Origin: Verrucomicrobiota bacterium
Lineage (GTDB): Bacteria; Verrucomicrobiota; Verrucomicrobiia; Limisphaerales; SIBH01
DNA length: 41,700 nucleotides
Reading direction: 5' to 3'
Assembly: GCA_038208765.1 (NCBI GenBank)
Contig: JBBQYK010000002.1
Span: forward strand, 1 to 41,700
The notes below the pieces were generated by a model. The model saw only the letters and a list, made by a program, of their open reading frames with translations. It made no database searches and was not told where the DNA came from. This document shows, piece by piece, positions 1 through 41,700 of the stretch (its first letter is position 1; each line of letters opens with the position of its first letter). The translations under genes were made by a program, and so were the position numbers.

Positions 1-1125
1 GTGCAACGCCCGATTTTCATTCTGCTCTGCTGCGTGGCCGTCGCGACCGCCCGCGCCGCCGAGCCGTCCTTCACGACCGTGTTCACGAATGGTCAGGACG
101 GTTATCCTGCCTATCGCATTCCGTCGTTGCTCACTACGAAGCGCGGCGCGCTGCTCGCCTTCGCCGAGGGGCGCATGAGCCTGCGCGATCACGCGGAGAA
201 TGACATCGTGCTCAAGCGCAGCGCGGACGGCGGCCAGACGTGGGGCCCACTGCAACTCGTGGCCGAAGACGGCACGAACGCGCTCGGCAATCCCACCGCC
301 GTCGTCGTGCGCGACACCGGCCGCGTGCTGCTCATGTATCAGCGTTACGCCAAGGGCTTCGATGAACACAAGGCCGAGCCGGGACTCAACAGCCCGCGCG
401 TCTGCCGCACTTGGTTGCAACACAGCGACGACGATGGCGCGACCTGGACGAAGCCGCGTGAGATCACCGCGTTCGTGAAACGCCCCACCGAAGTGACCAG
501 CACCGCGACCGGGCCAGGGACCGGCTTGCAACTCGCGCGCGGAAAAAATGCGGGGCGCATTCTCATGCCGTTCAATCAAGGGCCGTACGGCAAGTGGAAG
601 GTCTATGCCGTCTTCAGCGACGACGGCGGCGCGACTTGGCGCTACGGCGACACAGCGCCCGAGCCGGGACGCGGCTTCGCCAACGAAGTTCAGTTCGTGG
701 AACTCAACGACGGCTCCGTCATGCTCAACGCCCGCAATCAGAACGGCACGAAGCTGCGCAAGGTCTCCATCAGCCGTGACGGCGGTGAAACTTGGTCTCC
801 GCTCCGCGATGATCCGGCGCTCATTGAGTCACAGTGCCAGGCCAGCATCGTGCGGCATCCCGGCGGCGGCGATCCGGCCCGCGACGTTTTCCTGTTCAGC
901 AATCCCGCCACGCAAACCGGGCGCACCAATGGCACGATCCGCCTGAGCCGCGACGAGGGCAAAACTTGGCCCGTCTCGCGGGTGCTTTATCCCGGCGGCT
1001 TTGCCTACAGTTGCCTCGCGTCATTGCCAGACGGCTCGGTCGGCTGCCTCTTCGAGCGCGATGGCTACAAAACGATTTCCTTCGCGCGCTTCACTCTCCA
1101 TTGGATCGAGGGCCGCGCGCCGTGA
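1..1125 (+). CDS. secreted exo-alpha-sialidase (GH33-type, BNR/Asp-box propeller)
   Basis: GTG start at 1. Signal-like N-terminus MQRPIFILLCCVAVATARA. YRIPSL (sialidase RIP motif) and five Asp-boxes: SADGGQTW, SDDDGATW, SDDGGATW, SRDGGETW, SRDEGKTW. The start coincides with the window edge, so an upstream extension cannot be excluded. Confidence 0.85.
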   Translation: MQRPIFILLCCVAVATARAAEPSFTTVFTNGQDGYPAYRIPSLLTTKRGALLAFAEGRMSLRDHAENDIVLKRSADGGQTWGPLQLVAEDGTNALGNPTAVVVRDTGRVLLMYQRYAKGFDEHKAEPGLNSPRVCRTWLQHSDDDGATWTKPREITAFVKRPTEVTSTATGPGTGLQLARGKNAGRILMPFNQGPYGKWKVYAVFSDDGGATWRYGDTAPEPGRGFANEVQFVELNDGSVMLNARNQNGTKLRKVSISRDGGETWSPLRDDPALIESQCQASIVRHPGGGDPARDVFLFSNPATQTGRTNGTIRLSRDEGKTWPVSRVLYPGGFAYSCLASLPDGSVGCLFERDGYKTISFARFTLHWIEGRAP

Positions 1126-1177
1126 GCCGGGAGCGCCCCGTTATTTTTCTGGGCGTTCGGTCATCCGCATCCGGTCT

Positions 1178-1248
1178 TAATTCGTTTGCCCCCATTCGTT
1201 TGCCTCAGTTCCTTTTCCCTGAAGGCAAACGAATGGGGGCAAACGAAT
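1178..1248. repeat. perfect 27-bp inverted repeat (arms 1178-1204 and 1222-1248); each arm holds two direct copies of ATTCGTTTGCC
   Basis: Read directly: AATTCGTTTGCCCCCATTCGTTTGCCT ... AGGCAAACGAATGGGGGCAAACGAATT. Lies in the intergenic region between the sialidase stop (1125) and the isomerase start (1340). Confidence 0.85.
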
Positions 1249-1339
1249 TTCCGAGCCGAAAGCGATGCTGGATTTTCTGGCGTCCGCCGCACGCCGTGAG
1301 TTGTCACCGCAAGCGCGCCCGTTCTACTCTCGCGCCGCC

Positions 1340-2254
1340 ATGAAACTCGGATTTGTCACCGCCATCGTCCCGGAGCTTTCTTTCCCGCAAGTCCTCGCGC
1401 TCGCGCGACAAGAAAATTTCGGCTGCGTCGAGGTTATGTGCTGGCCCGTCGGCAAGGCCGAGCGGAAATACGCCGGCGTGACGCACCTCGACGTGACCGG
1501 CTTCACGCCGGCCCAGGCCGACGACGCCAACGCGCTCTGCGCGCTGCACGGCGTGAGCCTGTCCGCGCTCGGCTATTATCCGAACGCGCTCGACCCCAAT
1601 CCCGCCGTGGCGAAAGTCGCCGTGACGCACATCAAGCGCGTCATCCTGGCGGCGGAAAAGCTCGGCCTGAAAAACGTGAACACCTTCATCGGCCGCGACT
1701 GGACGAAGAGCGTCGATGACAACTGGCCGCGCTTCCTGAAAACGTGGAAGCCGTTGATTGCGTTCGCCGAAGATCACGACATCCAGGTCGGCATTGAGAA
1801 CTGCCCGATGTTTTTCTCACACGACGAATGGCCGGGCGGCAAAAACCTCGCGATGTGTCCCGCGATCTGGCGGCGCATGTTCAACGACATTCCGTCGAAG
1901 AATTTTGGATTGAACTACGACCCGTCGCATCCGGCCCTGCTGCGCTTCGATCCCATCAAGCCGCTGCGTGAGTTCCGCGGCAAGCTGTTCCACATTCACG
2001 CGAAAGATGTGTTGAACGATGTGGACGCCTTCAACGATTGGGGCCTGCTCGGGTTGCCCAAGGATTACCACCAGCCGCGCATCCCCGGCTTCGGCGAAAT
2101 CAACTGGGCGCAGTTCATGGGCACGCTTCTGGAAGTCAGCTACGACGGCCCGGTGTGCATCGAGGTCGAGGACGAGACCTTCGGCAAAGACCTCGCGGGC
2201 CGGAAGCGCGCCTTGCGCGTCGCGGGGAAAGTCTTGCAGCCGTATTTTGCCTGA
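1340..2254 (+). CDS. sugar phosphate isomerase/epimerase (xylose isomerase-like TIM barrel)
   Basis: Trimmed from the 1265 ORF to the ATG at 1340 (MKLGFVTAIVPELSF...), a typical family N-terminus. Family-like segments: CVEVMCWP, VGIENCP, FHIHAKD, CIEVEDE. Confidence 0.8.
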   Translation: MKLGFVTAIVPELSFPQVLALARQENFGCVEVMCWPVGKAERKYAGVTHLDVTGFTPAQADDANALCALHGVSLSALGYYPNALDPNPAVAKVAVTHIKRVILAAEKLGLKNVNTFIGRDWTKSVDDNWPRFLKTWKPLIAFAEDHDIQVGIENCPMFFSHDEWPGGKNLAMCPAIWRRMFNDIPSKNFGLNYDPSHPALLRFDPIKPLREFRGKLFHIHAKDVLNDVDAFNDWGLLGLPKDYHQPRIPGFGEINWAQFMGTLLEVSYDGPVCIEVEDETFGKDLAGRKRALRVAGKVLQPYFA

Positions 2255-2298
2255 ATCAATTTTCGAACAACTGATCAAAGACCACTGACTACTGACGC

Positions 2299-3072
2299 AT
2301 GAACACGACCGTCACCCTCCGCGACCTCGCCAAAATGATCGACCACTCGCTCCTGCATCCCACGATGACGGACGACGACGTGCGCAAAGGCTGCGAACTG
2401 GCGCGGAAATATGACGTGGCGACGGCGTGCGTGAAGCCCTACTCCATTCCGCTCGCGCGCGAAGTGCTGGCCGGCTCCAGCGTGCTGGTCTGCCCGGTGA
2501 TTGGCTTCCCGCATGGCAACAGCACCACGACGATGAAGGCCCGCGAAGCCGAGGCGGCGGCGCAGGCGGGCGGCGCGGAGATCGATATGGTCATCAACAT
2601 CGGCAAGGCGCTGGGCGGCGACTGGACTTACGTGCGCGATGAGATCCAGGCCATCAACGATGTGGTGGTGGCGAACGGCGCGATCCTGAAAGTGATTTTC
2701 GAGAACGACTACTTGCAGAACGCGCACATCATCAAGCTCTGCGAAATCTGTTCCGCCATCGGCGTGGCCTTCGTGAAGACCTCGACGGGCTACGGTTTTG
2801 TGAAGCAGCCGGATGGCTCGTACAACTACAAGGGCGCGACGATCCCACACTTAAAGCTGATGCGCGCGAACTGCCCGCCCAGCGTCCAGATCAAGGCGGC
2901 GGGCGGCGTGCGCACGCTGGATGATTTGTTGCTCGTGCGTTCGCTCGGCGTGACACGCATCGGCGCGACGGCCACGGCGGCGATGCTCGACGAGGCGAAG
3001 AAACGGGGCATCGGAGAAACACCCGTGACGATGGAGAGCGCTTCGAAGGGACTGGCGGCGGGCGGGTACTGA
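2299..3072 (+). CDS. deoC: deoxyribose-phosphate aldolase
   Basis: IDHSLLHPTMT, ACVKPY, VIGFPHG, EIDMVINIG and the Schiff-base region FVKTSTGYG are classic DeoC signatures. Confidence 0.9.
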   Translation: MNTTVTLRDLAKMIDHSLLHPTMTDDDVRKGCELARKYDVATACVKPYSIPLAREVLAGSSVLVCPVIGFPHGNSTTTMKAREAEAAAQAGGAEIDMVINIGKALGGDWTYVRDEIQAINDVVVANGAILKVIFENDYLQNAHIIKLCEICSAIGVAFVKTSTGYGFVKQPDGSYNYKGATIPHLKLMRANCPPSVQIKAAGGVRTLDDLLLVRSLGVTRIGATATAAMLDEAKKRGIGETPVTMESASKGLAAGGY

Positions 3073-3188
3073 GCGTGCTGCCGGTTGCAACCGGCAGGTG
3101 CGGCTCTCGCACTTCCATGGCGGCGGAACTTGCGAACGCTGTTCTCACGGGGCGGTCCTGCCAGTTGCAAACTGGCCGCACGTTTAAG

Positions 3189-3216
3189 AAAAAAGCGGCA
3201 GTCTTTCGACTGCCGC
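3189..3216 (-). terminator. rho-independent terminator of the prs...rplI operon
   Basis: Stem GCGGCAGTC(3195-3203)/GACTGCCGC(3208-3216) with loop TTTC. On the minus strand the stem is followed by a T6 run (A-run 3189-3194 on plus). Lies 27 nt downstream of the rplI stop. Confidence 0.65.
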
Positions 3217-3242
3217 TCTCTCTCGTAAAAACTCGCGCTTAC

Positions 3243-3812
3243 TTACTTCTTCTCAGCGCGCTTGGGCTTCGCTTCCACCTGCGGTTCGTCGCCTTTGCGG
3301 CCACGCTTCTCGCTGACGCGTCCGCCGGCAGCGGCAGCTTCGGGCGTCGGAAGCGGATGATCGCTTTCCACGCGCACTTTCATCGAAGTGGTGACTTCGG
3401 CGTGCAGGCGCAACTGGACTTCGTGTTCGCCCAAGGTCTTGATCGGCGCGTCGAGGTGAATCTTTTTCTTGTCGAGCGTGATGTCGAACTGAGTCTTGAG
3501 CTGGTCGGCAATGGTGCCGGACGTGACCGCGCCGAACATCTTGCCGTCGTCGCCGGTCTTGACCGTGATGACCGCGATGAGCTTCGAGATGCTCTTGGAC
3601 AACTCGTTCATGGTGTTGAACTCGTGCGCCTCGCGCTCGGCGCGTCGCTGGCGGAGCGATTCGAGACGGCGCTTGTTGGCGCCGCTGACCGGAATGGCGA
3701 GGCCCTGCGGGTAGAGATAGTTGCGCGCGTAACCGGCGGCGACCTTCACCTGGTCGGATTCACCGCCGAGTCCGGCGATGTTGTGAGTGAGAATGACTTC
3801 AGTCTTGGGCAT
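3243..3812 (-). CDS. rplI: 50S ribosomal protein L9 with a roughly 40-aa charged C-terminal extension
   Basis: N-terminus MPKTEVILTHNIAGLGGESDQVKVAAGYARNYLYPQGLA is a canonical L9 signature. At 189 aa it is longer than a typical L9 of about 150 aa. Confidence 0.9.
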   Translation of the reverse strand: MPKTEVILTHNIAGLGGESDQVKVAAGYARNYLYPQGLAIPVSGANKRRLESLRQRRAEREAHEFNTMNELSKSISKLIAVITVKTGDDGKMFGAVTSGTIADQLKTQFDITLDKKKIHLDAPIKTLGEHEVQLRLHAEVTTSMKVRVESDHPLPTPEAAAAGGRVSEKRGRKGDEPQVEAKPKRAEKK

Positions 3813-3836
3813 AAATTTTTGAGAGTTGAACGTGAA

Positions 3837-4304
3837 TCAGAACGGGACGTCGTCGCCTTCGTGCGGCGGAACATCGGAATCAGGAGCAGGCGCGGACGGG
3901 GCCGCCGGACGCGAGGGGCGCGGGGCCGAGGGTGCGGACGGAGCCGAAGGAACGCCCCCGCCTTCGCGGTTGCCGGAGTCGAGAAATTGAAATGATTCGA
4001 GAGTGACGCCCAGCCGGCTTTTCTTCTGGCCGGTCTGCTTGTCATCCCATTGATCGAGCTTGAGACGGCCTTCCACCAGGAGGGGGCGGCCCTTCCGCAT
4101 GTATTGGCCAATGACTTCCGCCTGCTTGCCGAAAGCGTCCACGTCCACAAAGGTGACGTCTTCCTTCGTCTCGCCGGCTTCGTTCGTCCACTTGCGATTG
4201 ATGGCCAGGCCGATTTTGGCAATGGCCGTCCCCTTGGGCGTATAGCGCAACTCAGGATCGCGCGTCAGGTTGCCCGCCAGGATGACTTTGTTGAAATTGG
4301 CCAC
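3837..4304 (-). CDS. ssb: single-stranded DNA-binding protein
   Basis: MANFNKVILAGNLTRDPELRYTPKG OB-fold N-terminus, Pro/Ser/Ala-rich linker, acidic C-terminal tip GDDVPF. Confidence 0.92.
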   Translation of the reverse strand: MANFNKVILAGNLTRDPELRYTPKGTAIAKIGLAINRKWTNEAGETKEDVTFVDVDAFGKQAEVIGQYMRKGRPLLVEGRLKLDQWDDKQTGQKKSRLGVTLESFQFLDSGNREGGGVPSAPSAPSAPRPSRPAAPSAPAPDSDVPPHEGDDVPF

Positions 4305-4319
4305 GGTTCCCTCGCTGGA

Positions 4320-4631
4320 TTACTTCGCCGCCGCTTCCGCGACCGTGTTCGCCTCGGTGAAGAGGACGCGGAACACGTCGTTGTTCAGCGCGAACTTGCT
4401 GCGCAGGGCCGCGATGACCGTCGCGCCCGCCTCGAAAATGACGTTGACGTAAAAGCCGGACGTGTGCCGCTTGTCGGCCACGCGCGTGAAGGCGCGCTTG
4501 TCCATCTTCTGCACGGTCTCGACCTTGCCGCCCGCCGCCGTGATGTCCGCCGAGATGGCGTCAATGATGTCCTTGACGCTTTCTTCCTTCGCCGCCGTGT
4601 TCAAAATGAACAAACCTTCGTATCGTTTCAT
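4320..4631 (-). CDS. rpsF: 30S ribosomal protein S6
   Basis: MKRYEGLFILN... and a size of 103 aa are typical of S6. The start overlaps the pth stop (ATGA). Confidence 0.9.
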   Translation of the reverse strand: MKRYEGLFILNTAAKEESVKDIIDAISADITAAGGKVETVQKMDKRAFTRVADKRHTSGFYVNVIFEAGATVIAALRSKFALNNDVFRVLFTEANTVAEAAAK

Positions 4632-5245
4632 GCTTCTTTCTGGTCGGAGCTTGCGGCCCCGTTAAATCGATTCATTGCCTTCTCAATTCCCTCCGCGACC
4701 CGGCACTCGGCCTGGTCAGCGGCCCGCTGCAAAACTTTTTCCAAGAGCGGCGCTTCGTCTTTGCCGAACTTGCCGAGCACATGGCCCGTGATTTCCCGCC
4801 GGCCATCCTGACGCCCGATGCCCACCTTCAGCCGCGCGAACTCGCGCGAGCCGACGTGCTGCTCAATGGACTCCAGTCCATGATGCCCGCCACTGCTGCC
4901 CTTCGGCTTCAGCCGGATTTGGCCGAACGGCAAATCCGCGTCATCCACCACCACCAGCAACTGCGCCAGCGGCACCTGATAAAAATTCATCAGCGCACTT
5001 ACTGACTGTCCGCTCAAATTCATGAACGTCTGTGGCTCGGCCCACAGAACCTTGCGGCCGTCCCGCTCCGCTTTCGCCACGCGCGCGTTGAACTTCTTCT
5101 CGAAGTTCCAGCCGGCTTTCGCCCGCTGCGCCAGTTCCTCGACGACGAGAAAACCCGCGTTGTGTCGGGTGCGCGAATAATCCGCACCCGGATTTCCCAA
5201 ACCCACGATGAGAAACAAAGTCTCCATCAGTGGGTTGGAGTTCAC
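4628..5245 (-). CDS. pth: peptidyl-tRNA hydrolase
   Basis: LIVGLGNPGADYSRTRHNAGF catalytic His motif. Conserved prs-ctc-pth neighbourhood. Confidence 0.92.
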   Translation of the reverse strand: MNSNPLMETLFLIVGLGNPGADYSRTRHNAGFLVVEELAQRAKAGWNFEKKFNARVAKAERDGRKVLWAEPQTFMNLSGQSVSALMNFYQVPLAQLLVVVDDADLPFGQIRLKPKGSSGGHHGLESIEQHVGSREFARLKVGIGRQDGRREITGHVLGKFGKDEAPLLEKVLQRAADQAECRVAEGIEKAMNRFNGAASSDQKEA

Positions 5246-5301
5246 GCTTTAGCGTGCGCCGGAACAAGCTAAAGCTTGGACTCCAGCGGAACGCCGAGGC
5301 G

Positions 5302-6042
5302 TTACTTCTTTTTTTCTTCCTTCTTGTCCCCGGCGGCAGCCTTGGCCGGAGCGGCACCTTTCGCCGGCGCAGCTTTTGCGTCGGCCGCCGTGCCATCTTC
5401 TTTCTTCTCCTTGATCATCTCGACTTCGCCCGTCGTGCCAGCCGCAGCGGCGGCGGCGGTTTCTTCGGCCTCGGTCACAGGCGCGGACACGGAGAAGACC
5501 ACGTTCTTTTTATCGCCGAGGAATTCCACGCCTTCGAGGGCCGGAATTTCGCCGAGGTGAATGGCCTGGCCGATTGCCAGCGCCGAGACATCCACGGTAA
5601 TCTGTTCGGGCAAATCTTTCGGGAGCGCGCGCACGCGGAGCTTGAAGACGATGTGTTCGAGCGTGCCGCCGCCGGTCTTGACGCCGGTCGCTTCGCCCTT
5701 CGGCTCGACGGGCACCAGCACGGTGACAGTTTGGTTCTCCGCGACCTCGTGAAGATCCACATGGAGGATGGTGCCGCGCAGCGGGTGATGCTGGATGTCC
5801 TGGACCAGCGCGAGACGACTGGCTTTCGCGTCATCCTTCACCGCGAGATCCACGAGCACATTCTCGCTCACGGAATGCTTGATGAGGTTGTCGATCTCGA
5901 CCTGGTTCAGCTCGAGGTTCTGCGGCTGCACGCCCCGTCCGTAAATGACGGCGGGTACGCGCTTGGCTTGTTCGCGCAGTTTCTTCACTCCACCGCGGCG
6001 GACAGCCGTGCGGGGAAACGCATTCAATGGCACTGATTTCAT
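5302..6042 (-). CDS. rplY: 50S ribosomal protein L25/general stress protein Ctc with a Lys/Ala-rich tail
   Basis: Trimmed to the ATG at 6042 (MKSVPLNAFPR...RVPAVIYGRG...). Full-length Ctc form. The C-terminal roughly 50 aa are Ala/Lys/Glu-rich. Confidence 0.85.
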   Translation of the reverse strand: MKSVPLNAFPRTAVRRGGVKKLREQAKRVPAVIYGRGVQPQNLELNQVEIDNLIKHSVSENVLVDLAVKDDAKASRLALVQDIQHHPLRGTILHVDLHEVAENQTVTVLVPVEPKGEATGVKTGGGTLEHIVFKLRVRALPKDLPEQITVDVSALAIGQAIHLGEIPALEGVEFLGDKKNVVFSVSAPVTEAEETAAAAAAGTTGEVEMIKEKKEDGTAADAKAAPAKGAAPAKAAAGDKKEEKKK

Positions 6043-6064
6043 TCTTAAATCTTTCTCGAAAGGG

Positions 6065-7042
6065 CTAGCTGGTGCGCCCACCCTTAAATTCAAAAAGCGA
6101 AGTCACCGACGAATTGCTGTGAATTCGTTTGATGGCTTCACCCAGCAAACCCGCCACCGACAATGTGGTTATTTTCACACCGTCGATTTCGGGGCGGCAG
6201 ACGGTATCAGTGGTGATTAGTTCGTCAATGTTCGATTTTCGCAATCTTTCAATGCCGAGGTCGTTGAGCAAAGCATGGGAAACACAGGCCAAAACCTGCT
6301 TCGCGCCGCTTTTTTTCAGCAGCGCCGCCGCCGTGGTCAGCGTGCCCGCCGTCTCCGTCAGATCATCCACGAGCAGAATGTTTCGTCCGTCAATGTCGCC
6401 GATGATGCCCATGCTCTCGACCTCGCTCGCGGACTTCCGGCGCTTGGCGACGATGGCCAGTTCCATGTCCAGCGCCTGCGAATACGCGTAAGCCATTTTC
6501 AACCCGCCCACGTCGGGACTCACCACGATGAAGTTCCGCAAATCCTTCGTCTTCAAATACTCGTAAATCACCGGCGCGGCGTAGAGATGATCGACCGGGA
6601 TGTCGAAGAAGCCCTGAATCTGTTGCGCGTGCAAATCCATCGTGAGGACGCGGTTCGCGCCCGCCGTCACCAGCAGGTTCGCCACGAGTTTGGCGGTGAT
6701 GGGCACGCGCGGCTGGTCTTTGCGATCCTGGCGCGCGTAACCGTAGAACGGCAGCACCGCCGTGATGCGGTCCGCGCTCGCCCGCTTCAACGCATCAATC
6801 ATGATGAACATCTCCATCAAGTTGTGGTTCGTGGGCGGGCAGGTGGACTGCACGAGGAAGACGTCTTCGCCGCGCACGTTCTCCTCGATCTTCACAAACG
6901 TCTCACCATCGGGAAACGCGCTCACCGTGCTCTTGCCCAGTTCGGCGCCGATGTTTTTGGCGATGGACTCCGCGAGGGGGCGATTGGACGTGCCGCAAAA
7001 AATTTTCACAGGTGCAATGGATTCAGAGACAGCAAACGCCAC
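6065..7042 (-). CDS. prs: ribose-phosphate pyrophosphokinase
   Basis: FPDGETFVKIEENVRGEDVFLVQS, YGYARQDRKD, VVSPDVGG and the PRPP loop LVDDLTETAGT. Confidence 0.93.
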   Translation of the reverse strand: MAFAVSESIAPVKIFCGTSNRPLAESIAKNIGAELGKSTVSAFPDGETFVKIEENVRGEDVFLVQSTCPPTNHNLMEMFIMIDALKRASADRITAVLPFYGYARQDRKDQPRVPITAKLVANLLVTAGANRVLTMDLHAQQIQGFFDIPVDHLYAAPVIYEYLKTKDLRNFIVVSPDVGGLKMAYAYSQALDMELAIVAKRRKSASEVESMGIIGDIDGRNILLVDDLTETAGTLTTAAALLKKSGAKQVLACVSHALLNDLGIERLRKSNIDELITTDTVCRPEIDGVKITTLSVAGLLGEAIKRIHSNSSVTSLFEFKGGRTS

Positions 7043-7128
7043 CGGTCTGGTGGCGACGGGCGCGAATCTAAACAGCGGCGGGGGTGTGGCAAGCAGGATT
7101 TGCGGACGGCGGGCCGCGCCGGGCTTCG

Positions 7129-8226
7129 CTACGGATCCAGCACGACGTGCTTAATCTTCTGCCGCTTCCAAGTGTAAGTCACATGCACGCGACCGTCGCG
7201 GGTTTGAATCATCGCGGGATAGGAATACTCGCCCGGCTCATTCTCCAGCGTGACGACGTTCGTCCAGTTCGTGCCGTCGTGGGAGGAAGCAATGCTGAGC
7301 GGCGTGCGCCCGCGCGGCGTGTTGTTGTAGATGAGCAGCGCGCGCCCGTCCTTGAGGAGAATGGAATCCAAGCCCGTGCTCGGGTTCAACAACGCGGTCG
7401 CGCGCATCGGAGAGAAAGTCTTTCCGCCATCTTGCGTCCAGCATTCGGTTACTTTGCCCTGACGGCTGCGGTTGAGCAGTTGGATGCGCTGGGATGACCA
7501 CGGGAGAATCGTCGGCTGGATCGCGCCGAACTCTTTTCCATCATTCAACGCTTCTGAGCGCGTCCACGTCTGGCCGAGGTCGCGGGTGAATTCCAGATGC
7601 ACGCGCCAGCCATCGTGCTCGCTGCTCGAGCCGCACCAGAGCGTGTCGCCGATCATCACGGGCTTGGCGCGGATGGGGCCGAGAATGTTTTCCGGCAATC
7701 GCTCGGGCTTCGACCAAGTGCGGCCCGCGTCGTCAGACTTGATCAACATGCCCCACCAGTTATGCGGCTTGGGGCCGACTTTGTAGAAGAGCAGGAGCGG
7801 GCCGCCGTTCGGTGCTTGGAACAACACCGGATTCCAGCATGGCCAGCGCGTGCCGTCCGCCTGCACGCCGGTGGCGACTTCTACGGGCGCGCTCCAATTC
7901 TTCCCCTCGTGGCGCGCGGTCCAGATGGTCACGTCGGGATTGCCTTCATCGGAGCCGCCGAACCATGCGGCCATCAGTCCCGACTTTGTCTCCACGATGG
8001 TCGAGGCGTGGCAGGAGGGGAACGGCGCGCGTTCGTAGATGAATTCGGAGTGCTTCACAACCAACTGCGTGCGCGGCGTGATGCAGCCGGTCAAAAGCAA
8101 CGGCAGCAGGCACGCCACGATGGGAGCGCCGGCTTCCAGCACGGCGCGCAGGAGTGTGCGGATGCCGAACGCGCCGTGCTGGAAGCCGGCGCTCCGTTCC
8201 GCAGTCACGCGCTCGGCGTTCATCAC
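7129..8226 (-). CDS. BNR/sialidase-like lipoprotein (predicted neuraminidase family)
   Basis: Lipobox LLLTGC. Asp-box-like SDDAGRTW, TRDLGQTW, TQDGGKTF, SHDGTNW. The GTG/ATG start (8226/8223) overlaps the stop of the upstream esterase. Confidence 0.75.
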   Translation of the reverse strand: MMNAERVTAERSAGFQHGAFGIRTLLRAVLEAGAPIVACLLPLLLTGCITPRTQLVVKHSEFIYERAPFPSCHASTIVETKSGLMAAWFGGSDEGNPDVTIWTARHEGKNWSAPVEVATGVQADGTRWPCWNPVLFQAPNGGPLLLFYKVGPKPHNWWGMLIKSDDAGRTWSKPERLPENILGPIRAKPVMIGDTLWCGSSSEHDGWRVHLEFTRDLGQTWTRSEALNDGKEFGAIQPTILPWSSQRIQLLNRSRQGKVTECWTQDGGKTFSPMRATALLNPSTGLDSILLKDGRALLIYNNTPRGRTPLSIASSHDGTNWTNVVTLENEPGEYSYPAMIQTRDGRVHVTYTWKRQKIKHVVLDP

Positions 8227-9773
8227 TTCTTCGCCGCCACGGCCTTCGGCTTCGTTACCATGTCCCAGTCATCCGTGCGGAAGGGCGTCGCGGGCAGGCC
8301 GTCCTTGTTCCAGAGATTCACCACCGGGAAATCCGACCAGCCGTAGCGCACCGCCGCCGGCTTCTCGACGCTCGGGCTGCTCACCACCACCTTGTCGCCT
8401 TCAATCTTCGCCGTGGCCCAGACGAACTTCTTGTCCGCGCCCGCGATGGCAAATCCTGTCAGCTCACCCCCGCGCGCTTCCAGTCCGCCGCCCACGCTCT
8501 TGAAACTCAGCACCGCCTGCCCCTCCTTGAACTTCACCCCGCGATACTCCGGTCCGTTCGCCACGATCTTCTCCCCATAAGCAATCTCCCGCGCCAGCAG
8601 CGCGAGCCGTGCGCCCACCGGCTGCTTCTTCGACGGGTGAATGTCGTCCTTGTCGCCCACATCCGTGATGACGGCCATGCCCACCTTCTTCAGATTCTTC
8701 GTCGCCAGCAGTTGCGCCTCGCGCAGTTCCGCCCAATCGCTCTCGACCGGCGTCGCGGTGATCTCGGCCACCGACCGCTTCTTGCCCTTGTCGAAGGACG
8801 CGAGCTGCACTTCGAGGAAGGTGAAGTCGTGGTCCCAGTCCGCGCGCCAGTTGCGAATCATGTCCGCGAACAGCCGGCGATACTGCCACGCGCGGCCGGC
8901 GTTCGACTCGCCCTGATACCAAATCGCCCCCTGCACCGCGTAAGGAATGATGTTGGCAATCATCCCGTTGTAGAGTTCGGCCGGTTTCCACGGCGACGGC
9001 TTGCGCGCGTTAAAAGTTTTCCCCTCCGCCTTCGCGGCGTCGCGTTGCTTCTCCCAGTTGGCGATCTGCGCGGGGAGCTTCGCGTTGTCCGCCGCGTATT
9101 TGTCGAGAATGTCCTTCTTGTATTCCGCATTGGCCGCCAGCACTTCTTCGCTCATCCACACCTCCGCCGGCGAGCCGCCCCACGATGTGTGAATGATCCC
9201 CACCGGCACGCCCAGCGCCTTCTGCAAATCCCGCGCGAAATAATACGCCACCGCCGAGAAGCCCGGCACCGACTCCGGCCCGCACTCCACCCATTTGCCG
9301 TTCACGTTGTTCGTGGGCGCGTCCAGCTTCAGCTTCGGCACGGTGAAGAGGCGGATGTTCGCGTTCGCCGAGGTCGTGATGTCATTCGTCGAGTTGAAGC
9401 TGCTGCGCATGGCCCACTCCATGTTCGACTGGCCGCTGGCGATCCAGACTTCGCCCACCACCACGTCCTCGCGCTGGATCAAGGTGCTCTTGCCGTCGCG
9501 CGTCGCCGTCACCTTCAACGCGCCCGCTGGGCCCGGCTTCAAGTTCTTCAACTTCGCCAGCCACTGCCCGTTCTTCACCGTCACCGTGTCCTTTTTGCCG
9601 GCGAATTCCACGGTGACCTTGTCGCCGTCATCGCCCCAGCCCCAGATGGGGACGGTGGCGTGCTGCTGGAGGACCATGTGGTCGGTGAAGAGGTTGTGCA
9701 GGCGCAATTCGGCCTGGGAGCAGAGGGCGCTGCCCAACACGAGCAACGCGACGAACAGAGTGCGTGGAATCAT
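8223..9773 (-). CDS. sialate O-acetylesterase (SASA/DUF303 family)
   Basis: Signal peptide. LFTDHMVLQQ...PIWGWG...VTV and the catalytic block GEVWIASGQSNMEWAM are typical of sialic-acid 9-O-acetylesterases. Confidence 0.85.
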   Translation of the reverse strand: MIPRTLFVALLVLGSALCSQAELRLHNLFTDHMVLQQHATVPIWGWGDDGDKVTVEFAGKKDTVTVKNGQWLAKLKNLKPGPAGALKVTATRDGKSTLIQREDVVVGEVWIASGQSNMEWAMRSSFNSTNDITTSANANIRLFTVPKLKLDAPTNNVNGKWVECGPESVPGFSAVAYYFARDLQKALGVPVGIIHTSWGGSPAEVWMSEEVLAANAEYKKDILDKYAADNAKLPAQIANWEKQRDAAKAEGKTFNARKPSPWKPAELYNGMIANIIPYAVQGAIWYQGESNAGRAWQYRRLFADMIRNWRADWDHDFTFLEVQLASFDKGKKRSVAEITATPVESDWAELREAQLLATKNLKKVGMAVITDVGDKDDIHPSKKQPVGARLALLAREIAYGEKIVANGPEYRGVKFKEGQAVLSFKSVGGGLEARGGELTGFAIAGADKKFVWATAKIEGDKVVVSSPSVEKPAAVRYGWSDFPVVNLWNKDGLPATPFRTDDWDMVTKPKAVAAKK

Positions 9774-9983
9774 CCCGAGAGTCAGGAGGATTTGCGGCGA
9801 GGCGTCAAGGCTGGGGGTGGGAAGGCGGGGCCCTCATCCAAATCCTCCTCGTAATCATCTTCCGCTTGTTTCGGCGACCAAGATTACGACGAAGATGAAG
9901 ATGAGGACACGGCCGTCGCATGGATCCCGCCCCCCCGGTCTTTGCCCCATTGCAATCGAATTTCGGATACCTACCATCGCGTC

Positions 9984-10367
9984 ATGAAACTACTTTTTCT
10001 GCTGATCGCCAGTGTGAGTTTGCTGATGGTGGGCTGTCACACGGACACTGTGGCTCCGACCACGGCCGGCTCCTCGGAACTCAACGCGCGGCTTGATGCC
10101 GCCAAGGCCATGACGACGAACGCCGACCGCGATGAAACATTGTCCATCGTGGCGCGGGATGCGGCCAAAGCCGGTGACGTGGAGGTGGCCAAGGGGGCGT
10201 TGGGCGCGATTACTTTTTCGGGCGCAAAAGATGAGACGGCGGCGGACTGCGCGCAGCAATTCGCATCGGCCGGGAGGTCTGCGGCCGCCAATGAGGTGGC
10301 GCAAATGATCACTTCCACCAGCGTCCGCGACGGAACTTTGAAAAAACTCGCGACGAGGGCGCAATGA
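9984..10367 (+). CDS. hypothetical lipoprotein
   Basis: Trimmed to the ATG at 9984. MKLLFLLIASVSLLMVGC has a lipobox. The Ala-rich helical remainder has no recognisable domain. Confidence 0.5.
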   Translation: MKLLFLLIASVSLLMVGCHTDTVAPTTAGSSELNARLDAAKAMTTNADRDETLSIVARDAAKAGDVEVAKGALGAITFSGAKDETAADCAQQFASAGRSAAANEVAQMITSTSVRDGTLKKLATRAQ

Positions 10368-10429
10368 AAGGAAGGGCCACGGGCTTCCCGCTTCCTTGAC
10401 CCGTAAAATCTTCTTAATCGCCCCCGCCG

Positions 10430-10458
10430 TTGACGTTGACGGCGCGGGTTCCTTAATT
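10430..10458 (+). promoter_or_regulatory. candidate sigma70-like promoter of sdhCAB (TTGACG-17-TTAATT)
   Basis: TTGACG at 10430-10435 (tandem TTGACGTTGACG), a 17-nt spacer, TTAATT at 10453-10458, about 30 nt before the sdhC ATG. Pattern match only. Confidence 0.25.
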
Positions 10459-10489
10459 TCCCCGGCGTTCGCCGCTCTCGGCAGACGCC

Positions 10490-11272
10490 ATGAATCTTTT
10501 TTTACGAATCTGGAGTTCAACGCTCGGCAAGAAATACATCATGGCCCTCACCGGGGCCGCGCTGCTGGTCTTCGTCGTCGGGCATCTCATCGGCAACCTG
10601 CAAGTGTTCGGACCGCCGGAACTCATCAACACCTACGCTCACTTCCTGAAGTCGAAGCCCGGCCTGCTCTGGGGAGCGCGCCTCGGCCTGCTCGCGATGG
10701 TCGCGCTGCACATCGCGGCGGCGGTGACGCTCTCGGCGGCGAACCAGGCGGCGCGGCCTGAACCCTACGCGGGCAAGTCGGCGTATGGCTCCACGGTGCA
10801 ATCGCGCTACATGCTGGTCAGCGGCTTGGTCATCGCGGCGTTCGTCGTCTATCACCTCGCGCACTTCACCGCGCTGCTGCCGGGCATCAATGGCGTCGGG
10901 GATTTCCGCAGGCTGACCACGGTGCTGCACGGCGAGACGGTGCCGGATGTTTACGCGATGATGGTGCTGGGCTTCCAGGTCTGGTGGGTCGTGCTGTTCT
11001 ACCTCGTCGCCCAAGCGTTGCTGTTCATGCACTTGAGCCACGGGGTCGCTTCGATGTTTCAATCTCTCGGCTTTCGCAATCACGTTTGGTGGCCGCGCAT
11101 TCAACTGCTCGCCAAGGTGGCCAGTCTCGCGATTTTTATCGGTTACGCGGCGATTGCCGTCGGACTTTTTATGCGAGTCGGAATTGATCCTGATTACGTG
11201 AAGAACAAGCAACGTGAGGCGCAGTCCGCCGCAGTTTCCGCCTCTGCGGTGGCGGGAAAGGAGGCCAAGTAA
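10490..11272 (+). CDS. sdhC: succinate dehydrogenase/fumarate reductase cytochrome b subunit (b558 type)
   Basis: [30 protein letters not shown]-terminus. Five hydrophobic spans with conserved His residues. Lies directly upstream of sdhA. Confidence 0.85.
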
Positions 11273-11273
11273 C

Positions 11274-13235
11274 ATGACTACGCTGAATTCCAACATCCCC
11301 GCCGGACCGCTCGCCTCGAAGTGGGAGAAGCACAAGTTCTCCACCAAGCTCATCAACCCGGCCAACAAGCGGAAATACAAAATCATCGTCGTGGGCGCGG
11401 GACTCGCGGGCGCGTCGGCTTCGGCCACGCTCGCGGAACTGGGCTTCGAGGTTCACAATTTTGTCTTCCACGATTCGCCCCGGCGCGCGCACTCGGTTGC
11501 GGCGCAGGGCGGCATCAATGCGGCGAAGAATTACCAGAACGACGGCGACTCGGTGCATCGCCTCTTCTACGACACGATCAAGGGCGGCGACTTCCGCGCC
11601 CGCGAAGCGAACGTGCATCGTCTCGCGGAAGTGTCGGTCAACATCATCGATCAATGCGCGGCGCAAGGTGTCCCGTTCGCGCGCGAGTATGGCGGACTGC
11701 TCGACAACCGCTCGTTCGGCGGCGCGCAGGTGAGCCGCACGTTTTACGCGCGCGGCCAGACGGGACAGCAGCTCCTGCTCGGCGCGTATTCTGCGCTCTG
11801 CAAGATGATCGGCAACGGCGGGGTGAAGTCGTACACGCACGCTGAGATGCTCGACCTCGTGGTCGTGGACGGACATGCGAAGGGCATCATCGTCCGCAAT
11901 CTTCAGACCGGCGAAATCACCCGCCACAATGGCGACGCCGTGGTGCTGGCGACCGGCGGTTACGGCAATGTCTATAACCTCTCGACCTACGCACGCGGCG
12001 CGAACGTCACGGCGAGTTGGCGCGCCTACAAGCGCGGCGCGTGCTTTGCCAATCCGTGCTACACGCAGATTCATCCGACGTGCATCCCGGTCAGTGGCGA
12101 TTACCAGTCGAAGCTCACGTTGATGTCTGAGTCTCTCCGCAATGATGGCCGCGTCTGGGTGCCGAAGAAGAAAGAGGATTGCGGCAAGAAACCGGCGGAC
12201 ATCGCTGAAGGCGACCGCGATTATTATCTGGAACGGATGTATTCCGCCTTCGGCAATCTCGCTCCGCGCGACATCGCCAGCCGCGCCGCGAAGACGGTTT
12301 GCGACGAGGGCCGTGGCGTCGGCGAGACCGGCCTGGGCGTATATCTCGATTTCTCGGCGGCCATCGCGCGGCTTGGCGAGGCCAAAGTGCGCGAGCGCTA
12401 CGGCAACCTCTTCGCGATGTATCACGAGATCACGAACGAGAGCGCCTACCAGACGCCGATGCGCATTTATCCCGCCGTGCATTACACGATGGGCGGCTTG
12501 TGGGTGGACTACAATTTGATGAGCAACGTCCCCGGCCTCTTCGTGCTCGGCGAAGCGAACTTCTCCGACCACGGCGCGAACCGTCTGGGCGCGAGCGCGC
12601 TGATGCAGGGTTTGAGCGACGGCTACTTCGTGCTACCCGCGACCATTTCCGGCTATCTCGCCGGACAGAATCCCGGCAAACGCCCCGCGACGGACCACGC
12701 GGCGTTCACGCAAGCCGAGGAAAATGTTCAGACGATGACCAAGCGTTTGCTCGGCAACAAAGGCCAGCGCACGCCCGACAGTTTCCACAAAGAACTCGGC
12801 AAGCTGATGTGGGATCACTGCGGCATGGCGCGCAACAAGGCGGGCTTGGAGCAGGGCCTCAAGCTCATCAGCGAACTGCGCGAGGAATACTGGCGGAACG
12901 TCAGCGTGCTCGGCGAGTCCACCGACTGGAACCAGTCGCTCGAACGTGCCGGACGCATCGCGGACTTCATTGAGCTCGGCGAACTCATGTGCCGCGACGC
13001 GCTCATGCGCGAGGAAAGCTGCGGCGGTCATTTCCGCGAGGAATATCAATACACCCCGGACGACCCGGAAACGAAGCAAGGCCTCGTGAACCCCGGTGAC
13101 GTGAAGCGTCGCGACGATCAGTTCGCCTTCGTCGCTGGTTGGGAATACGCCGGCGCACCGGACAAGGCGCCGATCTTAAACAAGGAACCGCTTGTGTACG
13201 AGGAAGTCCACATGAGCACGCGCAGCTACAAGTGA
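11274..13235 (+). CDS. sdhA: succinate dehydrogenase/fumarate reductase flavoprotein subunit
   Basis: Trimmed to the ATG at 11274, 2 nt after the sdhC stop. FAD fold [13 protein letters not shown], covalent-FAD His region [15 protein letters not shown], and [10 protein letters not shown]. Confidence 0.93.
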
Positions 13236-13249
13236 GGACGAAATGCACG

Positions 13250-13274
13250 GATCACAATTTGTGATCTGTACCCG
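13250..13274. repeat. palindrome-containing 25-mer GATCACAATTTGTGATCTGTACCCG (copy 1)
   Basis: Read directly. 7-bp arms GATCACA/TGTGATC around 3 nt. Lies 15 nt after the sdhA stop. Confidence 0.9.
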
Positions 13275-13334
13275 GATCAAGGCACGAACAGAACCCTTGA
13301 AAACAAAGCCGAAAACGATTGGAGCAATTGTTCA

Positions 13335-13359
13335 GATCACAAATTGTGATCTGTACCCG
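13335..13359. repeat. palindrome-containing 25-mer GATCACAAATTGTGATCTGTACCCG (copy 2)
   Basis: Identical to copy 1 except that the central 3 nt are inverted (AAT vs ATT). Ends 6 nt before the ORF6N GTG start. Confidence 0.9.
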
Positions 13360-13364
13360 CGCGC

Positions 13365-13939
13365 GTGAGCACCCGAAAAACAACCGGCCCGCTGAGGCGG
13401 GTGGCCATTCCCGAGGCGCGCGTCACGCGCATGATTGTGCTCGTGCGCGGCCAGAAGGTGCTGCTCGACCGCGATCTTGCCGTGCTCTACGGCGTGGACA
13501 CCCGGACGCTGAACCAGGCGGTCAAGCGTCACCGCAGCCGCTTCCCGGAAGATTTCATGATCGAACTGAGCCGGAAGGAAATTCACGGACTGGCTGAACT
13601 GGCCGGCGACGCGCAGTTGAAGAAAGTGCGGGCCGTGAACGCCTTCACCGAGCAGGGCGTGGCCATGCTCTCCGGTGTGCTCAACAGTCCGCGCGCCGTG
13701 CAGGTCAACATCGCCATCATGCGCGCCTTCGTGCAACTCCGGCAGTTGCTGAACACGCACGCTGACCTGGCGCGCAAGTTGGCCGCGCTGGAGAACAAGT
13801 ACGACAAGCAATTCAAAGAAATCTTCGAGGCCATCCGCGGATTGATGACCGCACCCCCGCCGCTGACCGGCGGCGAGATGGGCTTTCACACCTTGATGCG
13901 CGGCAAGGCGGCGAAGAAAATTTCACGCAAACGATCCTC

Positions 13940-13943
<4 letters not shown>
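13365..13943 (+). CDS. ORF6N-domain (KilA-N/Bro-N-related DNA-binding) protein
   Basis: [45 protein letters not shown] and [33 protein letters not shown] match the ORF6N family pattern. GTG at 13365 (alternative ATG at 13431). The stop overlaps the sdhB ATG (ATGA). Confidence 0.8.
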
Positions 13944-14713
<770 letters not shown>

Positions 14714-14870
14714 CCGCTTGCCCCGCATCTGCCCCGAAGGCGCGGCTGTTCTCTCTCGCCAAATTGGCGCGGTCCGGCGGCGGCTTATGGGACACCGGAA
14801 AACGAAACAGGTCGGTGATGAGAAGTGCCGGCTTGCTTCCCGCAGTGCCGTGTGCCAGGGTCGCTCCCCA

Positions 14871-17768
14871 ATGAAAAAGCTCCTCTTACAAATTCTAATG
14901 ACAGCCGCGTGCATCTCTGCCCACGCCGCGATTTCTGTCGTACCCGGCGGCAGTGTTCTCGAATCCTTTGCCGCGCGACCTGCGGCCACGGAATGGTCCA
15001 CCAAGTCCATTACCGGCGGAGACGCGCTGTTTGGCAGCGCGGCGAACGTGGACAACGCGGTGCAGACCAATGCCACGGCGGCGACGATCACGGCGCAGGC
15101 TTTGGACTCGGGGGTGACTGCCCCGCCAGCGCAGAATGCGCTGGCCGCGTGGACTGCCGGCGGTACGGCTTACCTGCAAACGCGAGCCACCGGGAACGGT
15201 GCGACGCTCTTGATGGCGACCCTGCAGAACGACACTGGAGTGGGAGCCACCGCCTTGGTGCTTACGTACACCCTGGCGCAATCTGCGGCCACTCCCACTG
15301 AGCAGGTTCCAGGACATCAGGTTTATGTCAGTCTCACCGGTGCGCTGGGCAGTTGGGTAAATGTTGCCCCTCTCTCCGGCGGAGCCGTTGGGGCCAAGAG
15401 CAATACGATTGCTTTGCCAGGAACGTGGGCGGCGGGTGCCACCCTGTATGTCCTGTGGGCGGATGACAATGCCACTGGAGGCACTGATCGCGGCCTTCAG
15501 ATCGATGACGTCCAGTTCACCGCTTCGGACGCGACCTTCCCGCTCTCCGTCACTTTAACCGCACCGACAAACAGTGTTTTGATCGCCCCCGCCACCGTGG
15601 CGGTCAGCGCGACCTCCAGCGGCACGGTGCCCGCAACGAGCGTATCTTTCTATACGAACGATGTGCTCTTCGCGACCGACACCACGGCTCCTTACTCTGA
15701 TACGCTCGTCAATTTGCCCAACGGCACCTATCGGGTTCATGCAGTGGCGGTGAACGGGGCTGAAACCGCCTACTCCGCTACCAACGTGGTGATCGTGCGC
15801 GGCGCGTTCATTGATTACGCCAGCGGCATTCACACGGAAAATTTCGACGGCATGACGGCGTCCGGCATCGTCACACCGCAGGGGTGGTGGGTGGGCGCGG
15901 CAGCGGCGGGCAGCGCGCAATTTGTGAGTGTGGGCGACGGCAGCGCCGGCCCCAGCGGCTCGGTGCATGGCTGGAACTACGGTCTGACCGGTGACGGCAA
16001 CCGCGCGCTCGGCACCGCCGCCACGGGCGGTGACCGCAACACGGTGGCCCGCATCCGCAACACCGGTTCAAGCAACATCGACAGCTTTAACCTCTTCTTC
16101 GACGCCGAACTGTGGCGCACGCACCAGACCAACACGCACGTTGAATACCTGACCAACTACGTCAGCTTCGACCTCGGCGCCACCTGGATTGCCACGACCT
16201 TTGACTTCCAATCCCCTCCCGACATCGCGAACTCGCCGGCCGCCACGGCTCTCGACGGCCATCAGGCCACGAACCGCGTCGCCGGTCTTGGCGGCTCGGT
16301 GGTGCCGCCCTCGCCCGTGCCGCCCGGCAGTGTCATCTATGTCCGTTGGCAGAACATCAACGACGCGGGCACCGACGGTGCCATCGCCATTGATAATGTC
16401 AGCTTCGAGGCCACGGCCTTCAGCCCGGCCGTGCATTTCGTGAACATCACCAGCCCCGCGCAGGGCGCGACCATCTCCGGCGGCTGCTCCGGCTCGACCA
16501 ACCTCACGGTCAACGCCACGGCGAGTTTCACCACCACGAACGTCGCCTTCTCGCTGGATGGCGGCGCAGCCATGAACGACAGCACGGCCCCGTACTCCGT
16601 CACGTTCCCCAGCGTCGGCCTCGGCTCGCATACCCTCACGGCCACGGCCACGGATTCCACCGGGGCCACGGCGGTCACGAATGTGACCTTCACCGTGCAG
16701 GCTAACACCAGCCCCAGCGTCCTCTACACGAATGTCTACAGCTCCGGCACCACGGGCTTGACCTTCCAAGTCGGTTTGGCCATCACCAACCAGTTCGGCA
16801 TCACCGACCCGGATGGCATCGCCAGCGTCGAGTTCTTCGTGAACGGCGTGCTGCACTACGCGACCAACTTCAACTTCGGCCAGATCATCGTGAACAACCT
16901 GCTCTTGGGCACGAACACCTTCACCGTGCGGGCCACCGACAACTGCGGCGCCGTCAATCAGGCCTCGCAGCTCGTCGTGGGCACCGCCCCCGCCGCGCCC
17001 ATCACCATCATCCTCACGAACGGCTCGCTCTGGAAATATGACAACACCGGAGCGCAGCCGCCGAACGATGGCGAAGGCGACATCTGGTCTTCCCCGGACT
17101 TCAATGACTCGGCCTGGCTCAGCGGCTACGCGGAAATCGGCGGCGGCGACGCCGTGGCCCCGCCCAACAACAACACCGAGCGCACGCCCATCAACATCGG
17201 GCCCGGCGGCGCACGCTTCAGCGCGATTTACTTCCGCAAAACCTTCACCGTCGTCGACCCATCGGCCTTCGCCGGTTTGATCGTGCGCGCCTTGTATGAC
17301 GATGGCGCGGCCGTCTATTTGAACGGCACCTTGGTCGCCGCGTTCAACACGACCAATCAGGTCGGCGTGCCCTTCGCCTATACCGACTTTGCGGCGGGCG
17401 CGACCCCGGACGACGGCACGCGCTATTACTCCTCAAACATCGTGAACACCCTCGTGGTGGGCGTGAACACGCTGGCGGTGGAAGTTCATCAGAGCGACAC
17501 CACGTCCTCTGACCTGAGCTTCGACCTCATGCTCTGGGGTGCCGCTCCGTCGGGCACCAGCCTGACCATCACCCCGATCAACGCGACGCAGGCCGACATT
17601 TCCTGGCCGCTTTCGACGCCCCCCACCGCCCTGCTCTACTCCACCACGGATTTGAATCCGCCGGTGGTCTGGACGTTGGAACTGGCCCCGGATGCTCCGT
17701 CGGGCGGCTTCCATCACGTCACCGTCAACACGACGGGCGCGATGAAATACTGGACGCTCCGCCAGTAA
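14871..17768 (+). CDS. large secreted protein with tandem Ig-like domains and a C-terminal beta-sandwich (carbohydrate-binding-like) module
   Basis: Trimmed to the ATG at 14871 (signal MKKLLLQILMTAACISAHA). Repeated ...TAPYSDTL / TAPYSVTF Ig-like units. C-terminal block WKYDNTG...WSSPDFNDSAW...YFRKTF...LYDDGAAVYLNG. Function unknown. Confidence 0.6.
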   Translation: MKKLLLQILMTAACISAHAAISVVPGGSVLESFAARPAATEWSTKSITGGDALFGSAANVDNAVQTNATAATITAQALDSGVTAPPAQNALAAWTAGGTAYLQTRATGNGATLLMATLQNDTGVGATALVLTYTLAQSAATPTEQVPGHQVYVSLTGALGSWVNVAPLSGGAVGAKSNTIALPGTWAAGATLYVLWADDNATGGTDRGLQIDDVQFTASDATFPLSVTLTAPTNSVLIAPATVAVSATSSGTVPATSVSFYTNDVLFATDTTAPYSDTLVNLPNGTYRVHAVAVNGAETAYSATNVVIVRGAFIDYASGIHTENFDGMTASGIVTPQGWWVGAAAAGSAQFVSVGDGSAGPSGSVHGWNYGLTGDGNRALGTAATGGDRNTVARIRNTGSSNIDSFNLFFDAELWRTHQTNTHVEYLTNYVSFDLGATWIATTFDFQSPPDIANSPAATALDGHQATNRVAGLGGSVVPPSPVPPGSVIYVRWQNINDAGTDGAIAIDNVSFEATAFSPAVHFVNITSPAQGATISGGCSGSTNLTVNATASFTTTNVAFSLDGGAAMNDSTAPYSVTFPSVGLGSHTLTATATDSTGATAVTNVTFTVQANTSPSVLYTNVYSSGTTGLTFQVGLAITNQFGITDPDGIASVEFFVNGVLHYATNFNFGQIIVNNLLLGTNTFTVRATDNCGAVNQASQLVVGTAPAAPITIILTNGSLWKYDNTGAQPPNDGEGDIWSSPDFNDSAWLSGYAEIGGGDAVAPPNNNTERTPINIGPGGARFSAIYFRKTFTVVDPSAFAGLIVRALYDDGAAVYLNGTLVAAFNTTNQVGVPFAYTDFAAGATPDDGTRYYSSNIVNTLVVGVNTLAVEVHQSDTTSSDLSFDLMLWGAAPSGTSLTITPINATQADISWPLSTPPTALLYSTTDLNPPVVWTLELAPDAPSGGFHHVTVNTTGAMKYWTLRQ

Positions 17769-17794
17769 CCGTTCGCAACTGTGCAAACTTCACT

Positions 17795-17830
17795 CCCCCG
17801 GTGGCGCAAGCTGCCGGGGGATTTTGTTTT
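17795..17830 (+). terminator. rho-independent terminator
   Basis: CCCCCGG(17795-17801)...CCGGGGG(17814-17820) followed by ATTTTGTTTT, 27 nt after the stop at 17768. Confidence 0.65.
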
Positions 17831-17889
17831 CTTCACGCCGTAGCCAATTCCATCCTTCCAATGCCCGCCACGCTTGCTAGAACAGCCGC

Positions 17890-18588
17890 ATGGCCTCCGA
17901 AGCAAGCAAGACGGATTTCAAGATTTGGGAAGCGGACAACGTCGTCTCGGCATCACTACCCCTTCCCGCACTCGTGGCACGGGTGCAGGCCGGCACGGTC
18001 AAGGCCGGCACCTGGATTTTCTCCGAGCAGCACGACGCCTGGGCCAAGGCTGTCCACACGGCGGAACTGCAAATGTTCTACCACCGCACGCCGCACGCCG
18101 CGGCCAGCGCCAAGTCCAGTTCCAACATTCCGCCCGAGGCGTTGCGCCGCGTGAAAATTCTCGCCGAGATGAGTGACGAGGACCTCGCGCGCTTCCTCAC
18201 CTTCATGGAAGTCCACACGGCCCGTCAGTGGTCGTCCATCGTGAAGCAGGGCGAGCGCGGCGATTCCATGTTCCTCGTGCTGGATGGTGAAGTGCGCGTG
18301 CGCCTGCTCATCGACAACAAGGAGACCACGCTCGTCACTTTGGCGTCCGGAGATTTCTTCGGTGAAGTGTCGCTCTTCGATCAAGGCCCGCGCTCGGCGG
18401 ACGTGATTGCCAACACCGACGCCGTGCTGCTGAAAATTTCCCACAAGGCGTTTGCCAACCTCAGCCAGACCGCGCCCGAACTGGCCGCGCCCATTCTCAT
18501 CGGCATCGGCAGGACGCTCACCGCCCGGATTCGCGCCGACAACAAACGCCTGCGCGACACCCTCGTGCTGGCGCGAGCGGCGCACTGA
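17890..18588 (+). CDS. cyclic-nucleotide-binding domain protein with a GYF_2-like N-terminal domain
   Basis: The C-terminal cNMP-binding fold includes GDSMFLVLDGEV and FFGEVSLFDQGPRSADVIA. The N-terminal roughly 70 aa (W..D...S..L....V..G......W.F) resembles GYF_2/DUF4339; that assignment is weak. Confidence 0.78.
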   Translation: MASEASKTDFKIWEADNVVSASLPLPALVARVQAGTVKAGTWIFSEQHDAWAKAVHTAELQMFYHRTPHAAASAKSSSNIPPEALRRVKILAEMSDEDLARFLTFMEVHTARQWSSIVKQGERGDSMFLVLDGEVRVRLLIDNKETTLVTLASGDFFGEVSLFDQGPRSADVIANTDAVLLKISHKAFANLSQTAPELAAPILIGIGRTLTARIRADNKRLRDTLVLARAAH

Positions 18589-18600
18589 GGTGGGGGAAAT

Positions 18601-18686
18601 AATCAGTCATCAGTGAAACAGTAATCAGTAAGTCAGTGATCAATTAATCAGCGCCTTCCCGATTACTGACTCACTGATGACTGGTT
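18601..18686. terminator. AT-rich long imperfect hairpin between convergent genes (candidate bidirectional terminator)
   Basis: AATCAGTCATCAGTGA(18601-18616) pairs with TCACTGATGACTGGTT(18671-18686) at 15/16. CAGTAATC(18619-18626) pairs with GATTACTG(18661-18668). No clean U-tract. Confidence 0.4.
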
Positions 18687-18701
18687 ACTTTCCCTCTTCC
18701 T

Positions 18702-19187
18702 TCAATCCCGGAAATTCTGGAACTGCAACGACACCGGAAACTCGTGCGCCTGCACCGCGCCGATCACCGCCTGCAAATCATCCCGGCTTTTCCCCGTCAC
18801 GCGCACCTGCTGCTCCTGAATCTGCGTCGTGACCTTGAGCTTGGTATCGCGGATGAAGGTCGTGACCTCCTTCGCCGCGGCCGTCTCAATGCCCTGCTTG
18901 ATCTTGATCGACTGCCGCGCGTGGCCGAGTGGCGAGAGATCGGCATCCGGACGGTCGAGGCTTTTCATGCTCACGCCGCGCTTGGCCAGCTTGCTCACGA
19001 CCATTTCCTCCAGCGCCCGAATCTTGAAGGCGTCGGGCGCGATCAGCTTGATTTCATTTTTCTCGAGCGTGATCTCGGCCTTGGTGCCTTTGAAGTCAAA
19101 GCGTTGCGCGAGTTCCTTCTTGGCCTGGTTGACGGCGTTCTCGATCTCCATCGAGTTCACTTCAGAAACAATATCGAATGATGGCAT
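18702..19187 (-). CDS. yajQ: YajQ-family nucleotide (c-di-GMP)-binding protein (UPF0234)
   Basis: MPSFDIVSEV...ENAVNQAKKELAQRFDFKG and a size of 161 aa are diagnostic for YajQ. Confidence 0.9.
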   Translation of the reverse strand: MPSFDIVSEVNSMEIENAVNQAKKELAQRFDFKGTKAEITLEKNEIKLIAPDAFKIRALEEMVVSKLAKRGVSMKSLDRPDADLSPLGHARQSIKIKQGIETAAAKEVTTFIRDTKLKVTTQIQEQQVRVTGKSRDDLQAVIGAVQAHEFPVSLQFQNFRD

Positions 19188-19250
19188 GGCGCGGAGCGTA
19201 GGGAGAATCCTGAAAATCCAAAACCCAAAATGCGGGCGTGGCCAGAAGAT

Positions 19251-19379
19251 ATGGCCAAAGTGGCCCTACTGTTAAAAACGCGGCCGTTGGATGATAAAAT
19301 CGTCCTGACCGGCAACCTCGTGACCAACCTGACCAGGAGTCCAGCCTTCACCAGGCCGAATCAGGCCCGGGGTGATTAG
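19251..19379 (+). CDS. possible 42-aa small ORF (MAKVALLLKTRPLDDKIVLTGNLVTNLTRSPAFTRPNQARGD)
   Basis: Hand-translated; below the ORF-track size cut-off. Alternative in-frame ATG at 19230. G/C-rich third codon positions. The stop lies 17 nt before a strong hairpin. No recognisable family. Confidence 0.2.
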   Translation: MAKVALLLKTRPLDDKIVLTGNLVTNLTRSPAFTRPNQARGD

Positions 19380-19384
19380 GCCAC

Positions 19385-19423
19385 CAAAAAAAGAGAAAGG
19401 CCGGACAACAGGTCCGGCCTTTT
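19385..19423. terminator. bidirectional rho-independent terminator
   Basis: Stem GGCCGGAC(19399-19406)/GTCCGGCC(19412-19419), loop AACAG. TTTT follows on the plus strand. CTCTTTTTTT follows on the minus strand. Confidence 0.65.
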
Positions 19424-19654
19424 CACACACACTGGCTTCTGAGAACTGAAGCGCAGCAACAACGTGAAGAGGTTACCGTACTTCCCCTAGCCCACCAGTC
19501 ACCAGTAGTGGGGACACGCTGGGGAGGAAATAATCCTCAAGTTTTGGCCCCGGCGGGCCGGAGAAACTGGTGGCGGCGAAGCCTGGCAGCTTTCGGGGCT
19601 ATCATCCCAAACCGTGAACCGGTGCCGCCAAAGCCAGATGGCACCAGCGTCAAA

Positions 19655-21535
19655 TTAGCGTGGTCGAGGCTTCTTCTCCGGTTCGATCACTTCATCGCAG
19701 CCGCGTTGGAACAAGTATTCCGCCATGCCGGCGTGGTGAGAATAGACATAGCATTTGTCCAGGCTTAGGAAGGCCCAGAGATTGTAATCTCCGGCCAGCG
19801 GGTGTTCGTCGTCGTAGATGGAGGCGGCCGGCTCGGGTTTTTCTTTGAGGGTCACACCGCCGTCGCCGTCGGGATCGTCGTTCTCATCCTCGTCGTCATC
19901 CTCGCGATTCCACGGAGCCTCGGGGAGGGGAGCGAGTTCACCGGGGGCAAATTCCTTGGGATCGACTTTGCCGCCGGCCTGCTTGCGAAGTTCGTAGCGG
20001 TGGAGGCGTTCGAGGTAATCTTGACGCTCTTGATGCGAGCGTTCCCATTCGGCCTCGTCGCGCTCACGATCAAACTTTTCCTGCAATTTCTTTTGCGCCT
20101 TGGTGGGTGGGGGCGGGGGCGCGGTGAGCCGGACGGTGAAGCAGACCTGGTAGTCGGGCCGGAGCCGGGCGAGACATTCGCGGATGGCCTCGATGGCGAG
20201 GGGGATTTTATCCAGGAGTCCGTAGGATTGAAACTCGATGCCGAGGGAGCGGCCCGTCGGATGAATGATGTGGGGATGAAATGTCTGCTGGTCGTGGAGG
20301 TCAAATTGCGGCGCGCCCCAGTCGCTGGTGCCGAGTTTTTTATTAATGGCGCGGCGCAGATAGCGGTTGGCCCAGCGGAGTTCACGCGCGCGCAGGCCGA
20401 TGTCGATCTGTTCCGGCTCGTCGGGCAGGCGTTGGTTTTCCCGGGCGTAGGGAATTTTATCGGTCGGCCAGGCCATAAGCCGCCACGCCGGCAGGGGACG
20501 CGGCTGCGGCAGGAGATAGAGATCGCCCCAGGAGGGCAGGCCGGCCTGAATGGCGGCGGCTTCGGTTTCCAGCATGGGATTGCCGATGATTTCCAACTCG
20601 CACAGCGCGGGCGCTTCCACGAGCGGCGCGAGGTCGCGCGGCTTGACGGGGCGCACGCGAAGCTTGTGCTGGGTGTTAAAGCACAGGAAGCGCAGGCCGG
20701 GCACGCGGGCGAGCGGGGTGACATCAATCGGCTCATGATCCTGGGCGATGAAACAGGTCAGGGCGGTGAGCTGGGTGAGCGGCTCGAAGCTCTCGGCCGG
20801 CGTGGAGAGGATGAGATTGCGCAGGCGCGGGAAGGCCTCGATGCCGTCGAGCATTTCAATGCCGCCGATGGAGAGGAATTCGCAGAGCGGCAGTTGCGGG
20901 AGATCGCGGACGTTGCGGGCCTCGAGCGGATCGCATTTCAGGCTGGCGAACTTGACCTTGGGAAAAACCGCGCGCTCGAACACGAGGAGGTTGCCTTCGA
21001 GCAGCAGTGATTCAACGGCGGGCAGATCCGAGAGTCCCTGCACGTCGGGCCAGTGCTTAAGTAATTTCAACTGGAGATCGTGCAACCCGGTGCAACGGGC
21101 AATGGGCCGCAAATCGCGGCAGGTGAAGCTGCTGAAGTGCAACGCACGCAGCCTGGGCAACTCGGCGAGTGGCGAAACGTCGGTGATCTCCGTGTGCTGC
21201 AAATGCACGGTCTCCAATTGGGGGAAAAAGCGCAGCACTTGGAGGTCGCGAATGGGGCGCTCGTCGTGCGAACAAAACTGCGACCACTCTTTGATGTCCG
21301 GGAAAACTTCGGCGCAGCGCCGGAGGGTCTGTTCGGTGTAGCGCGGATCATAGGCGGGATTGAAAGCGCGCTGGCGATCGCGCTCGGCGATGGCGTCGTA
21401 ATTGAAAGGCTCGTGGATTTTGTGGCGTGATTTCCACCGAGTCATCCCGAGCTCCAGCAACAATTCCGTGGTGTACCGTTCTTCGACGGTTCGCGCGTCA
21501 TCCAACGCCCAGGCAACAAAAGCTTCCGTGTCCAT
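19655..21535 (-). CDS. leucine-rich-repeat protein with an acidic C-terminal region, function unknown
   Basis: Trimmed to the ATG at 21535 (MDTEAFVAWALD...). Repeated LxxLxL units (LQVLRFFPQLETVHLQHTEITDVSPLAELPRLRALHF...). DDDEDENDDPDGDGG lies near the C-terminus. The antisense 402-aa ORF is Arg/Gly/Ala-rich and was rejected. Confidence 0.55.
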   Translation of the reverse strand: MDTEAFVAWALDDARTVEERYTTELLLELGMTRWKSRHKIHEPFNYDAIAERDRQRAFNPAYDPRYTEQTLRRCAEVFPDIKEWSQFCSHDERPIRDLQVLRFFPQLETVHLQHTEITDVSPLAELPRLRALHFSSFTCRDLRPIARCTGLHDLQLKLLKHWPDVQGLSDLPAVESLLLEGNLLVFERAVFPKVKFASLKCDPLEARNVRDLPQLPLCEFLSIGGIEMLDGIEAFPRLRNLILSTPAESFEPLTQLTALTCFIAQDHEPIDVTPLARVPGLRFLCFNTQHKLRVRPVKPRDLAPLVEAPALCELEIIGNPMLETEAAAIQAGLPSWGDLYLLPQPRPLPAWRLMAWPTDKIPYARENQRLPDEPEQIDIGLRARELRWANRYLRRAINKKLGTSDWGAPQFDLHDQQTFHPHIIHPTGRSLGIEFQSYGLLDKIPLAIEAIRECLARLRPDYQVCFTVRLTAPPPPPTKAQKKLQEKFDRERDEAEWERSHQERQDYLERLHRYELRKQAGGKVDPKEFAPGELAPLPEAPWNREDDDEDENDDPDGDGGVTLKEKPEPAASIYDDEHPLAGDYNLWAFLSLDKCYVYSHHAGMAEYLFQRGCDEVIEPEKKPRPR

Positions 21536-21675
21536 GGGGCCGGAGGCTGCCAGAAGCAATCGCCCGTGCCAAGTGCGGGCGCGCGGGACCTTCCATCCGG
21601 CGTAACCCCAAAAGGACACCCACCCGAGCGCGGGGCGCTTTGACTTGCCGCACCGCGCCGCCTAGCCTCGCGGGC

Positions 21676-23232
21676 ATGGCGGGAGATGCGATGGAGAAAT
21701 GGCGGAAGATCAGCGCGCGCGCGCGGGATTTTTTCCTGGAGCACGACATCGCGGCGAATGTTGATTACACCCACTCGCGGCTGCATCGCTTCGCGCACTT
21801 CTGGCTGCTCGTCGGAAAAAGTTTCAACCGCAACCGCTGCCCCGTCCGCGCGGCCTCGCTCGCCTACACCACCTTGCTCGCGCTGGTTCCGCTGCTCGCG
21901 GTGGGCGTGAGCATCACCACCGCCATGCTGCAAAAGCAGGGCGACAAGCCGGCCGAGGAACTCATCGGCAAGCTGGTGAACTATGTCGCGCCCGCGCTTG
22001 ATCTCCAGGCGCGACCGTTGTGGGCTGATGCGCTGCCCATGGACGAGGAGGAGGCGGCGTTCTTCGGCATCACCAACGCCAATTATTTTTCCACCGGCAC
22101 CAACTCCTTGGGCGGCACGAACTCTGTTTCCAGCAGCACCAACGCGCCGACCTTCACCGGACAGCAGCGCGTCGTGAAACAGCTCACCGGTTTCATCGCC
22201 AACATCCACACGGGCCGGCTCACGACCGTCGGCGTGCTGGCGCTGCTCTTCATCGGCATCTCACTACTGCGCACCATCGAGGCGACCTTCAATGACATCT
22301 GGGGCGTGGCCGACGGGCGCGGCTGGTTCAAGAGCATCGTGTATTACTGGACCACGATCACACTCGGGCCGCTCGTGCTGGTCGGAACCATCACGCTCAC
22401 GACCAGCCCCAGAATGGAGTCCTCGCGCGCGTGGCTGGATCAAGTGCCGTGGCTGGGCGCGACGGTGGTTCACCTGCTGCCGTTCGTAATTCTCAGCTTC
22501 GGCTTCGCGGCGTTCTACGCGCTGATTCCGAATACGAAAGTCCATTTCCGCGCGGCGCTGGTCGGCGGCATCATCGGCGGCTCGCTCTGGCAGTTGAACA
22601 ATTTGATCAGCGTGCTCTACGTCTCGCAAGTAATGACCTACACGAACATTTACGGCAGCCTCGGCATCTTCCCGCTCTTCCTCATCGGGATGTATCTCTC
22701 GTGGCTCATCATGCTCTTCGGCGCGCAGGTCGCCTACGCGTGGCAAAATCGCGAGAGCTACGTGCAGGAGAAACAGGCCGAGACGGTGAACCAGCGCGGG
22801 CGGGAATTCCTGGCCCTGCGCCTGATGACGCACGTCGCACGGAACTTCGTCTCGGGCGAACGTCCGTTGTCGGCGCTGGAACTCTCGCGGCAACTGACCG
22901 TGCCCAGCCAGCTCACCCAGCGCGTGCTCTGCGCGCTGGTGCAAAACCGTCTGCTCGTGGAAGTCTTGGATGGCGAGGCGCGCTACAGTCCGGGCCGGCC
23001 CCTCGACCGCATTAGCGCGTATCAGGTCGTAACGGCGCTACGCGCCGGCGGCGGGAGCGAACTGGCGACGACAGATGATGAATCGCGCCTCGTGGTGCGG
23101 GCGGAATTCGAGCGCATGGTGCTGGCCGAGCGCGAGGCCGGGGCCGGCGTGACCATGCAATCGATGGCGGAACTGACGGCGAAGCAGATTGGCGACACGG
23201 CGCGTCCGGTATTGGGGAAACCCGTGGATTGA
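21676..23232 (+). CDS. YihY/BrkB-family membrane protein with an extra C-terminal soluble (winged-helix-like) region
   Basis: Trimmed to the ATG at 21676. RAASLAYTTLLALVPLLAV and multiple TM spans are typical of YihY. The C-terminal roughly 170 aa are non-membrane (LSALELSRQLTVPSQLTQRVLCALVQNRLL). Confidence 0.78.
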   Translation: MAGDAMEKWRKISARARDFFLEHDIAANVDYTHSRLHRFAHFWLLVGKSFNRNRCPVRAASLAYTTLLALVPLLAVGVSITTAMLQKQGDKPAEELIGKLVNYVAPALDLQARPLWADALPMDEEEAAFFGITNANYFSTGTNSLGGTNSVSSSTNAPTFTGQQRVVKQLTGFIANIHTGRLTTVGVLALLFIGISLLRTIEATFNDIWGVADGRGWFKSIVYYWTTITLGPLVLVGTITLTTSPRMESSRAWLDQVPWLGATVVHLLPFVILSFGFAAFYALIPNTKVHFRAALVGGIIGGSLWQLNNLISVLYVSQVMTYTNIYGSLGIFPLFLIGMYLSWLIMLFGAQVAYAWQNRESYVQEKQAETVNQRGREFLALRLMTHVARNFVSGERPLSALELSRQLTVPSQLTQRVLCALVQNRLLVEVLDGEARYSPGRPLDRISAYQVVTALRAGGGSELATTDDESRLVVRAEFERMVLAEREAGAGVTMQSMAELTAKQIGDTARPVLGKPVD

Positions 23233-23358
23233 GCAGCCAATTTTTCCCGAGGATTAGGGGCGGACAGGGATAAGAGGGAAAAAATCTCCGTCCGCCCCAA
23301 ACCCCCGGGCAAATTTCTTCTCGCGCCTTTCACGCCGGCGGCAATACTTCCCGCACTC

Positions 23359-25545
23359 GTGAACGCCCCGGCTCCAGCTTTGTTGCCCGTCCTCAAGCAA
23401 TACTTCGGCTTCGACTCGTTCCGTCCGTTGCAGGAGGAAATCATCCGCGACTCGCTGGCGGGCAAGGACGTGTTCGCGCTGCTGCCCACGGGCGGCGGCA
23501 AATCGCTCTGCTTCCAACTGCCCGCGCTGGTGCGGCCCGGACTCACCGTGGTCGTGTCGCCGTTGATTGCGTTGATGAAAGATCAGGTGGACGCGATGCA
23601 GGCCAGCGGCGTGGCGGCGACGTTTCTGAATTCCTCGCTCACGCCGGATGAAGGGCGCGCGCGTCTGCGCGGCCTGCATAATGGCGAGTATCGCCTGCTC
23701 TACGTCGCGCCCGAGCGCCTGATGCTCAGCGGGTTTCTCAGCGACTTGCAGCGTTGGAATGTCGCGCTCATCGCCGTGGACGAGGCGCATTGCATCAGCG
23801 AGTGGGGCCACGATTTCCGCCCGGAGTACCGGCAGATTTCCCAGTTGCGCGAGCTGTTTCCGAACGTGCCGTTCATGGCCCTCACCGCCACGGCCACGGA
23901 TCGCGTGCGCGCGGACATCGTCAAGCATCTGAAGTTGCGCGAGGCAGGTTGCTACGTCGCGAGCTTCAATCGTCCGAACCTCACCTACCGCGTCATTCCG
24001 AAGTCGGGCGCGTATGAGCAGGCGTTGGAATTCCTCCGCGCGCGGCCCGGCGAGAGCGGCATCATCTATTGCCAGAGCCGCAAGAGCGCGGAGAGCGTGG
24101 CGTCGAACTTGAACGAAGACGGCGTGAAGGCGCGACCGTATCACGCGGGTCTCGAAGCGAAAGAGCGCAGCAAGAATCAGGAATTGTTTCTCCGCGACGA
24201 GGTGCGCGTGATCTGCGCGACGATTGCCTTCGGCATGGGCATCAACAAGCCGAACGTGCGCTTCGTCATCCATCACGACCTGCCGAAGAACGTCGAGGGC
24301 TACTATCAGGAGACGGGCCGCGCGGGCCGCGACGGATTGCCGAGCGAATGCCTGCTGCTCTTCAGCGCGGGCGACGTGGTGAAGCAGCGTGGCTTCATTG
24401 ATGAGAAGCCGGAACCCGAGCGCACCATCGCCCGCGAGCAGTTGCAGCAGATGGTCCACTACGCCGAAAGCGCGGACTGCCGGCGTGCGTCGTTGCTCGA
24501 TTATTTCAGTGAAGAATTTCCCGGTGACAACTGCGGCGGCTGCGACAACTGCCTCAGTCCGCGCGAGACGTTCGACGGCACGTTGCACGCGCAGAAATTT
24601 CTCTCCTGCATTTACCGCATCCGCGAGAAGAGCACCTTCGGCGTGGGGTTGAATCACGTCATAGAAGTGCTGACCGGGTCGTCCTCCGAAAAGGTGCGGA
24701 AGTTCGGGCACGAAACGCTCTCCACCTACGGCATCGGCAAGGACGTGGGCCGCGTGGAGTGGGGCGCGATTGGCCGCGAGCTGATCCGGCTCGGCTACGC
24801 GCGGCAGGACGCGGCGCGTTTCAACGTCGTGGAACTCACCGCCGAAGGCCGCGCCGTGCTCACGCAACGCAAGTCCGTGCAACTCACCAAGCCGATGAAA
24901 GTGCCGGAGCGCCGCGAACACGCCGCGGGCGAAATCGCCTGCGACGAGGGGCTGTTCGAGCGGTTGCGCGGCTTGCGAAAACGTCTCGCGGACGAGCGCG
25001 GCGTGCCGCCTTACATCGTGTTCTCGGACGTGGCACTGCGGCAGATGGCGCGGGTGTATCCGACGAGTGAGAACGAGTTCACGCGCATCAGCGGCGTGGG
25101 TCAGGTGAAGCTGCGCGACTTCGGCGAAACCTTCATCGGGGAGATCAACAGTTTCCTCGCCAGCAACCCGCGCCAGATTTTTGCCGACGATTCCTTCGCC
25201 GCGCCGCCTCCAGCGCGCAGCCGGCTGAACGACACCGCGCGCGAGACGCTGCGCCATTTCCGCGCCGGACGCAGCGTCGAGGAAATCGCCAGGGCGCGAA
25301 TGCTCGCCTTCAGCACGATTTGCGGACACCTCACCACAGCGGCGGACGCGGGCGAAGTGATTGATCTAAATCAGTTGCTCACGACGGAGGAGCAGGAGGC
25401 GATACGCACGTCGTTCAAGAAATGCGGTTTCGGCAATCTCGTCGGCGCGCACGAATACCTTTCCGCGAAGTTCGACATGAGCCTGCTCCGCCTCTGCCGC
25501 GCGGTGCAGCAGCGTGCCCCCGGCATCCTGCCGGGTCGGGATTAA
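23359..25545 (+). CDS. recQ: ATP-dependent DNA helicase RecQ
   Basis: FGFDSFRPLQEEII, LLPTGGGKSLCFQLPA, AVDEAHCISEWGHDFRPEY, Zn-finger CRRASLLDYF...CGGCDNC, and an HRDC-like LFERLRGLRKRLADERGVPPYIVFSD, plus a further C-terminal helical domain. Confidence 0.93.
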   Translation: MNAPAPALLPVLKQYFGFDSFRPLQEEIIRDSLAGKDVFALLPTGGGKSLCFQLPALVRPGLTVVVSPLIALMKDQVDAMQASGVAATFLNSSLTPDEGRARLRGLHNGEYRLLYVAPERLMLSGFLSDLQRWNVALIAVDEAHCISEWGHDFRPEYRQISQLRELFPNVPFMALTATATDRVRADIVKHLKLREAGCYVASFNRPNLTYRVIPKSGAYEQALEFLRARPGESGIIYCQSRKSAESVASNLNEDGVKARPYHAGLEAKERSKNQELFLRDEVRVICATIAFGMGINKPNVRFVIHHDLPKNVEGYYQETGRAGRDGLPSECLLLFSAGDVVKQRGFIDEKPEPERTIAREQLQQMVHYAESADCRRASLLDYFSEEFPGDNCGGCDNCLSPRETFDGTLHAQKFLSCIYRIREKSTFGVGLNHVIEVLTGSSSEKVRKFGHETLSTYGIGKDVGRVEWGAIGRELIRLGYARQDAARFNVVELTAEGRAVLTQRKSVQLTKPMKVPERREHAAGEIACDEGLFERLRGLRKRLADERGVPPYIVFSDVALRQMARVYPTSENEFTRISGVGQVKLRDFGETFIGEINSFLASNPRQIFADDSFAAPPPARSRLNDTARETLRHFRAGRSVEEIARARMLAFSTICGHLTTAADAGEVIDLNQLLTTEEQEAIRTSFKKCGFGNLVGAHEYLSAKFDMSLLRLCRAVQQRAPGILPGRD

Positions 25546-25587
25546 ATGACGGGAAGCGCCGCTCTCATGTCGAGCAGCGCCCGGCGT

Positions 25588-25612
25588 CCTCATGCTTCCA
25601 ACCGGCGGGACG
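25588..25612 (+). repeat. 25-nt repeat copy A (CCAACCGGCGGGACGCCGGGGGCAC)
   Basis: Read directly. Matches copy C at 24/25. Contains the mini-hairpin CCGGCG-GGA-CGCCGG. Lies 58 nt upstream of the 25670 start. Confidence 0.9.
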
Positions 25613-25669
25613 CCGGGGGCACGTCAGAGTTGTATCAAATTTCAAACGCTTCCAAACTCACCGCGTCGA

Positions 25670-26689
25670 ATGCACATGAGATCGCACCTTGGCCTTGTTT
25701 TGCTCCTGACCGCCTTGTTCGCCGCCCGCGCGGCGGACACGAAGACGCCGGACATCACGCCGGAAATCTACGGCGGCTGGAACGGCGGCCTCGTGATGCG
25801 CGGCGGCGATGCCAAGGCCGTGGTCGTGCCGGCGGTCGGCGGGCGTGTGCTGAATTTTTCCCTGAACGGCGAGAACATCCTGTTCGACAACCCCGACGCG
25901 AACGGGCGCACGCTCTTGAACTCGTCGAACTTCTGGGCCGGCGGTTATCAGCTTGATGTCGGGCCGGAGTTGCGCGGGATTCCCGATCACAAATGGCTTT
26001 GGCAGGGCCCGTGGGGCTGGCGTGTGCCGCGGCCGTTCACCGTCCACACGTTCAGCCAGGCGGAAATGACCCTCGGCGTGCAGCTCGAAAAAGAATTCGT
26101 CATTGATCCCGACACCGGCGACCTCGGCGTCACGCAGCGGATGCGCAACGTCATTTCTAACGACGTATCGTTCTGTCTGTGGGACCGCACGCTCTGCAAG
26201 GCGGGCGGCTACGTGCTCATGCCGTTGAACAAGCGCAGCCGCTTCAAAGCGGGCTGGGCCATCCGGCGGGGGAAGCGCGTGCCAGAATATCGTTACGACG
26301 GCGACCGCCCGAGCGACGAGCGCGTGCGCGTGCTGGACGGCGTGCTCTTGGCCCAGGCGAAGGCGTTGCCGGAGACGCCGAACTTGAAACTCGGCACGGA
26401 CAGTGACGCGGGCTGGATCGCCTACGCGCGCGGGCGGATTCTGTTCGTGAAGTATTTTCCCGTGTTCCGCGATGGCAACTACAGCGACGGCGGCAACACC
26501 GTGGAGTTTTACTGCGACCGCCGCGTGGCCGAACTCGAACCGCTCTCGCCCGAAGTGACCATGAAGCCAGGCGAGTCGTATTCGTTCCCCGAGAAGTGGG
26601 TGCTGATCGAACTGCCCAAGGAAGTCGCCGGCTACGAACACGCGCGCTCGCTGGTGAAGATGATCCCGAAGTCTCCGTTCGCGAAGTGA
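25670..26689 (+). CDS. secreted hypothetical protein (possible mutarotase-like/DUF4380-like beta-sandwich)
   Basis: Trimmed to the ATG at 25670. Signal MHMRSHLGLVLLLTALFAARA. The family assignment is only a weak recollection. Confidence 0.55.
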   Translation: MHMRSHLGLVLLLTALFAARAADTKTPDITPEIYGGWNGGLVMRGGDAKAVVVPAVGGRVLNFSLNGENILFDNPDANGRTLLNSSNFWAGGYQLDVGPELRGIPDHKWLWQGPWGWRVPRPFTVHTFSQAEMTLGVQLEKEFVIDPDTGDLGVTQRMRNVISNDVSFCLWDRTLCKAGGYVLMPLNKRSRFKAGWAIRRGKRVPEYRYDGDRPSDERVRVLDGVLLAQAKALPETPNLKLGTDSDAGWIAYARGRILFVKYFPVFRDGNYSDGGNTVEFYCDRRVAELEPLSPEVTMKPGESYSFPEKWVLIELPKEVAGYEHARSLVKMIPKSPFAK

Positions 26690-26697
26690 GAAGGAAC

Positions 26698-26722
26698 GTG
26701 CCCCCGGCGTCCCGCCGGGTGG
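26698..26722 (-). repeat. 25-nt repeat copy B (exact reverse complement of copy C)
   Basis: GTGCCCCCGGCGTCCCGCCGGGTGG, starting 9 nt after the stop at 26689. Confidence 0.9.
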
Positions 26723-26778
26723 AAATGTGCTGACTTCGAGCGTGGCTCGACACGCCAGCAACGTGCATCGTCATTTGC

Positions 26779-26803
26779 CCACCCGGCGGGACGCCGGGGG
26801 CAC
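26779..26803 (+). repeat. 25-nt repeat copy C (CCACCCGGCGGGACGCCGGGGGCAC)
   Basis: Forms a perfect 25-bp inverted repeat with copy B across a 56-nt spacer. Confidence 0.9.
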
Positions 26804-26871
26804 ACTCCGCGACGCATCACATGAATCCGCTTTTACGCCCCAAACCCCTTCCGCTAACGTCCGTCCCACGC

Positions 26872-28032
26872 ATGAAAAAAGTCCGCGTCGGAATCATCGG
26901 CCTCGGCAACATCGGCAAGCACCACGCCGGTTACTTGCTCGACGGCCAGGTGCCGCGCGCGGAACTGGCCGCCGTGTGCAACACGTCGCCCGCCGCGCTC
27001 GAACCGTATGTCGGTCGTGTGCCGCACCATTTCCACGACGCGACCGCGCTGCTCACTTCCAAGACCTGCGACGCCGTCATCATCGCCACGCCGCATTACC
27101 AGCACACGGCGCTCGGACTCGCGGCCTTCGAGGCGGGCCTGCATGTGATGGTGGAGAAGCCCATTTCCGCGCACAAAGCCGACGCCGAGCGGCTCATCGC
27201 CTGCGCGCAGAAACATCCGCAGCAAGTTTTCGCCGGGATGTTTCAACTGCGTGTCGAGCCGCGCTACGCGAAGATTCAGCAGCTCATGCAAGCGGGCGAA
27301 CTCGGCACGCTCGTCCGCATCAATTGGATCATCACCGACTGGTTCCGCACCGAGGCTTACTACGCGAGCGGCGGCTGGCGCGCGACGTGGAAGGGCGAAG
27401 GCGGCGGCGTGCTGCTGAACCAATGCCTGCACCAGCTCGACGTGTTGCAATGGCTCTGCGGAATGCCGGCACGCGTGCGCGGCTTCTGCCAGATCGGTCG
27501 TTTCCACAACATCGAGGTCGAGGACAACGTGACCTGCTACCTCGAATGGGCCAACGGCGCGACCGGCGTGTTCATCTCCTCGACCGGCGAAGCGCCGGGC
27601 ACGAACCGTTTCGAGATCGTCGGCACGCGCGGCAAGCTGGTGCTCGAGAACAACAAGCTCACCTTCACACGCAACGACGCGGACATGATTGAGTTCAGTC
27701 AGGCGGCCAAGACCGGCTTCGCAAAACCCGAAACGACCACGGCGGAAATCCCGTTCGAGAACTCACCCAACGCCCACGCCGTGCTCATGCAGAATTTCAC
27801 CGACGCGATTCTCGACGGCACGCCGCTCCTCGCCCCCGGCGCGGACGGCCTCGGCTCGGTCGAACTCGCCAATGTGCTCCTCTACTCCTCGCTCCTCGAC
27901 GCCCCCGTGAAACTCCCGATGGACGGCGCAGCCTGGGAAGCCAAGCTCAACAACCTCATCACCACCTCAAAGCTGGAAAAGAAAGTCGTGAAGATCGCCA
28001 ACGACGACTTCACGAAGTCGTTTCATCGGTGA
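26872..28032 (+). CDS. Gfo/Idh/MocA-family NAD(P)-dependent oxidoreductase
   Basis: Trimmed to the ATG at 26872. Rossmann N-terminus VRVGIIGLGNIGKHHA and the EKP motif HVMVEKPIS. Confidence 0.88.
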   Translation: MKKVRVGIIGLGNIGKHHAGYLLDGQVPRAELAAVCNTSPAALEPYVGRVPHHFHDATALLTSKTCDAVIIATPHYQHTALGLAAFEAGLHVMVEKPISAHKADAERLIACAQKHPQQVFAGMFQLRVEPRYAKIQQLMQAGELGTLVRINWIITDWFRTEAYYASGGWRATWKGEGGGVLLNQCLHQLDVLQWLCGMPARVRGFCQIGRFHNIEVEDNVTCYLEWANGATGVFISSTGEAPGTNRFEIVGTRGKLVLENNKLTFTRNDADMIEFSQAAKTGFAKPETTTAEIPFENSPNAHAVLMQNFTDAILDGTPLLAPGADGLGSVELANVLLYSSLLDAPVKLPMDGAAWEAKLNNLITTSKLEKKVVKIANDDFTKSFHR

Positions 28033-28107
28033 GAACTTCCGACTGATCCATTCCCTTGAGAAGCCGTGCGGCTCGCTGATTCTGGATTCTGGCCGAGACC
28101 AAACTCT

Positions 28108-28989
28108 TCACGTTTTCGCCCCTGGCCGACTCCGCGATAATTTCTTCTGCTCGGCTTTCAGCCGTTTCTTTTCCCGGCTCTCCACCTTCTTGATGTTCTC
28201 AGCCACCGGCAGATTCTCCGGCATCGTGCCGCCCAGTTCATGAATGGTCCGGCGAACTTTGCGGCCCACTTCGCTGTGAATCCGGTTCGCCTGATCTTTG
28301 TTCCGCACATTTTCCCGGCGCAGCTTGTCCTCGGCCTGCGTCGTGCGGAAAAGATTCGCCGCCAGTTCCAGGCTGCCCATGTGGTCGAGGACGTGTTCCT
28401 TGGCCTTGAGCCGCTTGCGCCCGTGGATGTCGCGCTGGCTCAATCCGCCATAAAGTCCGCGATACCCGTGATCCATGAAGATGGCGTAATCCACCGGCTG
28501 AATGACTCCCGATTGTTTCGCCACGCCCGCCAGATTCTTGTTGCGCCTCTTCATCTCGCCGCGCAGCAGCAACCGCTTCTGCTCTTCTTGGACGGCCTCC
28601 ACGTCGGCCAATTCCTGGCGACGTGTCTGGACGGCGAAATAACTTTGCCCCAGCGCGACGCAGGTCTTGGTGGGATCGGCGTTCTGGATCACCAGATACC
28701 CGGCGTAACGGGACAACATCACGGTTTTCACCGGACGTTGCCCGCCCTTGCCGATCCGGATCATGTCGTTGATTTCAACGAAATGATCTTCCACGCGCTG
28801 GCCGCTGTTGAAACAGGCGGCCCGTGCCTTCTCAATCACCGCCTCGAAATTGCGGTAATCCGTGTAGCCCAGCACCCGGGCAAAATCCCGGCTGGACCAG
28901 CATTCTGCTCCTGAAGGCTGAACACGCTTGATCTGTTCAAATGTGTTGCTGGTCGTGTTTGCAGGCAATGGATCGCTCATGGGTTTCAT
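28108..28989 (-). CDS. dinD: DinD/RhuM-like protein (DNA-damage-inducible protein D family)
   Basis: FEQIKRVQPSGAECWSSRDFARVLGYTDYRNFEAVIEKARAACFNSGQRVEDHFVE, VMLSRYAGYLVIQNADPTK and GQSYFAVQTRRQELAD closely follow the E. coli DinD pattern as I remember it. The ORF-track start at 28998 is TTG. The first ATG is at 28989. Confidence 0.78.
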   Translation of the reverse strand: MKPMSDPLPANTTSNTFEQIKRVQPSGAECWSSRDFARVLGYTDYRNFEAVIEKARAACFNSGQRVEDHFVEINDMIRIGKGGQRPVKTVMLSRYAGYLVIQNADPTKTCVALGQSYFAVQTRRQELADVEAVQEEQKRLLLRGEMKRRNKNLAGVAKQSGVIQPVDYAIFMDHGYRGLYGGLSQRDIHGRKRLKAKEHVLDHMGSLELAANLFRTTQAEDKLRRENVRNKDQANRIHSEVGRKVRRTIHELGGTMPENLPVAENIKKVESREKKRLKAEQKKLSRSRPGAKT

Positions 28990-29063
28990 TTTACTCAAAG
29001 CGTCCGGTCAAATGAAGAACGAGTTGTTCACACATTTTGCGCCGGAAATCCGCGATGGGCAAT

Positions 29064-32000
29064 TTAGTCCTCCGCGCCGGGGTCGCGGCCGAGGCGGTAT
29101 TTGATGTCGTAGTTCAGGATGAAATCCAATTCCTCCGCCGTGAAGCCGTAGTGCCGCGCCAGCACCCGGTCGATGTCGTCGAGAATTGATTTGGAAAGGC
29201 GTGGGTAAAACTCCTGGTAGATAATTTTGCCTGTCAGACTCGAGGTCTTTTCCTTCAGTTCGCTCTTCTCTTTGTAATCTTCCATCAGTCGTAAACACAG
29301 TTCGGCAAGGCCAGTCAGATGGGCCTTCGAGACTTTATCCAAGCTGATTGGAAACTCGTTGAGGTCGCTTGGATTCAAGTCTCGGCAGTTTGTGGTTAAA
29401 ATGAAAAACCAGTAAAAGAGAGAACTGCTCAACACAGAAATTGTCGCGTCACGGAGAATTTCAGAGGGCAAGTAAAGGTAGTTCTCCCGGCTTGAGACGG
29501 CTCGTTTTCCATCCAGTGCAAAACGGGGTTGAAAGCTGGTGAAGATTTTCCAGTACCGTCCGCCGCCGATTCGGTAAAAGATTTTGTGATTGGAGTTCCG
29601 CTCAAGACGAAGACTTAACGCGCCGTCAGCAATCATCTTCCTCAAAATTGACGCTTCGATTTCGCCTGTGAGTTTCGGGATGACATATGGCTTTGGTTTT
29701 CTTTCAACGGCGCAATAAGCCGTCCGGTCAAACAACGCAGACCTCTCCTCAGCAGCCCACTTGGTGAATCCTGTTGTGAACGTATTCGGCGAACCGCCGT
29801 GGCCCGTTCGCGCAAGGACGATGGTGAGCAGAACTTCAGCTCCGCTGAACAGTTTGCCGGGTCGTTCTGCGTAGTTGCTGAACCAAACAGAATGCGTCGC
29901 TGTCGAGATGCGGTCTTGCAGAGCTTCCATTCGCTGAGTGCAAACAGTGCTGATCGGAACGATGAATCCGAAACTGCCATGTTCCTTGATTAAATTCAGG
30001 CTTCGCTCGGAGACGAAGGCGTAAAGATTCGAGGCCTCCTTGGTGTCGTAGTTTCTGACCGTGTAGGCGGTCCGCACTTTGCTGTATTCGACATACGGCG
30101 GATTGCCGATGACGACATCGAAGCCGCCGTTCTGGATGATGCTGTTGAACTCGACATACCAGTGGAACGGCTGGTGGGACTTTCGCCACGCGGTCAGTTC
30201 CCGCGCTCCGTAATCGGTGAACAGGCTGGTGTCCAGCTTCTCGCGGATTTCATTGAGCAGGGTGCGAATTTGCTGCTTGTCCTCGCGTTGCTCCGCGATG
30301 TCGCCGGCATGTGACTGTCGCTCGCGGAACTGGCGAATCTGCCGGTCCGCTCTCTTGATGCGTTCGAGGTAGTTCCGGCCAAACATGGAGTTCTGCACTT
30401 CGGCCAGCGTGGCGTAGCCCACGAGCGTGTTGCCGGCGCAGATGTTGAAATCAATGTCCGGCAGCGGCTCAATGCCGAGGTTTTCCTTTTTGGCGTCCGG
30501 CTCGACCTGCGCGGCGAGTTTGAGGAACAGGCGCAGTTTGCAGATTTCAACCGCCTCTTCCATGAGGTCCACGCCAAAGAGGTTTTGCAGGATGATGCTT
30601 TTGTAGATGAAGTATTTCGGGCTGACGTGGCTGGCGACGTGTTCAAGCGTGCGGGCGAAGTCCTCGAATTTGCCGCCGGGCAGCAGCGGATAGCCGTGCG
30701 TGGTGAATTTCAGTTGGGCGGCCTCGTGCTTCACGGCTTCGTCCGTGAGGAAATCCGCCATGCGGTCGAGGCAGGCTTCGTAAAGTGGCTCCAGGATGTT
30801 GAGTGCGGCAAAGAGGAACGCGCCCGAACCACACGTCGGGTCGAGAATGGTCACGCGCTGGATGGCGTGCCAGAGGGCGCGGAGCAAGTCCGACCCTTCG
30901 CAGTTCTCAATCACGTCCTCCGCGAACCGGCGGATGTCGAGGTTGAGGGTGATGAGGTTGTTGATGTCGCGAACCTCGCCAGCGGTTAGTTTCGTTTTGA
31001 TTTCGTCGTGACGCTGCCGGCGGCTGACGACTTCGCGCCAGGTTTCGGTGGGTAAACGAAATTCTTCGTCGGCTTGTTTGTTCCAACCACCGCGCTTGGG
31101 CACGTCCTTGATTCCGGCCTCGATTTCCTTGGGCAGCGGAAGTTCGACGCCCTTCTTCACGGCGTCGTAGATGTAGCGGTCGGGATTTTTGGCGAGCAAA
31201 TCCCAGACGGTCGGGCCGTTGGGGTTTTCAAACGCCACTGAACATTCCCGGCGCGCGGCGTCGAACAGGAACGGGATGATGGTGTTCTTGCCGATGTAGT
31301 CGGTGATGTCCTCCTTCGTGTAATACGCCCCCATTTGTTTCTGGTTGATGTACTTCTCGAAGATGTAGCCGAGCACGTCGGGGTTGATCTCCTCCTTGTC
31401 ACCGGGCTGGCGGACGGTGCGTTCGGGATCGAGCACCCAATCATAGTGGTCGAAGTAGTCGAAGATGCGCTCGAACGCGGCGTCGGGAATCTGGATGACC
31501 GCACCGTAGCGTTCGGGCTTTTCGAGTTCGTGAACGTCGAACATGCCGCCGTTGAGGTACGGAATCTGGCCGATGAGCTTTTCGAGTTCCGCCGTCCGCT
31601 TCTTTCGGCCCAAGCCTTCGTGAAAAAGTTTGATGAGGAAGGATCGGTAGAAGGAGTGGAACTGGTTCTTGCCGCGTTGTTCGCGCACCAGATTCAGGCG
31701 CGTGCGCAGGTAGTCGCGGTCGTGGTCGAGGAAGCCCTTGTGCTGGATGAAATAGACGAACATCAGGCGGTTGAGCATGACGGACGCATACCACTCAGCA
31801 TCGCTCTTGACGGGAATGCAGTCGGCGAAGGATTTCAGGAACGCTTCGTGTTCCCGCTTGAACTGGTCGTAGAATTTCTTGGTGACGCGCTCGACATCAA
31901 GGGCCTTCTTCACGCGGCGGTTGCCTTCGCCGGGCGGGATGTTGCCCTGCGCGTCGAGTTCCGAGATGTCCACGCGCATCGCGTCGAGCTTGCTGATGAA

Positions 32001-32387
32001 CAAGTCGCCGGGCTGGCCCTTGATGTAGAGATGCGGGCGGCGATGCGACCGGCCCGCCTCGCGCTTCACCCAATACCAGAGGCTTTGCGTGCGCGCCTGG
32101 TCGGTGATGATGAGGATGTTTTCCGCAGCGAGTTTCGTCATGGCGGCATGGATGGCGGCGCGGTCACTGGCATCAGGAATCGCGCCGCCGGGCGTGGTGA
32201 TTTCAAAGACGTGGATACCAGAGAGCACGGCCACGGGCGCGCGGTGGAAACGGATGCCGCCTTTGGCCTCGGCGTCCGCAGCTTTGAGTGCGAACGGTGG
32301 ATTATTCCAGCCGAGTTCGTTGATGAACAACTTGCGGAAGTCGAAGTCTTGAAGGTGCTGCCGGGTGGCTTGGAGATTCAGAGGCAT
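29064..32387 (-). CDS. large gamma-class N6-adenine DNA methyltransferase with a C-terminal target-recognition region (COG1002/Eco57I-MmeI-PglX-like)
   Basis: Motif I ILDPTCGSGAFLFAAL and motif IV VVIGNPPYVEY. Helical region NRLMFVYFIQHKGFL and IPYLNGGMF are typical of this clade. About 330 aa follow the catalytic domain. The N-terminal roughly 130 aa are unassigned. No nuclease motif recognised. Confidence 0.85.
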   Translation of the reverse strand: MPLNLQATRQHLQDFDFRKLFINELGWNNPPFALKAADAEAKGGIRFHRAPVAVLSGIHVFEITTPGGAIPDASDRAAIHAAMTKLAAENILIITDQARTQSLWYWVKREAGRSHRRPHLYIKGQPGDLFISKLDAMRVDISELDAQGNIPPGEGNRRVKKALDVERVTKKFYDQFKREHEAFLKSFADCIPVKSDAEWYASVMLNRLMFVYFIQHKGFLDHDRDYLRTRLNLVREQRGKNQFHSFYRSFLIKLFHEGLGRKKRTAELEKLIGQIPYLNGGMFDVHELEKPERYGAVIQIPDAAFERIFDYFDHYDWVLDPERTVRQPGDKEEINPDVLGYIFEKYINQKQMGAYYTKEDITDYIGKNTIIPFLFDAARRECSVAFENPNGPTVWDLLAKNPDRYIYDAVKKGVELPLPKEIEAGIKDVPKRGGWNKQADEEFRLPTETWREVVSRRQRHDEIKTKLTAGEVRDINNLITLNLDIRRFAEDVIENCEGSDLLRALWHAIQRVTILDPTCGSGAFLFAALNILEPLYEACLDRMADFLTDEAVKHEAAQLKFTTHGYPLLPGGKFEDFARTLEHVASHVSPKYFIYKSIILQNLFGVDLMEEAVEICKLRLFLKLAAQVEPDAKKENLGIEPLPDIDFNICAGNTLVGYATLAEVQNSMFGRNYLERIKRADRQIRQFRERQSHAGDIAEQREDKQQIRTLLNEIREKLDTSLFTDYGARELTAWRKSHQPFHWYVEFNSIIQNGGFDVVIGNPPYVEYSKVRTAYTVRNYDTKEASNLYAFVSERSLNLIKEHGSFGFIVPISTVCTQRMEALQDRISTATHSVWFSNYAERPGKLFSGAEVLLTIVLARTGHGGSPNTFTTGFTKWAAEERSALFDRTAYCAVERKPKPYVIPKLTGEIEASILRKMIADGALSLRLERNSNHKIFYRIGGGRYWKIFTSFQPRFALDGKRAVSSRENYLYLPSEILRDATISVLSSSLFYWFFILTTNCRDLNPSDLNEFPISLDKVSKAHLTGLAELCLRLMEDYKEKSELKEKTSSLTGKIIYQEFYPRLSKSILDDIDRVLARHYGFTAEELDFILNYDIKYRLGRDPGAED

Positions 32388-32391
32388 GGCA

Positions 32392-35300
32392 TCAATCAGC
32401 GCGGAGTCCGAGTGAGCAGATGATTTGCGGCGGCGGGGGCGGCGCGGAATCGTCGAGGATCACGAGGCGGTTTTCGTTGCGGAGTTCGAGGACGAGTTGC
32501 GCGAGGTGTTCGGGCGGCAAGCCCTGGCGCAGTTCGCGAGCGAGCGTGTCGCGGGCGTATTCGGTGAGATGGCCCCTGAGCATTTCCTCCAGCGCGCGAG
32601 GCAGGGCTTCCAGCGGCCTGGCGAACAGCGTTCCCTCCACGCTTGCCCAATAATCCTTGAGGCGGTGGTAGGCTTTGTATTTTGGGCCGGAGCGCGATCC
32701 GAGCGCGCCGGTCATGGCGGGCTGTTCCTTCACCACAGCATCGGCGGCGATGACGACGAGTTCGTGATGATTTTCCGCTCGCGGGAGTGCGGGCGTGTCA
32801 GGCGCGCAGGCGGCGAGTTCGAGAATGGCGCGCGGGGATTCGGAGACGAGCTTGCCGGCGTTGTCCACACGGGCGAGGGCGTTCGCGCCTTCGGCGGTGC
32901 GGAGAAAGACGAGCGCGCCGGGAGTCCCGGCGGGTGGAGTGGCTTTGGCGGAGAAGACTACATCGGGCAGCGACTCGACGGCTTTTTGCAGCGCGGCGTT
33001 GTCCTTGATGGCGTCCTGCCAGATGCCGAGCGCGAAGGAGCCGAGATCAACTTCGTCATCCGAATCATCGAGGGAGCCGGATTTTTCGTTGTAGAGATCG
33101 TGCCATGCTTTCGCCTGGCCGATGTCCTCGTCGAAGAAGGTTTCATCCGTGCCGAGAATCTCCTCGCTCTGCTTGAGCCGTCCCCGCAGGCGGTTGCGGA
33201 GATTGATGATGCGATCCACGCCGTCCGCCGGCAGGAACGTGTAGCAGGTGACGGTGAGAGCTTCCTGCCCGATGCGATCCACGCGGCCCGCGCGCTGGAT
33301 GAGCCGGATGATGGCCCACGGCAAATCGAAGTTCACCACGATGGCGCAGTCCTGAAGGTTCTGGCCTTCGCTCAACACGTCGGTCGCCAGCAGCACACGC
33401 GTTTCGTCAGCGGCGGAGACGTTTTTCTTATTGCTGCATGGACTGAAAGCCCAAGCCGCCGCCGTGGGGTCGGGGTCGGTGCCCGTGACAGCACGGAGAT
33501 GCGTGATGTTTGCGGCTTCCACCTGCTTTTCGAGATACCGCACCGTGTCGGCGAACTGGGAGAAGATGAGGAGCTTCTCGTTTTTGTGTTTCTTCGAGAT
33601 GAGGTGGAGCAGCTTCTTGAGTTTGGCATCGCGGGAGTCGTCCCATTCGCCGGTCTTTTCCAAAATCGCGCGCAAAGCTTCGGCGTCGTCGCGCAGATGA
33701 CGGGCGAGTTCGTTGTTGAACAAGCCGGGGCGCACCCAGCGGAACTTGCTCTTCTGCGTGGTGGCGAGCAGTTGGTAGAGCGCGGCGGCGCGGTTGGTAA
33801 AGTCGGCTTCGGTTTTCAATGCGCCGGACGTTTGTTCAAGCGCGAGGGCGAGTTCGGATTCCTCCGCGTCGGAAACATCCAGCAGGTCGCCCAACTGCGT
33901 GCCGATGGGGAGCGGCTTCGACTGCGCGAGCGCGTGGAGCAGGATGTGGTTGCGGAGAATGTGCCGCTGCAACGACAGCAGAAACGAGTGACCGCAGCTT
34001 TCGAGGCGCTTGAAAAGATTGGTGCGGACGTAGCCGATGAGTCGCTTGCCCGCGCGGTTCAAGTCGGCCAGCACGACCTGTTCGGCATCATCGGGCGGCG
34101 GCTGTGGATTGGGGTGAAGGTATTTTTGCAAGCCGTAGCGCGGCAGATGGAGTTGACCAATGGTGTCAACGACCGTCGGCGAAAACAGGGCGGCGTATTG
34201 GTCACTCTGGTCGCTCTCATCAATGTCAAACTTGACGGTGCGCGGCTCGCGTTTGGGGAAGTAGGCGCGGCGACCGTCGGCGTAGTTGATGAAGTAGCGG
34301 TCCTTGGTTTCATCCCTTTCCGCGTAATGCTTCTCGATGAACGAGCGCGTGCGGCGGACGAGAAAGAGCCGCATCAAGTCGCGCCAGTCATCCGGGAACG
34401 GACTGGCCTGAAACGCGCGCAGCGTCTTGGGATTGATCTGGAGTTGCGCGAGGTCTTCGGCGGTGAGATCGCGCAGCCAGCGTTCCGGGCGCACGCCGAG
34501 ATCGTCATCGTCGGAAAGGAAAAGCCGGAGCTGGTTGGCGACATCGGCAAACTCCTTATTGAACGGCGTGGCCGAGAGCAACACGGTGAACTCGGTGTTT
34601 TGGGCGATGTAATTTCTGATGGCGAGGTAGCGACGACCCTCTCGATTCCGCAGATTGTGGCTTTCGTCCACGATGACGAGGCGGTGGCGGATGAGTTGCG
34701 GGAGATCTTCTATGACCTTGCCGAGCGACATCACGCGCCCCCGCAAGCCGTAGCGGTGGCGGTAGTCTTCCCACATCGGAACGAGATTGGGCGGACAGAG
34801 GATGAGTGTTTGCAGGTCGTGGCGGTCTTCCATCAGCCGTGCGAGCGCCGTGGCCATGAAGGTTTTTCCCAGGCCCACTACGTCACCAAGCAGAACGCCG
34901 CCGCGCTTTTCGAGGTGGCCGGCGGCGACCAGCACGGCAGCACGCTGGAAAGGGAAAAGCTCCTGATGAAGTTGCTTCGGCAGTTTGTAGCGGTGCTGGC
35001 TCTCGCGGGCTTCCTCGGAGAGATGCCACGCCATTTTCAGATAAACGTGGTAGGGCGAAAGCAGATCGGGACGCGCCCAACTCTGGTCAATGATGTCGGC
35101 GAGTTCGTCGGAGATGTCGAGACACCAGCGGTCGTCCCAACGGTCATTGAACCACAGCGTCAGCTTTTTTGTCGCGTCGTGGTCAAGCACGTCCACGTTC
35201 AACTCGCCCTGCGCGCTCAGACCGGAAAAGGTTAGGTTGCTGCTGCCGACGAAACCTGTGACCGGGTTATTTGGATCGGAACGAAAGCAGAGGTAAAGCT

Positions 35301-35721
35301 TGGCGTGAAGCGGGTGCGATAGAAACAACTTCACCGCGAGTTTCTTCGCACGGAGCTGGGCGGACAAACGGCGGAGTGCGGTTTCATCACCCCGCGTGGG
35401 ACAGCCCCAGGTCAGTTGATCCTTGAACGACTTCGCCGCCTGCTGGCGCATCCGGCGGGCCGTGGCGTTGTCGAGCAGTTCGCTGCGCCGCACGCGCTGC
35501 AAAGCGTCGCGAAGCTCCTCTTCCTCCAATCGCTGCATTCCGACGAGCAGGCGGCATTGGTGCCCCTCTCCGCCAAGCCACTGCTCGACGTGTTCATCAA
35601 TCGCCTTCCAACCGCGCAGATTGAAATAGCCGACGCAGAAATCAGAGCGGTCGGAACGCTCAAGAGTCTGCCGCAAAGCGGGCAGAAGCTCTTGCGCGAT
35701 ATTGTCGAAGATGCGCGGCAT
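32392..35721 (-). CDS. PLD-family (single HKD) nuclease domain fused to an SNF2-family helicase/translocase
   Basis: N-terminal HKD: LHAKLYLCFRSD...GSSNLT. SNF2 motifs GDVVGLGKTFMATA (I), LVIVDESHNLRN (II), LLSATPFNK (III), LLATDVLSEGQNLQD (V), FDLPWAIIRLIQRAGRVDRIGQ (VI). Its stop lies 4 bp before the methyltransferase ATG. Confidence 0.85.
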   Translation of the reverse strand: MPRIFDNIAQELLPALRQTLERSDRSDFCVGYFNLRGWKAIDEHVEQWLGGEGHQCRLLVGMQRLEEEELRDALQRVRRSELLDNATARRMRQQAAKSFKDQLTWGCPTRGDETALRRLSAQLRAKKLAVKLFLSHPLHAKLYLCFRSDPNNPVTGFVGSSNLTFSGLSAQGELNVDVLDHDATKKLTLWFNDRWDDRWCLDISDELADIIDQSWARPDLLSPYHVYLKMAWHLSEEARESQHRYKLPKQLHQELFPFQRAAVLVAAGHLEKRGGVLLGDVVGLGKTFMATALARLMEDRHDLQTLILCPPNLVPMWEDYRHRYGLRGRVMSLGKVIEDLPQLIRHRLVIVDESHNLRNREGRRYLAIRNYIAQNTEFTVLLSATPFNKEFADVANQLRLFLSDDDDLGVRPERWLRDLTAEDLAQLQINPKTLRAFQASPFPDDWRDLMRLFLVRRTRSFIEKHYAERDETKDRYFINYADGRRAYFPKREPRTVKFDIDESDQSDQYAALFSPTVVDTIGQLHLPRYGLQKYLHPNPQPPPDDAEQVVLADLNRAGKRLIGYVRTNLFKRLESCGHSFLLSLQRHILRNHILLHALAQSKPLPIGTQLGDLLDVSDAEESELALALEQTSGALKTEADFTNRAAALYQLLATTQKSKFRWVRPGLFNNELARHLRDDAEALRAILEKTGEWDDSRDAKLKKLLHLISKKHKNEKLLIFSQFADTVRYLEKQVEAANITHLRAVTGTDPDPTAAAWAFSPCSNKKNVSAADETRVLLATDVLSEGQNLQDCAIVVNFDLPWAIIRLIQRAGRVDRIGQEALTVTCYTFLPADGVDRIINLRNRLRGRLKQSEEILGTDETFFDEDIGQAKAWHDLYNEKSGSLDDSDDEVDLGSFALGIWQDAIKDNAALQKAVESLPDVVFSAKATPPAGTPGALVFLRTAEGANALARVDNAGKLVSESPRAILELAACAPDTPALPRAENHHELVVIAADAVVKEQPAMTGALGSRSGPKYKAYHRLKDYWASVEGTLFARPLEALPRALEEMLRGHLTEYARDTLARELRQGLPPEHLAQLVLELRNENRLVILDDSAPPPPPQIICSLGLRAD

Positions 35722-35778
35722 GGCTGTTCGCTCGCGTGCGAATCAGCCCTGTGTGGTGACTGTCTTGGTGGGAACTCT

Positions 35779-35829
35779 GGTGCCTGAAAACGAAAGGGAC
35801 GTGTCTACACACGCCCCTTCTCAGGCACC
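35779..35829. promoter_or_regulatory. imperfect hairpin in the leader/upstream region of the helicase-methylase operon
   Basis: GGTGCCTGA(35779-35787)/TCAGGCACC(35821-35829), plus AAGGGACGTGT/ACACGCCCCTT (1 mismatch) around the loop CTAC. Lies 58 nt upstream of the start at 35721. Confidence 0.5.
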
Positions 35830-35841
35830 TAGGAGGGCCCA

Positions 35842-35897
35842 CGTAAGAGCGCTTTCAACACGCCCCCGGTGGGGCGTGCGTCAAGCGCTGTCTTACG
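35842..35897. promoter_or_regulatory. three-tier 21-bp hairpin upstream of the helicase-methylase operon
   Basis: CGTAAGA/TCTTACG, GCGCTT/AAGCGC, CACGCCCC/GGGGCGTG with loop CGGT. Flanked by CCTAGG at 35828-35833 and 35911-35916. Confidence 0.5.
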
Positions 35898-36088
35898 AGT
35901 GTCGAAAATTCCTAGGTTTCGAGAAGGACAGCAGCCGAAGCTACGCGAATTGGTTTTGGTTAAATTGTTTCTGGTCTTTGTTTTTCGGAACGCAGCGAGA
36001 GTAGCGGGCGGCGAAGGGCTGGCAAGCGGAAGGCTTGGAACGGGTGGGATTAGAAGTGGCGGGCAGGAAAGTTGAGCGCGCAGGCCGG

Positions 36089-36188
36089 TCTCCCTCCCCA
36101 TGAATCTTCCCACAGATTCAGAGCGACCACGGAGCAGAAAGACATCCGTGGTCTTTCTGAATCCGTGGGAAAGACTTTGGTTCATGGG
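36089..36188. repeat. palindromic repeat element R1 (about 100 bp, imperfect inverted repeat)
   Basis: CCCATGAA(36097-36104)...TTCATGGG(36181-36188). The inner arms CCCACAGATTCAGAGCGACCACGG / CCGTGGTCTTTCTGAATCCGTGGG are partly complementary. The first 42 nt match R2 at 37/42. Confidence 0.8.
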
Positions 36189-36262
36189 AAGGCCGGTGAC
36201 GGTGGGAAGGTGGCGAGACTCCCGCCTGACGGAGATCGCCAGACGCACCACCCCTCACCCTG

Positions 36263-36290
36263 AATCCCTCTCCCCGTTGAGGGGAGAGGG
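36263..36290. repeat. GC-rich hairpin CCCTCTCCCC-GTTG-AGGGGAGAGGG
   Basis: Read directly. Translates as ...SPLRGEG..., a pattern I associate with REP-like palindromes that produce spurious ORFs. Confidence 0.6.
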
Positions 36291-36391
36291 AAGCTGGATG
36301 AGGCATCCGCCACTGCCAATCGCACCCGCGCTGCCCACGACGATTACCCGCGGCTTGTCTCGGCAGGGGCGGATGCCCTACTTGTTGGCCC

Positions 36392-37273
36392 ATGATTATC
36401 ACTGGCATTGGCGACGAGGCGGCGAACGGCATCGATGGACAAATCCGCGCGCATCAGGCGCTCGGGTGGAAGACCATCGAGATGCGCGGCGTGGAGGTGC
36501 CGGGGTTTGCGAAGGCGAACTTCCACGAGATTCCCGACGCGGCGTTCGACATCGCGGCGGGCAAGTTGCAGGACGCGGGGATCAGCGTGCTGTGCTTTGG
36601 CTCCACGATCATGAACTGGCAGAAGACGGTGGCGACGCCGTTCGATGTGACGCTGGGCGAAGTGAAGCGGTGCATTCCACGGATGCAGAAGCTCGGGACA
36701 AAGTTCGTGCGCGTGATGAGCTTCAAGCCGGGCGATGACGAGGCGGCGATTCCCGCCGAAGTTTTTTCGCGCGTGCGCGAGGTCACGAAGATGTTTCTCG
36801 ATGCGGGTCTCCAGCCGGTTCACGAGAACTGCATGAACTACGGCGGTATGAGCTGGCAGCACGCGCTGGAACTGCTCGATCAAGCGCCGGGACTCAAGTG
36901 GGTTTTCGACACGGCGAATCCGGTGTTCAACGCGGACCGCTCGAAGCCCAAGCCGTGGGCAAAGCAAGACGCCTTGGAGTTCTACACGCATGTGAAGCCG
37001 CACACCGTTCACGTCCACATCAAGGACGCCCGCTGGAATCCGGCGAAGAACGACGCCGACTATACGATGCCCGGCGAGGGCAGCGGCTACGTGCGCGAAT
37101 TGATCAAAGATTTGCTGGCGAGCGGCTATGACGGCGCGTTCTCCATCGAGCCACACATCGCGGTGGTCTTCCACGACGCGGCGGTCACGTCGTCCGCAGA
37201 ACAGCAGTTCCAGAGCTACGTGGATTACGGGCGGGCGCTGGAGAAGTTGATTGCCGGAGTGCGTGCGGCGTGA
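36392..37273 (+). CDS. sugar phosphate isomerase/epimerase (xylose isomerase-like TIM barrel)
   Basis: MIITGIGDEAANGIDGQIRAHQALGWKTIEMRGVEV is a typical family N-terminus. Also VHENCMNYG, VHVHIKDA, FSIEPH. Confidence 0.8.
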   Translation: MIITGIGDEAANGIDGQIRAHQALGWKTIEMRGVEVPGFAKANFHEIPDAAFDIAAGKLQDAGISVLCFGSTIMNWQKTVATPFDVTLGEVKRCIPRMQKLGTKFVRVMSFKPGDDEAAIPAEVFSRVREVTKMFLDAGLQPVHENCMNYGGMSWQHALELLDQAPGLKWVFDTANPVFNADRSKPKPWAKQDALEFYTHVKPHTVHVHIKDARWNPAKNDADYTMPGEGSGYVRELIKDLLASGYDGAFSIEPHIAVVFHDAAVTSSAEQQFQSYVDYGRALEKLIAGVRAA

Positions 37274-37314
37274 CTTTCTCACGGGAAGGCCCCGTGGTCG
37301 CGCGGCGCTACGGT

Positions 37315-37393
37315 TCTCCCTCCCCATGAACTTTCCCACGGATTCAGAACGGCCACCGATGCTGCCTGATTCGTGGTCGCTCGGAATTTGTGG
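37315..37393. repeat. palindromic repeat element R2 (same family as R1)
   Basis: TCTCCCTCCCCATGAACTTTCCCACGGATTCAGAACGGCCAC (37315-37356) matches 36089-36130 at 37/42. The second arm TGATTCGTGGTCGCTCGGAATTTGTGG is partly complementary. Confidence 0.8.
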
Positions 37394-37448
37394 CCCCCCG
37401 GTTCTGCAACGACATCGGGGCTGCGCGCAACGCGGCCCGACTAGGACT

Positions 37449-37490
37449 CAAAATCAAAAACGCCCGGCCGGACTGATTCCAACCAGGCGT
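37449..37490 (-). terminator. candidate rho-independent terminator of yajC-secDF
   Basis: ACGCCCGG(37460-37467)/CCAGGCGT(37483-37490), 1 mismatch. On the minus strand it is followed by TTTTTGATTTTGAG. Lies 20 nt after the secDF stop. Confidence 0.5.
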
Positions 37491-37509
37491 CTGAAAATCT
37501 CGAACCGCG

Positions 37510-39993
37510 TTACACTTTCGCCGCCGCGACGCCATCCATCGTCACCACCTGGCTGGTCACGGGGCGCTGGCCTTTGTGCCACCAGAGCACCAGCGCGCTG
37601 GCGATGAAAATGGACGAGTAGGTGCCGGTGATGATGCCGATGAGGAAGGTGAAGGCGAAGTCGTTGATCGCGCCGCCGCCGAAGAGGTAGAGCGACATGG
37701 TGGCGAGGAACACCGTGCCGGAGGTGATGATGGTGCGGCTCAGGGTCTGGTTCAGCGCCTTGTTGATCAGCTCGCGGAAGGTGCCGCGCACGCCGAGCTT
37801 CAGGTCTTCACGGATGCGGTCAAAGATCACGATGGTGTCGTTGATGGAGAAGCCGATGATGGTCAGCACCGCCGCGATCATCGTCGAGTTCAGTTCACGC
37901 CCGGAGAGCGCATACCAGCCCACGGTCATGAGGATGTCGTGGAGAATGGCCACGATGGCACCGATGGCGAAGGAGAATTCATAACGGAAGGCGACATAGA
38001 TAAGGATGCCGAGCAGTGAAAACAGGAAGGCCAGCACGGCGCTCTTCATAATTTCGTCGCCCACGGACGCGCCGACGCGGTCGGTGCCTTCCAGCTTGAA
38101 GCCGGCCTGGGCAAACTGGCTGTTCAGTGTGGAGGTGATCTTGTCCGTGGAATCAAAGCCGGCGGTGATGCTCAGGGTTTCCTCGGTGCCGACGATGGCC
38201 TGCTTGTATTGAATCATGTGCTCACCGACGACGGGCTTGAGGGCGGCCGTGAGCTTGTCCTGATCGACGCGTTCCTTGAAGGAGTATTGCGCCTTGTCGC
38301 CGCCGAGGAATTCATGCCCGACCATGTGCTTGCCGCGGGAAATGCCGTAGCCCACGCCCACGATGATGACCAGCCAGGAGAGGATGAAGGCGGGCTTGGC
38401 CCATTTCATGAAGTCGAGGTTCGAGGACTTGATGAGTTGGAGCATGGGCAGGGACTTCATCCAGCCGAGGTTGATGAACGTGTCGAACACGAGGCGCGTG
38501 ACGACGAGCGAGGTGAACAAGCTGGCCGACACACCGATGGTCAGCGCAACGCCGAAGCCCTTGATGGTGCCGGTGCCGAGGTAAATCAGGATGACGGACG
38601 AAATCAACGTGGTGACGTGCGAGTCGAAGATGGTGCCAAAGGCCCGGCTGTAGCCCGCCGCGAGGGCACCGCGCAACGACTTGCCCCTGGCCATTTCCTC
38701 GCGGATGCGCTCGAAGATCAGGACGTTCGCATCGACCGCCATGCCGGCGGTGAGCAGGATGCCGGCGATGCCCGGCAGGGTGAGCGTGGTGTTGAAGGCG
38801 CACATCACGCCGAGCAGGATGACGAGGTTCAGGACGAGGGCGAAGTTCGCCACCAGCCCCGCCATCAAATAATAGACCAACATGAAGGCCGCCACGGCCA
38901 GCGTGCCCCAGAGGGCGGACTTGATGCCGCTCTCAATCGTGGACTCGCCCAGCGTCGGGTCCACGCGCTCTTCCTTGATGATGCTGACGGGGGCTTCGAG
39001 CGGGTTTTGCAGCGTGGCCGCGAGGTTGAAGGCTTCCTGCTCGCTGAAGTCACCGCTGATAGAGCCGCGTCCGCCGGCAATCGCGCCCTTGATATTCGGT
39101 GCGGAGTAGAGTTCTCCGTCGAGAATGATGGCCAGTTGGCGGCCCACGTTTTCGGTGGTCACGCGCTCAAAGACCAGCCCGCCGTCCGTGTCAAACGAGA
39201 AGAGGATTTCCGGCTTGTTGAAGGGGTCGCGGCCCACGCCGGCACCCGTCACGTTCTTGCCGTTCAGCCCGGGGATCGGCGTCTTGCTGACGACGTGGGG
39301 CGTAACCTGTTTCTCGCCATTGGGCAGGACGCGCTGTTCCTTCATCACTTCAAAGCCCGGCGGAATGATGCCCTGTTCGAGCAGGGAGCGGCTGTCCTGA
39401 TGCACGAGGCGGAATTCGAGGAACGCGGCCTTTTCCAAAGCCACGCGGACGTTGGCCATTTCCGCAGCCCCGAGGCCGGGCATCTGGATGATGATCTGGC
39501 GTTCACCCTGCTTCTGGATGAGCGGCTCGGCCACGCCGAACTTGTCCACGCGCTTGCGCAGGACTTCGATGGCGTTATCGAGCGCGACCTGTTCGGAGGC
39601 GTTGGTCGCGAGCTTGCCGGTTTCCATCTGCACGATGAACGAGGAGCCGCCCTGCAAGTCCAAGCCGAGCCGGACTTCGCCCGCGCCGCGCTTTTGGAGC
39701 ACGTTGAGAATGGCCGTCGTCGGCTCCTTTTCACCCTTCACGTCAATGGCGAAGTGGCGCGAGATGTCGTTGGTGCCCACGGCATCGCGGAGGTTTTTGT
39801 ACTCGCTCTGCGGATTGGCCGTCTGCAGCTCGGCGAACCGCACCATGATGTTCGAGTAAACGCCGTCGCGCTTGCCGATGTTTTCCTGAAAGACCTCGAT
39901 GAGCGGCCGGCTCTTGAGAGGCAACATTTCCGTCGCGGCCCAGCCGACGACGACAACGATGATCAGCAACTTCCAAAGGTGACTGCGATTCAT
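37510..39993 (-). CDS. secDF: protein translocase subunit SecDF (fused SecD-SecF)
   Basis: 827 aa. N-terminal TM span, a large periplasmic domain (LGLDLQGGSSF) and two 6-TM RND-like bundles (e.g. GIAGILLTAGMAVDANVLIFERIREE and INDTIVIFDRIRED). Confidence 0.92.
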   Translation of the reverse strand: MNRSHLWKLLIIVVVVGWAATEMLPLKSRPLIEVFQENIGKRDGVYSNIMVRFAELQTANPQSEYKNLRDAVGTNDISRHFAIDVKGEKEPTTAILNVLQKRGAGEVRLGLDLQGGSSFIVQMETGKLATNASEQVALDNAIEVLRKRVDKFGVAEPLIQKQGERQIIIQMPGLGAAEMANVRVALEKAAFLEFRLVHQDSRSLLEQGIIPPGFEVMKEQRVLPNGEKQVTPHVVSKTPIPGLNGKNVTGAGVGRDPFNKPEILFSFDTDGGLVFERVTTENVGRQLAIILDGELYSAPNIKGAIAGGRGSISGDFSEQEAFNLAATLQNPLEAPVSIIKEERVDPTLGESTIESGIKSALWGTLAVAAFMLVYYLMAGLVANFALVLNLVILLGVMCAFNTTLTLPGIAGILLTAGMAVDANVLIFERIREEMARGKSLRGALAAGYSRAFGTIFDSHVTTLISSVILIYLGTGTIKGFGVALTIGVSASLFTSLVVTRLVFDTFINLGWMKSLPMLQLIKSSNLDFMKWAKPAFILSWLVIIVGVGYGISRGKHMVGHEFLGGDKAQYSFKERVDQDKLTAALKPVVGEHMIQYKQAIVGTEETLSITAGFDSTDKITSTLNSQFAQAGFKLEGTDRVGASVGDEIMKSAVLAFLFSLLGILIYVAFRYEFSFAIGAIVAILHDILMTVGWYALSGRELNSTMIAAVLTIIGFSINDTIVIFDRIREDLKLGVRGTFRELINKALNQTLSRTIITSGTVFLATMSLYLFGGGAINDFAFTFLIGIITGTYSSIFIASALVLWWHKGQRPVTSQVVTMDGVAAAKV

Positions 39994-40002
39994 GGCAAGG
40001 AC

Positions 40003-40359
40003 TTAGTTTTGCGCGGCATCGGTGCCGGCTTTTTCGGTGATTTCGGAGATGGTGGACTTAAGGACTTCCAGCTTCGAGTCGGCAGAGCGGAGGGATACGG
40101 TCTTCTCCTTCACGCCAATGACGACGCCAACGATGCCGCTGGCGGTCAGGATTTTGTCGCCGGCCTTCAGGTTGCTCATCAGGTTGTTGAGCGCCTTCTG
40201 GCGGGTGCGCTGGGGGCGAATGACGATGAAATACATCATCAAGCCCATGATCGCGACCATGCCGACGAGTTTCATCATCTCGCCTTGGGGATTGGCCTGC
40301 GTGCCCGGCGCAGACGGCGGAGACATGGCCAGCAATGCAAAAAAGTGATCGATTATCAT
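40003..40359 (-). CDS. yajC: preprotein translocase subunit YajC
   Basis: Only the C-terminal 118 aa of the 281-aa ORF look real: a TM span followed by FIVIRPQRTRQKALNNLMSNLKAGDKILTASGIVGVV. ATG at 40359, alternative at 40326. Ends 9 nt before secDF. Confidence 0.85.
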   Translation of the reverse strand: MIIDHFFALLAMSPPSAPGTQANPQGEMMKLVGMVAIMGLMMYFIVIRPQRTRQKALNNLMSNLKAGDKILTASGIVGVVIGVKEKTVSLRSADSKLEVLKSTISEITEKAGTDAAQN

Positions 40360-40642
40360 ATTTTCCTGAACAAGAGCCGCTGAATTTACGGAGGAGCGTT
40401 TTTTAAGCAAGAAGGAGTTTGGGGGCGGAAAGGGGCGGGTGGCGGCCAGCCTCCGCACCAAACTCCTTCGGCGCGGCGCGCGGCTCTCCAGAGCCGCAGC
40501 GGCCACGACTGGTCCACACGCTGCGGTTCGGGAGAGCCGCGCGCCGATCCCGGTGCGGGGGTCAAGTTGTGCCCGGCCGCCGATTCTCATCGAAAAACTC
40601 CGCGCTCCCGCCGCCCATCCGTGCCATCCTCCGCGCCGTCCG

Positions 40643-41566
40643 ATGCAAAGCATTTTCACCGACCTTCTCGACGCGCTTGACGCGGGCGAACCTTTCGCGC
40701 TCGGAATCATCTCCGGCGTGAAAGGTTCCACTCCGCAGAAGCGCGGCGCGAAGGCGCTCTTCTTCGCCGACGGCCGCATCGTGGGCACGCTCGGCGGCGG
40801 CTGCCTCGAAGCCGAGGTGCGCGAACGCGCGCGGCAGGCGCTCCGCAAACAGCAGCCGGACGTCTTCGATCTCGTCCTCGATCACGACTTCGGCTGGGAC
40901 GATGGACTCATCTGCGGAGGAAAAGTTTCCGGGCTGATTCTCCCGCACGCTGCACAAGCCGGAGACATCTGGCGCGCCCTCGCACGCCGCGAGCTGGTGC
41001 AAACGTGGGGGGTGCGCAGCGACTTCTCCATCGCGTGGGCCGCTGCGGACGATGCCGCCTGGCTCTACCGCGAAACCGTCGCCCTGCCCTGCGCGCTCTG
41101 GATCGGCGGCTCCGGCCACGTCGCGCAAGCCGTCGCCCCGCTCGCGTTACAACTCGACTTCGCCGTGACCGTCTTCGACGACCGCCCCGCGCTCGCGAAC
41201 CACCAGCACTTCCCCGCCGCCACGCGCCTGCACGTGGACACCTGGGAAAAAATCCTGCGCGCTCCGCTGCCGCCCACACCCACCTTCGGCCTGATCGTCA
41301 CCCGTGGCCATCAGCACGACGCGCTGGTCCTGCGCGAGTGGATTCACCAGCCGTTCGCTTTCCTCGGCATGATTGGCAGCCGCCGCAAATGGCGCATCAT
41401 CTCCGAGCAGTTCCTTCAGGACGGACTCGCGACAGAAGAGGAACTGCGCCGGGTGGAATGCCCTGTGGGCCTGGACATTGCCGCCGTGAGCGTGAATGAA
41501 ATCGCCGTGAGCGTGGCCGCCCGCCTCGTGCAACGGCGCGCGGCGCTGATTAGAAGTGGCAGTTAG
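40643..41566 (+). CDS. XdhC/CoxI-family molybdoenzyme maturation (accessory) protein
   Basis: Trimmed to the ATG at 40643 (MQSIFTDLLDAL...). GSTPQKRGAKALFFADGRIVGTLGGGCLEAEV and the Rossmann-like LWIGGSGHVAQAVAPLA. Confidence 0.85.
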   Translation: MQSIFTDLLDALDAGEPFALGIISGVKGSTPQKRGAKALFFADGRIVGTLGGGCLEAEVRERARQALRKQQPDVFDLVLDHDFGWDDGLICGGKVSGLILPHAAQAGDIWRALARRELVQTWGVRSDFSIAWAAADDAAWLYRETVALPCALWIGGSGHVAQAVAPLALQLDFAVTVFDDRPALANHQHFPAATRLHVDTWEKILRAPLPPTPTFGLIVTRGHQHDALVLREWIHQPFAFLGMIGSRRKWRIISEQFLQDGLATEEELRRVECPVGLDIAAVSVNEIAVSVAARLVQRRAALIRSGS

Positions 41567-41700
41567 GAGCGCGGGCGTCCCGCCCGCCGAAAGGGAACCA
41601 GATGCCCTTTCAACCGGACCGCGTGGGGGCGGCGGAAAACCATCCGCGCGCTCCGGCGGGCGATACGCCCGCGCGCCAGCATGCGTGCCCGCCCGTTCTA

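Follow-up and report, generated by a model that had tools for sequence, protein, structure and literature searches.

A widespread two-gene pairing of a PLD-Snf2 protein and a BrxX/PglX-like adenine methylase as a candidate restriction-modification-like defence cassette

Closest described systems

Type III restriction-modification (R-M) systems, such as EcoP15I Mod/Res, consist of two genes, one for a methylase that carries the specificity and hemimethylates asymmetric sites, the other for a fusion of an SF2 ATPase and a nuclease. The gene pair described here shares this two-gene logic. It is found on contig JBBQYK010000002.1 of a Verrucomicrobiota bacterium, in a stretch of 41,700 nucleotides that was analysed as a whole (the window). 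However, Mod is a beta-class dimeric methylase, whereas the window protein is a gamma-class, monomer-type enzyme. In Res, a Rad25-like helicase is followed by a PD-(D/E)xK nuclease at the C-terminus, whereas in the window an N-terminal PLD domain precedes a Snf2 motor. Type IIG/IIL enzymes (Eco57I, MmeI, DrdV) resemble the window methylase in the architecture of methylase and recognition domain, in their Pfam families, in an end-to-end match to a PADLOC/REBASE-derived model and in the structural matches to MmeI and DrdV. Unlike these enzymes, the window methylase has an N-terminal domain (NTD) without conserved nuclease residues and is accompanied by a near-obligate, separate nuclease-motor gene. 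Type ISP enzymes (LlaGI/LlaBIII; 4xqk is a match of the methylase) also contain a nuclease, an SF2 motor, a gamma-methylase and a recognition domain, but as one polypeptide with an Mrr nuclease, whereas the window distributes these parts over two genes and places the PLD domain on the motor. Finally, the Type IV enzyme SauUSI joins a PLD nuclease to an SF2 motor and dimerises to form one active site, and its structure (7clg) is a Foldseek match of the window helicase; it differs in being modification-dependent, in having an SRA recognition domain and in lacking a methylase.

The best full-length structural matches of the methylase are PglX/BrxX proteins of type 1 BREX (9ewz, 8q56 and 8c45, E ~1e-13 to 1e-15). 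They share its domain order of NTD, helical domain, gamma-methylase and recognition domain, and the motif of an orthologue, GAAGGC, is a BREX-like asymmetric 6-mer. Yet the window pair comes without PglZ, BrxC, BrxL, BrxA and BrxB, the partner of the methylase is a nuclease-motor, and the methylase scores 68.9 bits against the NCBIfam BREX-1 PglX model (cut-off 500). Class 1 DISARM likewise contains a Snf2 helicase (DrmD-like, 126-137 bits for the window protein), an Eco57I-type methylase (DrmMI-like, 70 bits) and a PLD nuclease (DrmC). However, the core genes DrmA and DrmB are missing from the window and the related loci, the PLD domain is fused to Snf2 instead of being a separate protein, and the DrmD score falls well short of the cut-off of 610 bits. 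In MANTIS (Gao_RL/Gao_29; Type-2 DUF499-centred BREX-related), MtsD has the same layout as the window helicase, an N-terminal single-HKD PLD domain followed by an SF2/Snf2-type ATPase, and the best PADLOC match of the window helicase is an 'HKD+Snf2' model. MANTIS, however, requires four genes, with the AAA+ DUF499 protein MtsA and the small MtsB (DUF3780/3870) loading/activating the methylase; MtsA/MtsB genes are absent from the window and from 160 related loci, the window methylase is of another type (BrxX/Eco57I), and the helicase reaches 141.8 bits against NF042964 (cut-off 1100). MtsD is a PLD-SF2 dimer needed for restriction in vivo, and its nuclease activity in vitro has not yet been demonstrated (bioRxiv 10.64898/2026.09.23.753747).

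The PLD-Snf2 protein and the methylase form a conserved two-gene module

An earlier note on this DNA described three co-directional minus-strand ORFs. The ORF list confirms them (1109, 1107 and 296 aa), and all motifs quoted for the helicase and the methylase are found in the translations. The features are as follows, with fractions giving conservation in 89 paired homologues.

32392..35721, minus strand: PLD(HKD)-Snf2-CTD protein, 1109 aa, predicted ATP-dependent nuclease effector (ORF, Pfam, PADLOC and Foldseek)
35230..35307, minus strand: single HKD motif (H139, K141, D149, G159-S-S-N162-L-T), HAKLYLCFRSD...GSSNLT, aa 139-164, the sole HxK in the protein
34861..34875, minus strand: Snf2 motif I / Walker A, GLGKT, aa 283-287; K286 invariant (89/89)
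34657..34668, minus strand: Snf2 motif II, DESH, aa 352-355; D352 and E353 invariant (89/89)
33265..33297, minus strand: Snf2 motif VI, QRAGRVDRIGQ, aa 809-819; R810 and R813 invariant (89/89)
32395..33141, minus strand: family-specific C-terminal domain, aa 861-1109 (phmmer)
29064..32387, minus strand: BrxX/PglX-like gamma-class N6-adenine DNA methyltransferase, 1107 aa, predicted modification and specificity subunit
31278..32387, minus strand: conserved N-terminal module of the methylase, aa 1-370, comprising the beta-rich NTD (1-165) and the start of the helical domain; candidate coupling interface
30816..30842, minus strand: AdoMet-binding motif I, DPTCGSGAF, aa 516-524; D516 and G520 invariant (89/89)
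30093..30104, minus strand: catalytic motif IV, NPPY, aa 762-765; N762, P763 and P764 89/89, Y/W765 89/89
29208..30077, minus strand: hypervariable target-recognition region, aa 771-1060 (pairwise identity)
28108..28998, minus strand: dinD (DNA-damage-inducible protein D / Bro-N family), 296 aa, local neighbour in the same low-GC stretch

The first two genes are separated by 4 nt, and the distance from the methylase gene to dinD is 65 nt to a TTG start or ~74 nt to the first ATG, in line with the 4 bp and ~70 bp reported before. GC content is 0.51-0.59 across 28-32 kb versus ~0.63 in the flanks. Each of the two large proteins has more than 8000 database homologues, which rules out chance ORFs. 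A location in a defence island, raised earlier as something to look for, is not seen for the window copy, which sits amid housekeeping genes with no defence island around the pair in the window.

The adjacency of the two genes recurs across genomes. Helicase- and methylase-anchored scans each covered at least 574-587 species genomes. In ~74 of 75 helicase-anchored loci with enough DNA, the next gene downstream, on the same strand, is the methylase, and 67 of 72 methylase-anchored loci have the helicase upstream; in the other five it is absent from the 6 kb examined upstream, showing that the methylase can persist alone. The intergenic gap has a median of 10.5 nt, and in 63 of 106 unique pairs the genes overlap or lie no more than 20 nt apart. 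The two are near-obligate neighbours that form a conserved two-gene module. As proposed before, this gene set is unlike canonical R-M, BREX and DISARM: neither the window nor the 160 related loci contain DISARM, BREX, Type I or Type III partner genes, and no DrmA/B, PglZ/BrxC or DUF499/DUF3780 genes lie beside the pair. No further gene family occurs at more than 7 of the 160 loci, with the exception of an optional DprA-like gene, the commonest third gene (40/94 loci), which is absent from the window locus. The pair is spread patchily over many bacterial phyla, homologues also occur in archaea and on plasmids, and near relatives reside in unrelated contexts or adjoin integrases; this distribution is horizontal-transfer-like. 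Toxin-antitoxin and other defence genes are common inside or beside the pair.

The third ORF is DinD/RhuM-like, as suggested before (NCBIfam DinD NF008573, 381.6 bits versus a cut-off of 242; Pfam Bro-N), but its membership in the module is not supported. Of 160 related loci, only one has it beside the pair, it is absent from the closest relatives examined (L162-L168, 82-89% helicase identity), and the commonest third gene is a different one, the DprA-like gene. Thus, dinD is a local neighbour only and lies outside the module. An operon of three genes with a functional role for DinD, e.g. as a regulator or RecA modulator, would fit the position of dinD on the same strand ~65-75 nt downstream within a shared low-GC stretch, the matches of DinD-like proteins to the PADLOC candidate PDC-S13 and to a Type I specificity-subunit model, the RhuM-like genes in four related loci and the enrichment of RhuM-family genes beside R-M genes (Milman 2023), but given its rarity beside the pair we consider it improbable.

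Domains of the methylase and the nuclease-motor

Pfam assigns the methylase to Eco57I (94.8 bits) and MmeI_Mtase, and its motif order is that of the gamma class (GAYYT at 353, DPTCGSGAF at 516, NPPY at 762). Foldseek searches with an AF2 model (pLDDT 84.7) place the BrxX/PglX structures on top, followed by CamA, DrdV, LlaBIII and MmeI. In PADLOC, the methylase is matched end to end by the model REase_MTase_IIG (PDLC03628, 1058 bits, aa 1-1102 versus model 1-1097/1100), and the family is therefore already catalogued, as 'Type IIG' in a REBASE-derived model, though probably mislabelled.

This match raises the question of whether the methylase is a full Type IIG enzyme with its own N-terminal nuclease, the PLD-Snf2 protein being separate or auxiliary, e.g. 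a Type IV or back-up nuclease resembling SauUSI that shares only its location with the methylase. The overall MmeI/DrdV-like architecture, the mixed alpha/beta topology of the NTD, which could be a degenerate PD-(D/E)XK fold, and the presence of SauUSI among the helicase matches are in line with it. We nevertheless regard it as unlikely. In agreement with the earlier claim that the methylase has no recognisable nuclease motif, the NTD contains no invariant acidic/lysine triad across 68-89 homologues and aa 1-170 of the window protein contain no D-x(5-20)-[DE]-x-K; positions 54/55 are V54/L55 in the window protein and E/Q-K in most homologues. Moreover, the closest structures are those of BrxX/PglX proteins, which are not nucleases, rather than that of MmeI, and the pairing is near-obligate both ways at translational-coupling distances. 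NTD identity also tracks that of the helicase (Mantel r=0.65), although shared inheritance of adjacent genes could yield this as well. Finally, a Pfam search detected no SRA or other modified-base reader in the PLD-Snf2 protein, and a modification-dependent nuclease beside an active methylase would risk self-cleavage.

The target-recognition region behaves differently from the rest of the methylase: its mean pairwise identity is 0.29 versus 0.60-0.63 for the core, and it shows no coupling to the helicase (Mantel r=0.03). In the Lacunisphaera loci L162/L164 the N-terminal 370 aa are kept (56% identity) and the remaining methylase is swapped (26%), a pattern also found in L002, L003, L038, L053, L063, L064 and L079.

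Motifs and Pfam (PLDc_2, RE_NgoFVII, SNF2-rel_dom, Helicase_C) confirm that the 1109-aa protein is an N-terminal single HKD motif fused to a complete SNF2 motor, including a SAT motif at aa 383-385. Its best PADLOC matches are 'HKD+Snf2' C3a139 (145 bits) and DrmD (126 bits), and Foldseek gave weak matches to RapA, SRCAP and SauUSI (model pLDDT 66, pTM 0.47). The C-terminal domain retrieved 538 clusters at E<=1e-3 in a phmmer search of 1.84 billion representatives, and the full-length matches listed are ~1040-1250 aa long with the domain at the extreme C-terminus. Catalytic residues of nuclease, motor and methylase are invariant or nearly so in the 89 pairs, and within the HKD motif H139, G159, S160 and N162 are found in 89/89, K141 in 88/89 and D149 in 85/89.

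This near-invariance across the family suggests that the nuclease active site is in use. It argues against the pair being a non-cleaving, BREX-like exclusion or an epigenetic/regulatory device, in which a RapA-like motor would clear DNA-bound proteins for methylase access. RapA and chromatin remodellers are the motor's best sequence and fold matches, the methylase is BrxX-like, BREX restricts without evident cleavage (PMC12707154), and the housekeeping setting of the window copy would suit such a device. However, the hypervariable recognition domain, the carriage on plasmids and integrative elements and the patchy spread are hallmarks of defence, as is consistent with the accompanying toxin-antitoxin and defence genes, and we consider a non-cleaving role very unlikely. 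There is hardly any chance that the pair is a decayed, as such non-functional remnant of class 1 DISARM or MANTIS / Type-2 BR that lost its core genes, since the significant but weak profile matches (DrmD, DrmMI, Gao_RL 'HKD+Snf2', NCBIfam 'phospholipD_antiphage') score far under the cut-offs (DrmD 137 versus 610; PglX and NF042964 as above), more than 100 independent loci have the identical two-gene content without the DrmA/B or DUF499/DUF3780 genes, which were looked for and not seen in the 160 loci, and the two genes are intact, purifying selection acting on their active-site residues.

Proposed mechanism and a Synechocystis orthologue

The pair is thus likely to be a self-contained two-gene, ATP-dependent, restriction-modification-like defence cassette. 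The methylase would read a short asymmetric DNA site via its swappable C-terminal recognition domain and methylate a single adenine in one of the two strands of host DNA, marking it as self. At unmethylated sites on incoming DNA it may recruit or license the PLD-Snf2 protein via its conserved N-terminal module. Since each PLD-Snf2 chain carries one HKD half-site, a dimer would be needed to complete a single nuclease site, an arrangement like that of BfiI, SauUSI and MtsD. The Snf2 motor is predicted to move along double-stranded DNA, spending ATP. Sites would probably communicate before cleavage occurs, in the manner of Type III, Type ISP and MANTIS systems, possibly depending on site orientation. 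Such communication would keep hemimethylated self DNA safe after replication. The minimal methylation-guarded translocating nuclease envisaged in the earlier note agrees with the two-gene content and the intact nuclease, motor and methylase residues, but not in its three-gene form with dinD.

A methylase orthologue, slr6050, is found on plasmid pSYSX of Synechocystis PCC 6803 (47% identity over the full length), downstream of a helicase orthologue (WP_011153866). It corresponds to M.Ssp6803IV, to which GA(m6A)GGC (GAAGGC) was assigned by elimination (PMC6105098). Its knockout failed to segregate, which the authors did not link to the helicase gene and which may have another cause (PMC6105098); it is the phenotype expected if the cognate nuclease is active. 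The literature searched contains no name for or characterisation of the pair, which was mentioned in passing by Milman 2023. The view that it is at best poorly characterised thus stands, apart from this mention and the motif assigned to the orthologue. The finding points to a widespread, unnamed cassette that annotation tools record as a single "Type IIG" enzyme.

Genes at the locus

Three minus-strand open reading frames (ORFs) lie exactly where the earlier note had placed them, and every motif that it quoted was found in their translations. They and the other features of the window are as follows.

32392-35721, minus strand: PLD-Snf2 helicase, ORF of 1109 aa
29064-32387, minus strand: methylase, ORF of 1107 aa, starting 4 nt past the helicase stop codon
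28108-28998, minus strand: dinD, ORF of 296 aa with a TTG start, the first ATG being three codons in
23359-25545, plus strand: RecQ helicase with a C-terminal HTH_40 domain (Pfam), no evident tie to the module
19655-21619, minus strand: ORF of 654 aa whose sole Pfam match is a leucine-rich repeat, no evident tie to the module
26821-28032: flank gene, GFO/IDH/MocA oxidoreductase
36392-37273: flank gene, xylose-isomerase-like TIM-barrel protein

Further flank genes code for a DUF4380 protein, SecDF and YajC. Since the flanks consist of housekeeping and metabolic genes, the window copy does not sit in a defence island, the setting for which the earlier note had proposed a check. The GC content is 0.51-0.59 over 28-32 kb (dinD and the methylase gene), compared to 0.62-0.65 (approximately 0.63) in the flanks, and is lowest in the 3' part of the methylase gene, which codes for the recognition domain. 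The low GC content over 28-32 kb is consistent with acquired DNA. Neither flanking direct repeats bounding an island nor tRNA genes were found in the window, and a scan of it for promoters and terminators gave nothing above shuffle expectation. A palindromic repeat of about 80-85 nt occurs on either side of the TIM-barrel gene (36089-36173 and 37315-37393). The two copies are direct and 87% identical, with arms that are 86-90% complementary, and resemble an intergenic element of the REP/MITE type unrelated to island boundaries.

To define the gene content of the module, we clustered greedy-called ORFs from 160 related loci. The helicase and methylase families were recovered from 140 and 136 loci, respectively, and the only other widespread family is a DprA-like/SLOG protein of about 210 aa; all the rest were found in at most 7 of the 160 loci. 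The dinD product contains a Bro-N domain (Pfam) and matches the DinD equivalog NF008573 with 381.6 bits, the cut-off being 242 (aa 14-286 against positions 7-283 of 288 in the model). The gene was recovered in a single one of the 160 loci and is absent from the nearest relatives of the window copy, which makes a three-gene dinD operon unlikely. Thus, dinD, which had been counted as a member of the module, is a local neighbour and not a component of it. The gene for the DprA-like protein, in contrast, is a frequent optional third gene. In 40 of 94 unique loci (e.g., plus strand, L048:15476-16117 and L041:16221-16856) it follows the methylase gene in the same orientation, 0-5.4 kb away, but it is not present in the window. 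Its product matches PF02481, the PADLOC model for PsyrA (54-71 bits) and, weakly, that for ShosA, and so resembles the PsyrA/ShosA antitoxins.

Small genes are interposed between helicase and methylase in about a third of the pairs (35/106; e.g., L047:11455-11706, L060:12102-12581, L042:11508-11894 and, on the Synechocystis plasmid pSYSX, L081:12487-13120). They mostly code for MazE/AbrB plus PIN (VapC) toxin-antitoxin pairs or for a PDDEXK_3 protein. In about nine loci, small HTH_17/AlpA-like genes are found directly upstream of the helicase gene.

Pairing, range and mobility

For each of the two proteins, full-length homologues number in the thousands, under database names no more specific than "helicase-related protein", "NgoFVII family restriction endonuclease", "PLD-like domain-containing protein", "Eco57I methylase domain protein" and the like. 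Of 185,579 species-representative genomes, at least about 580 contain the pair according to exact-peptide scans, which used one genome per species. The helicase-anchored scan gave at least 574 genomes, and the 80 loci retained from it belong to Acidobacteriota, Nitrospirota, Chloroflexota, Planctomycetota, Verrucomicrobiota, Proteobacteria, Bacteroidota, Bacillota, Armatimonadota, Poribacteria, Latescibacterota and others. In all of these loci with enough downstream DNA, except for L018 and L027, the first conserved gene after that of the helicase is the methylase gene, in the same orientation. The methylase-anchored scan gave at least 587 genomes; among the 72 loci with 1.5 kb or more of sequence upstream, 67 have the helicase gene there, in the same orientation. 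The adjacency across genomes that the earlier note had proposed to test is therefore borne out. The gap between the two genes has a median of 10.5 nt, and in 63 of 106 unique pairs they are separated by 20 nt or less, or overlap.

Five methylase-anchored loci have no helicase gene within 6 kb upstream (L110, L118, L126, L127 and L154), and may be orphan or decayed versions. L110, from Dolichospermum planctonicum, has two tandem methylase copies in place of the helicase (6001-12969).

Archaeal homologues were detected in Methanosarcinales and, among the plasmid matches, in Haloferax. Plasmids of cyanobacteria and actinobacteria carry family members as well, whereas none of 50,697 phage records contains a full-length homologue. 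Close relatives of the window copy, with 82-89% helicase identity, are found in unrelated genomic contexts. In L165/L166 (681-5463) and L168 (919-5079) the pair is located a few kb from genes for a tyrosine integrase and DUF5906/BT4734-like, primase-type proteins, and appears to be the cargo of an integrative element. The unrelated contexts, some of them next to such integrase and primase-like genes, indicate that the pair moves as a cassette.

Domain structure of the two proteins

The helicase combines PLDc_2/RE_NgoFVII, SNF2-rel_dom and Helicase_C domains (Pfam), the match to ResIII being marginal (23 bits). The whole protein carries only one HxK motif. Among 89 helicase-methylase pairs, H139, G159, S160 and N162 of the HKD site are invariant and K141 is found in all but one (88/89); in the motor, the Walker A lysine K286, the DE of DESH and the motif VI arginines are present in 89/89. 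The last 249 aa form a family-specific C-terminal domain (538 clusters at 50% identity), which is located at the extreme C-terminus in the full-length matches listed (approximately 1040-1250 aa). No solved structure is close to the helicase by sequence, the best being RapA (E ~3e-10). Foldseek matched its AlphaFold2 model to RapA, SRCAP/SWR1, CSB and the PLD-helicase restriction enzyme SauUSI. As the model is poor (pLDDT 66, pTM 0.47), this ranking supports a Snf2 motor and a SauUSI-like PLD-helicase, but no detailed fold; an MtsD-like structure is unsupported for the same reason.

The methylase contains Eco57I and MmeI_Mtase domains (Pfam). Its motif order, GAYYT (X) at 353, DPTCGSGAF (I) at 516 and NPPY (IV) at 762, followed by a variable C-terminus, is that of gamma-class enzymes. 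D516, G520, N762, P763 and P764 are invariant in the 89 pairs, and position 765 is always Y or W. The chain had been described as having no recognisable nuclease motif, and this holds: there is no nuclease Pfam domain, no D...(D/E)xK is invariant in the N-terminal domain (NTD) across sets of 68 and 89 homologues, and aa 1-170 of the window protein lack the pattern D-x(5-20)-[DE]-x-K altogether. In place of the E/Q-K found in most homologues, the window protein carries V54/L55. For the methylase, AlphaFold2 gave a good model (pLDDT 84.7, pTM 0.79), whose best full-length PDB matches are BrxX/PglX of BREX, then CamA, DrdV, LlaBIII and MmeI (Foldseek). By sequence, no solved structure is close (best BrxX, E ~3e-6).

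The regions of the methylase differ in how they vary with the helicase. In the 89 pairs, the NTD (aa 1-165; mean pairwise identity 0.44) tracks the helicase best (Mantel r 0.65, p=0.002), followed by the helical domain (aa 166-500; identity 0.63, r 0.43) and the catalytic domain (aa 501-770; identity 0.60, r 0.37). The recognition region (aa 771-1060; identity 0.29), however, is uncoupled from the helicase (r 0.03, not significant). In the Lacunisphaera loci L162/L164 (methylase L162:11336-14980), the helicase is 82% identical to that of the window, and the methylase is 56% identical over aa 1-370 but only 26% over the remainder. A conserved N-terminus with a swapped methylase body is also seen in L002, L003, L038, L053, L063, L064 and L079. 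An N-terminal module, some 370 aa long, thus stays with the helicase when the methylase/recognition body is exchanged, and this module would be the coupling interface to the helicase. A search with the NTD alone against 5.8 billion proteins matched nothing but family members truncated at contig ends and is uninformative on other architectures.

In L021, L037, L061 and L070, an extra 1.4-2.7 kb of DNA breaks the methylase frame at around aa 895-1000, after which the frame resumes, and the 1350-aa methylase homologue P0194 carries an IS200-like Y1 transposase domain (Pfam). Mobile-element insertion or inactivation in the recognition region is possible in these cases.

Relation to known systems and proposed mechanism

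The earlier note had found no canonical gene set. This stands for DISARM, BREX and Type III systems, and holds for MANTIS as well, but the methylase does match a Type IIG model end to end: the REBASE-derived PADLOC model PDLC03628 REase_MTase_IIG (1058 bits, aa 1-1102 against 1-1097 of 1100). It is the one "named" match; the NCBIfam cut-offs for BREX PglX, DrmD and NF042964 are missed by wide margins. In PADLOC, no system-level model covers the pair, and the methylase is called by itself as a "Type IIG" enzyme. A gamma-class N6-adenine methylase with a variable C-terminal recognition region is indeed shared with Type IIG enzymes, whereas the nuclease residues that define the type are absent from the chain, as judged by sequence, Pfam and a top fold match, BrxX, that is not a nuclease. 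In REBASE, PglX proteins formerly labelled "Type IIG" are already listed as plain methyltransferases (PMC12707154), and M.Ssp6803IV likewise bears a methyltransferase name (PMC6105098).

By effector layout, an N-terminal HKD site plus Snf2, the nearest system is MANTIS (Gao_RL, Type-2 BR). Its effector MtsD has the same architecture as the helicase, a comparison made by layout and models only, with partial profile matches (PADLOC C3a139, 145 bits; NF042964, 141.8 bits versus a cut-off of 1100). MANTIS, however, has a different type of methylase and requires a DUF499 and a DUF3780 protein (PMC12839542; bioRxiv 10.64898/2026.09.23.753747). The DUF499 AAA+ ATPase MtsA and the DUF3780 protein MtsB are absent from the window and the 160 related loci, which makes a MANTIS remnant very unlikely. 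Class 1 DISARM is nearest by parts list. A DISARM remnant is very unlikely because the core genes drmA and drmB (DUF1998) are missing from the window, as the earlier note had stated, and from the 160 loci; moreover, the helicase reaches only 137.4 bits on the DrmD model NF038317 (cut-off 610) and the methylase only 69.8 bits, over a partial region, on DrmMI (PADLOC). BREX type 1, nearest by methylase fold, is excluded as PglZ, BrxC, BrxL, BrxA and BrxB are neither in the window nor conserved in the related loci, and the methylase scores 68.9 bits on the PglX model NF033452, versus a cut-off of 500. Type III systems are nearest by logic, but combine a beta-class Mod with a Res carrying a C-terminal PD-(D/E)xK, whereas here the methylase is gamma-class and the nuclease an N-terminal PLD domain, which rules them out. 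Unlike SauUSI-type Type IV enzymes, finally, the helicase has no SRA/modified-base reader (Pfam), and 93-99% of loci contain a cognate methylase.

We consider it likely that the pair is an ATP-dependent, methylation-guarded restriction system in which the methylase specifies the sites and the PLD-Snf2 motor cuts. The methylase would mark self DNA and, as the sole specificity factor, would recruit or activate the PLD-Snf2 protein at unmethylated sites. With one HKD half-site per chain, the PLD-Snf2 protein would have to dimerise. Dimerisation of PLD nucleases such as Nuc, BfiI and SauUSI is established. MtsD is a dimer by cryo-EM (bioRxiv 10.64898/2026.09.23.753747). The Snf2 motor would then drive ATP-dependent translocation on dsDNA, and cleavage would likely be set off by collision or communication between sites, sparing newly replicated, half-marked host DNA. 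The data above show the domain content, conservation, pairing and modularity; from them we infer the interaction of the two proteins, dimerisation, translocation and cleavage, as well as an orientation dependence. Whether the pair is a minimal member of the BREX/DISARM/MANTIS world seems to us evenly balanced; it would then be a distinct, unnamed and widespread restriction-modification class, whose BrxX-type methylase would act directly on a dimeric PLD-Snf2 motor-nuclease, licensing it via an N-terminal adaptor of about 370 aa, without AAA+ loader, PglZ or DrmA/B.

Synechocystis PCC 6803 carries orthologues on plasmid pSYSX (L081): the helicase-related WP_011153866 is followed by a small ORF, VapC and the DNA methyltransferase WP_011153869 (slr6050, M.Ssp6803IV), which shares 47% full-length identity with the window methylase. 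Hagemann et al. (PMC6105098) assigned slr6050 the asymmetric motif GA(m6A)GGC, by elimination and from REBASE. As the complement of GAAGGC lacks adenine, the mark is on one strand only, matching the hemimethylation of BREX, Type III and MANTIS systems. The slr6050 knockout would not segregate and the gene was called essential; the upstream helicase is not mentioned (PMC6105098). Such a result would be expected of an active cognate nuclease. Directly downstream of slr6050 (L081:16924-19545) are genes for a DUF6527 protein, a ThiF/E1-like adenylyltransferase, an E2/UBC protein and a multiubiquitin-domain protein, then an HTH and ImmA/IrrE pair, a cluster that suggests a defence-rich region on pSYSX.

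The interpretation in the earlier note was thus right in substance for helicase and methylase and wrong on dinD. Its label "poorly characterised" fits in that, in literature leaving out most subscription journals, we found neither a name nor a functional study for the pair, only the Synechocystis methylome paper and a passing appearance in a table of Milman et al. 2023, where it is neither named nor analysed. The label does not fit in that the family is already catalogued. The pair is widespread and apparently mislabelled; if our reading is true, a common system has been missed or mislabelled. Two proteins would do the work for which BREX, DISARM and MANTIS need four to six. The pair would be a tractable system for studying the signalling from a BrxX-type methylase to a nuclease and the way in which hemimethylated asymmetric sites are kept safe. 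Should it be the minimal class outlined above, a family of "Type IIG" annotations, from REBASE-derived models such as PADLOC's, would in fact be subunits of this system, and the pair would provide a two-protein model for how PglX-type methylases convert recognition of unmethylated sites into an effector response, an unsolved question. Moreover, a swappable recognition domain on a conserved adaptor hints at an engineerable specificity module. In Synechocystis PCC 6803, finally, the pair on pSYSX offers a testable explanation for the "essentiality" of slr6050 and may bear on transformation barriers.
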